Of a DNA stretch of 64,000 nt, positions 1-64,000 are shown piece after piece. Source of the DNA: a virus; IMG/VR virus record IMGVR_UViG_3300021197_001635, positions 72,013 through 136,012 of that record; one strand, 5' to 3'. The notes beneath the pieces are model-generated. The model saw only the letters and a program-made list of their open reading frames with translations. It was not told the DNA's origin and did not search any database. Made by a program: the position numbers and the translations under genes. The stretch's first letter is position 1, and each line of letters starts with the position of its first letter.

Positions 1-13
1 CTTTGGTGCTCTA

Positions 14-574
14 ATGAAGCACATGGATCCTGATTGCCTGAGTGTAGGAAGAGAGTCTAGACTGGTAATACCATTCTTCAACAAGAAGGGAGATGTGGTA
101 GCAGTTCAGGGAAGATCCTTGAAAATGCAGGATGAATCTAATGCACGCAAGACCGTAAAATACTTAACAGTCAAGTCTGATAAGAGCATAGACAGACTAT
201 GGTATGGACTTTGGAGGTGTGACACCAATAAGAAAGTGCACGTCGTTGAAGGTCCACTTGACAGTTTGTTCCTCAGCAATTCAGTCGCCATGGTTGGTGC
301 GGGTGCTGTTGATAACATACCAGATAGGCTGGTTGACAAAGATTTGATTTTTGTGCTAGATAATGAACCAAGAAACAAGCAAATTGTTCAGTATAATCAG
401 AATTTAATAGATCAAGGTAAGAAGGTGTGCATCTGGCCTAAGACGATCGTAGAGAAAGATATCAATGATATGGCATACAAGATGTCTACGAGAAAAATTG
501 AAAAAATCATTAACGAAAATTCTTTTAGTGGGTTGCAAGCGATAGCGAGACTCAGGGAATGGAGAAGAGCATGA
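14..574 (+). CDS. gp61: DNA primase (T4 gp61-like), C-terminal part; gene probably begins before the window
   Basis: RLVIPFF..QGRSL, TOPRIM VVEGPLDSLFL, DNEPRN, KDINDM motifs of T4-like primases. Confidence 0.9.
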   Translation: MKHMDPDCLSVGRESRLVIPFFNKKGDVVAVQGRSLKMQDESNARKTVKYLTVKSDKSIDRLWYGLWRCDTNKKVHVVEGPLDSLFLSNSVAMVGAGAVDNIPDRLVDKDLIFVLDNEPRNKQIVQYNQNLIDQGKKVCIWPKTIVEKDINDMAYKMSTRKIEKIINENSFSGLQAIARLREWRRA

Positions 575-1635
575 GAACTAATTGTAAGATGGAATACCTG
601 TGGTTGGATGGATATGAGACACCCAACATCAGAAGCAAGACCCGATACATGACCTTGGAATCTGATGACGAATCTATGACAGTTGAAGACATTCCAGAGT
701 GGGGATTTGACGGTTCCAGCACTGAACAGGCATCTGGCAGCGATAGTGATTGCATCCTCAGACCAGTATCAGTATTCTTGAACCCTGTGGACTCGACATC
801 TTTCCCCAATTCTTATCTGGTATTGTGTGAGGTGTTCAACAAAGATGGCACACCCCATGCATCCAATCACAGATCTTCTCTCAGAGAGATTTGTGAGGGT
901 ACAGATGATTTAGAAATGTGGATGGGTATTGAGCAAGAATATACAGTGATGGATTCTGAAAAGGGTAGACCGTATGGGTGGCCTGATATGGGTTATCCCC
1001 AGCCCCAAGGGCGATATTACTGCGGAGTTGGTGGTGATGTAGTTAAGATGAGAGATCTCGCCCATCAACATGCCATGTGTTGTCTGGACTCAAAAATACC
1101 ATTATGTGGAACCAATGCTGAGGTTATGCTATCTCAATGGGAATATCAGATAGGACCAGCATCCCCAATCAATGTATGCGATTTCTTATGGGTGTCAAGA
1201 TACATACTGGAGATTCTAGCAGAGAGTGTGGGTGCATCAATCAGTCTTGACCCTAAGTTAATCAAGGGTGATTGGAACGGGTCTGGAGCACACATCAACT
1301 TCTCCACCAAATTCATGAGAGAAGTTGGAGGCAAGGATTACATCAACGACGTCTGTGAGAGCCTAGGCAAGGCACACGAGGACCACATCGTTAATTATGG
1401 TGTTGGCAACGAACAGAGACTCACTGGTACTCATGAGACCCAACATATCAATGAATTCACTTATGGGGAGTCCGACAGAGGTGCTAGTATTAGGATCCCT
1501 CACTCTACTTCGGAAGAATACAGGGGATACCTAGAAGACAGAAGACCAGCATCCAATATGGACCCATACAAGGCAACAAAATGCTTGGTAGAAACGATGA
1601 AGAAGGTAGATTCTAAGGTAGAAATTGAAGTATGA
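571..1635 (+). CDS. glnII: Glutamine synthetase type II
   Basis: EYLWLDG, RSKTR, WGFDGSST.QA, GIEQEY, YYCGVG, NAEVM..QWEYQIGP, DWNGSGAH.NFST, RLTG.HET, DRGASIRIP, YLEDRRPASNMDPY; ~354 aa; ATG overlaps the primase stop (ATGA). Confidence 0.92.
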   Translation: MRTNCKMEYLWLDGYETPNIRSKTRYMTLESDDESMTVEDIPEWGFDGSSTEQASGSDSDCILRPVSVFLNPVDSTSFPNSYLVLCEVFNKDGTPHASNHRSSLREICEGTDDLEMWMGIEQEYTVMDSEKGRPYGWPDMGYPQPQGRYYCGVGGDVVKMRDLAHQHAMCCLDSKIPLCGTNAEVMLSQWEYQIGPASPINVCDFLWVSRYILEILAESVGASISLDPKLIKGDWNGSGAHINFSTKFMREVGGKDYINDVCESLGKAHEDHIVNYGVGNEQRLTGTHETQHINEFTYGESDRGASIRIPHSTSEEYRGYLEDRRPASNMDPYKATKCLVETMKKVDSKVEIEV

Positions 1636-2381
1636 ATGTGCTAGATCATGGTCATGTTGAGTTGGTAGACCACATGGGGTCTGATCTGACAGTATGTAAC
1701 TCCGCCAGAGTATCCTTCGCCAAGGAGACCGAATGGGAGGTCGACAAAGAGGCAGAAGATAGATTGAGAAAATCTGGTTCAAAGTATAGAGAATCTGATG
1801 TTGAAAAGTTATCTACTAAAGACGAACATTTAATCAGATACCTAGCAGAGCACGATCATTGGACCCCCTTTGCACATCCACAAGTCACCTTAAGGATCAA
1901 GGCCCCAGTATCAATAAGGACACAGTTCTTCAAGCACAAGCAAGGTTTTGTTGAAAATGAGATATCGAGGAGATACGTGGACGAAACACCTGAATTCTAT
2001 CACCCCAACTGGAGGAAAAGACCTTCTAAGGGGATGAAGCAGGGTAGTGACGGCACTCTAGAATGTTCAGGTGGAGGAGATACCTCTGGGGGGTTTGCCA
2101 CACACCCTTTGTATCGAAACTACAGCAGTCTGATGAAACAGGCAGAGTGTCTATATGAAGAACTGATTTCTGCAAACGTAGCACCAGAACAAGCAAGATT
2201 CGCACTGCCTCAATCAATGTATACTGAGTGGTACTGGACTGGATCTTTGTCAGCATATGGAAGATTTTATAAACTTAGGATCGACGCCCATGCACAATGG
2301 GAGATTCAGCAGTATGCTGATGCTATAGGTAAACTTATTAGACCTCTATTCCCAGTGTCTTGGAAATATTTGGTATCATAG
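1632..2381 (+). CDS. thyX: Flavin-dependent thymidylate synthase
   Basis: MGSDL.V.NSARVSF, HWTPFAH, KHK..F.ENEISRRY, EQARFALP, HAQWEI. Confidence 0.93.
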   Translation: MNVLDHGHVELVDHMGSDLTVCNSARVSFAKETEWEVDKEAEDRLRKSGSKYRESDVEKLSTKDEHLIRYLAEHDHWTPFAHPQVTLRIKAPVSIRTQFFKHKQGFVENEISRRYVDETPEFYHPNWRKRPSKGMKQGSDGTLECSGGGDTSGGFATHPLYRNYSSLMKQAECLYEELISANVAPEQARFALPQSMYTEWYWTGSLSAYGRFYKLRIDAHAQWEIQQYADAIGKLIRPLFPVSWKYLVS

Positions 2382-2408
2382 AATGCATATTTAAGATGGA
2401 GAATCATA

Positions 2409-2981
2409 ATGCAAAGAGTAAAAGAAGAAGTACAACTGCTTAAGGGTAAATTCGAGTTCCTTAATTGTCTAGAGACTGGAACAATTAGAACCTACACAGA
2501 AGGTCATGAAAGTACCAGACACATCTCAGAGGTGATAGGCGAAAATGGACACATTAAATCCTTAGAACTAATACCAGCCCATATCGAAGTGGCTAAGAAC
2601 ATATGTGTCAATTGCTGCGATAACATCACTTGGGTAGAGTGCGACTCTCTAGATCACCTTAAGAACGATGATGAGGAGATATATCACTTCGTCCTGCTAG
2701 ACAGTGTAAATGATCCAGTGCATATAATGGAGGAGTTCAAACTCGTTGCCAACAGAATGCATGAGGGTGGATCTATTATGGTAGATGACGCTGGCACAGA
2801 TGAGCAGGGCAACTACACCCCCAACCCCAACGAACAACATCAACCCAAGAAGGGTTGGCATATCTGGGATTGGTGTAAGGAGAAAGGTGTAGATGCTAAA
2901 ATTGTCACTGGTGGTCATTCAACACAAATAATGATACCTATGACCGAAGGAAATATGAAGATCTTCTCAGAATCTTTATGA
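2409..2981 (+). CDS. Putative class I SAM-dependent methyltransferase
   Basis: LETGT motif I-like, FVLLDS, GGSIMVDD (Methyltransf_24-like pattern). Confidence 0.6.
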   Translation: MQRVKEEVQLLKGKFEFLNCLETGTIRTYTEGHESTRHISEVIGENGHIKSLELIPAHIEVAKNICVNCCDNITWVECDSLDHLKNDDEEIYHFVLLDSVNDPVHIMEEFKLVANRMHEGGSIMVDDAGTDEQGNYTPNPNEQHQPKKGWHIWDWCKEKGVDAKIVTGGHSTQIMIPMTEGNMKIFSESL

Positions 2982-3058
2982 CCCACTTGCGACACCACAC
3001 TAACTGAAATAAATATGGATGCGTCTAATAGAATTCGAGCGAACAGGAGACAGAACCA

Positions 3059-4996
3059 ATGATTGAGTTGCCGACACCCTACCAACAGTTCATCCATCTA
3101 TCTAGATATAGTAGATGGTTAGATGAAGAAGGAAGAAGAGAGACTTGGAATGAGACTGTTAGTAGATATATGGGGTTCTTCAAGGAGCACTTGGAGAAGA
3201 CTCTGGGTTATAAGATGAGCGTAAATACCGAAAATACGGTTAAAAATGCTGTCCTCAATCTTGAAGTTATGCCCTCAATGCGATGTCTAATGACTGCTGG
3301 TGATGCATTAAAGAAAGATGCGGTTGCAGGATATAACTGTTCTTATCTGGCAATCAATAGAGTCAGAGCATTTGATGAAGTTCTTTACGCCCTGATGTGT
3401 GGCACTGGTGTCGGTTTTTCTGTGGAGAGAGAGTATGTATCTAAACTACCCACTATTGCAGAAGAATTTGAAGAATCAGATTCTACTATTGTTGTTCAAG
3501 ATTCAAGAATTGGTTGGTGTAAGGCTTACAGGGAGCTTGTCTCCCTACTTATTACAGGTCGTGTACCAAGATGGGACCTGTCACGTGTGCGTCCTAGTGG
3601 GTCGAGACTTAAGACTTTCGGAGGAAGAAGTTCAGGACCAGAAAGTCTGGAAGATCTATTTAGATTCACGGTGGAAGTCTTTAAGAAAGCATCTGGCAGA
3701 AAACTCACGACTATTGAGTGTCACGATCTCGTATGCAAGATTGCAGAAATTGTAGTGGTTGGTGGTGTGAGACGTTCCGCACTCCTTAGCCTTTCATCCT
3801 TGACAGATGAGAGAATGAGAGATGCCAAGCAGGGACAATGGTGGGTGATTGAACCACAACGTGCATTATCCAACAATTCGGTATGTTATAAGGAAAAGCC
3901 TGAGATTGGGACCTTCATAGAGGAGTGGTTGGCACTCTACAAGTCCAAATCAGGTGAAAGGGGCATCTTTAATAGAGACTCTGCCAAGACCACGGTGTCT
4001 AAAATCCAAGGTGGAAGAAGAGATCCCGATCATGACTTCGGTACTAATCCTTGCTCCGAGATTATACTTAGAGACAGAGAATTCTGTAATTTGTCAGAAG
4101 TGGTTGCAAGAGGAGATGACACGGTAGAGACTCTTAAGGAGAAGGTAAGACTTGCGGCAATCATAGGCACATGGCAGTCTACATTAACCGACTTTAGGTA
4201 TCTATCGGCAGAATGGAAGAAGAATTGTGAAGAGGAAAGACTCTTGGGTGTTTCTATCACGGGAATCATGGATTCTGTTCTTCTTAATGGAGACAAGAAA
4301 ACACTTGCTGCATTGCCTGGGCTACTAGAAGAATTAAGAGATATTGCAGTTAAGACCAATAAGGAGTGGGCATCTAGACTAGGTATCAATCCCTCTGCTG
4401 CTATCACCTGTGTTAAGCCTTCTGGTACTGTTTCTCAGTTGGTGGATTCTGCATCTGGTATTCATGCTAGACATAATCCATACTATATTAGAACTGTGCG
4501 TGCTAACGTTAAGGACCCGTTATGCAAATTCATGCAGGACAAGGGGTTCCCTTGTGAACCCTGCCACATGAAGCCTGATACAACCATGGTGTTCTCATTC
4601 CCAGTAGAGTCTCCCAAAAAGGCAATATTCAGACAGGATAAATCAGCCATCGAGCAGTTAGACTTATGGTTATTGTACCAAAAGCACTGGTGTGAACACA
4701 AGCCTTCTATCACGGTTTCGGTCATGGAGGGAGAATGGTTGGACGTTGGCACTTGGGTCTATAATAATTTCGACGATGTATGTGGGGTATCATTCCTGCC
4801 ATTTAGCGATCACTCATATAAGCAAGCACCTTATCAGGACTGTTCCAAAGAAGAATACAAGGTCTTGCTTAAGGAAATGCCCAAGGATATTGATTGGGAT
4901 GAATTGTGTGCATACGAGAAGGAAGATAACACGGCTGGCAGCCAGACGCTAGCATGCTCTGGGACGTCATGCGAGGTGGTTGACCTGACCCCATAA
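3059..4996 (+). CDS. nrdJ: Class II (adenosylcobalamin-dependent) ribonucleotide reductase, monomeric RTPR type
   Basis: MPSMR, GYNCSY, GGVRRSA, TNPCSE, FCNLSEV, ITCVKPSGTVSQL, C-terminal C..GTSCE. Confidence 0.92.
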   Translation: MIELPTPYQQFIHLSRYSRWLDEEGRRETWNETVSRYMGFFKEHLEKTLGYKMSVNTENTVKNAVLNLEVMPSMRCLMTAGDALKKDAVAGYNCSYLAINRVRAFDEVLYALMCGTGVGFSVEREYVSKLPTIAEEFEESDSTIVVQDSRIGWCKAYRELVSLLITGRVPRWDLSRVRPSGSRLKTFGGRSSGPESLEDLFRFTVEVFKKASGRKLTTIECHDLVCKIAEIVVVGGVRRSALLSLSSLTDERMRDAKQGQWWVIEPQRALSNNSVCYKEKPEIGTFIEEWLALYKSKSGERGIFNRDSAKTTVSKIQGGRRDPDHDFGTNPCSEIILRDREFCNLSEVVARGDDTVETLKEKVRLAAIIGTWQSTLTDFRYLSAEWKKNCEEERLLGVSITGIMDSVLLNGDKKTLAALPGLLEELRDIAVKTNKEWASRLGINPSAAITCVKPSGTVSQLVDSASGIHARHNPYYIRTVRANVKDPLCKFMQDKGFPCEPCHMKPDTTMVFSFPVESPKKAIFRQDKSAIEQLDLWLLYQKHWCEHKPSITVSVMEGEWLDVGTWVYNNFDDVCGVSFLPFSDHSYKQAPYQDCSKEEYKVLLKEMPKDIDWDELCAYEKEDNTAGSQTLACSGTSCEVVDLTP

Positions 4997-5000
4997 ATCT

Positions 5001-5008
5001 TATAAATA
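5001..5008 (+). promoter_or_regulatory. T4-type late promoter TATAAATA
   Basis: Exact consensus in the intergenic gap upstream of the small protein/porin pair. Confidence 0.6.
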
Positions 5009-5111
5009 TTCGCTTACGGGTTAAATTAACCCTAGGGGGACACGTTGTCCCCACCATTTTTAAATGGGGACTGGAGTTGGTCCCTATTGCTCAAACACAA
5101 GGAGAAATCTT

Positions 5112-5306
5112 ATGAGCACCAAGAAAGAGTCTTGCCCCGCGATGGGATGCAGCGACGCAGTTACGCGTACCTTAGGTAAGGTCGGAGTATGTCGCAGCAT
5201 GCTAATCACATTAGCACTACTTCCATACTCATGGAACGGTGTAGTCTGGATTGCTGATGCACTTCATTCACTTTGGAATGCTGCCACTAACGCAGTTGGA
5301 ACCTGA
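5112..5306 (+). CDS. Small Cys-containing membrane protein, Phycisphaerales-like
   Basis: SD AAGGAG; MSTKKESCPAMGC..LGKVGVCRSMLITLALLPYSWNGV; resemblance to Phycisphaerales hypotheticals recalled from memory. Confidence 0.65.
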   Translation: MSTKKESCPAMGCSDAVTRTLGKVGVCRSMLITLALLPYSWNGVVWIADALHSLWNAATNAVGT

Positions 5307-5336
5307 ATCGCTTAAGCGATTCAAGGAGATAATCCT

Positions 5337-6506
5337 ATGAATATTTCAAAGAAAAAGTGGATGATGTACGGTGGTATTGCCGCTGCTATTCTAATCGCTT
5401 CGGTCGCGGTTGCTGATGGACCTTCATATGAAGACCTTCAGGCCCGTCTAGACGCAGCAGAGGCAAAGATCGCACAGATTGATTCCGACCGTGCTCCAAG
5501 CTGGTTGGAAAGCAGACGTAGTGAAGAAGTTCAATCGCTAGTGCAAGATGTCCTTGCCGATGCAGAAGCACGAACGATGATGCAGGGAGACAATTCCCCA
5601 GTCACCGTTAATCTTCATGGATTTGCCATCACCCGTTGGGATTACAACAATGGTGGTGGTGTGGCAAGAAATAATGAATTCAGCATTCCATATGCTCGAC
5701 TTGAAGTCTCAGGAGAGATCCTAGGCAAGGTTGGGTACTATGTCAGTGGTGAATTCAGTGACTACACGAATGGCAGCATGGATCTTGTCGACGCCTACCT
5801 CACAATGGATGTGGGTCTGGGAGTGGACATGATGGCTGGTCAGTTCGTGACTGCATTCTACCGAGGTTTCACTGATTCACCATTGGATCAGATCGCGGGA
5901 GAGTACAGTATTCTTGCTACCACTTTTGGTCAAGGACGATCGCAGGGCCTTCAATTCACCAAAGATTTTGGTTGGTTGGATCTCTCTGCCTCTTATAACG
6001 ACGGTTTCGACACCAGCAATTCATTCATGATGGACAATGACTATGGTGTCAGTGTTCGTGGTGATGTGGATTTTGGTGCTGGATTCCGTGCAGGTGCAGC
6101 CTATGCTTATCAGTCAGAACTTGAAGACTACGGTACTTACACCGTGGACTTCGGATATTCTACCGATAAGCTAGATGCACAGGTCTCATGGGTTTCTGCC
6201 GACTATGCTGTCGGTGGATACAGTGACAACTATGGCTTCAACGCTAGTGTTGCTTATCGTTGTGCTGCCGACTTTACTGGTTTTGTTAATTATCAATGGG
6301 GCAAGCTAGGAGTTGCTTCAGAAGATCTTAACGTGCTAGAAATCGGTGCTAACTACGATATCAACGAATACGTTCGTTGGACCACCACCTTGGGTTATGC
6401 ATTTGATGCTGTAGCCCCAGAGTGGAATACCGCTCGTTCTGGATGGAACAGCGGTTCGGAGAATGGTCAGTATCTACTGCGTACACAACTCAGTGTAAGC
6501 TTCTGA
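5337..6506 (+). CDS. Outer-membrane porin (phosphate-selective O/P-like, Planctomycete type)
   Basis: Signal peptide, periplasmic coiled coil (WLESRRSEEVQSLVQDVLADAE), alternating beta strands, C-terminal Phe (RTQLSVSF). Confidence 0.8.
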   Translation: MNISKKKWMMYGGIAAAILIASVAVADGPSYEDLQARLDAAEAKIAQIDSDRAPSWLESRRSEEVQSLVQDVLADAEARTMMQGDNSPVTVNLHGFAITRWDYNNGGGVARNNEFSIPYARLEVSGEILGKVGYYVSGEFSDYTNGSMDLVDAYLTMDVGLGVDMMAGQFVTAFYRGFTDSPLDQIAGEYSILATTFGQGRSQGLQFTKDFGWLDLSASYNDGFDTSNSFMMDNDYGVSVRGDVDFGAGFRAGAAYAYQSELEDYGTYTVDFGYSTDKLDAQVSWVSADYAVGGYSDNYGFNASVAYRCAADFTGFVNYQWGKLGVASEDLNVLEIGANYDINEYVRWTTTLGYAFDAVAPEWNTARSGWNSGSENGQYLLRTQLSVSF

Positions 6507-6540
6507 TCTGTACGGGGGTCTCACCCTCGACACTTCACAG

Positions 6541-6574
6541 GAAGACCCCTGGCTCAGGCTGGGGGTCTTCTTTT
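6541..6574 (+). terminator. Rho-independent terminator
   Basis: GAAGACCCC..GGGGTCTTC stem followed by TTTT, after the porin gene. Confidence 0.8.
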
Positions 6575-6610
6575 ATATACCCTAACGCCTGTTAGGTATT
6601 TCTAGATATG

Positions 6611-6701
6611 CCCCTTCCTGATATCCCCCTTTTGATATCAGGAAGGGGTATTGATACCACCCGTTGTATATCTCCTAGGGGGTATACCACCCGTTGTATA
6701 T
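6611..6701. repeat. 15-bp inverted repeat plus 18-bp direct repeat pair (element copy 1)
   Basis: CCCCTTCCTGATATC/GATATCAGGAAGGGG (6611-6648); ATACCACCCGTTGTATAT at 6654 and 6684, separated by CTCCTAGGGGGT. Confidence 0.9.
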
Positions 6702-6724
6702 GAAGCCTTTTGGTAGGTAATATA

Positions 6725-6753
6725 TTGACAGAAGAATCCGCCTGTGGTACAAT
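6725..6753 (+). promoter_or_regulatory. Early sigma70-type promoter
   Basis: TTGACA-17 bp-TACAAT with extended -10 TG. Confidence 0.85.
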
Positions 6754-6759
6754 GGAAAT

Positions 6760-9027
6760 ATGGAAAAAACCGCTTTGAATACCAATCGTGACTCTAAGGA
6801 TATCCTCGCTCGACTGCTGGCGACCGAGAATATCTGTGTCGAACACCAACCAGTACCAACAGCATACTTCGATACAGTCGAACGTCGACTGGTCCTCCCA
6901 GTCTGGGAAAATATGGATAATGACCTTTACGACATGCTCGTTGGTCATGAAGTTGGTCATGCACTGTTCACCCCACATGGCAACGACTACACCAAGGCCG
7001 CAATCGAGCGAATCGATGCTGCTGCGCCTGATAGTCGAGTCATGCCATACCTGAATGTGGTCGAAGATGTCCGCATCGAGAAGGCAATCAAGGACAAGTT
7101 CCCAGGCCTTCGTCGCAATTTCATCAAGGCATACAAGGGCCTTGTTGACAGTGACTTCTTTGGAATCGCTGACAAGAATATCGATGAAATGTCGCTCATC
7201 GATCGAGTTAATGTACACTACAAGGTGGGCAACCACGTGGAAGTGGCATTTTCTTCCGAGGAGCAGGTCATCGTCGATCAGATCGATCAGGTCACCACAT
7301 GGGATGAGATGGTCGATGCCGCTGACGCATTGTACTCGCTCGCCAAAGAGCAGAAGCAGCAAGAGAAGCAGCAGGATCCTGATGATCAGGAAGAGTCTGC
7401 TTCTGCTGGTGACCACATGGACAACGAAGGTCAGTCCAGTTCTGCTGCCGATGAGGGCGACCAGTCCGACCAGACCGAGAACACCGATGGTGAAGGTGGA
7501 GAGCAGGGTGGTGAAGAGCAGGGTGATGACTCTGGTGACTCGATGGACGATGATACCGACGATGGTGAGTCTGCTGATAGTCAGATGTCTGACAGCAGCA
7601 GCGATTCTCAGGATGGTGGAAATCAGACAGTCGACCAGATGGTTGATATGTCAGATCTTCCTGATGAATGTGAGACACAGAAGTCGATGGAGAATGCCAT
7701 CGAGAAGATGACCGATCAGATTGATGACCGTCGTCGAGTCTATATCACAATGCCCAAGCCTGACCTCGATGCGATCGTCATTCCAGTGGGCAAGGTGATG
7801 GATGACTTCCGCAAGCACCTTGCTCGTGACCGATACGATAGTTATCGCGATGACTATCTTTCCGCTTGCTACAACATCTTCACCTCCTTCCAGAAGGATG
7901 TGTCCAAGACCGTCAACAAGATGGCACAGCAGTTCGAGATGAAGAAAGCAGCAGACCAGTACAAGAGACGTGCAGTTACCGATTCTGGTGTGCTCGACAC
8001 AATCAAGATGGTGAACTACCGATGGTCAGATGACGTGTTCCTGAAGAATACAGTCGTCCCTGGCGCTAAGAGTCACGGCATGATCATGTTCATCGACTGG
8101 AGTGGTTCGATGACTGATAAGATGTCCGATACCCTCAAGCAGTTGATGACTCTGATCATGTTCTGCAAGAAGGTCAACATCCCATACGATGTCTATGCCT
8201 TCACGAGCAGCTACGTAGAAGATCCTGACCGCTGCTCCGCTACCAGCCGCAGCTACAAGGAAGGAGATGGTTTGATTGGTGACCTCCGCCTTCTCAATCT
8301 CATGTCTTCCTCGATGAAGAATCGCGATTGGACAGAGATGATGACTTACATGACCATGCTCACCAATGCATATGCTAACACTAACGACAAGCACTTCACC
8401 ACTTCATATCGGGTGGTCCCACAGGGTTACCATCTGGGTTGCACACCTCTTGACGATGCAATCGTCTGTGCTGCTGCAGTTGCCAAGGATTTCAAGAATA
8501 CGTACAATACTCAGATTGTCAACACCATCTTCTTGACTGACGGTTGTACCTCCAGTAGTCCTCTTTCTGGTTATTATAGCGGTGCGAAGCATTACAAGAA
8601 CGGCCAGATGATCCATATTGATGGCATCGCTGTCCTCCGTGGCAAGCATGGCAAGATCTTCAACAATCACAAGACCACGACAGACAATCTGCTTGAATGG
8701 TTCACAGCAGAGACTGGTATCCCAGTGCTGGGCATCTACGTTTGCCGCGACCGAGAGCTATACTACCTCTGCAATGAAGTCACCGATGAGATGTACACGA
8801 AGTTCAAGGCAGAAAAGAGCCTGGTGCTTGAGAATAGCGGTGGTTACAAGTCATTGTACGTGATGAATTCGACGAACACCAAGAAGGTCAAAGGCATCGA
8901 TGATCTTTCTGGAGTAGTCAAGCCCGTGATGGTCAAGAATGCCATGGTCCGCGAGGCAAAGGCACGTAAGGCACAGCAGCGGATCATGGACACATTTGTC
9001 GCTAATATCTCCAAGGAGACAGTTTGA
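6760..9027 (+). CDS. CobT-like protein: metallopeptidase-like N-terminus, acidic linker, VWA domain
   Basis: HEVGH..NVVED.RIE; D/E/S/G-rich linker; MIDAS DWSGSM, TPL, FLTDG; known T4-like phage family. Confidence 0.85.
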   Translation: MEKTALNTNRDSKDILARLLATENICVEHQPVPTAYFDTVERRLVLPVWENMDNDLYDMLVGHEVGHALFTPHGNDYTKAAIERIDAAAPDSRVMPYLNVVEDVRIEKAIKDKFPGLRRNFIKAYKGLVDSDFFGIADKNIDEMSLIDRVNVHYKVGNHVEVAFSSEEQVIVDQIDQVTTWDEMVDAADALYSLAKEQKQQEKQQDPDDQEESASAGDHMDNEGQSSSAADEGDQSDQTENTDGEGGEQGGEEQGDDSGDSMDDDTDDGESADSQMSDSSSDSQDGGNQTVDQMVDMSDLPDECETQKSMENAIEKMTDQIDDRRRVYITMPKPDLDAIVIPVGKVMDDFRKHLARDRYDSYRDDYLSACYNIFTSFQKDVSKTVNKMAQQFEMKKAADQYKRRAVTDSGVLDTIKMVNYRWSDDVFLKNTVVPGAKSHGMIMFIDWSGSMTDKMSDTLKQLMTLIMFCKKVNIPYDVYAFTSSYVEDPDRCSATSRSYKEGDGLIGDLRLLNLMSSSMKNRDWTEMMTYMTMLTNAYANTNDKHFTTSYRVVPQGYHLGCTPLDDAIVCAAAVAKDFKNTYNTQIVNTIFLTDGCTSSSPLSGYYSGAKHYKNGQMIHIDGIAVLRGKHGKIFNNHKTTTDNLLEWFTAETGIPVLGIYVCRDRELYYLCNEVTDEMYTKFKAEKSLVLENSGGYKSLYVMNSTNTKKVKGIDDLSGVVKPVMVKNAMVREAKARKAQQRIMDTFVANISKETV

Positions 9028-9521
9028 TGGATCTTTTCGAAAGAGCATTAGTAGTCATAGTTTTTTCCTTTATGACTTGGTTCGCCATAGCCTCCACTGC
9101 GTATGCGGTGGAGGTGGGCGACATCAAAAAGCAGAATAAGTCCCTTCGCAAGCTGCTCGACGCAATTTGTGAGGTGGAATCAGGCTGCGATTCTTCCGCA
9201 GTTGGTGATAATGGAAAAGCCATCGGTGCTTATCAGATTTGGGAGAGTTATTGGATCGATGCCTGCAATTATAGCAGGAACGACGACTTGAGTCTTGACG
9301 ACGGTTATGAAAGTTGCCTAGATAAGGAATACGCAGAGAAAGTAGTGTTGACTTATTGGGAACGATATGCCAACGAGAAAAGACTTGGACGCAAACCAAC
9401 ACTCGAAGACAGAGCACGAATGCACAATGGTGGACCTCGTGCTGTATGGGCGAAGGGCAAGAAGAAGGAGAATCTTGACCTGTATTGGGAGAAGGTAAGT
9501 GAGGTACTTAACGGAGGCTGA
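9024..9521 (+). CDS. Destabilase/i-type lysozyme-like protein with N-terminal hydrophobic segment
   Basis: AICEVESG, GAYQIW..YWIDA, YWERYA, ARMHNGGP. Confidence 0.7.
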   Translation: MMDLFERALVVIVFSFMTWFAIASTAYAVEVGDIKKQNKSLRKLLDAICEVESGCDSSAVGDNGKAIGAYQIWESYWIDACNYSRNDDLSLDDGYESCLDKEYAEKVVLTYWERYANEKRLGRKPTLEDRARMHNGGPRAVWAKGKKKENLDLYWEKVSEVLNGG

Positions 9522-9524
9522 ACG

Positions 9525-9668
9525 ATGTCCGAAGGAGCAGGGAAGGGAGACAGGTTTAGACCAGTTGACCAAAAGAAATATGACGAGGGTTGGGAGTCCG
9601 CCTTCGGTGACAAGAAGAAAAAGAAAAAGAAGCATGTCGTAAAACGGCAGAAGGGCAAGAAAAAATGA
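9525..9668 (+). CDS. Small basic hypothetical protein
   Basis: Read by hand: MSEGAGKGDRFRPVDQKKYDEGWESAFG..; GGAGG upstream. Confidence 0.55.
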   Translation: MSEGAGKGDRFRPVDQKKYDEGWESAFGDKKKKKKKHVVKRQKGKKK

Positions 9669-9815
9669 GTTATACAGATGGAACCCCTCTGGGGAATTTA
9701 ATCGACCGATGTGTTGATGGATGGGCTAACATTCTTGGTTTCACCCAAAAGGGCAAAAATACCAAGAAGAAGGTCACAGTTAAAAAGAAAGCCGTAAATA
9801 AGAAGGTGAAGAAAA

Positions 9816-10130
9816 ATGGATGATCCAAAATTGATTCGAACGAGTGCTGGTGAAGAAATCCTATGTAAGGTAGAGTACAATGGCGACTCTTATACTATGA
9901 AGGATCCTCTGGTGATGATCCCTGCTGGAGACCGTCAACTGGGGTTTGTACCTTGGTTGCCATACTGTGATTGGACTAATGGCCTTACAGTGGACAAGTC
10001 ATTCGTGTCCTTCATCGCAGAACCCAGCAAGGTATTGATTTCTGAATACCACTCCAGCATGACTGGTCTTGTGGTTCCCACAGAGAAGTCTGTAACCACC
10101 AGCATCCCAACATTGAAGATCACGGAGTAG
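9816..10130 (+). CDS. Conserved T4-like hypothetical protein (Sm-like fold)
   Basis: KLIR...GEEILC, GFVPWLPY pattern. Confidence 0.6.
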   Translation: MDDPKLIRTSAGEEILCKVEYNGDSYTMKDPLVMIPAGDRQLGFVPWLPYCDWTNGLTVDKSFVSFIAEPSKVLISEYHSSMTGLVVPTEKSVTTSIPTLKITE

Positions 10131-10273
10131 AACAATGGCTAAGAGAGGGCACGACCCGACAGTACAGAACCGCATCAAGGCAGGCTCACCTAGGACCTCC
10201 AAAAGGAAGAAGGGCAACGCCCCTTCAAGGACGTCTAGGAAGGGAAACGGAACGAGGATCCGATGACCCCCAC

Positions 10274-10347
10274 GCGTCTGTAGCTCAAATGGACAGAGCA
10301 ACGGCCTTCTAAGCCGTAGGTTGCAGGTTCGAGTCCTGCCAGACGTG
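10274..10347 (+). tRNA. tRNA-Arg(UCU)
   Basis: GCGTCTG/CAGACGT acceptor, ACGGC-CT-TCT-AA-GCCGT anticodon arm, TTCGAGT T loop; no encoded CCA. Confidence 0.93.
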
Positions 10348-10373
10348 CTTCAAAATGTAAGACCCCAGTGATT

Positions 10374-10757
10374 ATGTCAATCAGCATTACAAATAGATTT
10401 CTGAAGTACGCCGATACTGCCCTTGGGATATCGAGAGAGATATGTCGTTCCAAAAGGCATGTGAGTCTCATAACCACCAAGAAGGGTTCTGTGCTCGCAT
10501 GCGGGACGAACCAGTTCCGAACGCATCCTCTGGCAAAGCAATATGGCTATCGATACGATGAGGTACATTCAGAATTGGATGCCCTCCTGAAGCTACCCAA
10601 GGGTGCTGATAGGAACGACCTCGTTCTCCTCAATTTTCGATTTAATAGATTCGGAGATATGAGGATCAGCAAGCCATGTTGTCTTTGTCTACCTTGGTGC
10701 AGGGTGGTATTCAGTGACATTTTTTATAGCACCGATGAAGGAATGATGAGGCTATGA
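10374..10757 (+). CDS. Zn-dependent CMP/dCMP deaminase-like protein
   Basis: HSE..A and KPCCLC motifs. Confidence 0.7.
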   Translation: MSISITNRFLKYADTALGISREICRSKRHVSLITTKKGSVLACGTNQFRTHPLAKQYGYRYDEVHSELDALLKLPKGADRNDLVLLNFRFNRFGDMRISKPCCLCLPWCRVVFSDIFYSTDEGMMRL

Positions 10758-11239
10758 ATATTTTTGCAGTACATAAAGATCCTAAGATCTCAGCACGTAT
10801 GCTTTGTGACAAGCACATCTGCAAGATGATCCTAGAGTCGGTGCAGATGCTATGCACTGCGTTTCCTGATGGTGACGCACCAAAGACTTGCGGTGCTAGC
10901 CATGTTAATCATCCTTGCTCACGTTGGGCAAGAGAGACATCCAGCAACTATGATTGGTTGTCTGAGCATGTCATCACCCTGTGTGATGAATATACTAAGC
11001 GGTATGGCAAGGTCCATGCTTGGGATGATGCGGTTAAATGGTTGTATGATAACAACCCTCTCCCCAAGGGAGACATTACCCAACACCCCCAATGCATGCC
11101 TGCCTACTGTAAGGTAGATGGAGACCCCATCGAGGCATACCGAAATTATTATGTCCACGAGAAAGCCTACATGGCAAAGTGGAAGAACAGTGATACTCCT
11201 AGGTGGTATCTCACCGCAATCGAGGAAGTGAAGAAGTGA
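10754..11239 (+). CDS. Pyrimidine-dimer DNA glycosylase family protein
   Basis: MNIF..D, CDKH.CKMILES.QML, H.NHPC..W, AYRNYY. Confidence 0.7.
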   Translation: MNIFAVHKDPKISARMLCDKHICKMILESVQMLCTAFPDGDAPKTCGASHVNHPCSRWARETSSNYDWLSEHVITLCDEYTKRYGKVHAWDDAVKWLYDNNPLPKGDITQHPQCMPAYCKVDGDPIEAYRNYYVHEKAYMAKWKNSDTPRWYLTAIEEVKK

Positions 11240-11402
11240 TTGATTTTCTTGTAAAAGCACTACCCCTTATATCTGCCATCCTTTACATGGTAGTCGGCAT
11301 TGGATACGGGATTAGGAAAGAGTGGGCATGGTGTCTGGTGTGGATGTCTTACGCCCTTGCCAATGTTGGACTCGTACTGGCGGCTATCGCAGGAGAGGCT
11401 AA

Positions 11403-11747
11403 ATGACTTACGTTTCCGTGCGTGGTGGATACGAGAGAGGCGAAATCGCCGTGAAGGTGGCAGAGTGGTGTGTTGAGCATTTTGACATTGAACCGAAGAG
11501 GGTGGACATCCAAGTCAACCATGCATACAGGGATTGCTGGGGGGCCTGTGATGAGGTGTCTAGAGGAGAATACTCGATAATTGTAGTCGCTAGGCAGTCT
11601 CTAAGAGACTTTATTGCCACTGTCACACACGAGATGGTGCATGTCAAGCAGTGGGAGACTGGCAGATGGTCTGGTGACGGTGAAAAGGAAGCAGAGAGAT
11701 TGCAGTACAAGCTTGCTGACAAGATCTGGAAAGAAGATGTGATTTGA
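11403..11747 (+). CDS. Small HExxH metallopeptidase-like protein
   Basis: THEMVHVKQ..E.EA. Confidence 0.65.
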   Translation: MTYVSVRGGYERGEIAVKVAEWCVEHFDIEPKRVDIQVNHAYRDCWGACDEVSRGEYSIIVVARQSLRDFIATVTHEMVHVKQWETGRWSGDGEKEAERLQYKLADKIWKEDVI

Positions 11748-11754
11748 CAACTAT

Positions 11755-11827
11755 GCGCCTGTAGCTCAATTGGTAGAGCGTTAGATTTCCAATCTAAATG
11801 TTGACGGTTCGAGTCCGTCCAGGCGCT
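11755..11827 (+). tRNA. tRNA-Gly(UCC)
   Basis: GCGCCTG/CAGGCGC, TTAGA-TT-TCC-AA-TCTAA, discriminator U. Confidence 0.93.
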
Positions 11828-11831
11828 TTAA

Positions 11832-11904
11832 GCGAGTGTAGCCCAACGGCAGAGGCAGTGGACTTAAAATCCATACAGTGTGGGTTCGAATCCCACCACT
11901 CGTA
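11832..11904 (+). tRNA. tRNA-Leu(UAA) with short variable loop
   Basis: GCGAGTG/CACTCGT, GTGGA-CT-TAA-AA-TCCAT, GTGGG-TTCGAAT-CCCAC. Confidence 0.88.
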
Positions 11905-11921
11905 TTTTCGAGAGGAAGATA

Positions 11922-12180
11922 ATGAAGAATAAAATCGTACTTGAAATCACATTAGAGAGCGAGGCCTATGTGGATGAGTTCAAATCGGACCCCAACCGCA
12001 CCATGGATCTATGCCCTATTGATATGATGAAAATGATTGCAGGACAATGTAGACTTCCTTGGATGACCCACGGTATTAAAACGGTCAGATGGAAAGAGCA
12101 GAGTCAGGATGAACAATATGAATTCGATGTGTATCGACTTCAGTATGCATATGATGATATAGGACAAAAGGACAAGACCA

Positions 12181-12203
<23 letters not shown>
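11922..12203 (+). CDS. Hypothetical protein
   Basis: ORF with GAGGA SD, fills the gap between the tRNAs and guaB. Confidence 0.55.
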
Positions 12204-14284
<2,081 letters not shown>

Positions 14285-14305
14285 TAGTATTCTGAGATAT
14301 ATTCA

Positions 14306-14658
14306 GCAGCCATGTATGTGCATTCCCAGTATTGGGAGCCATAGCCGTCCCAGTGATTTAGACAGCCGCTAGTGTGCAACACGAGATTATGCTAATAGCT
14401 CGGCATATCGTGTAACAAATCAAACAAATTTAAATACGTGCAAACGCCTCACGCCGCAAAGCCGCTGTGTGGGCGTTTGTTGTATCATGAGCTAGAACAA
14501 ATCAAATCAAATCGAAGTGCTCATGGATTTTACCAGGTGAACTGTTTGTGCATGTGTGCAAATCTGTGCACATTAGCTTTTGTGTAATTAAGAATGCAAC
14601 GCCGCATGCACGGCTGTTAGTACTGTCAGAATCAATTGAATCAGTGCAACATGGCTGC
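14306..14658 (+). ncRNA. Candidate large structured ncRNA or structured origin element
   Basis: Nested long-range stems with G-U wobbles in a ~690-bp intergenic gap (see findings). Confidence 0.55.
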
Positions 14659-14873
14659 GGGCGCATAACCTTTATAATAATTGCAATAATAAAAACAAAA
14701 AAAAATAGAGACTGGTGTATCCATGTATATCTGCAGTATGGATGTATATCTGGTGTATTTGAATGTAATGCACGCCTACGAAATATATGGGGGGATATTC
14801 GCGGAGCGAGATATATACCCCTAGGGAACCCCCCCAACTAAACCACCCGATTCTCTGTGAGGCTCTGATTCCT

Positions 14874-14881
14874 TATAAATA
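14874..14881 (+). promoter_or_regulatory. T4-type late promoter TATAAATA
   Basis: Exact consensus heading the putative internal-protein array. Confidence 0.65.
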
Positions 14882-14972
14882 CATGCAGAAGACAATATAC
14901 ACCCCCTCGGCGGGGGGAAAACATATACTACCCAAGGGACCCACAATTTTTCCTAAAAAGGATATTTGAAAA

Positions 14973-15614
14973 ATGACAATCCAAAACAGAATTTACATGC
15001 AGAAGTTAATGGATAGCTTGAAAAGAGCAGAAGAAGATTTACTAAAGGAAAATATCGCGGGTATGCCCCCTGCTGGCGGTGGATCTCCTTTAGGTTCGAT
15101 GCCCCCAGGCGGAATGAGACGTATCCCTGGAATGGGTAGTACACCATTCCGTAGTAAAAGGAATCCTGGAAGTAATACCGATCAAGTACAGGGTGATAGA
15201 TTCCCTGATAAGATGGATGTGATCAGTCAAGATGGTGGAGTAGGATTCCCACCATCATGGTGGTCAGAAGAAAACGGACCTTTCCAAGATCAGACGCACC
15301 AGATGGCTGCATGGTTCCAGTGGTTGCATAATCATGGTGGACTCGAAGCATTCTTGCAGGGATACCAAGGTCAAGTCACCCCCGCTATGGAATATTTCTG
15401 GGAGAACCTTGGTTATCTCTTGAATAACATGGAAAACTATTACGGGTGGGATCCAGATGGATGGAGTCCTTACATAACTGGTTATTTCAATCAGTTAATG
15501 GGTGCTATTAATAACTACAATGCTCATATGGCTGGTGGTTACATAGATAATCCCGATCCTTCCATCGACGGTGGGTTGACCAATGGACTTGGTGCACCTC
15601 CTGCTGGTGGTTGA
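14973..15614 (+). CDS. Low-complexity G/P/M and W/Y-rich protein, putative head-internal protein
   Basis: LLKEN putative cleavage site followed by an MPPAGGG linker and an aromatic/acidic domain. Confidence 0.65.
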   Translation: MTIQNRIYMQKLMDSLKRAEEDLLKENIAGMPPAGGGSPLGSMPPGGMRRIPGMGSTPFRSKRNPGSNTDQVQGDRFPDKMDVISQDGGVGFPPSWWSEENGPFQDQTHQMAAWFQWLHNHGGLEAFLQGYQGQVTPAMEYFWENLGYLLNNMENYYGWDPDGWSPYITGYFNQLMGAINNYNAHMAGGYIDNPDPSIDGGLTNGLGAPPAGG

Positions 15615-15665
15615 TAACCCCTTTCCTCTTCCGAAAGATTCGACCTTTAAAAAGGATGCTGAGAT

Positions 15666-16181
15666 ATGGGAATGTTCTTCGAAAACTTCGACCCAGTTGC
15701 GGGTGTTGCCGTGCCCGCAACTGGGGGATTGACTGTCAATGAAGCAAAGGGAGTGCCTATGAATCATAGGCAGACCTATCCTGGGAGAGAGAACCACCCC
15801 GCAGTTCCGCCTCCTTCCCAACAAGTGGATCGCTTCCGCTATGATGTCGAGTCAAGGCCAGATACGCCTGGCTCTCTAGATTGGTTACAACAACTTCGGA
15901 AGCCCGACGCTCAACAGTGGTATGAGTTTCTGGTTCCAATAGAGTTCAGGGATCCGAGGTTCACGCTCGAAAGATTGCCACCCATGCCACCAATCCCTCC
16001 CCAACAGCAGTTTAGTAACCCTGGACCTCTCCTACCCGATGACCCTTCAGATATTGGTGAGCCTGGACCACCACGTTTACCATATCAGCAACTTACACCG
16101 CCAGGAAATCAGGTAAATCCTACACCCATGACACCACAAGAAGTAAAAAACATGCTTAAAGACATGATGAGGAGAAAATAG
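15666..16181 (+). CDS. Proline-rich hypothetical protein
   Basis: P/Q-rich ORF in the array; VNEA putative cleavage site. Confidence 0.6.
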   Translation: MGMFFENFDPVAGVAVPATGGLTVNEAKGVPMNHRQTYPGRENHPAVPPPSQQVDRFRYDVESRPDTPGSLDWLQQLRKPDAQQWYEFLVPIEFRDPRFTLERLPPMPPIPPQQQFSNPGPLLPDDPSDIGEPGPPRLPYQQLTPPGNQVNPTPMTPQEVKNMLKDMMRRK

Positions 16182-16182
16182 A

Positions 16183-16626
16183 ATGAGCATCTATAGGAAA
16201 AATGATAATATCAAAAGCCTAACAGAGGCATACAAGGGAATGTTCTCCCCTGAGAAATCGAACGATCCCATCGCAGATGATTATGCAGCATCGCAAAATG
16301 AAACATATATGGCGCCCAACGCAAATTCACCAATGATGAATGATAAACCAGCATCACTCTCTAAGGGTGATATGGGTTCTAAGATGCCTGATCAATCCGT
16401 CTCCCAACCCCCAGAAGGCGGTTTGGACATGTTAGGTACATACACTGAGTCTTTCTTGGACTGGTTCTTATGGTTTATGGAAAATCAGGACTCTCTTGAT
16501 TTTAACAACATGGGTTCTTACATGCAGCAAATATACAATATAATTGGTAATTCTGTTCCAAACGGTCAGTTTAACCAAGATTCATTGAACCACATACTAG
16601 CAAACTGGGGGCAACCTTACGTATGA
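16183..16626 (+). CDS. Putative internal protein with MSIYRKNDNIKSLTEA leader
   Basis: First 50 bp identical to the next gene. Confidence 0.7.
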   Translation: MSIYRKNDNIKSLTEAYKGMFSPEKSNDPIADDYAASQNETYMAPNANSPMMNDKPASLSKGDMGSKMPDQSVSQPPEGGLDMLGTYTESFLDWFLWFMENQDSLDFNNMGSYMQQIYNIIGNSVPNGQFNQDSLNHILANWGQPYV

Positions 16627-16964
16627 GCATCTATAGGAAAAATGATAATATCAAAAGCCTAACAGAGGCATATAATAAAATGTATTCTTCTGATGAAGAT
16701 GTTCAGGGCATTGAAGAAATTCATGATATGCCAGACCGTCTAGGTCCAGATGGAGTGCCGAATTCACCTAGCACCCCACAAACACCCAAGAGGATTAAAG
16801 AGCCTGGAGTTCCTAGACCACCCATTAGTCCTATTACCAATCCAACTCATCCGAACGCACCCCCACCACCAGTGATTAAACCACAACTCCCGTTGGATCG
16901 ACTAATCCCAGACCTGCTGGACCTTTGGGACAAGATGACCAGTCCATACCGTTTTAGGCGATAG
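16623..16964 (+). CDS. Proline-rich putative internal protein with MSIYRKNDNIKSLTEA leader
   Basis: Shared 50-bp 5' end; ATGA-type overlap with the previous gene. Confidence 0.7.
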   Translation: MSIYRKNDNIKSLTEAYNKMYSSDEDVQGIEEIHDMPDRLGPDGVPNSPSTPQTPKRIKEPGVPRPPISPITNPTHPNAPPPPVIKPQLPLDRLIPDLLDLWDKMTSPYRFRR

Positions 16965-16985
16965 GGTATTCAAACCTATTGAGAT

Positions 16986-16993
16986 TATAAATA
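16986..16993 (+). promoter_or_regulatory. T4-type late promoter TATAAATA
   Basis: Exact consensus, intergenic. Confidence 0.6.
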
Positions 16994-17063
16994 ATGTGTG
17001 AAAGGAAACAATAATAATCAATGATTAGAGATACCTCTTCACAATCAAATACCATAACAAGAC

Positions 17064-17104
17064 AGGACGGTGTGCCATGCGAAAGCGGGTACGCCGTCCT
17101 TTCT
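17064..17104 (+). terminator. Terminator-like hairpin
   Basis: AGGACGGTGTGCC..GAAA..GGTACGCCGTCCT followed by TTT. Confidence 0.6.
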
Positions 17105-17231
17105 TATAAGGATTTCTCCTACGGTCCGAGCAAGATAGGCAGTGCGCCAGTCGTTACGCTATCCATGCAAGGTGAGGGTGTATCAGACCCTCACTAAGGA
17201 ACTTCGCTACCTTTGGACCGTCATTCATAGT

Positions 17232-17270
17232 AGGCAACCCCTTGACCTTTGTCAGGGGGTTGTCTTTTTT
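17232..17270 (+). terminator. Rho-independent terminator
   Basis: GGCAACCCCTTGAC-CTTT-GTCAGGGGGTTGTC then T-run. Confidence 0.75.
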
Positions 17271-17307
17271 ATATATAAAGGAGAACATACCCTAGGAGAC
17301 TCCCTAT

Positions 17308-18678
17308 ATGAAGAATTTCAAACAGTTTGTCTTGACAGAGGCTAGAGGATTCTTCATGGGTCACCACATAGGTGATGATGTGGTGTTCAAATCAGGATCT
17401 TATGCTAGTGCTGGGTCTTTCACCATTGTTTCTCATGACATGGTATCGGACATTCACTCCAAGGTGGATGGTTATGTTCAAAAAGGTTATGAGGTTGCAC
17501 AACAATGGACTGGTCCAGATAAAGAGATCACTGATACTAGTAAGGTAGATAGTTATAATGATGGTAGAATCATAGTATTAGATAGCCAGAAGAAAAAAGT
17601 CATAGTGGTCATATTTGGCAAGGGTAAAAATTCTGGTGCATCACCTAGAAGATTCAACCTTAGATACTCAACAAGCACAGAATCGCTAGACCTTAAACCT
17701 CAATCATTGGGTCTGAAAGAGAAGCCCTATGGTATGGATTCTTTCGCTAATACTGTAATAAATGCGGTCCTCGACAGGAAAGATTTAGACCCAGCAGTCA
17801 AGGGTTATCTCGAACTTCTAGTTGAGTATTATTGGAATAATTATAGCAATGAAGTGGCAAACGACATCAAGAATGAGTATGGTGATGTCCTCAGTAGCAT
17901 GCCCATGGGTCAGATTAAGAAGAACTTCGGTGAAATAATAGGTCCCTTAGCAATTCTTGCAAGCAAATCCGTACTGTTCAAATCAATGAAATTCAATAAA
18001 AGAGACAAAATACTCTTGCCTTTAAGGGGTAACGAGGAACTGGTAGACTTCTATCTTGTGAAAGACGGGAGACAAATACCTTTCTCTGCCAAGTCTGGAA
18101 GATCTACTACCAACTTGGTAAAGCCAGGCAATATAGTGTCACTGATTGATGCTAACCCCTCCTTCAAGAGGAAATACGGTAGGTCTCTGGAAGTCAAGGT
18201 TATGAAAGACCTTGCCAGCAACGTAGCAACTGATGGACCCATGGTAGCAGCATATAACCTTAACAAATCTATCAAGGAATTCAAGAAGATCTCCAAGGAG
18301 ATGCTAGACCATTGGACTTCTACCTCCAGTAGGAAGGGCAGAGATTGGAAGTATATCCCCGAGTTATATGATGACTATGCTTCGGCTATCGGATTGAACA
18401 CCAGCGGAAGAAAGAAACCAACGTTTGGTGAAATACTCTATTACACCGAAACAACCCTCGCTAGAGCAAGCAAGGGTGGGATATTAGACTACTCAGAGAT
18501 GTTCAATGAGGTGGTAGGTGGTGCAGTCAACTACATCAACCTAGTCAAGATGGATAAAAACGGTCTACCAGTGTGGGAGACCTCAGAAGGTGGAAGATCA
18601 ACTGCCCATTTGAGAACTAAAAATGGAACTACTAGGATCGCAACAGACAAAGTTGGTTTACAAGTACATACAGGGTAA
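17308..18678 (+). CDS. Leader-bearing protein with possible PD-(D/E)xK nuclease domain
   Basis: MKNFKQFVLTEA leader; NFGEIIGP..P.RGNEELVDF..FSAKSG resembles a restriction-fold active site. Confidence 0.5.
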   Translation: MKNFKQFVLTEARGFFMGHHIGDDVVFKSGSYASAGSFTIVSHDMVSDIHSKVDGYVQKGYEVAQQWTGPDKEITDTSKVDSYNDGRIIVLDSQKKKVIVVIFGKGKNSGASPRRFNLRYSTSTESLDLKPQSLGLKEKPYGMDSFANTVINAVLDRKDLDPAVKGYLELLVEYYWNNYSNEVANDIKNEYGDVLSSMPMGQIKKNFGEIIGPLAILASKSVLFKSMKFNKRDKILLPLRGNEELVDFYLVKDGRQIPFSAKSGRSTTNLVKPGNIVSLIDANPSFKRKYGRSLEVKVMKDLASNVATDGPMVAAYNLNKSIKEFKKISKEMLDHWTSTSSRKGRDWKYIPELYDDYASAIGLNTSGRKKPTFGEILYYTETTLARASKGGILDYSEMFNEVVGGAVNYINLVKMDKNGLPVWETSEGGRSTAHLRTKNGTTRIATDKVGLQVHTG

Positions 18679-18681
18679 TAA

Positions 18682-19227
18682 ATGAATAGATTTATATGGT
18701 TCAATACTGACGAAGAGACTATAACACTTGAAACAAGATCTTATAAATCTCATATGGCTGGATGGCATGCATTAGTGGCAGTTCAAAATCCTGATTCTAT
18801 GGGTTTTGACCAGTCTGTGATTATGGATTTGCTGGGAGAGGAAAGATATAATACACTAGCAGGAATACCGATCGAAAGTGCATTCTCTGGTGATAACAAG
18901 AAGAAATTGCAACAAATGGAAGATTATGAGAGACCGATAGAATCCTTGATTTACAAAGAAAGACCAATGATGGTGAAGGCTAGGAGATCTTTAGATTCTC
19001 ACAGCGGTAAAAACTGCTGGTTTATCACATCCACAGATAAGGATAAGGCTAGAATATTTCTAAAGCGGATGGGTGGAGAGATGAAAGACAGAGATATTAT
19101 TATGATATCTACCCTGTCTAAGGAAGTGGATAAAGAGTTCACATGTAGAGAATCGGCGATAAGACATCTAGAAGGAAGAAAGAGATCTATTATAGGTGAA
19201 AGAATGGAACAGATAAGGAACTTATAG
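18682..19227 (+). CDS. Hypothetical protein
   Basis: Tightly packed ORF in the array. Confidence 0.6.
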   Translation: MNRFIWFNTDEETITLETRSYKSHMAGWHALVAVQNPDSMGFDQSVIMDLLGEERYNTLAGIPIESAFSGDNKKKLQQMEDYERPIESLIYKERPMMVKARRSLDSHSGKNCWFITSTDKDKARIFLKRMGGEMKDRDIIMISTLSKEVDKEFTCRESAIRHLEGRKRSIIGERMEQIRNL

Positions 19228-19231
19228 CACT

Positions 19232-20596
19232 ATGAATGAGAATCTCAATAAAGGCACAAATAAAGACCACGGTTCCTCATCGGGCAAATTCGTCAAAGGT
19301 TGGGTTCATCCCTCTGGTAAGGTATATGTGTGGAACAAGATGGAACCGTATCATGTTCAGTATATTGCTAATAATCCTAGCAAGTTTAGACTCAAAGAGC
19401 AAGATATACTAGACCATCTAATAGAAAGATATGAAGACTATGGTGTTAACCAACCAGCTACATCAGCAAGAAGCGAGATGATCAATCTTAAGAATGGTCG
19501 TACTGATATTGATAGAAAAGTAGAATTGATGGTGATAAAAAAGGGTTGGTGTAGATTTGTGCTTGATGATGACTGGGGGGGTCTCAGAGGTATCAAAAAT
19601 AAAGACATACACAAATGTGCCAAGATATTGTTCGACAAGATGGAAAGAAGGTTCACCAAAAGTTTTGGACTAGAGGTGAATATAATAGATGCTAGGCTTG
19701 GGGACTATAATTACCGAAAAGGTAAATATCTGGCCCACGACATGCTAAGGGCATGGGTAAACGGTAAACAACCAGACCCCCATAGTGTTCAATTAAGGAA
19801 GCATACCGAAATAGGAAGGACTATGAAAATGTTCAGGGGTCATGACTGGGACGAGCCAGTAAAGATTTATAGTAGTCACATACCTTTATCGTTCAAAGAA
19901 TGGTTGAAAGAATCCGTGGAAATGAAAGACGGAAAGTATGTTACCGTGAAGCAGTTTAACTCTGAGGATGCGGCTATGGCATCTATAGAGAATGCAGAAG
20001 GTCTTATTGACCACATGAAGATTATGGATTCTGTATATACTATGGTGTTCGATAGTGAAGACCACAAAGAGAAGTTCGTAAAAGATCATGAATTTAATCT
20101 TATGGGGGAATCAACCACACATGATTCTAACTCAATTAGTGAGAAGAGCAGTAGAGCAGAGATAGAAGGTGCTATGGAGTGGTGGCATGGCGAAATCACT
20201 GCATCCAGTAAGAGAGATAGAGCCGCTATGGGGTATGGTAGACCTGAGCATATTAGGGAACTAATCAAAAGACCTGTGCCTAATCTTAAATATCATATTA
20301 AGATGTATAATGCTTACCTAGACGAATACGGTCCTTTTGATGAAGTACCATCCAGATTAGAAGAGGCAAGAAGATTTACACCATCTGGTACATTCCAATT
20401 TCCTAGTGCAAACCAAGCAAAAGATTTCATGAGTGATATTTCAAGAGAAGGAAGAGGGAATATCCAAACTCAACACAGATTTGAACAAGGTTATGGCAGG
20501 AAGAATATAATCGATGTAAAATGGTCAGGCACTATGGATAGAGTAGTATATGACGTTCTTAGAAAATATAATGGCCGTGCATGGACTCAAGGGTAG
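19232..20596 (+). CDS. Multi-module hypothetical protein with internal leader-like motif
   Basis: Internal LSFKEWLKES, ISEK, LEEA. Confidence 0.65.
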   Translation: MNENLNKGTNKDHGSSSGKFVKGWVHPSGKVYVWNKMEPYHVQYIANNPSKFRLKEQDILDHLIERYEDYGVNQPATSARSEMINLKNGRTDIDRKVELMVIKKGWCRFVLDDDWGGLRGIKNKDIHKCAKILFDKMERRFTKSFGLEVNIIDARLGDYNYRKGKYLAHDMLRAWVNGKQPDPHSVQLRKHTEIGRTMKMFRGHDWDEPVKIYSSHIPLSFKEWLKESVEMKDGKYVTVKQFNSEDAAMASIENAEGLIDHMKIMDSVYTMVFDSEDHKEKFVKDHEFNLMGESTTHDSNSISEKSSRAEIEGAMEWWHGEITASSKRDRAAMGYGRPEHIRELIKRPVPNLKYHIKMYNAYLDEYGPFDEVPSRLEEARRFTPSGTFQFPSANQAKDFMSDISREGRGNIQTQHRFEQGYGRKNIIDVKWSGTMDRVVYDVLRKYNGRAWTQG

Positions 20597-20603
20597 GACC
20601 TTA

Positions 20604-21263
20604 ATGAAATCATTTAAGCAATTCATACTAGAGACATATGCTGATTCTGGCATAGGCAAGTGGATGAGACAGTCTGCTGGGGGATCACCAGGCTGGGATA
20701 GGTATGGTACTAGCGGACAAAAACTGGGTAAATGTGGGGATGCAAAAGAGGGAGATGCATACTCTGCATGCTTATCTGCTAGCAAGGCTAAGAAATTGGG
20801 TAAAGATGGAATAGCATCATATGTTAGAAGAAAAAGGGATGCACAGAAGAAGTCTGGCGACTCTTCCAAAGGTGGTGAGGAAAAGAAGGGTCAGAAACCA
20901 GTATATGTCAAGACAGAGAGTAAAGAGCCTGGTAAGGACTATCATGAAAAGATGGCAGATAAGTTGAGGAAAGCAGGATTTGACCTGAGGAAACCAATCA
21001 GCAGGAAAAAAGCATGGGATGTCATCGGAAGTATGGCAGTTAGCAGGCTTGCTGACAAAGGATATATAGATATAGAGGGTGGTGAGGGTAGACAGAAAAG
21101 AGAATCTGTTATAGAGTCTGACAACAAGCCTACCAACCCATCTCTATGGAAGAAAGCATTATCTAAGGCTAGATCTAAATTCGATGTATTCCCATCAGCA
21201 TATGCTAGTGCTTGGGCATCAAAGTGGTACAAAGAACAAGGTGGAGGTTGGAAAAAGAAATGA
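20604..21263 (+). CDS. Basic putative internal protein (MKSFKQFILE leader)
   Basis: Leader; C-terminal KPTNPSLW..KFDVFPSAYA..YK..GGGW module seen in T4-like phages. Confidence 0.75.
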   Translation: MKSFKQFILETYADSGIGKWMRQSAGGSPGWDRYGTSGQKLGKCGDAKEGDAYSACLSASKAKKLGKDGIASYVRRKRDAQKKSGDSSKGGEEKKGQKPVYVKTESKEPGKDYHEKMADKLRKAGFDLRKPISRKKAWDVIGSMAVSRLADKGYIDIEGGEGRQKRESVIESDNKPTNPSLWKKALSKARSKFDVFPSAYASAWASKWYKEQGGGWKKK

Positions 21264-21919
21264 AATCATTTAAGCAATTCATAAAAGAGCAGCAAATGGG
21301 TGGTGGACCTCCAGGCGGTTTCCCAGACGATTTGCCTGATTGGCCAGAAGAAGATATGTGGGATACTATAAACGATGATGGGACTTGGACTTCTGGAGGA
21401 TATACTTGGTATATTCGAGATGGTCAACTATATGTATACATAGATGGAGAATGGTACTTGCGTGGTGCTTCACTAGACACTGGTGAAGACGAAGATTCGA
21501 CCGCAAATGGACGAGATGGGATAGACTGGCGTGATAGTTATGGTCTCCTGTTCCAGATTCTTATAGATTTGGGATATAGTATTAAAGAAATACGTGAACT
21601 GGGCATTCCAGTCCCTGAACATGAGCCATGGGAGGACCCCAAGGACGACCCTGATTACGACCCAAATGTGGATGGGATACCACCTTGGTGGGACCAACCA
21701 AATAACCCCCCACCACCTCTCCCCGATGGAACTGATCCTGTTTATCTAGAGGATGGTCCATATGGACCAGGCTGGTACTATGATGATGAATTTACTCCAG
21801 TTCTTCCAGAAGATTATGAATCAGGCATGATGTCTAATTATGGACCATCTGGGGTAGCGGCCATGCCTTCATCTATACCATCGCTTACACCTAATATCAA
21901 GGGTGGAGGACCCAAATGA
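21260..21919 (+). CDS. Acidic W/P/D/G-rich putative internal protein (MKSFKQFIKE leader)
   Basis: Leader, ATGA overlap, composition. Confidence 0.75.
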   Translation: MKSFKQFIKEQQMGGGPPGGFPDDLPDWPEEDMWDTINDDGTWTSGGYTWYIRDGQLYVYIDGEWYLRGASLDTGEDEDSTANGRDGIDWRDSYGLLFQILIDLGYSIKEIRELGIPVPEHEPWEDPKDDPDYDPNVDGIPPWWDQPNNPPPPLPDGTDPVYLEDGPYGPGWYYDDEFTPVLPEDYESGMMSNYGPSGVAAMPSSIPSLTPNIKGGGPK

Positions 21920-22872
21920 AGTCATTTAAGCAATTCATCATAACTAAGGCAGATATAGACAGTATCACATATGGTACTCCTACCGTCCAACAGCAAGAGA
22001 GAATGGACAAGGAACTGGAGTATTTTGATGACAGTATATATGACCTAGTTACGATGGGGTGTGCACCGAGCAATACCAGCGACACTACCAAGAAAGAATT
22101 GTATTACCTACACAGGGTAGAAAAAAACGAAGAAATGTTTGAAAAGTATGACATGCATTTTTCTCCCTCTATATTCGGTTATGCTAGAGATAATGGTCTA
22201 GACTTTGATGAAGAAGAACTTAGACGGATAAAAAGAGAAGCATCTAACATATTGCTACACGTAAAATTCCACTTTAACAGGCCTAGACCTTATCAGATAG
22301 CGGACTCCCTTGGTATGGAGCTAGACCACATGAATACCGAATCTGGTCACACACCCTCATACCCCAGCGGGCATGCAGGTTTGGCAAGGCTATTGGCACT
22401 GCTGATTGCTAAAGACAACCCAGATTATAAAGACGAACTAATCGCCATCGCGGATGAGATAGCCTTATCTAGAGAGATAGGCGCTGTTCATTTTCCCTCA
22501 GACAATGATTTTGGTAAAGAAGTTGCCAATATAATGTATAGCGAACTCACTGGTGAGGAATTGCAGGAATGTGATTGCGGTTGTGATGAGCGTTTAGATG
22601 AGGCAGAATACCAAGGCAAGAAGGTAACATTAAATAAGCCTTTTAGAACGCCTGGAGAATCTAAGAAATTTGCAGTTTATGCCAAGAATGATAAAGATAA
22701 AGTGGTAATTGTTCGATTTGGTGACCCGAATATGGAAATCAAGAGGGATGACCCGAAGAGATTAAAAGCATATCGCTCAAGAATGGGTTGCGACACCGAT
22801 CCAGGACCCAAATGGAAAGCAAACTACTGGTCTTGTTATCAGTGGAGAGCTGGTGCAAAAGTAGACGACTAA
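21916..22872 (+). CDS. PAP2-family phosphatase fused to a conserved T4-like basic domain; leader-bearing
   Basis: KFHFNRPRP, SYPSGH, SREIGAVHFPSD; LDEAEYQGKKVTLNKPF..VRFGDP..YWSC. Confidence 0.8.
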   Translation: MKSFKQFIITKADIDSITYGTPTVQQQERMDKELEYFDDSIYDLVTMGCAPSNTSDTTKKELYYLHRVEKNEEMFEKYDMHFSPSIFGYARDNGLDFDEEELRRIKREASNILLHVKFHFNRPRPYQIADSLGMELDHMNTESGHTPSYPSGHAGLARLLALLIAKDNPDYKDELIAIADEIALSREIGAVHFPSDNDFGKEVANIMYSELTGEELQECDCGCDERLDEAEYQGKKVTLNKPFRTPGESKKFAVYAKNDKDKVVIVRFGDPNMEIKRDDPKRLKAYRSRMGCDTDPGPKWKANYWSCYQWRAGAKVDD

Positions 22873-22913
22873 TTCGGAGGTAGGTGATATGTTCATCATG
22901 AAAAAAGAATCAT

Positions 22914-23132
22914 ATGACAATAGACTGGATAGACGTAGCACTAACACTCCTAACTACGGGGTTTTTTTCCCTAATAGGGTTTGTATGGAAATACTCACAT
23001 AAGGTAACAGCATTGGAAAAAGATGTTGCTGATAATAAGAGAAGAATAAGGAAAATGGAATCTGACCACGACAAGGTAATGGACAAAATGTATTCTATTG
23101 TGAAATCCCGTGGGGACTTTCAAATCAAATAG
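22914..23132 (+). CDS. Small single-TM plus coiled-coil protein
   Basis: N-terminal hydrophobic helix followed by heptads. Confidence 0.6.
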   Translation: MTIDWIDVALTLLTTGFFSLIGFVWKYSHKVTALEKDVADNKRRIRKMESDHDKVMDKMYSIVKSRGDFQIK

Positions 23133-23142
23133 GGGTACTCAA

Positions 23143-23487
23143 ATGGAAAAATCAACCAATAAAGAAGAATGTTCAGTGTGTCGTGAAAAAGATGTAGAGA
23201 GACTCAAGTTCGAACTACATAAATGTAAAGATGCAGGTAAGGTTAAAGATAAGAAGATTAAACAGTTAGACAAAAAGGTGTTCGTACTCACTTTCATAGC
23301 AGTCGCTATTGGTGCTATTTTTGGTAAGGAAGTGTTAGATACAGTCATTGAATGGTTGGAATCAATCGGCAGTTTTAATTCTGGTGTTAATCACATAACT
23401 CATACTGGGGTATATCCAGCGCCTGGAACATTGGCAGTATTTGCACTACCAGTAATCATGGGAAGAAGAAGCAGGAAGAGAAAATGA
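23143..23487 (+). CDS. Membrane protein with PEP-CTERM-like (PAPG) C-terminal signal
   Basis: Ends YPAPGTLAVFALPVIMGRRSRKRK. Confidence 0.6.
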   Translation: MEKSTNKEECSVCREKDVERLKFELHKCKDAGKVKDKKIKQLDKKVFVLTFIAVAIGAIFGKEVLDTVIEWLESIGSFNSGVNHITHTGVYPAPGTLAVFALPVIMGRRSRKRK

Positions 23488-23936
23488 AATCATTTAAACA
23501 ATATATTGACGAAGCAGTGACCGATGATCGCAAGGAAGTCGCTAAAGGGCTTAAGAAGTGGGCAAAGCAATATGTGAGCGGATCTATATCGGTTAAATCG
23601 GGTAGTGGTAAAACTCCCTTTGTCCAGTTGACGGCAAGAGGAGGGGAGATCAGCAATGACCTCCGCAAGATGGTAATCGACAAAATATTCACAGATGCTA
23701 AAGTACGCGACATGAATGATATTAGTTACGGTAACGTCACTAAGAATTATATCGCTATCACCTCTGATCAATGGAAGAAGGTGATGGGACTGGATGAGAC
23801 TATAGTTAAGAGCGGTGACAAGTGGAAGGTCATGAACAAGGACAAGTCAAAGACCTTAGGTACTCACGACTCTAAAAAGATGGCCCTCAAGCAGTTAGCA
23901 GCCGTAGAAATAAGCAAAGCGAGCAGAGGGAAATGA
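23484..23936 (+). CDS. Putative internal protein (MKSFKQYIDEA leader)
   Basis: Leader; internal LDET followed by a basic module. Confidence 0.75.
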   Translation: MKSFKQYIDEAVTDDRKEVAKGLKKWAKQYVSGSISVKSGSGKTPFVQLTARGGEISNDLRKMVIDKIFTDAKVRDMNDISYGNVTKNYIAITSDQWKKVMGLDETIVKSGDKWKVMNKDKSKTLGTHDSKKMALKQLAAVEISKASRGK

Positions 23937-24139
23937 AATCTTTCAAAGAATATATAATAGAGAGGCTTAGGATCAACTACAAAAAAGGTAGAAAATTGGT
24001 GGCTACCAAGGGTAGTAAAGAAGGCGAGACTGGAACTGTGGTGTCTATGGGTCCCAATGCGGCATTTGTACGAATCAAACTGGATAAGAACGATCAGGTA
24101 ATACAGCAGAATCCTAAATTCTGGAAAGTTATGAAATGA
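23933..24139 (+). CDS. Small KOW/SH3-like putative internal protein (MKSFKEYIIE leader)
   Basis: Leader; KG..V...G...GETGTVV pattern. Confidence 0.65.
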   Translation: MKSFKEYIIERLRINYKKGRKLVATKGSKEGETGTVVSMGPNAAFVRIKLDKNDQVIQQNPKFWKVMK

Positions 24140-24870
24140 AATCATTTAAACAATATCTAGAAGAGAACTTGGGTTCAGGTTCTAAAATTAGTCTTTCCCC
24201 AAGTTCTAGTATGGGGAATTTCAGAAGCACTCCATCACCTCCACCAGAAGGTGAAGGAGAAGGTGAAGAAGGACCAGTAAAACTCGTACCAACCACAGAC
24301 CCAACTCAATGGGTGGATCCCGATGGGAACCACTATTGGGATTCAGATGGAGATGGTGTTCCAGACATGATTTGGAACGGAGATGCATGGGTGGTAATAC
24401 CACCTGGATTAGAATTTGAAGATGGAGAAGAACCAGACGAAGATGAAGATGAAGATGAAGAACCAGATGAAGGTGAGGACGAGGATGAGGACGAGGATGA
24501 AGATGAAGAACCAGATGAAGAAGATGATGATTTAGTAGAAATACCATGGGAGCTTTGGCAACAACTTCAATTATTGCAGCCAGCATTCAATCCTGGCTTA
24601 TACTTCAAACCTCCAGGCGGTGAGGGTGGTGGAGATGGTGGTGGTGGAGGTGGCAATATAAATTGGTATAAAGAAACTCCATGGAAACCAGGCTACCCAC
24701 ATCCAAGTGATGGTAGTCCCAGTCCTTCAACTCCAGGTAACTGGATTCCCCTACCCTATGGTAACTGGTGGAATACAGATGAACGTCGACCACGAGGTAG
24801 ACAAGAGTACGACGAATTAGAATGGTACTATGACCCATCGAACATCGGTGGTGGTGGGAGCATGCCATAA
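24136..24870 (+). CDS. Acidic low-complexity putative internal protein (MKSFKQYLEEN leader)
   Basis: Leader, poly-DE tract, W/P/G-rich. Confidence 0.75.
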   Translation: MKSFKQYLEENLGSGSKISLSPSSSMGNFRSTPSPPPEGEGEGEEGPVKLVPTTDPTQWVDPDGNHYWDSDGDGVPDMIWNGDAWVVIPPGLEFEDGEEPDEDEDEDEEPDEGEDEDEDEDEDEEPDEEDDDLVEIPWELWQQLQLLQPAFNPGLYFKPPGGEGGGDGGGGGGNINWYKETPWKPGYPHPSDGSPSPSTPGNWIPLPYGNWWNTDERRPRGRQEYDELEWYYDPSNIGGGGSMP

Positions 24871-24875
24871 ATCCA

Positions 24876-25589
24876 ATGAAATCATTTAAACAATATCTAA
24901 AAGAGAACTTGGGTTCAGGTTCTAAAATTAGTCTTTCCCCAAGTCCTAATATGGGGATGGGAGATTTTAGAAGTAACCCAACACCTCCACCACCACCAGA
25001 AGGCGAAAGTTCTCTGGGGTGGAGTCCTTGCGGTGGTTGTGGACCCGATGGACAGCCTGGTGAGTTTATACCTGATGGTCAGGGTGGGACATATTTTTAT
25101 GACCCCGCAACTGGTGATACCTACTATTACAACCCAGCAACTGGTGAGTGGTCGAATTTCTCCGATGGGGACGACAATGACTCCATCACACCACCAGACC
25201 CAGAACCAGGCCCATCACCAGACCCATTTAAACCAGTTGTTGTACCCAGAGAGAAATATGACAAATGGGATAACTGGTGGGATGAAAATATGCCACCTGA
25301 ATATCCGCCGTTTGATTTCTGGTTCCATCCAGACGATGAAGAATATGAAGACCCAGCAGACATTCCTGCACCATCAGGATGGCCACCAAATGTACCGTGG
25401 CCACCACCAGACTTTCCTCCTGGAATGGACCCTGCAAACTACAACGATATGCCTCCTGCGGGCAATGGTTGGTATCAGTTCTGGGACCCAAATAATGAAC
25501 CGTTCTATTACAACCCAGGCCCACCACCTTCATATCAGTATGGTGAACCTTACAATGTGGACCCATCTGTACCACCTTGGGAAGCATAA
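24876..25589 (+). CDS. Pro/Trp/Asp-rich putative internal protein (MKSFKQYLKEN leader)
   Basis: ~80 bp of the 5' end near-identical to 24136. Confidence 0.75.
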   Translation: MKSFKQYLKENLGSGSKISLSPSPNMGMGDFRSNPTPPPPPEGESSLGWSPCGGCGPDGQPGEFIPDGQGGTYFYDPATGDTYYYNPATGEWSNFSDGDDNDSITPPDPEPGPSPDPFKPVVVPREKYDKWDNWWDENMPPEYPPFDFWFHPDDEEYEDPADIPAPSGWPPNVPWPPPDFPPGMDPANYNDMPPAGNGWYQFWDPNNEPFYYNPGPPPSYQYGEPYNVDPSVPPWEA

Positions 25590-26798
25590 ATGAAATCATA
25601 TAAGCAATTCATCAACGAAGGTAAGAACACTCACCTAGAGCATCTAGAAGATGAACTCTGGAACGAGGGTTCCGCAGGCGTAGAGAACGCACTACGTTTC
25701 GTGGGTGAGGTTGCTTCTATGTTATCTGGTAATGCTGATTCTTCTATTAATATCACCACTAAATGGGATGGTGCACCTGCTATTTTCTGTGGTATCAACC
25801 CTGAAAACGGCAAATTCTTTGTTGGTACTAAGAGTGTGTTCAATACTGGTCAGCCTAAGATCAACTACACCAATGCAGATATCAACAAGAATCATGGTGG
25901 GGGATTGGCAGAAAAACTGAAGATAGCACTCAAACATCTACCTTCATTAGGTATTAAAGGTGTCCTTCAGGGAGACCTGATGTTCACATCCAGTGATCTA
26001 AGCAGCATGAAGGTAGACGGGAAATCCCATGTCACCTTCACACCCAACACTATCACCTATGCTATCCCAGAAGGGTCGGATGCTGCCAAAGAGGTTAAGT
26101 CCGCTAAAATGGGTATAGTATTCCACACCAAATATTCTGGAAGGAAGATGTCAGACATGAAGGCATCATTCAACCCCAAGGTGAAATCTCTCAGGAAAAA
26201 CAAGGCTGTTTGGTTCAGGGATGCCGATTTCAAAGACGAAAGTGGTAGTTCCACTCTAACATCCAGTGAAAAGGATGTTATAATGTCTAAAGTGAAGGAT
26301 GCTAAATCCCTACTGTCCAGTACATCTAAGACAATAGAGTCCTTCAGATCCAACAGGCAGATAATACCTTTCGTCAAGATATACATGAATAGTATGGTAA
26401 AAGAAGGCAGCACCGTAGGCAATACTGACGGTCTCATTAGTCACATATCTGCTAAGTTCGATAATGACATAAATAAATTGAAGACAGACGCTGCTAAAGA
26501 AAGAAAGAATGCTATAAGAGAAGAGATAGTCAAATACCTCAGATCAGAAGAGGCTAGGCTAGATAAAATATTTAAATTGCATTCTGTTCTTACCGATATC
26601 AAAATAATGCTGGTAAGAAAATTGGAGAGGATTAAGGGTATAGGAACCTTTATTAGAGATGATAAAGGTTTCAGGGCTACGTCTCCAGAAGGATTTGTGG
26701 CAGTAGATAGGATTTCCAATAAGGCACTTAAACTGGTCGATAGACTAGAATTCAGCAGGTCTAATTTTACGGTTGCTAAAAACTGGGTAAAGGGATAA
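25590..26798 (+). CDS. Conserved T4-like protein with KWDG motif, leader-bearing
   Basis: MKSYKQFINEG; KNTHLEHLED, TKWDGAPA, QGDLMF, PEGFVA, KLVDRLEFS; family usually next to the cytidyltransferase gene. Confidence 0.8.
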   Translation: MKSYKQFINEGKNTHLEHLEDELWNEGSAGVENALRFVGEVASMLSGNADSSINITTKWDGAPAIFCGINPENGKFFVGTKSVFNTGQPKINYTNADINKNHGGGLAEKLKIALKHLPSLGIKGVLQGDLMFTSSDLSSMKVDGKSHVTFTPNTITYAIPEGSDAAKEVKSAKMGIVFHTKYSGRKMSDMKASFNPKVKSLRKNKAVWFRDADFKDESGSSTLTSSEKDVIMSKVKDAKSLLSSTSKTIESFRSNRQIIPFVKIYMNSMVKEGSTVGNTDGLISHISAKFDNDINKLKTDAAKERKNAIREEIVKYLRSEEARLDKIFKLHSVLTDIKIMLVRKLERIKGIGTFIRDDKGFRATSPEGFVAVDRISNKALKLVDRLEFSRSNFTVAKNWVKG

Positions 26799-26803
26799 AA
26801 AAA

Positions 26804-27871
26804 ATGAGCGATAAAACATTATCTGAGGCAATAAGACAAGACTTAATGTCTAACATATTCGAGGCTAAAATGTCGTCTTCGGCGAGTGACCCGACTGGAA
26901 ATACCTCTAGTTTCTCAGGCGGCATAGCAGCATTGTCCCAAGATGTTGAATCTGGGGGTAGTCCGATCACCCCTGCATACACTAGGATGGCATTGGATAG
27001 AGCAGCGGCTAAGAGTATGAATCCCCTATACAGGTCTATGATGAACTGGTTAAGGAGAACATCCAAGAAGAGGGACGACGAAGAAATGGGAATGAGGAGA
27101 GAATCTGCCGAGATCTATGAGAATCTAGGTTATTCTAATCCATACTCCATGAAACAACCACAGAAACCCGAGGATGACTCAGATATGCAAGAGATTCCTA
27201 TGTGGGATTCTTTGACTGGCAGGAAGAAGAAATTCAAGGCTATAATGACTCCTCCCCAAGATGATGCTCTCAGAAGTTCTAGAGAAATAAATCAAGACAT
27301 GAGAGACGGATATATGCAAGCAGCAGCAGCCCAAAGAATAACACAACCTTCTGGTGGTTCTGATCCCAGAGGATTCGAGGTTCCTTATGGATTCCGCATA
27401 CCAGTGGGTGCAAATAAAGACGAATTGGACTTTGGTATGAGTTATCATGAGTATGAGACGAGGAAGAAAGAACATGATCAAAACCCCACCAACATGAACA
27501 GTGCATATGCTGACCATCCAGCGGTAATGAAGCATCTGGACCAACAGAAGCAGCTCCAGCAAGTCCAGCAGGCAGACCAAATGAATGCTCAGGGTGGTGA
27601 AGAGCAACAACAGCCTGGTGGAATGCCTGGAATGGGTGCTGGTGGAGACCAAATGCAGCAGATGATGCAGCAAATGATGGGTGGTATGCAAGGTGGTGGA
27701 CAGCCCCAGATGCCTCCTATGGGTGGGATGGGCAAAAAGCCCCAGATGCCTCCTATGGGTGGGATGGGCAAAAAGCCCCAGATGCCTCCTATGGGCAAAA
27801 AAGACGACACGGCGCAAGACATCATGAAACTACTCAGAGGTATGGGTGGTAGAGACAAGAGAAGAAGATAA
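26804..27871 (+). CDS. M/Q/G-rich low-complexity protein
   Basis: LSEA and IFEA sites; Q/M/G/P C-terminus. Confidence 0.7.
   Translation: MSDKTLSEAIRQDLMSNIFEAKMSSSASDPTGNTSSFSGGIAALSQDVESGGSPITPAYTRMALDRAAAKSMNPLYRSMMNWLRRTSKKRDDEEMGMRRESAEIYENLGYSNPYSMKQPQKPEDDSDMQEIPMWDSLTGRKKKFKAIMTPPQDDALRSSREINQDMRDGYMQAAAAQRITQPSGGSDPRGFEVPYGFRIPVGANKDELDFGMSYHEYETRKKEHDQNPTNMNSAYADHPAVMKHLDQQKQLQQVQQADQMNAQGGEEQQQPGGMPGMGAGGDQMQQMMQQMMGGMQGGGQPQMPPMGGMGKKPQMPPMGGMGKKPQMPPMGKKDDTAQDIMKLLRGMGGRDKRRR
27704..27795 (+). repeat. 36-bp coding tandem repeat (PQMPPMGGMGKK), ~2.5 copies
   Basis: CCCCAGATGCCTCCTATGGGTGGGATGGGCAAAAAG repeated. Confidence 0.9.
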
Positions 27872-27894
27872 TCAATTAAAAAGGAGAATATAAA

Positions 27895-28014
27895 ATGGAC
27901 GGATTTTTAGGAACTATTTGGTGGTCGGTACTCATGTTCGTAGCAGGAGCACTAATTGGAACTCCTCTTTGGGGATGGGTTAAGAGTTTCATGCCTTGGA
28001 ACAATAAGGACTGA
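27895..28014 (+). CDS. 39-aa membrane peptide, below the ORF-track cutoff
   Basis: AAGGAG SD; MDGFLGTIWWSVLMFVAGALIGTPLWGWVKSFMPWNNKD. Confidence 0.65.
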   Translation: MDGFLGTIWWSVLMFVAGALIGTPLWGWVKSFMPWNNKD

Positions 28015-28015
28015 T

Positions 28016-30151
28016 ATGGTGACAAGAGGCGGCTCGTATATTAGCGAAGCAAATGGTAAGGGAATGGTATTTACCTTCGGTAGATTCAACCCTCCCCATG
28101 GTGGTCATGAATTATTGATCAATAAGGTAATATCTACTGCTAAAAAATATGGTCACGAGCATTCGATATATGCCAGTCAGTCTCAAGATTCAAACAAAAA
28201 CCCCTTGGGGTATAATGATAAAATCAAATATATGAAGGCAGCCTTTAAACAGGCTAATGTTGTTAAAGACCCCAAGATGAAAAATCCTTTTTTCGTAGCG
28301 AAGAAGCTAAGCGATGAAGGTTACAAGCACGTAATTCTAGTAGTAGGTGGGGACCGTGTAAAAGATCTTGAGAGAGAAATCAGGAAATACATTGGTCACA
28401 AGGATCCAAACAAATCATTCAACTTCGACACTTTTAGTGTGGTGAGTGCTGGGAAAAGAGATCCAGATTCCGATGATGTCACTGGTATGTCCGCTTCTAA
28501 GATGCGATCACTAGCATCTGATGGAGACTTTGATGGATTTAGCAAAGGCGTTCCTTCCTCAATGTCCTCATCCAATACCAGAAAAATGTATGATTCCATA
28601 AGAAAATCTATGGGTGTCAGAGAAGACATATCTAGTCTATTTGACCAACTGGATGTAGGGATATCAGAAGAAGAACTGAATAGGCAGGCAATCAATAGAT
28701 TGGACCTAGACTCTTTGCAACTCCTAGGAATCATGGAACAGGTAGAAGAAGAGCCTACTGTAATAATACTTTCTATCTTCGATGAAGAGGGAGAGTACAG
28801 CGATACCACAGACAAATTGGTGAAATCTTGTGACAAGATTGGGTTAACTAACTATGTGGTGTCGGTAGAAGACGCTTATGTGGTAGACGAAGACATGGAT
28901 GATAACATCATTACTATCCATAACTACAACGGCAACGGCAAGAAACTAAATCTGAATACTAGTAACACGGTGTGTTTCCCCAGAGGAAGTGTGCTGAAGA
29001 ACTATTCTGGTATAGGTATACTCAGCATAATACAAGACACTGATATATTCTCTGTTAACAAACTAAGTAGCATGGAATTAGCACAGAACAAGTTTGCTAC
29101 TGCTATAGCACTGGAAAGAGCTAGCATTAACTCACCAAGGACGGCATTGGTTGCCAACGAGGATGCGATAGAGATAGCATTAGAGAAGATAGGTGGAAAA
29201 TTCCCCGTAGTAGTCAAGACAATCACTGGAGCAGAAGGAATTGGTGTTTCACTAGTAGAATCAAGAGAGTCGTTGACTGGTGTTCTGCAGTCCTTGTGGA
29301 AATTCGAAGCAGAAGTCATCATACAGGAATATTTCAAGATAGACTATGATATCAGATCCATAGTCCTCGACGGCAAGGTTATTGCCAGTGCTAAGAGATT
29401 GAAAGGGCAAGGAGATTTTAGGACTAACAAATCTCTAGGAAATGAAACAGAACCTTATGTCTTGTCAGAAGAAGAAATAGAAATAGTTGAAAAGGCTGCC
29501 AGCGTCATTAAATGCTATTGGTGTGGTGTAGACCACATGGTGGTGGATGGAGAAGACGGTGAGGAATATAAGGTATTGGAAGTGAACGGTTCGCCTGGAA
29601 GCGGAGCAGAACCATTTCACTCATACTTTGGTGATGGTGGAGAGGTAAGCGGTCAAGGCATGATAGATTATGTAGTGGACTATGTCTCAGATAGAGAAAA
29701 CTGGGTGTCATCTACCACCGAAATCGGAGCGGTAGAAGAGATAGAGATAATAGGAATGGGCAAGGCAGATGCCAGAATAGACACGGGCAACGAGTCTTAT
29801 AATGTCCTTCATGTGGATAGTGCCGAGTACAGCACCGAAGACAAAGATATGGTCAGATTTTCCACCATGGGTGAAACCAAGCAACTACCAGTAGAAGAGG
29901 TGGTGACCATAAATACGGGAAGCGGCAACAAAGAAAAGAGGATGGTGGTCAAGCTTGACCTGAAGATAGGAAGCAAGACCATCAAAAATGTCAAGTTCTC
30001 TCTTGCAGATAGAGAAGACAATGACTATCCAATACTAATAGGTAAGGTATTTTTAAAGAATCACCACTTTTCAGTGGACGTAGCCAAAGAGCACGTGATG
30101 AAGGAATCTTTAGAAACACTAAATAATAAGTTCACCAATCTCGCTATTTGA
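28016..30151 (+). CDS. Fusion: cytidyltransferase-like + RimK-type ATP-grasp ligase + RimK-associated aspartic-protease-like domain
   Basis: FTFGRFNPPHGGH..SASKMR; NKF, PVVVKT..GAEGIGV, IQEY..DIR, FRTN..G, GVD, LEVNGSPG; ARIDTGN..ILIG. Confidence 0.85.
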   Translation: MVTRGGSYISEANGKGMVFTFGRFNPPHGGHELLINKVISTAKKYGHEHSIYASQSQDSNKNPLGYNDKIKYMKAAFKQANVVKDPKMKNPFFVAKKLSDEGYKHVILVVGGDRVKDLEREIRKYIGHKDPNKSFNFDTFSVVSAGKRDPDSDDVTGMSASKMRSLASDGDFDGFSKGVPSSMSSSNTRKMYDSIRKSMGVREDISSLFDQLDVGISEEELNRQAINRLDLDSLQLLGIMEQVEEEPTVIILSIFDEEGEYSDTTDKLVKSCDKIGLTNYVVSVEDAYVVDEDMDDNIITIHNYNGNGKKLNLNTSNTVCFPRGSVLKNYSGIGILSIIQDTDIFSVNKLSSMELAQNKFATAIALERASINSPRTALVANEDAIEIALEKIGGKFPVVVKTITGAEGIGVSLVESRESLTGVLQSLWKFEAEVIIQEYFKIDYDIRSIVLDGKVIASAKRLKGQGDFRTNKSLGNETEPYVLSEEEIEIVEKAASVIKCYWCGVDHMVVDGEDGEEYKVLEVNGSPGSGAEPFHSYFGDGGEVSGQGMIDYVVDYVSDRENWVSSTTEIGAVEEIEIIGMGKADARIDTGNESYNVLHVDSAEYSTEDKDMVRFSTMGETKQLPVEEVVTINTGSGNKEKRMVVKLDLKIGSKTIKNVKFSLADREDNDYPILIGKVFLKNHHFSVDVAKEHVMKESLETLNNKFTNLAI

Positions 30152-30166
30152 TCAGGGAGTATCAAA

Positions 30167-31129
30167 ATGAAATCGTTCAAAGATCTTAGAAATAAAATAT
30201 CCAAAGTGTTGTCGGAGCATCACGATGGTAACGGAATGGGTCTGCAAGTCCCAAACATGAATGCACCATACGCATCTGACGGTGGAGTAAACATGTTCAT
30301 GGTTGAAGACCCAGAAGTCTTAAATAGACTCAACCTAGCACTCAAGAACGTCCTAGAGTCTTCTAGAGGTGCAAGCACCAATACTCAGATGGTAGCAATC
30401 AAGACGGCATTAGTTCAATGTGGACTTGACTTCGATACCTCTGAAATCACCATATCAGAGTCAGAAGGTGGATCCCAAGAATTGCAGTTAAAGCAGTTTG
30501 GTGGAAGAACTGGCATGACTCCTGAAGAAGGATTCGTCGATGATGATGGCATCTCCCATAGGAACGATGGTAAGGGCATGGTAGTTAGAATCGAGATGAA
30601 GGTAGACAATGGATCTAAGGATATCAGTGCCGTGGTTATGCCTAAGGCAATGTCTGAGTCCTTTATATTTGAATCACCTATGGGGATGGGTGGTATGGGT
30701 ATGGGTGCTCAGCAAATAAATCAACCACAGCAGAAACCTAAGCCTCTAGGTTTGGGTAAGGGAGACACACGGCTTACACCACCTGCGGATGATAATGCAG
30801 TTGATTGGGACGCGTGGTATGAGGAATGGTTAGAAAATAATGGTGGTAATGCCAGCTATTGGGGTCAACTAGGTAACTTCTGGGATTATACTGGTCTCGG
30901 TCCCCCATCTTGGGCAGAATTAGTGGGTGTATCACAAGGAAACCCCGACTTTAATTGGGGAACTTTCCTACAAAACTTCTCAGATAACTTCCCTGCAGTA
31001 GACGATATTGTAGAAACAACCATGTTTGGTAATCCAGCATTTCTCATGGGATTTGTGAGCGGTGGAGGTTTCGGATTCTATTATGACCAAGATGCTGGTC
31101 AATGGGTCATAAACGATTTCGGTGGCTGA
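30167..31129 (+). CDS. Leader-bearing protein with W/D/G-rich C-terminal module
   Basis: MKSFKDLR..LSEH; MSESFIFESPMGMGG linker. Confidence 0.7.
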   Translation: MKSFKDLRNKISKVLSEHHDGNGMGLQVPNMNAPYASDGGVNMFMVEDPEVLNRLNLALKNVLESSRGASTNTQMVAIKTALVQCGLDFDTSEITISESEGGSQELQLKQFGGRTGMTPEEGFVDDDGISHRNDGKGMVVRIEMKVDNGSKDISAVVMPKAMSESFIFESPMGMGGMGMGAQQINQPQQKPKPLGLGKGDTRLTPPADDNAVDWDAWYEEWLENNGGNASYWGQLGNFWDYTGLGPPSWAELVGVSQGNPDFNWGTFLQNFSDNFPAVDDIVETTMFGNPAFLMGFVSGGGFGFYYDQDAGQWVINDFGG

Positions 31130-31160
31130 TAATCCCTGATATAAAAGAGAATTTTTGTTA

Positions 31161-31556
31161 ATGAAGAATTTTGAAACATTGAACTCTGGTAATTATATGA
31201 TGTTTGCCATGAAGAATTATGACAATCCTCAGTGCTTAGACATGGATGAATTCAACGCAGATCTCAATAGGATAAAATACCTTAAGAGATTGTTCAGAAG
31301 ATACCATACTACTGAGGATTTAAAGGAAAGATTGATACTTAATCACCTGATCATATTATATAATGTTTTTGGCATTATACCCGCGACCAGACTCCTATTT
31401 CATAGAATGGACGTTGAGTACCATTCACTGCTGAAGACTTTTATAGTATTTTTGAACTTCTTGCCCGAGCTTGACAGAGTAAACGAGATTAGAGAAGCGG
31501 ATTTGATTTCCATACCGCTTGACCAAAAGGTAATAAAGACACTAAGGAAGATCTGA
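31161..31556 (+). CDS. Conserved T4-like hypothetical protein
   Basis: FAMKNYDNPQC..EF..DL.RIKYLKRLF..ERLILNH.I.LYNVFG. Confidence 0.8.
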   Translation: MKNFETLNSGNYMMFAMKNYDNPQCLDMDEFNADLNRIKYLKRLFRRYHTTEDLKERLILNHLIILYNVFGIIPATRLLFHRMDVEYHSLLKTFIVFLNFLPELDRVNEIREADLISIPLDQKVIKTLRKI

Positions 31557-31558
31557 AC

Positions 31559-32128
31559 ATGGCTGGAGCACTTGACATTTTTGTTGCCTACAAGTTCATA
31601 AAGATCTTGACCACCCCTTATAAAAAGACCAAGGCCTATCAACTGGGAATAATTGGCGACAAAGGACAGATCTTAAAAAAGAGGAAAGATCTGAAATCTG
31701 GAGAGAAGCAGCACTACACTGCTATCCATGGTCTAATATGGAATCTCAAGAAGAAAATATTAGATAAATTGCCTCCGACTAGGACCAGATTGGGATCTTT
31801 TGCCACTGGTCTATGGCTGCTTAAAGAAGAACTCAGTATGACTGACTCCAGTCTGATTGAAGATACTTTCCTTGAGCATATTGGAGAGGAGAGGGTCACC
31901 CTCAACGAGATGTTCTCCAACGCAACCAGCAAGAGTATCAAAAAGGGCGATTACATCATTAAAGAAGGATGCACCCCAGCATATGATTTCGTGAAGCCAG
32001 GGGATCTGATCAATATAAATAATACCAGATCGATTGCCAATATACTGGGAACACCCATATACGAAGGCACACACAAACTGACCAACGAAAGGGTGGTTAT
32101 AACAAATGAAGAACTTCTCAGAATTTAG
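31559..32128 (+). CDS. Conserved T4-like hypothetical protein
   Basis: D.FVAYKFIKILTTP...AY.LGII..KG. Confidence 0.75.
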   Translation: MAGALDIFVAYKFIKILTTPYKKTKAYQLGIIGDKGQILKKRKDLKSGEKQHYTAIHGLIWNLKKKILDKLPPTRTRLGSFATGLWLLKEELSMTDSSLIEDTFLEHIGEERVTLNEMFSNATSKSIKKGDYIIKEGCTPAYDFVKPGDLININNTRSIANILGTPIYEGTHKLTNERVVITNEELLRI

Positions 32129-33746
32129 AAAAGAATTAGGTGAGGCTAGAATCGCCAGAGGCTACAGGTCTGGTGGTATGCCCACTGGGGATGACAGAGC
32201 ATCTGATGATAAGCCCCTCCTTATCTGGTTGGACAAGTTAGAGAGAGAACTGAAGAAATTCAGAAAGACCTATGCCAACGTAGATTCAGTAGATGCTGTG
32301 AAGCTCTATAATAGAGGTGTGATTCCTAGACAGGCTGCTAAAGATCTGCTTAGTGGAAAAGAGATCAAAGAAGAGACTCTACACTGGGAAAAGATGGGCG
32401 ATGACGAGAAGCAAGAGATTGTTAAAGGCGCTGGACTTCCCAAGAGGATGTCCAATGATGCTTGGAAAGAATTGGATAGACGTGCCAAGGAGAAGCTGGG
32501 CAAGTATATCAACAAAACCACTGGTGGTGAATTTAATCTTAAAGAGAACGTTGATGAAGCACGCAGTAGGAGTGGGCGTGGAGTTCCAGCACCTCTCCCC
32601 AAGGCAACCAATTTCGCTATAAGAATGCCCATCAAAGATAAGAAGCATGACACTGAGCTTGCAAAAATTGTTGGTGCTGAGACAGACAGTAAAGGCATGG
32701 TTCAGAGTGGACAAAAGCAAGGGGACACATACGTCTTCTACTTCAAGAATGCTAGAGACAGAACCAGATTCAGAGACAAGTATCTAAGAAATGAAGATGC
32801 ACCACCAGTTAATACAGGTGGGGTGTCTGGTTTGACACCAGACACAGTTGGTGTCAGAAAGAAGAAGAAGAGAAGGCGACATAACGATACCCACAACCCC
32901 GTCTTGTTTGACATGGCAAGAAGGAATGAGTCTGTCGAACTAGATGAGGCGATGGATCACAACAAGCGACATAAAGAGGCATTAAAACTGATTAAGATGA
33001 TCGGTGGCAATAATTGGATAGACTCTTTCGGCGACATGGTGAAGAGCAGACCTAACCCATCAATAGATCCCAATGATTCTAAACCTGTCGACTATATGCA
33101 AGACAGAGGCAGGGGAGAATGGGATTTCGCGATTAGAGCAGACGGTTCCGTTGAGTACAACCACCTTGGAAGGTCTGGTAAATCCAATAGCATTGCGGGT
33201 TTTAAGAAGCACGTGTCTATCTTCAAAGAGTCTGTCGAGCTTGATGAAGTTACACGGATAGCTGTAGACAAAGAATTCAATAAGGTGACCCGTTCTGGAA
33301 AAATGGACACGATGGCTGCAACTCGCCATATCGAGAAAAAATTCGGTATCAAGGATGTAAAAATACAGAAAGATAGGAATGGCAAGACACATGTCACCTC
33401 TTTCTTAGAAGAGGGAAGATTAGAGAAATCCCTAAGAATGATAAGAAATGGAGATGAGGCCCCAGCATTCCATAAAGAGTATTGTGGTCATCCAGTTTTC
33501 AAGGTGTCTGAACAAGAATTTGGTAACTGTAAGAGCAGACGGAGAAAAGGTGATAAATGGGGTAAATATTTCGACGGAGAGTCGCCCAATCTTGAATCCA
33601 TCAGGAAGTATTCGCTCAAGAACCCCAATAGACCACTAGTTATTCAAAACGAGGTGACTGGGCAGATGTCAATCTTCAGAAGAAGACTTAATGACGGAAG
33701 ACTCAAGCACAATAAGAAAAATAAAAAGATGATGGGCGGATATTGA
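32106..33746 (+). CDS. Multi-module putative head polyprotein (MKNFSEF..LGEA leader)
   Basis: Several (I/L/V)xE(A) sites including two ESVELDE. Confidence 0.7.
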   Translation: MKNFSEFRKELGEARIARGYRSGGMPTGDDRASDDKPLLIWLDKLERELKKFRKTYANVDSVDAVKLYNRGVIPRQAAKDLLSGKEIKEETLHWEKMGDDEKQEIVKGAGLPKRMSNDAWKELDRRAKEKLGKYINKTTGGEFNLKENVDEARSRSGRGVPAPLPKATNFAIRMPIKDKKHDTELAKIVGAETDSKGMVQSGQKQGDTYVFYFKNARDRTRFRDKYLRNEDAPPVNTGGVSGLTPDTVGVRKKKKRRRHNDTHNPVLFDMARRNESVELDEAMDHNKRHKEALKLIKMIGGNNWIDSFGDMVKSRPNPSIDPNDSKPVDYMQDRGRGEWDFAIRADGSVEYNHLGRSGKSNSIAGFKKHVSIFKESVELDEVTRIAVDKEFNKVTRSGKMDTMAATRHIEKKFGIKDVKIQKDRNGKTHVTSFLEEGRLEKSLRMIRNGDEAPAFHKEYCGHPVFKVSEQEFGNCKSRRRKGDKWGKYFDGESPNLESIRKYSLKNPNRPLVIQNEVTGQMSIFRRRLNDGRLKHNKKNKKMMGGY

Positions 33747-33818
33747 TGAAAAGTCTGGTCATGACAACATTGATGACTTTGCTAATGAGCAGTGGATTGA
33801 TTGCATCGGAGACTAATT

Positions 33819-34736
33819 ATGAAATCAATAATGGCAGTGACCATACTACTATCTTCTCTATTATGCATGACGGCATGCGTGACTACACGGGGTATAGATT
33901 CCCATCCAGAGAACACAGCATCCACGGTCGTGGACAGTGTAAGAGAGCAGAAAGAGCAGACAGAAGAGATAACGGATGCCTCAAACGAAATAAGTGGGAG
34001 TCTGGAGAAGATAGACAACCACGCAGATTCGATTTTAGACGAGATAGCACTTGCCCCAGAGGATCGGGACCCAAGCATCGACCCAACATTGAACTCGATA
34101 GAGGATTCAGCGGAGTCGATCAAGGAAGAGGTAGATTCGGCCCAGAAGGAGCAGGTGAGGATAGACGAGGCATTAGAGGACCTAGAATCCGCAAATGCAA
34201 GGGTATCCGCTGCCGTAGGTCAAATAAAGCAGTTAGAAGATCTGGTAGCAGACTACGAGCAATCCGATAGGGAAGTTCGTAAAGAAGCACTAGAGAACCT
34301 ACATAGTTTCATCACCCTATTCTTCGTGATAGGGTTTGGTATGCTTATTGGTGGTGCATTCCTAACATTCTGGGTGAATAGTAAACTGGGTGGTGTAGTC
34401 TTAGCAATAGGTGTTCTTACCGTTGGGTTCGCAGCCGCATCACAATATTACCTTGAAGAGATAGCGGTGGTCGGTCTTATTGTGTTGATAATAGGATTCT
34501 TAGCATCTTTAGGTGTGGTAGGATGGATGCTAATCGATGGTAGGAACGATAAGAAGGCGATTGCCGAGATAGTGGAATTGATTGAAGAGACTAAGGACCA
34601 TCTGACACTGGAAGAGAGACAAGAAATCTTCGGTCGCGATGGTTTCGCCTCTAGGATGACCAGTGACTTGACCAAGAAGATAATAGCACAGGTCAAGATT
34701 AAGAACGGCTTCAAAAACCTAACGAGACATAAATAA
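33819..34736 (+). CDS. Lipoprotein with long coiled coil and C-terminal TM helices
   Basis: Lipobox-like CMTA-C, heptads, three hydrophobic segments; GGAGA SD. Confidence 0.7.
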   Translation: MKSIMAVTILLSSLLCMTACVTTRGIDSHPENTASTVVDSVREQKEQTEEITDASNEISGSLEKIDNHADSILDEIALAPEDRDPSIDPTLNSIEDSAESIKEEVDSAQKEQVRIDEALEDLESANARVSAAVGQIKQLEDLVADYEQSDREVRKEALENLHSFITLFFVIGFGMLIGGAFLTFWVNSKLGGVVLAIGVLTVGFAAASQYYLEEIAVVGLIVLIIGFLASLGVVGWMLIDGRNDKKAIAEIVELIEETKDHLTLEERQEIFGRDGFASRMTSDLTKKIIAQVKIKNGFKNLTRHK

Positions 34737-34770
34737 GAAAACTAACCGACCCTTTAGAGGAACCTAACTC

Positions 34771-35142
34771 ATGCCAGACAAAACACCCAATGACAAGATA
34801 AAGAGCCTAGTAGAGGCTGCCAGTATGATTACTAGAGGCATGCCACCAAAACAGAGTGGTATGATGACTGGAATGTCACCTGCTGGTGACCGTGGTCAGA
34901 CTAGAAGCGGTGGCGACGGCGACGCACCACCAGAAGACAAAGAACCTGACTTCCCTCCACCAAGACCTGCAAAGGATTATAAAGATAAAGAAGACCTTGA
35001 AGGACGACCCATTCCCGAAAACGAATGGATAGATTATTGGTGGAATACTGGTCAAGGACCTTTCGGTCCAGGCGGTGGTATGTATCAACTGCACCAGAAA
35101 GAGTTCGACAAACTGGGTAGGGGTGGTTGGATAATGCTTTAG
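34771..35142 (+). CDS. Low-complexity putative internal protein
   Basis: NDKIKSLVEAA resembles the NDNIKSLTEA leader; M/G linker; W-rich tail. Confidence 0.6.
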   Translation: MPDKTPNDKIKSLVEAASMITRGMPPKQSGMMTGMSPAGDRGQTRSGGDGDAPPEDKEPDFPPPRPAKDYKDKEDLEGRPIPENEWIDYWWNTGQGPFGPGGGMYQLHQKEFDKLGRGGWIML

Positions 35143-35693
35143 GGATTTAAGACGTTAAAATACAAATACTTGCAGATGAAGTAGGCATCCACGATATCAC
35201 TGACTGGATTGCCTACTTTTTCTCTTTTTGGGGTCAACTCTTCATGCAGGTTGATTCCTGTCTCGCTGACCCATGCATCATGCATCTTGTCTTTGGTGGC
35301 AGCCCCACTGCCCGTGGCAAATTTCTTCACCTGTGGGGGAGTGACAGTCCCGAATTTGGTGTCTGAACTCCACAACTTATGTTTAAGAAGACCCGTATTC
35401 TCTGCCACGTCAAATACCCTACCAGTGGCAGCGAAAGCATATCCTTCTAGGAGAACGTGGTCGAACATCATTACCCTCTTCATCGCCCAATGGGATATTC
35501 TTTCAAATCTCTCTTCTTGGCATTTATACTCCTTAATAGAGCAACCCTGAATAGATCCGTTCAGGTGCTTACATGCCAGTCTCTTAGTTTTGGTAAGGAA
35601 GTAGAAGTTGCAGTTCTTGATATCCCATTTGTCACCTATATGGGTGCAAATTGCTGGACTAGTCATACTGTAATCAATGCCTGCTATTCTCAT
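35139..35693 (-). CDS. RuvC-like Holliday junction resolvase/nuclease
   Basis: AGIDYSMTSPA, LEGYAF, AENTGLLK, VKKFATG.G.A.KD.M, DIVDAYFI. Confidence 0.75.
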   Translation of the reverse strand: MRIAGIDYSMTSPAICTHIGDKWDIKNCNFYFLTKTKRLACKHLNGSIQGCSIKEYKCQEERFERISHWAMKRVMMFDHVLLEGYAFAATGRVFDVAENTGLLKHKLWSSDTKFGTVTPPQVKKFATGSGAATKDKMHDAWVSETGINLHEELTPKREKVGNPVSDIVDAYFICKYLYFNVLNP

Positions 35694-35812
35694 ATATTAT
35701 TTATTAAGGCTATTGGGCTGCTTACAATACTGATTTCCCTATCATCACCCCTATCACGAAACCCATCACAACTGTGATCATGCCCGCTGGGGTTTGAATC
35801 AATTCCATTTTT

Positions 35813-36574
35813 CTAGATACCCAATATACTATTTCTTCTTTCATTCTTAATTTCCTCTTCGATCCAATCATAGACAATATCTACTCTAGTAGCAGAGTTT
35901 TCATAAATCATGTCTTTATACATGCTAAATGCGGATATAATACCTACGACGTAAAAGTCGCCGTCAATAAGCATAAACAATGGTCCACCCGAGTCTCCGA
36001 ACCATACAGAGCCTCCTATGGGAAGCATCTTAAGGTTGGTAGGTTCGCTTTCTAGTGTGCCGTAATAGAAAAGGGTGTCTAGTTTGCTTCTCTTTTTGAA
36101 CCCTCTGGAATATCCGACAGATACTATTGGTGTGCCCTTCATGGTATCAACCAGCGATTTGGAGTTAATATTGGAAGGTCTTATCCCACGCACATAGGTG
36201 TCTAGGAATATAATAGCCACGTCGTGTTCTATTTTCAAAAATGCACTATACTCAGGATGCTTTAGGGAGCACTTAATACTATACAACTCGTCCCCGAATT
36301 GTACAAAAGACTCATCATTCCTGATGCAGTGGGCAGCAGTTAATACCACGTCTTCTTCAATCAGCACTACGGAACATTTAGGACGCAAGTCGTCATCCAA
36401 TAATCTACCCACTGATGGGAATTCGCCCTCAGATATGGTGACAAACCCTTCTACATTGGGTGTTACTTCTATTTTTGGTGGGGGTGGACTTTCTGTCTTG
36501 GGTGGAACCACTTTAGTGGCACACCCTGCTGCACATAACAAAATAGCTGATAGATGAACTATCTTTCTTAACAT
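35813..36574 (-). CDS. Trypsin-like serine protease, predicted lipoprotein
   Basis: LTAAHC, HDVAI, GDSGGP; lipobox CAAG-C. Confidence 0.88.
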   Translation of the reverse strand: MLRKIVHLSAILLCAAGCATKVVPPKTESPPPPKIEVTPNVEGFVTISEGEFPSVGRLLDDDLRPKCSVVLIEEDVVLTAAHCIRNDESFVQFGDELYSIKCSLKHPEYSAFLKIEHDVAIIFLDTYVRGIRPSNINSKSLVDTMKGTPIVSVGYSRGFKKRSKLDTLFYYGTLESEPTNLKMLPIGGSVWFGDSGGPLFMLIDGDFYVVGIISAFSMYKDMIYENSATRVDIVYDWIEEEIKNERRNSILGI

Positions 36575-36582
36575 GTCCTCTT

Positions 36583-36590
36583 TATTTATA
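36583..36590 (-). promoter_or_regulatory. T4-type late promoter TATAAATA
   Basis: TATTTATA on + just upstream of the protease gene. Confidence 0.6.
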
Positions 36591-36612
36591 AGAACCAGAG
36601 GTTCCAGCCATA

Positions 36613-36685
36613 CCCCTTCCTGATATCAAGAAGGCATATACCACCCCTTGTATATCTCCTAGGGGGTATACCACCCGTTGTATAT
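36613..36685. repeat. Element copy 2 (shared with 6611-6701)
   Basis: CCCCTTCCTGATATCA..ATACCACCCCTTGTATATCTCCTAGGGGGTATACCACCCGTTGTATAT. Confidence 0.9.
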
Positions 36686-36741
36686 ACCCTAACGTGACCC
36701 TAACGTCATGTTAAGGTTTTGTTTAGATACTAGGCAATATA

Positions 36742-36770
36742 TTGACAGATAGGCTAGCCTGTGGTACAAT
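36742..36770 (+). promoter_or_regulatory. Early sigma70-type promoter
   Basis: TTGACA-17-TACAAT with TG extension. Confidence 0.85.
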
Positions 36771-36811
36771 GGGTTATAAGGTTGGGGATCGTCCCACCCA
36801 TTTCAGGAGAT

Positions 36812-38191
36812 ATGCCCAATATGGCAACAAAGCAATCAATCAAGGCACGCGAAGACTTCATCAAGGCGATGAAGGATGCGGGTCTTTCTGGCATCGTGAC
36901 CAGAAGTCAGATCAAGGATCTTTGCAAGAGCACTGGCATCTATGCCTGTCCTCCTTCTTGGATCTCACAGGACCATTCTCGCCGAACTGGTGTTGTCGGT
37001 GAATACATCATGCCAGAGCTTGATGATGCCCCAGCACCAAAGGCAGCACCAGTTGCCACTGCCACTGCCACCATCCCCAGTGGAGAGGTGAAGACTGCAG
37101 ACACCTGCAGTGCTACTATGGCACTCGCCATGACTGGTGGTGCAAGTGAGTCCCTCGTGCCCGATAAGATCGACACCTACGTCCAGTGGGGTCACTTCAA
37201 GGACATCGAGACGATCATTCGCACCAAGATGTTCTACCCTTGCTTCATCACTGGTCTCTCTGGCAACGGCAAGACCACCATGGTCGATCAGGTCTGTGCG
37301 AAGCTCAGACGCGAGCTGTTCCGAGTGAATATCACCACGCAGACTGATGAAGATGATCTGCTGGGTGGGTTCCGCCTCATCAATGGCGAGACCATCTGGA
37401 CTGATGGTCCCGTGGTCAGAGCGATGAAGCAGGGTGGGATTCTTCTTCTGGACGAGATCGACCTTGCGTCACATGCGATCATGTGTCTCCAGCCTGTGCT
37501 GGAAGGCAAGGGTGTCTTCCTCAAGAAGATTGGTCAGTGGGTCAAGCCCGCGCCTGGTTTCCAGATTTTCGCTACTGCCAATACCAAGGGCAAGGGTAGC
37601 GACGACGGTCGATTCATTGGTACGAATGTCCTCAATGAGGCATTCCTTGACCGATTCTCCGTGTGCTACGAGCAGGAATATGCTCCGAAGTCCACCGAGC
37701 AGAAGATCCTCACCAAGGCGATGCAGTCGCTCGGCTGCGAGGACAAGGAGTTCACCAAGAATCTGGTTACTTGGGCAGATATGATCCGCAAGTGCTACTA
37801 TGAAGATGCGGTTGATGAGATCATCACTACTCGACGCCTGGTCAATGTCGCTACGGCATTCTCCATCTTTGGTGATCGTGCCAAGGCAATCGAAATGGCA
37901 GTCACCCGATTTGATGACTCCACCAAGGAAGCCTTCCTCACGATGTATGGCAAGATTGATGCCAAGGTGGACATGTCGGATGCTGAAGATCAGCCTGATC
38001 CCAGCACTGCTGTCCGATTTAACCTCAGTTGCAGCTACGACGACAAGGATGAGGCTAAGCGTGCGGGTGCTCAGTGGGATAAGAAGACCAAGACTTGGTG
38101 GATCACTGGGGACGAGTACAGGAATAATCCCACGACATGGGACAAGTGGAGTCCAGCCCCAGTTGCTGACCTCCAAGAATGCCCGTTCTGA
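36812..38191 (+). CDS. MoxR/CobS-like AAA+ ATPase with C-terminal DUF5710-like domain
   Basis: GLSGNGKT, LLLDEID, TANTKGKG, NEAFLDRF, TTRRLV; SYDDKDEAK..GAQWD..KTWW. Confidence 0.9.
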   Translation: MPNMATKQSIKAREDFIKAMKDAGLSGIVTRSQIKDLCKSTGIYACPPSWISQDHSRRTGVVGEYIMPELDDAPAPKAAPVATATATIPSGEVKTADTCSATMALAMTGGASESLVPDKIDTYVQWGHFKDIETIIRTKMFYPCFITGLSGNGKTTMVDQVCAKLRRELFRVNITTQTDEDDLLGGFRLINGETIWTDGPVVRAMKQGGILLLDEIDLASHAIMCLQPVLEGKGVFLKKIGQWVKPAPGFQIFATANTKGKGSDDGRFIGTNVLNEAFLDRFSVCYEQEYAPKSTEQKILTKAMQSLGCEDKEFTKNLVTWADMIRKCYYEDAVDEIITTRRLVNVATAFSIFGDRAKAIEMAVTRFDDSTKEAFLTMYGKIDAKVDMSDAEDQPDPSTAVRFNLSCSYDDKDEAKRAGAQWDKKTKTWWITGDEYRNNPTTWDKWSPAPVADLQECPF

Positions 38192-38199
38192 ACAGGGCC

Positions 38200-38228
38200 T
38201 TGACAGAAGTAAGGAGCCATGGTACAAT
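38200..38228 (+). promoter_or_regulatory. Early sigma70-type promoter
   Basis: TTGACA-17-TACAAT. Confidence 0.85.
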
Positions 38229-38366
38229 GGGTGCTATGAAAGAATTTTTGATGTGGTGTGAGGAAAATGGTCATTGTGAATGGTCTGACCTCAAGGATGA
38301 TTGGGTATGGTCTACGGGCAAGACCCAATCCGAGTTGATGAGCGAATGGACCAAGGAGATCCGCAA

Positions 38367-38687
38367 GTGAAAATCGTCGTTGAGCAGGAGTACGGCTTTC
38401 GTTACTGGTTATGGGAGGTCAAAGCAAGCTCCCGTACTGGAGTCAAGGGATACTTCCGCAAGCAGACAGCCGATCGTGGCGATCAATGGTATTGCACTGG
38501 GAATCCAGAGGATCACCTGACTATCGGTGAGTGGAAGAAGATCAGCTATGACGACTACAAGACTATGGTCGACAGCGGTGAATACGATGCTCACGCCCAT
38601 ATTCATCAGGGAGACGACAGCCATCTGGTCTTCAAGGAAGAGATTGAACGTTTGGGTGGTATTGATTCGGAAGAGGTGATTTTATGA
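38367..38687 (+). CDS. Hypothetical early protein
   Basis: GTG start after AAGGAG; packed operon. Confidence 0.55.
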   Translation: MKIVVEQEYGFRYWLWEVKASSRTGVKGYFRKQTADRGDQWYCTGNPEDHLTIGEWKKISYDDYKTMVDSGEYDAHAHIHQGDDSHLVFKEEIERLGGIDSEEVIL

Positions 38688-38837
38688 AACACGACGATTT
38701 TGATACGCAGATCCAATGTGAAGAGCTATACGGTTCAGAGGAACTGTTGCTCGATGAAGGCGGCATTACTGCCGCAGGTTATGAGCTGCTAGCCGATAGG
38801 GATGCAGCAAGAGAATTGATTTGAAAGGTAAAATGAT

Positions 38838-39158
38838 ATGAGTAGTTACAACGAATTGAGCAGCAAGAGACAAATGTATATTGAAGCCATCGTGAAGCAT
38901 GGTGGAGATTTGGGAATCGACGTCACGAAGACGCAGTACAATAGGACTGAACTGCGATCGATCTCGATGACACATAAGGGCAAGAAGTGGATCCCCAATT
39001 GGATCACCCATGACAAGGATCGTCGTGCTGGAGTTGGTGTCTTCTTCATTCCTGAGGTACGAGACTATTATGGTCTGCATGTCGGATTCGAGCCTGAGAC
39101 AGACGAAGGGGTCGATTTCGATTCGGTGGTAGAGACCGCCGATACAGCAGGGGTCTGA
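38838..39158 (+). CDS. Stand-alone paralog of the AAA ATPase N-terminal domain
   Basis: R.ELR....IPNWITHDKDRRAGVGVFFIPEV versus RSQIK....PPSWISQDHSRRTGVVGEYIMPEL. Confidence 0.7.
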   Translation: MSSYNELSSKRQMYIEAIVKHGGDLGIDVTKTQYNRTELRSISMTHKGKKWIPNWITHDKDRRAGVGVFFIPEVRDYYGLHVGFEPETDEGVDFDSVVETADTAGV

Positions 39159-39171
39159 GCACCCCTGTAAG

Positions 39172-39244
39172 GGGCTGGTAGCTCAGCGGTTAGAGCACCC
39201 GACTCATAATCGGTTAGTCGTCGGTTCGAATCCGACCCAGCCTA
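39172..39244 (+). tRNA. tRNA with CAU anticodon (probably Ile2; Met not excluded)
   Basis: GGGCTGG/CCAGCCT, CGA-CT-CAT-AA-TCG arm resembling bacterial tRNA-Ile2. Confidence 0.85.
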
Positions 39245-39258
39245 TTTTGGAGAAAAAA

Positions 39259-39504
39259 ATGGAAACCACACAGAAGCAAGTAAACGAATTTCTCGACCAA
39301 CTTCGGATCGCAGGTAAGACCAATATGTTTGGTGCGGTTCCTTACCTTCAAAAGAGATTCGGAATCAACAAGTACGATGCACACAGATTTCTGGTGAATT
39401 GGATGGCTATCGTTTCACAGGATGAATGGGATAGTATGAAGGGTGTTCTTGAAGACAGACTGGTCAAAGAGGCAGAAGAGGAGGCAGAGAATGAATCCAG
39501 ATGA
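39259..39504 (+). CDS. Conserved phage hypothetical protein
   Basis: FLDQLR..G.TNMFGA.PYL motif. Confidence 0.7.
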   Translation: METTQKQVNEFLDQLRIAGKTNMFGAVPYLQKRFGINKYDAHRFLVNWMAIVSQDEWDSMKGVLEDRLVKEAEEEAENESR

Positions 39505-39880
39505 ATATCAGACTAAAGTATCCTGTTGTATATCCAAATGGACTTTGACCAAGGACGGTCTTGTATACGTTTTCAGACGATACACCTCCTCAGACAAAAC
39601 AATTGAGATATGCGAGCCTGATGGCAACATAATCAATGTAGCTGTTGAATCTGCTAGGGCGGTTTGGGAAACCCTGATCAACAACGGATTCGTGATCAAG
39701 AAAGAGGAACCACCAGTCCCGAAGAAAAAGCAGATTCGACGACAGGATTCTCGGAAGATGAAATGGGCAGAAGCGGTACGGATGACTCTCCAAGAGAAAG
39801 AACGACACGACCGCTTTGAGAAAGCTATTGAGATGGTGGACAAGACGTTTGGTAAAAAGAATTATGCAATGGAGGCATGA
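39491..39880 (+). CDS. Hypothetical protein
   Basis: Packed ORF. Confidence 0.55.
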   Translation: MNPDEYQTKVSCCISKWTLTKDGLVYVFRRYTSSDKTIEICEPDGNIINVAVESARAVWETLINNGFVIKKEEPPVPKKKQIRRQDSRKMKWAEAVRMTLQEKERHDRFEKAIEMVDKTFGKKNYAMEA

Positions 39881-39881
39881 A

Positions 39882-40145
39882 ATGAACAACAACGATGCTT
39901 ATACAACTTTTGTGCTCAGCGACGCGATCGATGCATTGCGTATTTCTGAGGAGAGAATGCAAGACCCATTCGCCCCAGCAGAACAGATGATTGGAATGCT
40001 ACAGGCAACTCTAGCAATCATCATCAGGTTAACCAATGGGTATGATGAGTCCAATTTCACCGATGATGAGGTGAAACTGGTGCATAGGGTGACCGAACTT
40101 GCCAATGAAGTGGCAGAAGAGATTTACACAGGAGGCAATCAGTAA
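39882..40145 (+). CDS. Hypothetical protein
   Basis: GGAGG SD; packed ORF. Confidence 0.55.
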   Translation: MNNNDAYTTFVLSDAIDALRISEERMQDPFAPAEQMIGMLQATLAIIIRLTNGYDESNFTDDEVKLVHRVTELANEVAEEIYTGGNQ

Positions 40146-40474
40146 TGGCTGGAAACGCAATTTTCGTATTTAACAACAACGAGCAGAGGGAGAAGTTCTT
40201 CTCCCATAGCATCCTAGAGAAGCACTCTATCAACGAAGACACAATGGAGACTGACACCAATTGCAGAATCCGTGTACCTTCTGGTGACTGGAAGTCCAGT
40301 GACAACCCGCTTAAGATACAGAAAAGGCTGTCAGAAGTAGCAGAAGTAGCTAAGACGTTCGGCGCTGAATGTCATATGGATTGTGGCGGTGACAATATGA
40401 CCGACTGCGGAGACCATGAAAGAAGCTGCGGACAATTATGCGACTTCTGTATGTTCTCTGAGAACAGGGGTTGA
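40145..40474 (+). CDS. Hypothetical protein with Cys-rich C-terminus
   Basis: AGGAGG SD; TAATG overlap. Confidence 0.55.
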   Translation: MAGNAIFVFNNNEQREKFFSHSILEKHSINEDTMETDTNCRIRVPSGDWKSSDNPLKIQKRLSEVAEVAKTFGAECHMDCGGDNMTDCGDHERSCGQLCDFCMFSENRG

Positions 40475-40499
40475 CAGAAGAAAAAAGCCATGGTATAAT
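40471..40499 (+). promoter_or_regulatory. Early sigma70-type promoter
   Basis: TTGACA-17-TATAAT. Confidence 0.88.
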
Positions 40500-40525
40500 G
40501 GGGTTTCAACAGTGAAGGAAAGACA

Positions 40526-40873
40526 ATGACAGCAGTACTAAAAGAATTCAAAAAAGAAGTGAAGATGGCTGGTCCCACCAGACTTCTGAACATGGAAGAG
40601 ATATCGATTTCAGACCTATATAATTGCCTAGGTGAAGGCATTTGTGAGATCAAGTACCTAGGTCCCGATGGAGTGGAGGAGATTAAGTCCTGCACCCTAA
40701 GAGGATCGTGGGTCGAGATCGACAAAAAGGATGACTGGATTGACCATGAATACGAAAAAGGAATCATGGTAGTCTGGGACATGAGTGGAGATGAATGGAG
40801 GGGTGGTTCTTGGATACAGATTCCAATTGATCGGATCACCTTTTTTGAGCAACTTACTGGAGTGCACCGATGA
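40526..40873 (+). CDS. WYL_2/SH3-like protein
   Basis: I.Y...DG....CTL..VVWD....WR pattern. Confidence 0.5.
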   Translation: MTAVLKEFKKEVKMAGPTRLLNMEEISISDLYNCLGEGICEIKYLGPDGVEEIKSCTLRGSWVEIDKKDDWIDHEYEKGIMVVWDMSGDEWRGGSWIQIPIDRITFFEQLTGVHR

Positions 40874-41070
40874 GCAGTTTTGAATATAATATAGGTGACA
40901 AGGTAGCAGACAGGCAGTCTATGAGAATGGGTACTGTGATGGATCTGGTGGAAGAAAGAGACCCCAATGGTAAATTGACCTATATGGGTGTGAAAATGGC
41001 ATTCGAAGATGGAACTTCAGACTGGATAGCTGGTGATAGAGTGGTGAAAATGCTCCTCGAAGACGGATGA
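40870..41070 (+). CDS. Small SH3-like hypothetical protein
   Basis: IGDKV..MGTV pattern. Confidence 0.5.
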   Translation: MSSFEYNIGDKVADRQSMRMGTVMDLVEERDPNGKLTYMGVKMAFEDGTSDWIAGDRVVKMLLEDG

Positions 41071-41121
41071 GAATAACTTTCTCTCCTAAATAAGGTAGGA
41101 ACCTGAAAAGGGGAGGTAGGA

Positions 41122-41325
41122 ATGCCTAGAGAAGAAAAAGATATGGTCTGGAAAGAACCAGTGGATAAGACTCAATGGCTTTTAGATCTAATAGATGCTG
41201 GAGAAGCAGTAGTGCTTGGATATGAGAAATACCTATTGAACAGGCTTGATCACAACGATCTTGCTAGAATAATGTCTGAACTGCATTCTCTATTGCCAAT
41301 GTCTTTGAAAGATAAAAACGATTGA
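41122..41325 (+). CDS. Hypothetical protein
   Basis: GGAGGT SD. Confidence 0.55.
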   Translation: MPREEKDMVWKEPVDKTQWLLDLIDAGEAVVLGYEKYLLNRLDHNDLARIMSELHSLLPMSLKDKND

Positions 41326-41345
41326 ACGCTCCTTTTCGTTATGAA

Positions 41346-41418
41346 GGGAACGTAGCTCAGTCGGTAGAGCATCCGCCTTTTAAGCGGGTGGTCGTGAGTT
41401 CGAGTCTCACCGTTCCCA
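41346..41418 (+). tRNA. tRNA-Lys(UUU)
   Basis: GGGAACG/CGTTCCC, TCCGC-CT-TTT-AA-GCGGG. Confidence 0.93.
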
Positions 41419-41489
41419 CTTTTTGTGCGTGGCGTTCAGAACGCCACGTTAGGCCACAACGACTTCTATAGTACTTGACAAAAGAATAC

Positions 41490-41518
41490 TTGACAGAATA
41501 GATAGTCTGTGGTATAAT
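41490..41518 (+). promoter_or_regulatory. Early sigma70-type promoter
   Basis: TTGACA-17-TATAAT. Confidence 0.85.
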
Positions 41519-41611
41519 GGTTTTTGTAAAAGCATCAATAAGATCCAACCCGATGGGGTATGAGATGCAAATGTGAATTGAAACATCGGGAATTTTAAGG
41601 AGAAATGGAAT

Positions 41612-41890
41612 ATGCCTCTAGCACCCGTTTCTAAGCGTCGTCAGGTCATCAACTTCCTCACTAACCACCCAACCAAGGGTCTTACCATCGCAGAAGCGAA
41701 GAGCAAGTTCGGAATTTCCAATCTTGCTTCGACCATGCGTGGTGTGAAGAATCAAGTTGAGGCCTTCGGTAACTGGGAGATCACCAAGATGCGTACGCCT
41801 CGCAACAAGGTTCGTTACTACATGAACGATACCCATCCAGGCATGCGTACCTACGGCTTCGATCGCGAAGGTAACCGTTACACGATCTGA
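41612..41890 (+). CDS. Winged-HTH DNA-binding protein
   Basis: LT..EAKSKFGISNL..T pattern; AAGGAG SD. Confidence 0.6.
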   Translation: MPLAPVSKRRQVINFLTNHPTKGLTIAEAKSKFGISNLASTMRGVKNQVEAFGNWEITKMRTPRNKVRYYMNDTHPGMRTYGFDREGNRYTI

Positions 41891-41971
41891 TTCCTAACGG
41901 AGTCACCCCTACAATTCAAGTCTTTTGGTGGGTTAATTCCCATCGAAAGACATTCTTGACAAGTGAATAAA

Positions 41972-42054
41972 GTCTCAGAAGAGGTGGTTCGAGTCCATCC
42001 ATTAGGGCTTCAGTAAGACCCTGTAGTGTATGTCAGAGTTTAGCACGCTGAGAC
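41972..42054 (+). ncRNA. Circularly permuted tRNA-like RNA (YrlA/Y-RNA-like topology)
   Basis: T arm precedes D arm, loop-closed acceptor stem, ends paired GTCTCAG/CTGAGAC. Confidence 0.6.
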
Positions 42055-42235
42055 ACGATTTTTCGTTTTTTGTTTGGAACTACCTACCAAAGGAGACCTG
42101 CTATGGAGACCTAAGATTTTATTAATAAGATAGGATTTTAAGATTATAGCACGTCGATTGACAGACTCAAAACAGCAACACAACCTAGCAGGGACTGGTC
42201 TTCCTCTTGGGTCGAGAACCAAAGGCCAGCGTCCT

Positions 42236-42260
42236 GACCCCGTACGTAACGGGGTCTTTT
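42236..42260 (+). terminator. Rho-independent terminator
   Basis: GACCCCGT-ACGTA-ACGGGGTC-TTTT. Confidence 0.8.
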
Positions 42261-42266
42261 CATATA

Positions 42267-42295
42267 TTGACAGAAGATCCAAGCCATGGTATAAT
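42267..42295 (+). promoter_or_regulatory. Early sigma70-type promoter
   Basis: TTGACA-17-TATAAT. Confidence 0.88.
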
Positions 42296-42321
42296 GGAAA
42301 TGTCTCCAAAGGAGTGAAAAC

Positions 42322-42513
42322 ATGGCAAAAAGAGTATGGGACAGATTTGATGAAGAGGCAGAAAAAGAAGGCAATGCCTACAGTAGGCAGGTGATGACTC
42401 AGATCATCAAAAAAGGCGGAAGAGAAGGTAAAAAGATCAGGAAGCAAAGAAGTGGAATGCAGGCTGCTCTTAACCGATCCGAAATGCGTATTATGAGGAA
42501 ATATTTGGTATGA
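42322..42513 (+). CDS. Small basic hypothetical protein
   Basis: AAGGAG SD, directly after the promoter. Confidence 0.6.
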   Translation: MAKRVWDRFDEEAEKEGNAYSRQVMTQIIKKGGREGKKIRKQRSGMQAALNRSEMRIMRKYLV

Positions 42514-42725
42514 ACAAGTTTTGTCTAGATTGTGGAAATGAAATCCCGATGGCACGTTTGGATGCCGTACCTGACACAGATTATTGTGTCGGATGTGTGG
42601 ATAAGAATTCGAAGCCAGTTGTGGCTAGGTTGATCTTCAACCACAAGACCGCTGGTGAGGTATTCATCGCCAAGGGTAAAGAAAATGTGAGGATCCTTGA
42701 GAGGGAGTACTCGAGGGGCAGATGA
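42510..42725 (+). CDS. TraR/DksA C4 zinc-finger protein
   Basis: CLDCGNEIP.ARL.AVP....CVGC. Confidence 0.8.
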   Translation: MNKFCLDCGNEIPMARLDAVPDTDYCVGCVDKNSKPVVARLIFNHKTAGEVFIAKGKENVRILEREYSRGR

Positions 42726-42756
42726 TTCTTTATAAATAATTATAAAGGGACACCCC

Positions 42757-43017
42757 ATGAGAATCGTGAAAGTAACTTGGATAGATGCAGAAGAATATGG
42801 TGAAATCGGTTGGAACTCCCTAAAATCGATCAAAACTTATGCCAAGAAACCATGCCCCACTATGATTAGTGTTGGGCATGTGTTGTATGAAGATGATAAC
42901 CATATATCATTGATCAGCACTCTTGGTGATAAAGAGTCCAGCAGCCTTGAGAAAATACCAAAGAGCTTCATCAATAAGATAGAAGAACTAGTAGAGAAGG
43001 TGAAAAAAGATGCCTAG
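42757..43017 (+). CDS. Conserved phage hypothetical protein
   Basis: V.VTW.DA..GW..SVG..IP motif; TATAAATA at 42731. Confidence 0.65.
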   Translation: MRIVKVTWIDAEEYGEIGWNSLKSIKTYAKKPCPTMISVGHVLYEDDNHISLISTLGDKESSSLEKIPKSFINKIEELVEKVKKDA

Positions 43018-43303
43018 TTATGAATATGCATGCAAGGAATGTAAGGTGGTGTGGGAAGAGGACAGGTCAATCGCTAAATGCCTTGTACCCACCAATAAAA
43101 AATGCCCACACTGCGATGCTAAAAGGGGCAGCATTTATAGGCACTTCAGCTCTGCGCCTGGAATGAAGATGGATGCTAATATGGATTTGACGAAAACTCA
43201 TAATCATGGTGGATTCCAAGACGCGATGAGGAGAGTTGCAAACTCCCCAGGCGTAAAGGGGACTTACGCAGAGAAAATTATCAAAGATAAACACATAAGT
43301 TGA
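43010..43303 (+). CDS. FmdB-family zinc-ribbon protein
   Basis: MPSYEYACKEC..CPHC. Confidence 0.75.
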   Translation: MPSYEYACKECKVVWEEDRSIAKCLVPTNKKCPHCDAKRGSIYRHFSSAPGMKMDANMDLTKTHNHGGFQDAMRRVANSPGVKGTYAEKIIKDKHIS

Positions 43304-43534
43304 GGCCTGAGAAATGAAAGAAGAAGACAAGAAAATAATGATGCAAGATACCTTATCAATGCATATAGATAAGGTTCCAACCGATCACGAGAAAGAAGGG
43401 GAAGAGGAATCAGATGCTTCCCCTCCAGCGAACAGTTCTAAAAACATTAGTCTCGATACTTGATAGGGTATAGACTCGCTAATAAATAAACATACACTAT
43501 CACCATTAATCCCGAATGCAGGAGTATTTTCGTT

Positions 43535-44608
43535 ATGATTGAATCTGGTAAAGTGAATTTTCTAATCGATGGTCAGTGGGGAAGCACTGGCAAGGGCAAA
43601 CTTGCTGGTTACATGTACAGCAAGCATGACAACCTGAGAATGGCAATTAGCGATAATATGCCAAATGCGGGTCACACCTTCACAAGAGACGGCAAGAATT
43701 TCATCTTCAAGGCACTTCCCACTGGTGTTCTTTTCGATAATGTGACGTCGCTCATCGGTCCACAAGCAGTAATGGGCGAAGAACAGTTCCAATACGAGAT
43801 GGAAATGGTGAAAAACGAAATCGGTCATTACCCCAAGGTAATTATCCACCCGATGGCGACGGTTGTCACCGCCAGTGACAAAGATGCTGAGGCAGGAATC
43901 GTCAGCAAGATGGCAAGCACTGGTCAGGGATCATGTTCTGCTACAGTTAAGAAGATGTGGAGACGAGGAGAGGCAAATCTTGCCAAGAACAGCAAGGTAT
44001 TCGGAGAGTACGTAGGAGATACGCACAATTTCTTGCATATGGGACTTAAGAAAGGTGATGCAGCACTTTCAGAAGGCAGTCAAGGTTTTGATCTTTCTAT
44101 GAACTGCGGACACGCCTATCCACACACCACATCACGCGATTGCCTGATCGGCAGAATGATGGACAATGCTGGTTGTCCAGTTAAATCAGTGGGCAGCATC
44201 ATCGCTTGTCTGAGGACACTGCCAATCCGAGTGGGTAGCACTGAGAACACCAGTGGTCCTTATTATGATGATCAGAACGAGATAGACTGGAAGATGGTAT
44301 CTGAAATGTGCGGTCAAGACGTAGAAGAGAGAACCACAGTCACCCAGAGAGTGCGTAGGGTCTTCACCTTCTCCGAAGAGCAGACCAGAAAATTCTGCGA
44401 GTATGTACGTCCAGACTATGCATTCCTGAACTTCGTCAATTATTACAAGGACGAGCAGGAGAGAACGTCAGCAGTAGAATCTGTTGCCTCCATCTTGACA
44501 GAGTATGGTTGTGATCTTACACTGCTTGGGACAGGTGCAGAACTGGAGGATATGGTAGTCACCGATAATGAAACCATCCTCAACAAGCAGGAAACCTTAT
44601 TCGCATGA
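43535..44608 (+). CDS. purZ: PurZ-type N6-succino-2-amino-dAMP synthetase (adenylosuccinate synthetase family)
   Basis: DGQWGSTGKG (Ser in place of the PurA Asp), NMPNAGHT, IHPMATV, STGQGS, EGSQGF.LS, TSRDC, PIRVG, TTVT.RVRRVF.FS, FLNFVNY; 357 aa. Confidence 0.8.
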   Translation: MIESGKVNFLIDGQWGSTGKGKLAGYMYSKHDNLRMAISDNMPNAGHTFTRDGKNFIFKALPTGVLFDNVTSLIGPQAVMGEEQFQYEMEMVKNEIGHYPKVIIHPMATVVTASDKDAEAGIVSKMASTGQGSCSATVKKMWRRGEANLAKNSKVFGEYVGDTHNFLHMGLKKGDAALSEGSQGFDLSMNCGHAYPHTTSRDCLIGRMMDNAGCPVKSVGSIIACLRTLPIRVGSTENTSGPYYDDQNEIDWKMVSEMCGQDVEERTTVTQRVRRVFTFSEEQTRKFCEYVRPDYAFLNFVNYYKDEQERTSAVESVASILTEYGCDLTLLGTGAELEDMVVTDNETILNKQETLFA

Positions 44609-45162
44609 TAATTAACTGTGTAATAGGTCAGGCTGGAAGTGGAAAATCTACCTTCATAGGACAGAAATTCCCTAGGGACCAGTACATTTTCTTTGATGTG
44701 GGTGACATCCTGAGAGGGATGTTTACCTGCTTCAAGGGCAATCAGGGCAATAAGAATGTCTGGAGCTTTGCTAACCCGTTGGTGTATAGCATTATGAAGA
44801 AGTGCGTCAGCATCTCTTCTAAGACCAATTACCCAGTTGTATTTGATGGATTTCCCAGAAATTCCACTCAAGTCAGGCATCTCCACCGATACCTTACCTC
44901 CCCTAGATTGGGGAAGGTGGAGGTGCTGGTTCATTGTTTAGACATAAATATGGATGAGCAAATGTCCAGAATTGAGAAACGGAATGGTGGTCTAGACGAA
45001 TATCAGATCAAGAGGATCAAGCAGTCTAGGAACGATTTTGAGGGTGTCATAGAAGAAGTAGAGAAACTGATGCTAGACTCCCGAAACCATCCAGTATCCT
45101 ATAAATGCATGTGGTACAAACAGGTAGATGATGGATTCACACTAGAACAACCTAGGAGATAG
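44605..45162 (+). CDS. Adenylate-kinase-like nucleoside monophosphate kinase
   Basis: GQAGSGKST P-loop, DVGDILR, FDGFPRN..Q; ATGA overlap with purZ. Confidence 0.8.
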   Translation: MIINCVIGQAGSGKSTFIGQKFPRDQYIFFDVGDILRGMFTCFKGNQGNKNVWSFANPLVYSIMKKCVSISSKTNYPVVFDGFPRNSTQVRHLHRYLTSPRLGKVEVLVHCLDINMDEQMSRIEKRNGGLDEYQIKRIKQSRNDFEGVIEEVEKLMLDSRNHPVSYKCMWYKQVDDGFTLEQPRR

Positions 45163-45164
45163 AA

Positions 45165-45719
45165 ATGGCATCATTTAATATAGAAATACCCGATGAATAT
45201 CTAGGTGGTGGTGAAGATTTCGGTTTCACCACCGTCGATGCTGATGTTTTCGAGCAGCAGAACCAGCAAGAAAGAGAAGTAGCAGAAGAAGTTGCTGGTG
45301 AGATTTCTTCCAGTCTTACCAATCAGATCAATTCTAAGATGAGCATCTTAGAGGGAAAGATAAATGCTGTCTTATCCAGACTGGAAGATAGCACTGGGGA
45401 AGATGCCATAGATTCATCCATAGACGTGAATAGGATCGAAGACAAAATAGATAAGATCCTAGCTATGGAGAACACTGAACTCGCACAGTCGATACAAGAC
45501 CAAGGTGCAAGTATACGTGCTGTAATCGATGAGGTAGAAGAGAGAAAGAACCAACTAGAGACTCTGCATGCAGAGAAAATGATAGATCTAGAGAAACTGG
45601 TATTACCTCTGCTCATTAACCTCACTAAGAATCCAGAGAAAGAATACCTATACTGGCCTGATAGAGTTAGTAAAGTTCAAGATCAGATCAAGAGGGTTCT
45701 GGAAGTAACCAGAGGGTAA
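45165..45719 (+). CDS. Conserved T4-like coiled-coil protein
   Basis: DFGFT.VD..LPLL.NL.KNPEKEY.YWPDR. Confidence 0.7.
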   Translation: MASFNIEIPDEYLGGGEDFGFTTVDADVFEQQNQQEREVAEEVAGEISSSLTNQINSKMSILEGKINAVLSRLEDSTGEDAIDSSIDVNRIEDKIDKILAMENTELAQSIQDQGASIRAVIDEVEERKNQLETLHAEKMIDLEKLVLPLLINLTKNPEKEYLYWPDRVSKVQDQIKRVLEVTRG

Positions 45720-45725
45720 TAAGTC

Positions 45726-46397
45726 ATGCGTGAATTATTTGAACATGTGGGTCTTCCAGACCAACTGATGGGAACCGATTTGGGTGTTACCAACAAGAGC
45801 GGTAAGAGGTTCTATAAGGCGCCTGGTGGTGAACTACTGCCTAGCGTAACCACTGTGACTGGATGGGAGAAAAGACAATTTTTCGCAGAGTGGAGAAGGA
45901 AAAATCCGCAAGAGTCGAAGAGGGTTCTGTCTCAAGGAACTTCGCTGCATAAAGTGATTGAAGACTATCTTAATAATGATGCTGATTATATGGGCAATGC
46001 TAAACCCAAAGTAATGAATCTATTTAACTACATCAAGCCTTTGCTTCATAAAATCAAGAAGATAAGAGCACAAGAAGTGGCATTGTGGAGCACCAAGATA
46101 GGTCTAGCAGGTAGGGTAGACTGCATTGCTGAATATGACGGAAAACTGTCTGTCATAGACTTCAAGAGTAGCAAAAGAGAGAAGAAAGTAGAATATATTG
46201 ATAACTACTTCGCTCAGGCTACTGCATACTCTCTAATGTGGCAAGAAATCACTGGTATACCGATTGAGCAGATAGTAATACTGATATCTAGCGAAGACGG
46301 TACTATACAAGAATTCACGGATAAACCGATAAGCCATGTTGCAAGACTTAAAGAGATGATCGATGCCTACAACTTGGACTGTGGTGTCACCTTGTAG
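45726..46397 (+). CDS. PD-(D/E)xK (Cas4-like) exonuclease
   Basis: PSVTTV, GT.LH, AGRVDCIAEYDG.LSVIDFK, Q..AY. Confidence 0.85.
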   Translation: MRELFEHVGLPDQLMGTDLGVTNKSGKRFYKAPGGELLPSVTTVTGWEKRQFFAEWRRKNPQESKRVLSQGTSLHKVIEDYLNNDADYMGNAKPKVMNLFNYIKPLLHKIKKIRAQEVALWSTKIGLAGRVDCIAEYDGKLSVIDFKSSKREKKVEYIDNYFAQATAYSLMWQEITGIPIEQIVILISSEDGTIQEFTDKPISHVARLKEMIDAYNLDCGVTL

Positions 46398-49300
46398 GTA
46401 GTCGTGTCGGCAGCGGTAGATCCAGGATTTAAGTATACCGCTTTGCCCTTTCTCTTGGGGACCGTGCCAGTGAACTTGCTGGGGGGATTGGGGTTGGTAT
46501 GATCGGTGAAGCTAGCAGCAGTAGTGATCGTTGTATCACTTGAAGCACCATCGGTATTCTTCTGGAGGATCTTGACATTAGCACCAGTGGTTGTTACTAT
46601 GAGTCTGCCATCAGTCCTGAAGGATCTACCGTCTTCAAAGCAATTACTATCAAAGACACTAGTACCAAATGTGAACCCGTCTCCAGTTCCACTAGAAGCG
46701 GTGATCAAACATATATCTCCAGAGGGACCCCTAGCAACTCCTTGTTTCAGATATACACCCCCAGTTCCACCAGTCCATCCAGCAGTGCCCGTGTGTTCAT
46801 TGACATATACCTCAATTAAACCGCGATGCCCTCCGCTTGACCCTATAGCTCTCGCTAAATTAGAGGCTCTATTCTTTGCACTAAGCAAACTGCTGGTGGC
46901 ATTAGTGCCCCTTCCGAACATGACGGGTATCGCAAATCCTACGACAGTGGCATGTGCTGATGTCACTCCAGAAGCAGATCCAGATATACCACTCATATTA
47001 TAACCACCGACACCATCTCCAGTTATGCTCTGGGTCAGTTTTATTGCCGATTTGTTGACGAAGTTTGCAGGATCATGATCTGCAGTAATACTAAGATGTC
47101 CATTTATCGTGGCGAGTTCAATGGCGTTGTAGATATTGGTAGCCATCTGGTCATTGGTGAAAGTACCACCAGCAACAAATGCATAAGAATTAACACCCAG
47201 TATGGGCATACCTGCACTACACGTCGCTCCAGTTCCACCAGTGGGACCAGCATCTGCTGATCTGCCCCCATCCCCTGTGAAGGTAATAGTTCTGGGACCC
47301 GAAAAACCTTGACCATTATATAGATTGTAATTATCTGTAATAATGAGGGTCTTCTTGCCCCAATTACCCACACTGGCATTAGTACCACCACTGGCTTGAT
47401 TCAATATAACATCTATATAGGCTGATGCGGTTGTTCCGAATGGTTCACCAGTGTTTAGATAACCTCCGCTGAAACCAGTCGCTCCATAACCCCCATACTC
47501 TATTGATAGTAGACCTGAGGATAGGGTAGCACCTATTGGGGTATTACCCTTCGCACCTAGATTTCTACTTTGGATCAGTTCCACATATGAAGTCACACCA
47601 GCTGGATCAGTTGCGGACAGGGAGATATCTTTATTAACGATTGCCATGCTGATCGCATCGAAGATACTGTCTGCTATCCCAGTAGGACCTGAAGCACCAT
47701 AGGTAGAAAATGCATATGCGTTGGGACCTAAAACTGGCATCCCCACCCCAGCAGAAGCACCAGTGCCTCCAGTTGCGGATGTAATGATTCCACTTGAATA
47801 GAATCTGATGCTGCCAGTAGAACCAGTGTTACCGTCACTCAATGAGAACGAAACTAATCCACCAGTGGGTCCTTTCCACTCAGGGTCTGCTCCACCGTGG
47901 AATCCGAATGCTGATCCCTTAGAGGGCGCAATATTAGATGAAAAACTAGTGGAGTCATACTCGCTGAATCTAGCACCACTTATTCCTCTATTACCCTCTT
48001 GCCCTTTAACTACTTGGGCTAGATTTATAGTATAGGGGTTGGCAAACGTGGTGGTTATATTCAGGTCTCTATCTGCTATTGCTAGGGCTAATGCTTCACC
48101 TATTCTGGTTGCCACCCCAGCAGTGCCCAAGTTATGGGATCCAGATGATACAATCCCTCCAGTAAATGCTGTTGGTCCAGCACTACCATTGAAATCTTGA
48201 GATATGGGGGTATCACCAGCAGTGCCCAAAATGGTTTGTGTTAGTATCAGTGCTCCTAATCCCCCAGTAGGACCACCCTCTGTTCCTGCAGTTGTCCCTG
48301 CTTCTACAGATATGCTGCCGCTGTGACCCCCAGTGCCCACTGCATCTGAAGAATCTGTTCCTCTGATTGCTTTCACCAAAGATGCCACTGCAGATGCCGA
48401 ACTTCCAGATGATGCTATGAACTTGTTCGTGATGAAATCTTGGAATGTAGCACCAGTATAGGTAATCCCGAATCCACTAGCATTGATGAGATGAAGGGTA
48501 TCTCCAACAGTCGGTCCAGTTCCCCCAATAGTGAGGGTGGCGGCTGCAAACCTTTCAGAGGCTAAATCTCCCTGTATTCCGATCACATATCTTTTATGTC
48601 CAGATATGGTGGATGTGGGAGTAGATGAATCGAAATGGAAGGCAACTTCATTGCTGGAAGTGCCACCTCCAGAGAAGTTAGCACTATAAGTTATTCCTTG
48701 TGCGGTTGATCCACTGTCAGATATTGTTGTATTACCAACATTACCAGCTGTGGCTTGGGTCAGCAAAATTCCATATCCCCCAATGCCACCAGTGATGGAA
48801 GAGTCGTAAGACAACGCGGAGCTTGTGCTACCGCTATTGCTAATAACTGTATTACCTTGGAAACCCACTGTTTCTTGTTCCAGATAGATATTATAACTTC
48901 CAGTGGTTCCTACAATGCTTCCCTTCTGGGATGCTTTTATATCCAACTGGGTCATAGTATTAATACTTCTGGTCACCACTCCAGCTATACCGCTAGCGGT
49001 CAACCCCCCTATGGGCATGGTAGCGCCCATTACTCCGTGGGTCAGACCTGAACTAGCACCAGCATTAAAGGTGAACGTTATCCCAACACCCGCAGAGTCT
49101 AATAAGTGGAATGTTCTATTACCAACTGTATCTGAAGAAGCACCTGAATTAATTGCTATTATGCCCTCAGCAGCGATCGCACCAGAGACAGCAGAGGAGG
49201 TAGCACCTATATTGAGTGAAGTTAGGTTGATACCAGCTACTATATTGTCCCTAATCTTGCTAGAATTTAGACCGTCAACACCTATGGTCATGCCAGGCGC

Positions 49301-50908
49301 AGTCGATACCGATCCGTTGAAGGTGAATGTGAGTCCAGTCCCAGTATCATCTATTAGATGGAATGTCCTATTGGCAAGATTGACCTCAGCACCAGTCTGC
49401 CCAACCACTATTGTAGCAGTAGCCCTAGAGGGACCAGCATCCCTTAACACTAGATCAGATCCACCCCAATTTCCTTCTGCAGAAACTGCTGTGGAATCCA
49501 ATTTTCCATTGCCTTCATTGATGATTAGTTGTGCGGTAGCACCAGTCCCAGCACTGTTATTTCCAACCAGAACCGATAATTTTGCATTAGCGGTTGTGCC
49601 ATCATCCTTGGCGATATATACCTTGGATGTACCCTCAATTGAGTTGATACCTATCACAGAATTATCAGGCATATAACCAGTTGAACCTGTATGCATATTG
49701 AAAGTTAAACCAGCATTTAACAATACCCTATTATGTCCGTTCCTAGAATTGATAGCACTTTTTAAGTGACCAGCAGCGAGTATTGCCTTAGCCCCAGCAT
49801 CCGAGCCACCACTGCCGTCTTGGAATACCACGTTTGTGCCACTTAGATCACCATCGGCAGCCGCACCATCTGCTACTGCTTTATATGTGACATCCGTTCC
49901 ATCAGTAGATATCATCCTTATTGTACCATTCACCTCGGCAGCATTATCGAACGCGAATTCCGATGATGATCTAGCAGCAAAGTTCGGTTGTCCTCTATAT
50001 TTAACTATCAGTTTGGGTCGATCAGTAGGTTCGGTAGCATTCACACTGTGGAACACATGAGCATTAAAATATTCACCAGCAGTTAGGTCTTGGTCTCTAA
50101 CGATCATGAATCTACAGACGGATTGCTCGTTGGCAACAGCATGCTGAACCAAAGGAGTCACATCTATATTTAATTCAGAAACCCCATCTATACTTCCAGG
50201 ATCATTAGAAATGCTATCTCCGAAAGAGGCTGTGACAAATAATGGGTTGTTGAAGTGTTGGGACGGACCAGCCTGCACATAGTCGTTTGCACCAGTTCCT
50301 TCTGTAGTCCAAGGTACACCTGATATTGAGTCAAACGCTTTCCAGAAATACCAGTCCATCTGCTTGATATCTGCTAGTTCGTTTGCAGACCCATCTGCAT
50401 TGGTAGTAATACCCGATATATCATGGTTAAGCAGGTAAACCTTTGCGCCATACTCTCTGGTCGTAACGCTTTGCTGTCTTCCAAATCCAAATATGTTTTT
50501 TATTTTCAACCTCAAAATGGCATTATCTATCTCAGTATCTGTGCGGAATTCTGGTAAACCGTCTGCCTCAGTGTTGGAGAGAGCAGTATTCATATCAACT
50601 ACTACCACACCCCTGCTAATCTGGGCACTATAGGAAGGCTCTAGATAGCAAGTACTAAGAGCATCACCAAATTTCCATTGACCAACCGTGAATTTTGCAA
50701 GATCCCATCTATCATTCTCCGACACAGGTGGTTCTTCACCAGCCCCATCCCACCACAAATGGCTGCAATATTCATCCCTTAGATAGGGTATAGAGGTATC
50801 CTCTTCAACATCTAAGACAACATTGTATTCCCGCGTTTGATCACGAGAAACACCACCTAAGACAGTATTCTGTCTGCCAGTTAATCTATGCCTGGCTTTT
50901 TCACTCAT
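46367..50908 (-). CDS. Large G/T/S/A-rich virion structural protein (fibre/appendage-like)
   Basis: ~1510 aa, repeated ATA.I / L.D..G...TFTF / I.LTQ modules. Confidence 0.65.
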   Translation of the reverse strand: MSEKARHRLTGRQNTVLGGVSRDQTREYNVVLDVEEDTSIPYLRDEYCSHLWWDGAGEEPPVSENDRWDLAKFTVGQWKFGDALSTCYLEPSYSAQISRGVVVVDMNTALSNTEADGLPEFRTDTEIDNAILRLKIKNIFGFGRQQSVTTREYGAKVYLLNHDISGITTNADGSANELADIKQMDWYFWKAFDSISGVPWTTEGTGANDYVQAGPSQHFNNPLFVTASFGDSISNDPGSIDGVSELNIDVTPLVQHAVANEQSVCRFMIVRDQDLTAGEYFNAHVFHSVNATEPTDRPKLIVKYRGQPNFAARSSSEFAFDNAAEVNGTIRMISTDGTDVTYKAVADGAAADGDLSGTNVVFQDGSGGSDAGAKAILAAGHLKSAINSRNGHNRVLLNAGLTFNMHTGSTGYMPDNSVIGINSIEGTSKVYIAKDDGTTANAKLSVLVGNNSAGTGATAQLIINEGNGKLDSTAVSAEGNWGGSDLVLRDAGPSRATATIVVGQTGAEVNLANRTFHLIDDTGTGLTFTFNGSVSTAPGMTIGVDGLNSSKIRDNIVAGINLTSLNIGATSSAVSGAIAAEGIIAINSGASSDTVGNRTFHLLDSAGVGITFTFNAGASSGLTHGVMGATMPIGGLTASGIAGVVTRSINTMTQLDIKASQKGSIVGTTGSYNIYLEQETVGFQGNTVISNSGSTSSALSYDSSITGGIGGYGILLTQATAGNVGNTTISDSGSTAQGITYSANFSGGGTSSNEVAFHFDSSTPTSTISGHKRYVIGIQGDLASERFAAATLTIGGTGPTVGDTLHLINASGFGITYTGATFQDFITNKFIASSGSSASAVASLVKAIRGTDSSDAVGTGGHSGSISVEAGTTAGTEGGPTGGLGALILTQTILGTAGDTPISQDFNGSAGPTAFTGGIVSSGSHNLGTAGVATRIGEALALAIADRDLNITTTFANPYTINLAQVVKGQEGNRGISGARFSEYDSTSFSSNIAPSKGSAFGFHGGADPEWKGPTGGLVSFSLSDGNTGSTGSIRFYSSGIITSATGGTGASAGVGMPVLGPNAYAFSTYGASGPTGIADSIFDAISMAIVNKDISLSATDPAGVTSYVELIQSRNLGAKGNTPIGATLSSGLLSIEYGGYGATGFSGGYLNTGEPFGTTASAYIDVILNQASGGTNASVGNWGKKTLIITDNYNLYNGQGFSGPRTITFTGDGGRSADAGPTGGTGATCSAGMPILGVNSYAFVAGGTFTNDQMATNIYNAIELATINGHLSITADHDPANFVNKSAIKLTQSITGDGVGGYNMSGISGSASGVTSAHATVVGFAIPVMFGRGTNATSSLLSAKNRASNLARAIGSSGGHRGLIEVYVNEHTGTAGWTGGTGGVYLKQGVARGPSGDICLITASSGTGDGFTFGTSVFDSNCFEDGRSFRTDGRLIVTTTGANVKILQKNTDGASSDTTITTAASFTDHTNPNPPSKFTGTVPKRKGKAVYLNPGSTAADTTTYKVTPQSKL

Positions 50909-51651
50909 GTAGCAATCCACCTAACATCTGCGGTAACACCAGCAATAGTTACAACGTTGCATGCAGTTCCATGACTGACCTCTAAGAATATAGTATCTAG
51001 AGGGAGCAATGGGTATGCATTATTAGTTGATGCCCCTGTCGGACCTCCAACATATACCACATTGGTGGAATCGAAGTTAGTAACCCTAACACCACTTAAG
51101 AATGCTAGCTCACATAAGGGTTGACCCATTCCAGTTCCAGCACAAGCGCCATGGTTGCCGAAAACTATACCAGCAGGAGCGGCAACCGTAACCACATCCA
51201 CGTTGCCTATATTGTTGTCACTAGGTAGAATTTTAACATCACCAGTGACCCCTACGATTGTACCACTCTTTATAGATTGGATCTCGGTGTGTAGTGTGAC
51301 ACCGCTTTCTATAGACTGGATGTGCATCGAAGCACCATTGATATGATGGAGAGTACCACCACCAATAGTGATTCCTATCACCGTAAGTGCTGCACCACCA
51401 GAAATGGAGACTGGCACTGCCATAGTTCCCAGAGTATTACCTCTAACTGGTACATAAGGCATGCCAGTGTTAGGTGAATACTTAACGGGGATGGGGGTCG
51501 AATCTCCCAGAAGGGAATCAACGCCATCAGCACCTGTGTTGATCTTAATTACTTGAAAATGCTTTCCTGTAGAGGTGTGCAGATCCGTTGCTATGGTTGC
51601 TCCAGAAGGTGAGCTGGATACTACCTGAATGTTGTCAGAGGTAATGGTCAT
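50905..51651 (-). CDS. Putative structural protein
   Basis: Beta-rich; GATIATD..HFQ.IK..G.DG N-terminus. Confidence 0.55.
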   Translation of the reverse strand: MTITSDNIQVVSSSPSGATIATDLHTSTGKHFQVIKINTGADGVDSLLGDSTPIPVKYSPNTGMPYVPVRGNTLGTMAVPVSISGGAALTVIGITIGGGTLHHINGASMHIQSIESGVTLHTEIQSIKSGTIVGVTGDVKILPSDNNIGNVDVVTVAAPAGIVFGNHGACAGTGMGQPLCELAFLSGVRVTNFDSTNVVYVGGPTGASTNNAYPLLPLDTIFLEVSHGTACNVVTIAGVTADVRWIAT

Positions 51652-51748
51652 TTGGTTATATTCTCCCTAGGGCAATTGACATGGGTCTGTTCATTTTTAT
51701 ATATAAGAGGTGGGAAGTGGTAAATGTTTCATTATGGGGGCTTCTAGA

Positions 51749-51976
51749 ATGGAAATAATAGAAGAAGGCTTAGAATTTTGTAAAATGGTAGAGTCCTTGA
51801 TTCTAGAGGAGACTTTCGATAACTATATCGACGCCGTTCTTCATCTATGTGAAGAGATTAATATAGAGCCTTTTGTAGCCGCAAAATTCCTCACAAAGCC
51901 TATTAAAGAGAAAATCAAAAAAGAAGGGCAAGATATCAATCTCCTGCCCAAGAAGACTAGGCTGCCCATGAAATGA
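51749..51976 (+). CDS. gp33: Late-transcription co-activator (gp33-like)
   Basis: F...VE....YIDAV..CEE.NIE....K.L..PIKEKI..E..NLL; next to gp32. Confidence 0.8.
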   Translation: MEIIEEGLEFCKMVESLILEETFDNYIDAVLHLCEEINIEPFVAAKFLTKPIKEKIKKEGQDINLLPKKTRLPMK

Positions 51977-51987
51977 TGGGATATATA

Positions 51988-52016
51988 TTGACGGAATCCA
52001 GCCTCCGTGGTATAAT
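51988..52016 (+). promoter_or_regulatory. Early/middle sigma70-type promoter of gp32
   Basis: TTGACG-17-TATAAT with TG extension. Confidence 0.75.
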
Positions 52017-52064
52017 AATAAAATACTCAGTCACACAAAACGCATTATATAAAGGAAATGCACC

Positions 52065-52970
52065 ATGAGTTTTAGTAACATGAAGAAGTCATCAGGCGAC
52101 AACAGCCGCATGATGGAAGAACTTAACAAGATCAGCACTGGTGAATCTGCCAGTTACAAGGATGATCGATTCTGGAAGCCTGAACGAGACAAATCCGATA
52201 ACGGATTTGCAGTAATTCGGTTCCTCCCACCAGTAGACGGTGAGGACACACCTTGGGTACGGATGTTCTCCCATGGTTTCAAGGGCAAGGGCGGATGGTT
52301 CATCGAGAACTGCCCAACCACCATCGGTCGCAAGTGTCCTCTTTGCGAGGCTAACAGCGAACTGTGGAACAGTGGTCTCGAATCTGACAAGGATGTTGCA
52401 CGCAACCGAAAGCGACGACTCAGTTATATCTCCAATATTATGGTGATCAGCGACCCCAAGAATCCGCAGAATGAAGGAAAGGTCTTCCTCTACAAGTTCG
52501 GTAAGAAGATCTTCGATAAGGTAATGGAATCTCTTCAACCAGAATTCGCTGATGAAGAGGCAGTGAACCCATTCGACTTCTGGAAGGGTGCTAACTTCAA
52601 GCTCAAGATTCGCAAGGTGGCAGGATTTGTCAACTACGACAAGAGCGAATTCGATGCACCCTCACCCATCCTCGATGGAGACGATGAAAAGCTGGAAGAA
52701 CTGTGGGGCAAGCAGTACCCTCTTCAACCAGAGGTCGCCGAAGATAAGTTCAAGAGTTATGATGAGCTTAAGTCACGTCTAATGCAGGTCCTAGGAGGCG
52801 GTTCGTCCCGTGCTAAGACTGCAGAAGAGATGACCGACATCGGGGAGAACACTAATAACAAGACTGAAGATACTTCTTCCGACACTAGTGCAGATGTGTA
52901 CGAGTCTAGCAGCTCGGAAGGTGAAGATGATGCTTTGAGTTACTTCGAGAAGCTCGCTAGCGAAGATTGA
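52065..52970 (+). CDS. gp32: Single-stranded DNA-binding protein
   Basis: DDRFWK, NGFAVIRFLP, IENCPTT..CPLC, KFGKKIFDK, GANFKLK, acidic tail DALSYFEKLA. Confidence 0.95.
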   Translation: MSFSNMKKSSGDNSRMMEELNKISTGESASYKDDRFWKPERDKSDNGFAVIRFLPPVDGEDTPWVRMFSHGFKGKGGWFIENCPTTIGRKCPLCEANSELWNSGLESDKDVARNRKRRLSYISNIMVISDPKNPQNEGKVFLYKFGKKIFDKVMESLQPEFADEEAVNPFDFWKGANFKLKIRKVAGFVNYDKSEFDAPSPILDGDDEKLEELWGKQYPLQPEVAEDKFKSYDELKSRLMQVLGGGSSRAKTAEEMTDIGENTNNKTEDTSSDTSADVYESSSSEGEDDALSYFEKLASED

Positions 52971-53001
52971 TTTAGATCGGTATCTTCAACTTGTAAAGGT
53001 G

Positions 53002-53025
53002 GGAAGCCCTCTTCGGAGGGCTTCC
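53002..53025. terminator. Terminator hairpin between convergent genes
   Basis: GGAAGCCCTC-TTCG-GAGGGCTTCC. Confidence 0.8.
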
Positions 53026-53031
53026 TGCTTA

Positions 53032-55113
53032 TTATGCCATCTTCAACTTATGCTGTATCCCACTGCCAAGCCTCACCATCTTGCTTGGTGAAGGGTATGT
53101 GTTATTCTGGTTGCTTAGAACGGTGCTGGTCACTAAATTAGGTGCTGGGGCGGGTCTATTTGGAGCACCTCCAGAGAGATTGGACATCATGCCCTGTAGT
53201 TGCACCTGTTGACCGCTGAGATTTTTGGATGCCTTAGCAAGGACCTCCGCAATGATGTCTGGTGCTCTGTTTAGGGGTAGCACTACCTCTGGACCTGCTT
53301 CTCCTAGAAGACTTCTAACTGGTCCTTTCACTAGACCACCCTTTGCGAAGGGAACATCGCTTGGAAGTTCATGCCACTGTTTACCCATGAAAGCCTTGCC
53401 ACCACCCATTGAGGTCCACTTTGAGCCTGGTCTACTACCATAATACTCTTGCATTTCTGGGTAGAGTACATCATCAAATGCGCCGTTTAGGAATAGTTTA
53501 TTATCACCATCGTAGGTAACATCGTGCCCTGCCCATTCCGATAAAAGGGGGAAAGCATCCCTAAGTTTTTCACTATCAGAATGGTATAGAGTTTTCCCTC
53601 CTCCTAACACGTCTGAAGAAATGCCCTCTAATCTATCCCATTCTGTTTCGGCATTTTCTAGAACACCTGCTGCTGTATAAGATGCTGCTTTTGCAGATTC
53701 TTTATCTTTGTATTTCCTACTTATCAGATTGTGCATTTGTTGTTCCATATCGAAAAAGGCCTGTGCAGCCCTCATAATATGTTGTTTTCTCGTTGCTGCG
53801 GCCCTTTCTTCTGCAGAGATACCTCTCTGTTCTCCAGTTTCTTCATCTATTGTGAAACCAGATGACATTCTCGTCAGGGCCTGTCTCTCCTTTGCAGCTC
53901 TTTCCGCCCCCGCAAGTTGTTCTATGGTCATATCTTCCTTCAATCCACCCATTTTAGAAGTACCTTGTGCTGTCTGCATTGCTACAGCTGCTCTGATATT
54001 TCCTTCTTTCATAAGTGCTTCAACAGTTTGACCTTTGGATTCTGCATACTGTGCTAGTTCAGACTGGGTGATGAATTCTTTACCATCAAATGCTTTTGCT
54101 AGCTCATCGTTTGATCTGTAGACCTTTTCTCTTCCTTTTTCAGTCATTACTGTGACTTCTTTGGCAACGTTCCTAGATGCCTCATTAGCACCCTCCCGCT
54201 CCATCTTATAGTAATCATCTATCCAAGGTCCAACAAGATTCTTATATAACCAATCTCCTGCCGCAAAACCCAGTAGTCCAGCACCAGCAATCAGACCCAA
54301 AGGTGAAGTTAGGAGACTAAGCGCTCCCTTGGCAAGAACCCCACCTACTCCCAGAATGCCAGTTAATCCACTCATCAGGAGACTGCCGCTACCAAATAGC
54401 ATAGTACCTATCGCTGGTAAAAAGCCTTTTAGACCCCCTATTATCAGGCCTGGTAGTGCTGATACACCGAGAAGCAAAGATGAGAAGAAACCCCCACCTT
54501 CGTCTGGTCTATTGGCAATCACCGACTTATTGATTTTATTCAGTTTCTCGCCCAGACCCTCAAATAGTGATTGTCTCTTCTCTTGGTCGTCTGCCCTAGC
54601 CTTCTGCCCTTCTTTTTCAGCCTCTTTACCAGACAAACTAGAGGCAGGAGTCTTCTTACTTGCCAACATTTTGCCGCTTGGTCGGTTTCCTAAGGCCTTA
54701 TTAATGGCAGTTATATCTTTTACAATGCTCTTTCTATCTTTTCTACTTACGGTTGCTAACTTCTTGATGCTATCTGCATACTGATCTAGAGCCTGAGCAC
54801 CCTCACCCAGACCCTTACCACCACTGAATTTCTTAATAGAAATACCTATGGTATCCATGGTATTCACTACATTTTTACGCTCTTTTTTGCCTATCTTGGC
54901 TAATTTTTCTACACCATCTCCCAGACCATCCATCCCCTGAACGCTAGCACTTGTATCTTTCCCATTCATCTTTTTAGCGAACTTAGTCAAACTATCAGAT
55001 AGATAGGCTAGATTCTTACTAGCGCTCTTTGTTTCGGACTTGCTGATCTTACCTAGCTTGGATATAGCATCTGATAGATCATTGATGTCTCTTGGATTGG
55101 GTTTGTCTGCCAT
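53032..55113 (-). CDS. Tape-measure/baseplate hub (gp29-like) protein
   Basis: Helical A/G/K-rich, hydrophobic G/L stretch, FAKGGLV..LLGEAGPEVVLPL motif; position after gp26/gp51. Confidence 0.65.
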   Translation of the reverse strand: MADKPNPRDINDLSDAISKLGKISKSETKSASKNLAYLSDSLTKFAKKMNGKDTSASVQGMDGLGDGVEKLAKIGKKERKNVVNTMDTIGISIKKFSGGKGLGEGAQALDQYADSIKKLATVSRKDRKSIVKDITAINKALGNRPSGKMLASKKTPASSLSGKEAEKEGQKARADDQEKRQSLFEGLGEKLNKINKSVIANRPDEGGGFFSSLLLGVSALPGLIIGGLKGFLPAIGTMLFGSGSLLMSGLTGILGVGGVLAKGALSLLTSPLGLIAGAGLLGFAAGDWLYKNLVGPWIDDYYKMEREGANEASRNVAKEVTVMTEKGREKVYRSNDELAKAFDGKEFITQSELAQYAESKGQTVEALMKEGNIRAAVAMQTAQGTSKMGGLKEDMTIEQLAGAERAAKERQALTRMSSGFTIDEETGEQRGISAEERAAATRKQHIMRAAQAFFDMEQQMHNLISRKYKDKESAKAASYTAAGVLENAETEWDRLEGISSDVLGGGKTLYHSDSEKLRDAFPLLSEWAGHDVTYDGDNKLFLNGAFDDVLYPEMQEYYGSRPGSKWTSMGGGKAFMGKQWHELPSDVPFAKGGLVKGPVRSLLGEAGPEVVLPLNRAPDIIAEVLAKASKNLSGQQVQLQGMMSNLSGGAPNRPAPAPNLVTSTVLSNQNNTYPSPSKMVRLGSGIQHKLKMA

Positions 55114-55114
55114 T

Positions 55115-55276
55115 TTATTTCATCCCTGCTGTCATTGCCTCTTTGGCCTGTTTCTGTTTTTCCATCTCTTGTATAACCAATGTTAGGTATATTTGCCTTT
55201 CCCATGGGATCAGATTCTCAATCATTTCAAGAGGCATTCTATGATAGTACATTAGATTAAAATTGGAACGTATCAT
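55115..55276 (-). CDS. Small gp51-like baseplate hub assembly protein, possibly made by -1 frameshift
   Basis: Read by hand: MIRSNFNLMYYHRMPLEMIENLIPWERQIYL.. Confidence 0.75.
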   Translation of the reverse strand: MIRSNFNLMYYHRMPLEMIENLIPWERQIYLTLVIQEMEKQKQAKEAMTAGMK

Positions 55277-55302
55277 GCCTTCTAGAGTGTCATGACAAAG
55301 GC

Positions 55303-56016
55303 TTAACCAAAAAAATTCTCTATCCCTTCCACATCTATCGAGTCTTTATGTCCACATGCTGGGCATTTATATTCAACTGTCTTCTCCAGCTTGGGCATGG
55401 TCTCGAAAAAATTGGACAACTTATCAAAATTTTCCTTGGTTAGTTCGTCGACGAACCCCTTTAGTTCTTCATCTGTGAAGTCTTTCCTACTATAAACAGT
55501 CTTCTCATCATATACACTGTCGATGCAATCAACTAGTATATTCATCGCTAACTGGGACTCGTCGTCGCTCTTTTGAATATTGGGACCTACGTCCTCTAGA
55601 CTGGGGTATTTCATCATCACTCCCACCCCGTCAGATAGCAATATATTTGTGTCGTGATCTTCTTTCTTCACAATTTTTATCTCAGACAGGTCCACTGGCA
55701 CTTCAAATTTATTTTTGCATTCAGAGCACACCATCGAAGGCTTGACTACTTCTCCTATCGATTTCGATCTGATTTGCAAGAAGCAGTACTCGATGTCAAA
55801 TATAGGCATCCCTCTCACTGCTTCCTTATCATAGTCTTCTAAGCAAGATGCTACTGATTCTACCACAGAATTAATTTTAGAATCAGTATCTCCTGCCTCC
55901 ATTGCCATATGTAACACCTTCTCCTCTTTCACTAGGAAAGGTCTGAAATTCACATTCTTGCCGTCTGATGGCATAGACATACTATAGGTCGGAACCGAAA
56001 TTGTAGGTAAACTCAT
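55303..56016 (-). CDS. gp26: Baseplate hub subunit/chaperone (gp26-like)
   Basis: LP.I.VPTY, FRPFLVKEEK.L, DIEY.FLQIR.KS.GE, MKYPS, FFETMPKL, GIENFF. Confidence 0.85.
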   Translation of the reverse strand: MSLPTISVPTYSMSMPSDGKNVNFRPFLVKEEKVLHMAMEAGDTDSKINSVVESVASCLEDYDKEAVRGMPIFDIEYCFLQIRSKSIGEVVKPSMVCSECKNKFEVPVDLSEIKIVKKEDHDTNILLSDGVGVMMKYPSLEDVGPNIQKSDDESQLAMNILVDCIDSVYDEKTVYSRKDFTDEELKGFVDELTKENFDKLSNFFETMPKLEKTVEYKCPACGHKDSIDVEGIENFFG

Positions 56017-56044
56017 ATTGAAATCCTCATGTTAATATTATAAA

Positions 56045-56839
56045 TCATGCCATAAACGGTCGGTCGTAATCGCCACCAAATATCTGGCGAGTTATCTTCT
56101 TGTCTACGACTCGTCCGCTGTCTGCATATTTTTCGAGGGTGGAAACACCATTTTCCGCCCATGCTTGTACCGTGTCGCCGATTATATTCTTGAAAGGACT
56201 ATCGCTATTAATAGCCTCAAAAACCGAAGAATCATTCATTCCATAAGGCACAGATGACATGTCCCCTCCATCAACCTGTATATTGATGGGGTGGTAACTC
56301 CTGAATGCGAAATTAATCGTCTGCTTGGCAGTCTCAGAACTCTCATTAGACAACTCTACCGCACCTATTTCTTTTGGGTACAATTCTTCTATCCTAGCCT
56401 TATATACTGGTGACTCTGTACCGTCATAGATAATAATGTCCGCAGTAGCCTTGAAGTTATCATAATAATTAAACCTGTTGTTGATTGGGTTAATTATGTT
56501 GTCCATCCAAGTCTCAAACACTATTCTTTCATACATGTCTCTTCCGAATAGGAAGGTCATTGATATGTCGCCGCTGAACAACCTCTCATAGGGCAACTCT
56601 CTCGACACACCAATAGTCTTAAAATCGTTTGTAGATAGTGATCGGCCTGGCACGGTAACGGAGTCACAAGACAAACTCATCCTGTTATTCCATATCTCCC
56701 TGCCATCCGCTCTTATTCCAGAATTACCAATAATGGTGTCAGTAGCACCTACGATACCGCTGAATATGACTTTATAGTTGTTAGCCTGTATGAAGCCATA
56801 TCTATTTACCTTTGATACCATATCTGATATGTTGGGCAT
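56045..56839 (-). CDS. Tail-tube-like baseplate protein (gp54/gp19 family)
   Basis: CDSV.VPGR, FE.WM..I, YY..F, YPK.IG.VELS. Confidence 0.7.
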   Translation of the reverse strand: MPNISDMVSKVNRYGFIQANNYKVIFSGIVGATDTIIGNSGIRADGREIWNNRMSLSCDSVTVPGRSLSTNDFKTIGVSRELPYERLFSGDISMTFLFGRDMYERIVFETWMDNIINPINNRFNYYDNFKATADIIIYDGTESPVYKARIEELYPKEIGAVELSNESSETAKQTINFAFRSYHPINIQVDGGDMSSVPYGMNDSSVFEAINSDSPFKNIIGDTVQAWAENGVSTLEKYADSGRVVDKKITRQIFGGDYDRPFMA

Positions 56840-57460
56840 TTATTTCTTCCCCTTTTTCCTAATCTTATTTATACTGTCTACCCATACAGAAGCCTTGTTA
56901 GCCTTCCTAAATCTTTCTGATGGAAGGTATATTGCCAGATTCCATTCTTTGGGCGGGACCTTAAGTATTTTAGACCTTATCCTGCTGGTTTTGTACCTCT
57001 TGATACACGGAATTGCATACTTAAATCTGGAAAATCTGCTTATTATACTGTAAGATATTCTCAGTCTAGTGGTCTCATCCATCTTATCGTTATTGAGGTA
57101 TGAATAAAGCTCGTTTAAAAGTGCTTGTCTGAATCTGGGTTTAAGGTAATGTAAGTTTAGACCCAAAAAACCGTCGCTATAACTCTCTATTACCATAGTT
57201 AGGGGTGTCATATCATAATAAGGTAGTTGTTTTTTCTTGATGGGTACATACAAGAAGGAGCACATATTTCCTACTTTTGGTTTAGAAACGAAGATTTTCT
57301 TTTCACCGAGAATGCTCCTATCGCTCCCTATCATATCTCCTTTGAGATTTGATACCTTATCCTTGAACCAATCTACAGATTTTGAAGCCCGTCCGAATTT
57401 CTTTTTAGATAAAGAATCCAGTAGGGACAGTATGTGGTTATATACATTGGGATCTGACAT
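56840..57460 (-). CDS. gp2: DNA end protector protein
   Basis: LPYYD..PL, GFLGLNLHYL.P..R, PCIKRY, W..A..LP.E.F. Confidence 0.88.
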   Translation of the reverse strand: MSDPNVYNHILSLLDSLSKKKFGRASKSVDWFKDKVSNLKGDMIGSDRSILGEKKIFVSKPKVGNMCSFLYVPIKKKQLPYYDMTPLTMVIESYSDGFLGLNLHYLKPRFRQALLNELYSYLNNDKMDETTRLRISYSIISRFSRFKYAIPCIKRYKTSRIRSKILKVPPKEWNLAIYLPSERFRKANKASVWVDSINKIRKKGKK

Positions 57461-57895
57461 TTATTTTAATAACTCGTCTTCTGTAAGGATCTTAAATTTC
57501 CATCCTTTATTCTCAGCAAATTCTTCAGCCGCTTTCCACTTGGCAGAGTTTACCCCCCACCTTGCCACCTCTCTAAGATATCTTCTTTGTGTTTTCTTTT
57601 TCTTTTGCGGTTCTTTGCATTGTGCTTTGGGTTTGACCTCAATAAGGACCACTTCTCTGAATCCTTTTTTATTTCTAGTCTCAACTATGAAATCCACAAA
57701 ATACCTATGGCGTTTGTTATCTACAGGTGAGATATATGGTATGACAACCTCCTCCGACCCCCAAGATATTACGGAGTCGTTGCTGTCACAGAATACCATG
57801 AATCTTCTTTCCCACAGAGATCTATATATTATCTTAGTGGGGTCTCCTAAATACTTAGAAGAATTTTTAGGCTTGTATTTACCTTTGTATGCCAT
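57461..57895 (-). CDS. gp4: Head completion nuclease
   Basis: MAYKGKYKPKN..KY.GDP..I.YRSLWER, WGSEE, HRYF.DF, IEVKP, N.AKW.AA. Confidence 0.92.
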   Translation of the reverse strand: MAYKGKYKPKNSSKYLGDPTKIIYRSLWERRFMVFCDSNDSVISWGSEEVVIPYISPVDNKRHRYFVDFIVETRNKKGFREVVLIEVKPKAQCKEPQKKKKTQRRYLREVARWGVNSAKWKAAEEFAENKGWKFKILTEDELLK

Positions 57896-57957
57896 ATGTA
57901 GAAGCCTCTTATATATAATTATGTATAAGATCATAACCAAAATATTTAGGAGGGATC

Positions 57958-59181
57958 ATGTCTAATATACCTCAAGCTGGTGCTGGCAACTCACCAGATC
58001 TTAACCCTAACGCCGCTGGCAGTTTCGGTGATATACTCAACCAGATAGGGGATGCTAGTTTTTTCAAGCATTTCCAACGATCTGGTAAATTAGACTTTCT
58101 TGATCATGCTGCCGATGGATCACCCAAACCCAATGGGAATCACGTAGTATACCCTATAGATTTACACAATAACCCAGAATACGGACAACTAATTCATTTC
58201 GATGTGTTCTTCAAGAAGAATCCTAGGATGGAGGATCTGACCAGTTCAATAAGTTCTGTCTTTGATTCACTAGCAGATGGTATAGGCGATCTATACTCGG
58301 GTACAGTTGATGCTCTGGGAGAGGCAGCGACTGGTACGGTTGTAAATGAAGAAGGTGGGATCGATGTGGGCGGTGTAGGTGGTTTCATAGGAAACATAGC
58401 GGATCAAGGTGCAGTTAAAATATTGAACTTTATATCAGATAAGTCCCAACTTCCAGAATTTGTGAATGAGGAAATCATAAAAGATACCAGACTGGGCAAG
58501 GCAGAAGAGGAATCGCTAGACAAGATCACCTTATACCTGCCAGCAGACTTGAAAAATGCTGACTCAATCGGATATCAAGAAGTAGATCTGGGTCTCATAA
58601 AAGGAATTATGGATGGTAATTTAAGCTCCATGATTCCAGGAGTCATACAAAAGGCTGCTGGTATAGTTGATTCTGTTGCTGAGATAGCGGGTGGTCAGAT
58701 TAATTCAGCAGACGCCATATCATCTATCACGGGTGCTGTTAGAAATCCCAGAAAAGAGCAATTGTTTGAAAGTGTGGGGTTCAGAACGTTCGATTTCACC
58801 TTCACTTTCCGCCCCAAAAATGAACAGGAAGCGATAGACATGCTCACTATATGCAAACTATTCAGATTCCATGCACATCCTGAAGTCAATCCTAGTCAGG
58901 CATATTATCTTACACCTTCTGAGTTCCAGATCACATTCATAGATCTGAAACACCCTAACCCAGTTAGTAACAAATATTCTACCTCCCCCAATCATATAGC
59001 ATCAGAAAATCAATGGATTAATAAGATTGGTAGATGTGCATTGACCGCAGTCAATGTAGATTACCATCCGAATGGAGTGGTGTCTACCTTCGAGAATGGG
59101 ATACCCACTGCAATTGATCTTCAACTCTCATTTACAGAGATGGAAGCTATCACAAGAAACCACATTCACGCAGGATTCTAA
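57958..59181 (+). CDS. gp48: Baseplate tail-tube cap
   Basis: YP.DL, LYLP, NP..EQLF..V.FR.F.F.F.F.PKN..EA, L.F.E.E..T. Confidence 0.8.
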   Translation: MSNIPQAGAGNSPDLNPNAAGSFGDILNQIGDASFFKHFQRSGKLDFLDHAADGSPKPNGNHVVYPIDLHNNPEYGQLIHFDVFFKKNPRMEDLTSSISSVFDSLADGIGDLYSGTVDALGEAATGTVVNEEGGIDVGGVGGFIGNIADQGAVKILNFISDKSQLPEFVNEEIIKDTRLGKAEEESLDKITLYLPADLKNADSIGYQEVDLGLIKGIMDGNLSSMIPGVIQKAAGIVDSVAEIAGGQINSADAISSITGAVRNPRKEQLFESVGFRTFDFTFTFRPKNEQEAIDMLTICKLFRFHAHPEVNPSQAYYLTPSEFQITFIDLKHPNPVSNKYSTSPNHIASENQWINKIGRCALTAVNVDYHPNGVVSTFENGIPTAIDLQLSFTEMEAITRNHIHAGF

Positions 59182-59184
59182 TCA

Positions 59185-60114
59185 ATGGCATACTTCAAAA
59201 AATTTCCTAGGATAGAGTATTCATTCGATGACGGTCAGAATACTAAGACTGCTGTAGACATTCTTACCAGAGTTGCAGTTAAGGACAAGATCAAGAATAC
59301 CCATGACATGTTCATAGAGTATGATGTACAGGATGGGGAAAGACCAGATACATTGGCGGACAGATTCTATGGAGATTCTGATCTACACTGGGTTATACTT
59401 TTATTCAATGATATTGTGAATCCATATTACGGATTCCCATTGTCTTCCAAGGCTATGGATAACTATTTGAAGTCTATCTACCCAGGCGAGACTTACTTCC
59501 TTCTAGATGCTGGTTCTGGAGGTTTTGCTAATATCCATTATAACAGAAACGAAACCATACTGGGTGTTTCGGGGTCTGAGGTCATATTTACCAACGGAGT
59601 TGGAACTCATGCTACCCTTGATGGCGAGAATGCTGCTAGGTGTCATTCTTGGGACAAGAGTTATTCTAGGTTGGTGGTTACTGGGGTTTCAGGTGCTTTT
59701 AATGCAGGGGACTTCATCACCACTAGGGGCACTAGTGCAGACGGCACACCTGTCTTCAACGTTGCTAAAATAGGTAGGAAGGTGTCGGTAAGCAGTCAGG
59801 CAGCACACCACTTTGAAGACATCATAGGAAGCACTAGTGAGGACACAATAAGCCATCTCTCCACTCCACCAGACTCCGATGGGACGCAGTACCCGCTGGG
59901 TCAATCTGGTTCTACTGGTGCTGCTGTCCCTTTTGGAGATACAATACTACAGAACTACATCGTTGATAGCACCGACACATACACAATCACCAATGCTAAT
60001 CATGAGCATAAGAAAAATGATTCGAGAAGAAGCATCAAACTGTTGAAACCCAAGTATGTGGCTAGGGTGGCAGGTGAGTTGGGCAAGGTCATCAGGGGCA
60101 GACTAAATGGCTGA
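59185..60114 (+). CDS. gp53: Baseplate wedge subunit
   Basis: YF..FP.IEY, Y.V.DGERPD.LA..FYGD..LHWVILL.N, N..R.IKLLKP. Confidence 0.85.
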   Translation: MAYFKKFPRIEYSFDDGQNTKTAVDILTRVAVKDKIKNTHDMFIEYDVQDGERPDTLADRFYGDSDLHWVILLFNDIVNPYYGFPLSSKAMDNYLKSIYPGETYFLLDAGSGGFANIHYNRNETILGVSGSEVIFTNGVGTHATLDGENAARCHSWDKSYSRLVVTGVSGAFNAGDFITTRGTSADGTPVFNVAKIGRKVSVSSQAAHHFEDIIGSTSEDTISHLSTPPDSDGTQYPLGQSGSTGAAVPFGDTILQNYIVDSTDTYTITNANHEHKKNDSRRSIKLLKPKYVARVAGELGKVIRGRLNG

Positions 60115-61453
60115 AGATACTTATAAACAACTCAACGATGTAGAAATAGACAGTATTATAATAAGATCCGATCAAGGAGGAGAGGTCGACATATCCAAAA
60201 TGTGCAAGCATGTTAGCATATTTGAGGATATGTTCTCTACCTGCACAGAAGGTTATGCCCTAGTAGTAGATGCCATGGGGTTGATCAACCATTTGCCCAT
60301 AATAGGTCAAGAGACGATCACCGTTAGTTTTAAGACTCCTGGCTTCGGCAATAGTCCACTTGAGTTGTCTTTCGAAGTGTATGCGATAGAGAGCAGGACC
60401 AAATCTAAGAACGACAAGTCTGAGATATACGAGATGAAGTTTATCTCCAAAGAGTTCAGAGAGTCTAAGATTAGGAGAATCAGTAAGGCCTATCAGGGCA
60501 GAATATCCGATATTGTGGCAGATGTATTCTCTACTTATTTCCCTAACACCGAGGCTACCGTACTTAAGACGCGAGGGGAATACAAATACACCATACCCAA
60601 TTGGAGTCCTTTTGAGACTTTAGACTGGTTGTCATCAAGGGCGATATCTGAGGAAGGCAGGGGTAATGCCAACTATGTGTTGTTTCAGAAAAAAGGAAAA
60701 TATGTGTTCGCACCCATAAGCTCCATGTCCAAGATCAAACCGAAGTATGCATATGAGGTAGCACCCACCGCAGTCGACACCAAGGCTGGTTCGTCTGGTA
60801 ATATTTTAAAACAGTTCTTCAATATCCAAGAATACAGCATACCCAATCAATTTAACAGATTGGAAGAACTCAACGACTCTATGTACTCCTCTAACCTAAT
60901 AGTACATGACATCGTAAATAAGAACTATATCTCCTCTTACAGGAAATATATTGAATCCTTTGCAGATTCAGACAAGTGCGAAGAATTCCCTTATCTTCCG
61001 ATAAAAAACAGATATTCATCCACCCCGTTGGCAACAAGCTTTATTAGGACAAAACACCAAGGGCTGCATGACGATTATCCAGACACTCAGGACACAGAAG
61101 AATGGTTGCTTAAAAGAAATGCTACCATGAAAGAAATGGATACCACCAAAGTTAAGATAACTATAGCTGGTAACTCAGATCTATCAGTAGGTGACACCCT
61201 CAGACTGAGATTCCCAGTAAGCGAACCAGTGGGAAGAGTAGATTCTGAGTGGAGTGATAAATACTCTGATGGAACTTACCTGATTACTGCTATACGTCAT
61301 TCAATTAACCTTGCTACTGAACCTAAAGAATATACATGTATCATAGAGTTATCTAGAGACTCGATACCAGAAAGAGTTCCCGACAAGTCTACGATTCTAG
61401 GAACTGGAAGAGACACTAATAATCAATCTAATACCAACTTCTTGACAGGGTGA
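60107..61453 (+). CDS. Baseplate hub protein (gp27-like position)
   Basis: IFED.F, LPIIGQE, IPNWSPF, G.YLITAIRH; lies between gp53 and gp5. Confidence 0.65.
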   Translation: MAEDTYKQLNDVEIDSIIIRSDQGGEVDISKMCKHVSIFEDMFSTCTEGYALVVDAMGLINHLPIIGQETITVSFKTPGFGNSPLELSFEVYAIESRTKSKNDKSEIYEMKFISKEFRESKIRRISKAYQGRISDIVADVFSTYFPNTEATVLKTRGEYKYTIPNWSPFETLDWLSSRAISEEGRGNANYVLFQKKGKYVFAPISSMSKIKPKYAYEVAPTAVDTKAGSSGNILKQFFNIQEYSIPNQFNRLEELNDSMYSSNLIVHDIVNKNYISSYRKYIESFADSDKCEEFPYLPIKNRYSSTPLATSFIRTKHQGLHDDYPDTQDTEEWLLKRNATMKEMDTTKVKITIAGNSDLSVGDTLRLRFPVSEPVGRVDSEWSDKYSDGTYLITAIRHSINLATEPKEYTCIIELSRDSIPERVPDKSTILGTGRDTNNQSNTNFLTG

Positions 61454-61455
61454 AA

Positions 61456-62391
61456 ATGAATAAGTCTTATAACAATTTTATATGGTATGTGGGTGTGGTA
61501 GAAGATAGAGACGATCCTAAGCAAATAGGCAGATGCAGGGTCAGATGCCTAGGATATCATACCAGTTCTAAAGAATTACTGCCTACAGATGATTTGCCTT
61601 GGGCATACCCCATGATGCCTATCACCTCTGCATCTATGAATGGGATTGGTGGGTCTCCAGTAGGACCAGTGGAAGGAACTTGGATATTTGGTTTTTTCAG
61701 GGATGGAGAATCCGCACAAGAACCAATGATGATGGGTACTCTACCAGGCATACCCGAGTTCGCACCGAATCCCAATGAAGGATTTAATGATCCTAACGGG
61801 GTGTATCCTAAATCTGATTTCATTGGAGAAGCAGACACCAACAGACTGACTAGAAATGACATGATAGACAAGACGGTGGTTAAGACTAAGATTGACGACT
61901 TAGATGAGATGGAAGTATCTACAGGTGTTGGAAGCCAAGACACCCTGTCAGAACCGCAAACAGCCTATTCTGCCACTTATCCTTTCAATAAAGTGATGGA
62001 AACGGAAAGCGGACATATAGTAGAGGTAGACGACACCGAGGGACATGAGAGGTTGCATGTGTACCATAAGTCGGGAACCTTTATAGAAATACATCCAGAC
62101 GGCAGCATGGTCAGAAAAGTAGCTGGAAAGTCGCACGAGGTTATAGCATCTGACGACAACCTTCATATCAAGGGGGCATTGAACATAACCGTGGAGGGAA
62201 ATTCTAACATTTACACCAAGGGCAACGTCAATATGAAGACAGATGGAAATGTGGTCCATGATGTAACTAACGGTAATTATGAACTCAACGTCGGTGGGGA
62301 TATTACCCTGAATTCTAGTGGGGGATCTTCTACTGTAAAGATGACTCCTTCTAGCATAAAACTCAATAGTGGTACAATACAACTTAACTAG
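61456..62391 (+). CDS. gp5: Baseplate hub/spike gp5 without lysozyme domain
   Basis: GVVEDR.DP...GR.RVR..G.H, LPWA, GFF.DG..AQ.P, YPFN.V.ETESGH..E.DDT.G.ER, beta-helix repeats. Confidence 0.88.
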
Positions 62392-62399
62392 GGTTCAGT

Positions 62400-63584
62400 A
62401 TGGATAAAGCACAAAAAATAATAAACCAGTTGAAAAGGGCGGGAATACTGCTGGAGGTAAATAGTGATGGCGGTATAACTCCATCTAAGGTTTCTAGCAG
62501 GAGCCTTACTCTAGAAGAATTGGGTGCTATCAATGAAAATTCATCAGAAATAAGTAGTATATTGAATGCCTCAATCGTTGCCCAAACTGGTACACCAGAG
62601 AAAAAGGTGGGTCCTTTACCGACAGAGATTAAAGAGACGGCCTTAAATCCTCTAAGTGCAGCACAACTAAGCATATTTAATGTAGGACCCACTGGAAGCA
62701 CAGGCCCGATTGGATCTACTGGATCTACTGGATCTACTGGATCTACTGGATCTACTGGAAGCACAGGTCCGATTGGATCTACTGGAAGCACAGGTCCGAT
62801 TGGATCTACTGGTGCTACTGGTACAACTGGTGCTACTGGTACAACTGGTGCTACTGGTCCAGTTGGAGACTACCTAAAACATTACAATGGCATAACATCT
62901 GATGGTGTTACAACCGCAAACACCATAGCTGCATTTAGTGGGATAATAGGAGGAACCTCAGGTGTTACTCTGAGTAGTGGTATTAATGTGGGTGGAAACA
63001 TTATCATATCCGAGGATGGGTTTATTGGAACTGCTGATGACGATGAGAGAATTAAATTTGATGGTTCAGGTAACATACTTTCGTTCAGAACTCCAAATGT
63101 GCAAATTGAGAGAAAACTAGCACACTATGGAGATGGAGATACATTCCTTGACTTTACCGCAGATAGATTGAAGGTTGAAGTGGGTGGCAGTGAGGTTATG
63201 GATATGCAAACTGCTGGAATTGATATGAATGATTTCGAACTTGCTAAACCCAATCTGAAAGACTACTCAGAAGCCGTGAATGCAATTGGTTCAGTCAATA
63301 GCAACACAGCAGTTGATTTTGAAGGTGGCAATGTGCAGACGGTTACTATTGGTGGCAATTGTGAGTTCAGTTTAAGTAACCCACCTGCATCTGGTAAAGC
63401 GGGAACGGTTACACTCATCATCACTAATGGTGGTGCTCATACTACTACATTCGCTTCTGCCATTAAATGGCCCAGCAATGTTGCACCTTCATTAACATCT
63501 TCTGGTATTGACATCATCACGTTCTTGACCATTGATGCTGGCACTAACATATATGGATTTGTGGGTGGGTTGAACTTCTCATGA
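62400..63584 (+). CDS. Collagen-like (G-X-T/G-P-I) tail-fibre-associated protein
   Basis: GST/GAT/GPI triplet tract plus beta-rich C-terminal domain. Confidence 0.7.
62712..62756 (+). repeat. 9-bp tandem repeat GGATCTACT x5 within the collagen-like tract
   Basis: Direct reading. Confidence 0.9.
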
Positions 63585-64000
63585 TAGGTGCATCAAGAGC
63601 AGCCAGTACGAGACAATATCAGGCATTGTCTACCACCAATATCACCTCCACTGGATCACAGAGTTACACTGTCCCAGAAGGAACAGTCTTTCTTGAGATA
63701 GAGATGTATGGTGGAGGTGGTGGAGGTGGTGGAGGTTATCTAGTCAGCGGTAGAGGAGGTTCAACCCATAAGAAGGGCGGCGGTGGCGGTGGTGGTGCTT
63801 ATGTAAAACACAAACTATTCATCGCCCAGTTAGTTGAGGATGCTGTAGTCAACTTCACTGTCGGGGCGGGGGGAGCGGCAGGAGTAGCCCTCAACGATGG
63901 GGCTGATGGTGGGAACACCACACTAGACAACATAGTCGCGCCTGGAGGGGGGTCATCCACTAGTTTGTCTGGACCTTCTGCTGGTGGTGGAGGCAAGGGT
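63581..64000 (+). CDS. Glycine-rich tail/fibre protein, runs off the window
   Basis: [32 protein letters not shown]. Confidence 0.65.

Follow-up and report, generated by a model that had tools for sequence, protein, structure and literature searches.

A PurZ-type synthetase with a coupled candidate kinase and a PurB-type lyase in a T4-like marine phage with a probable and partly new route for placing the Z base in DNA

The gene described here raises the question of whether a T4-like phage may replace adenine in its DNA with 2-aminoadenine (Z) while using a T4-type replisome, as was proposed in a sequence-only reading of a window of 64,000 nucleotides. The window is the whole stretch of DNA that was analyzed, and its position 1 corresponds to position 72,013 of a contig of 136,012 bases (G000). 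Z-genome phages are placed among the siphoviruses and podoviruses of about 40–80 kb in PMC8342488, PMC8599892, and PMC12884076, where they are described as encoding hydrolases specialized for dATP/dGTP, joined in most groups by a family-A polymerase that is selective for Z. No report of PurZ in a T4-like phage without DatZ or MazZ was found in the literature, and no paper on the combination of PurZ with a T4-type replisome, which the sequence-only reading had taken to be undescribed, was found either; the supplementary lists of PurZ viruses (e.g., in PMC12884076) may include this lineage. The gene in question is the following.

Window 43535..44608, plus strand: purZ, an intact open reading frame with an ATG start and 357 amino acids, encoding a PurZ-type adenylosuccinate synthetase homologue with Ser in place of Asp13.

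The translation contains the motifs WGSTGKG (residues 15–21), NMPNAGHT, IHPMATV, STGQGS, PIRVG, TTVTQRVRRVFTFS, and FLNFVNY. The product was found to match Pfam PF00709 (E = 2.1e-27, 96.4 bits, with a cut-off of 27) and PHROG phrog_1211, “2-aminooxy adenylosuccinate synthetase” (E = 8.3e-63). In a phmmer search of the PDB, the top relatives were determined to be the 6FKO/6TNH/6FM1 group (E = 2.3e-56, 194.8 bits), which we take to be the PurZ from phiVC8; a 20-residue offset of this chain reproduces the published numbering of phiVC8 PurZ. Residues 6–339 of the product align to the 6FKO chain, and the homology to adenylosuccinate synthetases is full-length. Lower scores were obtained for 7ODX “PurZ” (109.2 bits), the archaeal-type PurA entries 5K7X/2D7U (89.8 bits), 7VF6 (73 bits), and PurA from E. 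coli (55.8 bits). The top NCBIfam model is that for PurZ (NF038379), with a score of 215 bits that does not reach the curated cut-off of 300, an annotation rule and not a biochemical feature. This low score would be compatible with an ordinary function in purine metabolism, where a PurA-like enzyme acting on IMP or dIMP and aspartate would, together with PurB, IMP dehydrogenase (IMPDH), and a deaminase, rebalance the A and G pools of the host for normal DNA synthesis. However, the NCBIfam models for purA score far below the PurZ model (144.9 bits for the archaeal type and 114.6 bits for the bacterial type).

The active-site residues also argue against a PurA-like enzyme. The catalytic Asp13 of PurA, which is Asp in the enzyme from Salmonella, is replaced by Ser in all 30 members of the query's clade, including the query itself (S17 within WGSTGKG). 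The same Gly-Ser pair is found at this site in 69 of the 72 PurZ-like loci that were recovered by scanning a viral contig collection with alignment A1. The position in the GTP pocket that is occupied by Lys in Salmonella PurA is Phe in the query, as it is in phiVC8 PurZ. The pocket for dGMP's 2-amino group is conserved, with W15 (an aromatic residue that replaces F), S17, and the leading T of TTVT. The residues that are decisive for PurZ are named in section 8 of bioRxiv 10.1101/2025.10.22.683976; S14, T262, F295, Y298, P233, Y244, and W252 (phiVC8 numbering), and an aromatic W at position 12, are kept in all 30 clade members. F295 and Y298 form the ATP-type pocket within FLNFVNY, where the PurZ0 sequences carry Q at position 298 and K and V occupy the two sites in PurA. 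The purZ gene is predicted to encode a PurZ-type enzyme that uses ATP to convert dGMP and aspartate to N6-succino-2-amino-2′-deoxyadenylate (dSMP).

A phylogenetic tree was calculated from 70 rows (the query, nine reference proteins, P0001–P0030, and every third of P0031–P0120, with rows shorter than 300 amino acids dropped) under LG+G4 in a quick search, with SH-aLRT support values and without bootstrap. The query is found in a clade of 30 rows (SH-aLRT 100), which is contained within a clade of 66 rows (SH-aLRT 97) that includes the PurZ enzymes from phiVC8, BUCT555, ZP6, S-2L, and Acinetobacter phage 53. The PurZ0 enzymes from Ghobes and Aledel and the PurA from Salmonella fall outside of the larger clade. 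The five reference PurZ enzymes form a clade of their own (SH-aLRT 100), and the clade of the query is sister to these biochemically characterized enzymes rather than nested among them. The sequence-only reading had assigned the gene to PurZ from the Ser-for-Asp change, had compared its FLNF.NY end with the ATP-using PurZ of phiVC8, and had proposed a phylogeny as a check. Every motif that it quoted is present in the intact 357-residue homologue, both pocket residues match those of phiVC8, and the score, the residues, and the tree (whose rows do not include archaeal PurA) place the enzyme with PurZ and apart from PurZ0 and Salmonella PurA.

Strong purifying selection acts on purZ, with dN/dS ratios of 0.040, 0.082, and 0.037 for the three pairs with unsaturated dS. 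The identity of PurZ is 92% in one long relative (G001) and 83% in the other (G002); in the same genomes, gp23 is 68% identical and gp43 is 73% and 60% identical. The close PurZ clade consists of 29 protein clusters, the frame is intact in the six related loci that span the whole gene (the contigs of L007 and L013 end within purZ), and contigs that were assembled independently of each other show the same synteny. Single-protein scans for distant PurZ loci using P0030 and P0027 found nothing. No evidence was found in support of purZ being an inactive relic or a mis-assembled gene, an explanation that is barely credible and is already contradicted by the intact frames, the 29 clusters, the dN/dS values of 0.04–0.08, and the conserved synteny.

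The uncultured marine phage that carries purZ is a T4-like myovirus. The contig was found by PHROG and Pfam searches to encode the baseplate wedge proteins gp6/7/8, the large terminase gp17, the sheath protein gp18, the portal protein gp20, a scaffold protein, and the major head protein gp23, together with a gp19-like tube protein. The T4-type replication and recombination genes are those for gp32, gp41, family-B gp43, gp45, gp46, gp47, UvsX, UvsY, UvsW, and RNase H. Among 2,685 matching records of cultured phages, none exceeds 49% identity to the gp43 protein, with cyanomyoviruses as the best matches, and PolB was found in all three T4-like genomes (G000, G001, and G002). PurZ was found in none of 14 other gp43-related contigs, all of which are fragments or lack coverage of this part of the genome. 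In G001 and G002, the sequences at the two ends of G000 adjoin each other, and those at the ends of the circularly permuted relative G001 adjoin in G000; from this comparison of ends, the 136-kb genome is essentially complete. In public sequencing runs, the stretch was represented by 15 rows from six studies, each with a share of 0.15 of the stretch or less, as assembled contigs, and no RNA data sets were listed among those 15 rows.

The purZ gene is embedded in a conserved block with the following additional features.

Window 42267..42295, plus strand: sigma-70-type promoter with a perfect 12/12 match and an extended -10, a consensus match only.
Window 44605..45162, plus strand: NMP kinase of the adenylate-kinase/UMP-CMP-kinase family, 185 amino acids, with a start codon that overlaps the stop codon of purZ (ATGA).
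Window 45165..45719, plus strand: acidic conserved protein of 184 amino acids with no assigned function, between the kinase and the exonuclease.
Window 45726..46397, plus strand: PD-(D/E)XK exonuclease, the last gene of the conserved purZ block (PDDEXK_1, E = 2.1e-07; phrog_298 exonuclease, E = 2e-60).

A terminator-like hairpin (window 42236–42256) directly precedes the promoter, which is likely to be the early promoter of a unit composed of small genes, purZ, and the kinase gene. The NMP kinase, as judged from the ATGA overlap, is translationally coupled to purZ. It scored 26.4 bits with Pfam ADK (cut-off of 26.8) and matched the NCBIfam adk subfamily with E = 8.6e-09. The P-loop, G..LR, and DGFPR..Q motifs are invariant in 20 homologues, with G8, G13, K14, G33, R37, D81, G82, P84, R85, and Q89 as the invariant residues. 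The structural model (pLDDT of 91.1) has an adenylate-kinase-type fold, and its nearest Foldseek matches are short adenylate kinases and UMP/CMP kinases (top E = 1.5e-07, TM about 0.6). The kinase gene is located directly 3′ of purZ in six of six related loci with downstream DNA, and homologues directly follow PurZ-like genes in 25 of the 72 loci from the viral collection, down to about 35–45% PurZ identity. We propose that the coupled enzyme is a candidate dZMP kinase. A homologous kinase directly 3′ of a Ser-type PurZ is also found in 16 loci outside of the T4-like clade, in the uncultured purZ-kinase-Dut cassettes (L094–L141), where the kinase is usually followed by a Dut similar to gp55 from Ghobes; an adjacent Dut is found in none of 11 loci of the T4-like clade. 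Among the cassette loci, only L141 is without the Ser motif, because the contig end cuts purZ. The acidic protein has no Pfam, NCBIfam, or PHROG match and follows the kinase in five of nine kinase-holding loci of the T4-like clade, and the exonuclease is syntenic in relatives.

Additional enzymes of nucleotide metabolism are encoded elsewhere on the contig.

Contig 35846–37306, outside the window: PurB-type adenylosuccinate lyase, between gp47 and gp46.
Window 559..1635, plus strand: GlnII-type glutamine synthetase (NCBIfam gln_syn_GlnII, 403 bits, cut-off of 500; Pfam Gln-synt_C and Gln-synt_N).
Window 1632..2381, plus strand: ThyX thymidylate synthase (Pfam Thy1, E = 4.5e-46).
Window 3059..4996, plus strand: class II (B12-dependent) ribonucleoside-triphosphate reductase (phrog_367, E = 1e-186; NCBIfam RTPR, 307.8 bits, cut-off of 340).
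Window 12181..13278, plus strand: IMP dehydrogenase without the CBS subdomain, 365 amino acids (Pfam IMPDH, E = 5e-125).
Window 13226..14284, plus strand: adenosine/adenine deaminase family enzyme, 352 amino acids, closest to the 3OU8/3PAO group (Pfam A_deaminase, E = 7e-92).

The lyase scored 284.3 bits with the purB model TIGR00928 (cut-off of 326) and 31 bits or less with argH, fumC, and aspA, and a PDB search matched it to human adenylosuccinate lyase (5NX8, E = 7.6e-97). By these matches, the product is assigned to the Lyase_1 fold with purB as the best match, and not to fumarase, ArgH, or AspA. PurB is encoded in all three of the long PurZ genomes of the lineage and was seen in none of 14 contigs that were picked by gp43 similarity and in which PurZ was not seen, including those of 91 and 154 kb; the same search did not see it in G003, a 48-kb PurZ-bearing fragment. 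There were 17 matches to PurB in 50,697 phage records, with no T4-like phage among the matches listed. The IMPDH scored 390.6 bits with NCBIfam IMP_dehydrog versus about 163–200 bits with the GMP-reductase models and is 98% identical in G001 and 59% identical in G002. The deaminase exceeded the cut-off of 419 for NCBIfam NF006850 (556 bits), and it scored 430.5 bits with 3OU8 and 379.8 bits with 3RYS versus 119 bits or less with the classical adenosine deaminases.

Finding PurB, IMPDH, and the deaminase together on a phage would also fit the rebalancing of purine pools for normal DNA synthesis. However, an adenine deaminase and an IMPDH would be of little use to a phage in need of adenylate, because both drive flux from A to G, and together with the active-site residues and the model scores this makes an ordinary purine metabolism quite improbable. 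What is new here is the presence of a purZ-coupled kinase, a phage PurB, a CBS-less IMPDH, and an adenine-deaminase-type enzyme in one T4-like PurZ phage. The kinase directly 3′ of purZ and the PurB beyond the window lend the PurZ reading its strongest contextual support and had gone unnoticed in the sequence-only reading.

The classical helper enzymes for Z synthesis are absent. The HD, HD_3, and YfbR-like families expected for DatZ (PF01966, PF12917, and PF13023) gave no matches at E ≤ 1 in G000, G001, and G002, and neither did the MazG (PF03819) and DUF550 (PF04447) families expected for MazZ give any match in these genomes. Three DatZ and three MazZ-type reference queries gave no phmmer match at E ≤ 10. 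The family-A polymerase domain of DpoZ (PF00476) was found in none of the three T4-like genomes, which have a family-B polymerase, whereas it is present in nine of 10 other long PurZ-bearing records searched; the NDK family was likewise found in none of the three. The earlier statement that neither DatZ nor MazZ is visible in the window therefore holds for the entire 136,012-base contig and for two long relatives, and its T4-like assignment is upheld by the structural and replication core genes and by the family-B, not family-A, polymerase. Since the genome is essentially complete, DatZ, MazZ/DUF550, and a family-A DpoZ are genuinely lacking.

In S-2L, dATP is eliminated from the nucleotide pool, according to PMC8342488. 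None of the enzyme types by which known Z phages remove dATP was found here, and Z substitution may be only partial if that step is lacking. In such a partial or conditional use of Z, dZTP would be made, but the family-B polymerase would build it into mixed A/Z DNA, because a dATP-clearing enzyme is absent, or it would serve another end such as interference with host enzymes or defense. The lack of all classical dATP and dGTP hydrolases and of a DpoZ-type polymerase is consistent with this explanation, as is a protein encoded at contig 39033–40631 whose N6_N4 DNA-methylase domain is weak (28 bits, cut-off of 26.7) and which, if adenine N6 is the target, would fit DNA that still holds A. We nevertheless consider it unlikely that Z is used only in this way; the strong conservation of purZ fits a core role, and there are three putative adenine drains, namely the adenine-deaminase-type enzyme, a DUF4406 protein, and a dUTPase homologue bearing an N-terminal insertion.

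The last two proteins invite comparison with the PurZ0 phages Ghobes and Wayne (PMC12884076), where the Z pathway operates without DatZ or MazZ and uses Dut-like (DutZ) and NDT-like (DmtZ) helpers. The T4-like phage also encodes a homologue of dUTPases and a DUF4406 protein, which falls in the nucleoside-deoxyribosyltransferase clan, but neither gene adjoins purZ, and the PurZ0 enzymes have GSEAKG and Q at position 298 where the query has the PurZ-type GSTGKG and the F/Y pocket. The Dut-like protein (contig 64978–65556) was considered as an equivalent of DutZ and rejected as evidence. Its nearest relatives, at 37% identity or less, are dUTPases of ordinary large myoviruses, including Sinorhizobium phiM12 and Stenotrophomonas Moby; it matches Ghobes gp55 with E = 5.7e-06 and is unlike the Dut that other uncultured PurZ phages encode next to purZ. 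Its arrangement with a DUF1599-like protein and gp43 also occurs in three contigs without a visible purZ, in which the purZ region is not covered. The DUF4406 protein, with no solved relative by sequence, was rejected as an equivalent of DmtZ; the family is unspecific, with 416 phage records and a wide distribution among phages for which no Z DNA has been reported. The DUF1599-like protein of 129 amino acids, considered as an equivalent of MazZ, is weakly MazG-like (Pfam E = 0.001, under the cut-off) and has no PDB sequence match. Its model is poor (pLDDT of 64.1) and gave no Foldseek match at E ≤ 0.001, with MazG-type pyrophosphatases as the weak top rows. Pelagibacter phage HTVC008M and Methylophilales phage Melnitz encode homologues of this protein.

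Compared with phiVC8, the query PurZ has the same fold and length class and about 39% identity (tblastn). Both enzymes have Ser at the Asp13 site within the GSTGKG loop, and both share T262 as well as the pocket formed by F295 and Y298 in FLNFxNY; the query differs in having W for F at position 12 and T for S at position 273, and it belongs to a separate, uncultured clade. In the 39-kb phage phiVC8, DatZ adjoins purZ and the polymerase is of family A, whereas the phage described here has a 136-kb T4-like genome, a family-B polymerase, and neither DatZ nor MazZ.

Hydroxymethyl-dC DNA of T4 is made by a pathway that comprises gp42, the dNMP kinase gp1, and the dCTPase gp56. The logic is alike, in that a noncanonical dNMP is made, phosphorylated by a kinase of the phage, and fed to a gp43 replisome, but in T4 a pyrimidine is replaced and here a purine, and no homologue equivalent to gp56 that would clear dATP from the pool was identified.

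With the Z-cluster of S-2L and relatives (PurZ, MazZ, and DatZ; PMC8342488), the T4-like phage shares the predicted first committed step from dGMP to dSMP. In S-2L, purZ, mazZ, and datZ are adjacent, whereas here MazZ and DatZ are absent and PurB and an NMP kinase are encoded by the phage. In the classical pathway, as summarized in the introduction of bioRxiv 10.1101/2025.10.22.683976, PurB and GMP kinase are supplied by the host.

Taken as a whole, we favor, with reasonable though not high confidence, a working PurZ that together with the PurB and kinase of the phage provides a self-contained route from dGMP to dZDP, feeding a T4-type replisome. PurZ would use ATP to join dGMP and aspartate to dSMP, which the PurB-type lyase would convert to dZMP; the adenylate-kinase-like enzyme coupled to purZ would form dZDP, and a nucleoside-diphosphate kinase of the host would form dZTP. 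The T4-type family-B gp43 replisome would then place Z opposite T. The supply of G nucleotides is probably raised by the IMPDH, the class II ribonucleotide reductase, and the glutamine synthetase of the phage, and the adenine-deaminase-type enzyme probably takes over from DatZ by draining adenine. A more far-reaching version is possible but rather doubtful: a lineage with complete Z substitution of its 136-kb genome, a family-B replisome of the ordinary T4 type, the self-contained PurZ-PurB-kinase route, and removal of adenine by purine rerouting rather than by a dATPase, which would be a third solution that is independent of DatZ, MazZ, and DpoZ. Adenine would then be converted to hypoxanthine by the phage deaminase and IMP to XMP by the phage IMPDH, followed by GMP, dGMP, and Z.

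We infer that the DNA of this T4-like phage probably contains Z, incorporated through a route that is new in part. If so, more kinds of virus would be expected to use the Z base, among them abundant marine T4-like phages, and a T4-type family-B replisome would be able to handle dZTP in nature. Two steps that are otherwise assigned to the host, in the introduction of the preprint cited above, would be gained as phage-encoded functions, namely the PurB lyase and the candidate adenylate-kinase-like dZMP kinase. These proteins offer concrete candidate enzymes for the in vitro synthesis of Z-DNA without DatZ or DpoZ, and methods that respond to base modification may misestimate how abundant this group of marine contigs is.

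The candidate purZ gene was found to be a single open reading frame, and all of the motifs quoted in the sequence-only reading as a PurZ signature are present in its translation. An AGGAG ribosome-binding motif is located about 10 bases 5′ of the ATG. The gene and the signals upstream of it are as follows.

Window 43535-44608, + strand: purZ, ATG start, 357 residues.
Window 41490-41518, + strand: sigma-70-type promoter upstream of purZ, 12/12 consensus with extended -10 (consensus match only).
Window 42267-42295, + strand: sigma-70-type promoter upstream of purZ, 12/12 with extended -10 (consensus match only).
Window 42236-42256: terminator-like hairpin just before the promoter at 42267-42295.

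The two perfect promoter matches suggest that purZ may be expressed early. The purZ product matched the Pfam family Adenylsucc_synt (E = 2.1e-27) and the PHROG family "2-aminooxy adenylosuccinate synthetase" (E = 8.3e-63). Against solved structures, the highest score (194.8 bits) was obtained with the 6FKO/6FM1/6TNH group, which we take to be the PurZ of phage phiVC8; the published phiVC8 residue numbers were reproduced by a 20-residue offset in the 6FKO-group chain. The next matches were 7ODX "PurZ" (109.2 bits), archaeal-type PurA (89.8 bits), 7VF6 (73 bits), and PurA from E. coli (55.8 bits). Among the NCBIfam models, that for PurZ ranks first with 215 bits, relative to a curated cut-off of 300, and the PurA models score 144.9 and 114.6 bits.

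In a preprint on PurZ (bioRxiv 10.1101/2025.10.22.683976), F295 and Y298 are named for the adenine ring of ATP, and P233, Y244, W252, and S273 are among the differentially conserved positions. Using phiVC8 numbering, W12, S14, P233, Y244, W252, T262, F295, and Y298 are found in the aligned query and in all 30 members of its clade, and position 273 is either threonine or serine. The proposed likeness of the FLNF.NY end to the ATP-using phiVC8 enzyme is thus upheld by the retention of F295 and Y298. In contrast, PurA from Salmonella has aspartate at position 14 and lysine at position 295, and in the related PurZ0 enzymes of phages Ghobes and Aledel, the loop contains E-A and position 298 is glutamine.

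In a quick IQ-TREE analysis of 70 rows, the query is contained in a 30-row clade (SH-aLRT 100) that is a metagenome-only sister group and is not nested among the characterized PurZ enzymes. A clade of 66 rows (SH-aLRT 97) encloses this group and the five reference PurZ sequences, and PurZ0 (Ghobes and Aledel) and PurA (Salmonella) branch outside of it, so the query is placed with PurZ. For the three pairs with unsaturated dS, the dN/dS values of purZ were 0.040, 0.082, and 0.037. The proteins from the source record (G000) and its relative G001 are 92% identical at a dS of 1.66, and this identity is therefore attributed to constraint rather than recent transfer. Conservation rules out a dead purZ gene. 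The serine at the catalytic-base site, the ATP-type pocket, and the low scores of the PurA models make it improbable that the protein plays a plain PurA-like auxiliary role; it is likely a functional, ATP-using enzyme of the PurZ type.

The source record is linear (136,012 bases; the window covers positions 72013-136012) and was assigned a completeness of 75% by CheckV. Using PHROG and Pfam, the T4-type genes for baseplate wedge gp6/7/8, large terminase, sheath, portal, scaffold, major head protein, UvsW, gp47, family-B gp43 polymerase, and gp41 helicase were identified; added scans contributed a gp19-like tube protein, UvsY, RNase H, gp45 clamp, UvsX, gp32, and gp46. This gene content agrees with the proposal of a T4-like phage with a T4-type replisome. 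Against 2,685 matching records of cultured phages, gp43 reaches no more than 49% identity, with cyanomyoviruses the nearest, and the phage therefore belongs to a T4-like lineage without a cultured member. The gene map of G001 (136,240 bases) is a circular permutation of that of G000 (~136 kb), each broken at a different place. The terminal genes of G000 adjoin each other in G001 (about 98.7-99.5 kb) and in a second relative, G002 (126,210 bases), and the ends of G001 adjoin each other in G000 (about 33.1-33.8 kb). G000, at ~136 kb, is therefore an essentially complete genome for which the CheckV value is too low, and the absence of genes from it is to be taken seriously. The G000 break falls next to a Gly-rich, collagen-like fibre gene. 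Six other genes represent unusual cargo.

Window 5337-6506: porin-O/P-like protein.
Window 6760-9027: large peptidase (phrog_459).
Window 9024-9521: destabilase-type lysozyme.
Window 21916-22872: PAP2 phosphatase.
Window 35813-36574, - strand: trypsin-like protease.
Window 36761-38191: CobS-like ATPase.

Two further proteins could act after PurZ. The first is a lyase encoded outside of the window.

Contig 35846-37306: PurB-type Lyase_1 protein, 486 residues, between gp47 and gp46.

Its best-matching model is purB (284 bits; cut-off 326), and it matches human adenylosuccinate lyase with an E-value of 7.6e-97. The lyase is present in all three long PurZ genomes. In a search of 16 records, it was found neither in the 14 contigs chosen by gp43 similarity in which PurZ was not seen (including those of 91 and 154 kb) nor in a 48-kb PurZ-bearing fragment. 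There are 17 matching records in the phage database, none listed from a T4-like phage.

The second is a 185-residue protein whose gene start overlaps the purZ stop codon. This protein carries three motifs of the adenylate/UMP-CMP kinase family (P-loop, G..LR, and DGFPR..Q), all invariant in 20 homologues, and its confident structure model (pLDDT 91.1) is closest to the solved folds of short adenylate kinases and of UMP/CMP kinases. No tblastn match was found in 50,697 phage records. The kinase directly follows purZ in 6/6 related loci that extend downstream, and in 25 of 72 loci from the viral collection, a PurZ-like gene is followed by a homologue of the kinase (9 in the T4-like clade and 16 in other clades, where a Dut resembling Ghobes gp55 is usually next). 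The kinases of G000 and G001 are just 55% identical. Many loci outside of the T4-like clade (L094-L103, L107, L108, L112, L116, L122, L136, and L141) carry a Ser-type purZ-kinase-Dut cassette with no DatZ nearby. A PurZ-like gene (33% identity) containing DGQWGSTGKG is also present in the record of a jumbo phage (395,473 bases; G025, locus L134) that has direct terminal repeats and encodes a sheath protein; outside of the T4-like lineage, PurZ-like genes are thus not confined to small phages.

Also in the window is a CBS-less IMP dehydrogenase (390.6 bits on the IMPDH model versus about 163-200 on GMP-reductase models). Its gene overlaps that for a deaminase nearest to the 3OU8/3PAO group, presumably adenine deaminases (430.5 bits versus at most 119 for classical adenosine deaminases). 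Both genes are nearly absent from genuine phage records, and a class II triphosphate reductase (RTPR), ThyX, and GlnII glutamine synthetase are encoded close by. Between G000 and G001, the proteins of nucleotide metabolism, namely IMPDH (98%), the Dut-like protein (94%), PurZ, and RTPR (both 92%), are much more similar than the core proteins of structure and replication, such as gp20 (66%), gp23 (68%), and gp43 (73%); for IMPDH, recent exchange may be an alternative to constraint.

The usual helper proteins were not found. The HD, YfbR-like, HD_3, MazG, and dATP/dGTP pyrophosphohydrolase (DUF550) families gave no matches at E ≤ 1 in G000, G001, and G002. Three DatZ proteins, three MazZ/MazG/DUF550 proteins, and the neighbor proteins from Ghobes and Aledel were used as phmmer queries against six-frame translations of these genomes, and a dUTPase homologue was the only match. 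The reported lack of DatZ and MazZ in the window thus extends to all three genomes, none of which has a family-A polymerase. Of 13 PurZ-bearing records, the three T4-like ones alone have a family-B polymerase, and 9 of the other 10 encode a family-A polymerase. Three candidates for dATP exclusion, none PurZ-phage-specific, are a DUF4406 protein and the following pair, which also precedes gp43 in L033, L034, and L049.

Contig G000 64978-65942: dUTPase homologue (~40-residue N-terminal insertion) overlapping a 129-residue DUF1599-like protein, directly upstream of gp43.

A weak N6_N4 DNA-methylase domain (28 bits; cut-off 26.7) is located at the C-terminal end of a 532-residue protein (contig G000 39033-40631, outside of the window). 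If this protein methylates adenine at N6, this bears on whether the phage DNA still holds adenine. Because a known dATP-clearing enzyme is absent, the main rival explanation, which we regard as possible but unlikely, is that substitution is only partial or that Z nucleotides serve another purpose.

From the observed genes, their families, linkage, and conservation, we infer that PurZ, the phage PurB, and the coupled kinase would supply dZTP to the gp43 replisome with rerouting of purines, and this full explanation is the best available and reasonably probable. PurZ would use ATP to join aspartate to dGMP, itself obtained by breakdown of host DNA or from dGTP; PurB would remove fumarate to give dZMP; and the kinase would form dZDP. 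Conversion to dZTP is assigned to the host NDK because no NDK was found in the phage, and gp43 would then incorporate dZTP. The deaminase and IMPDH could shift adenine-derived purine toward guanylate, and the host GMP synthase might be assisted by glutamine synthetase; the combined effect would be to supply PurZ and to reduce the pool of adenine. As far as sequence goes, the original interpretation is supported.

Z phages have been placed among siphoviruses and podoviruses in two papers (PMC8342488 and, in its abstract, PMC8599892). A third (PMC12884076) describes seven groups and does not mention myovir-, T4-like, family B, kinase, or deaminase. In the preprint (bioRxiv 10.1101/2025.10.22.683976), a kinase is mentioned once, as host GMP kinase, with no mention of myovir-, T4-like, polymerase B, or jumbo. 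Full-text literature searches returned no relevant paper on PurZ in myovirus/Myoviridae/T4-like phages, in keeping with the earlier impression that this combination is undescribed, and none on a phage dZMP kinase or on diaminopurine/aminoadenine in myoviruses. More than 2,000 viruses have been predicted by PurZ homology (PMC13128860), and contigs of the T4-like PurZ lineage may already appear in published lists without comment. The first enzyme, PurZ, is known; what differs is its occurrence without DatZ, MazZ, or DpoZ, in this type of virus and with this polymerase family, together with a phage-encoded lyase and kinase.
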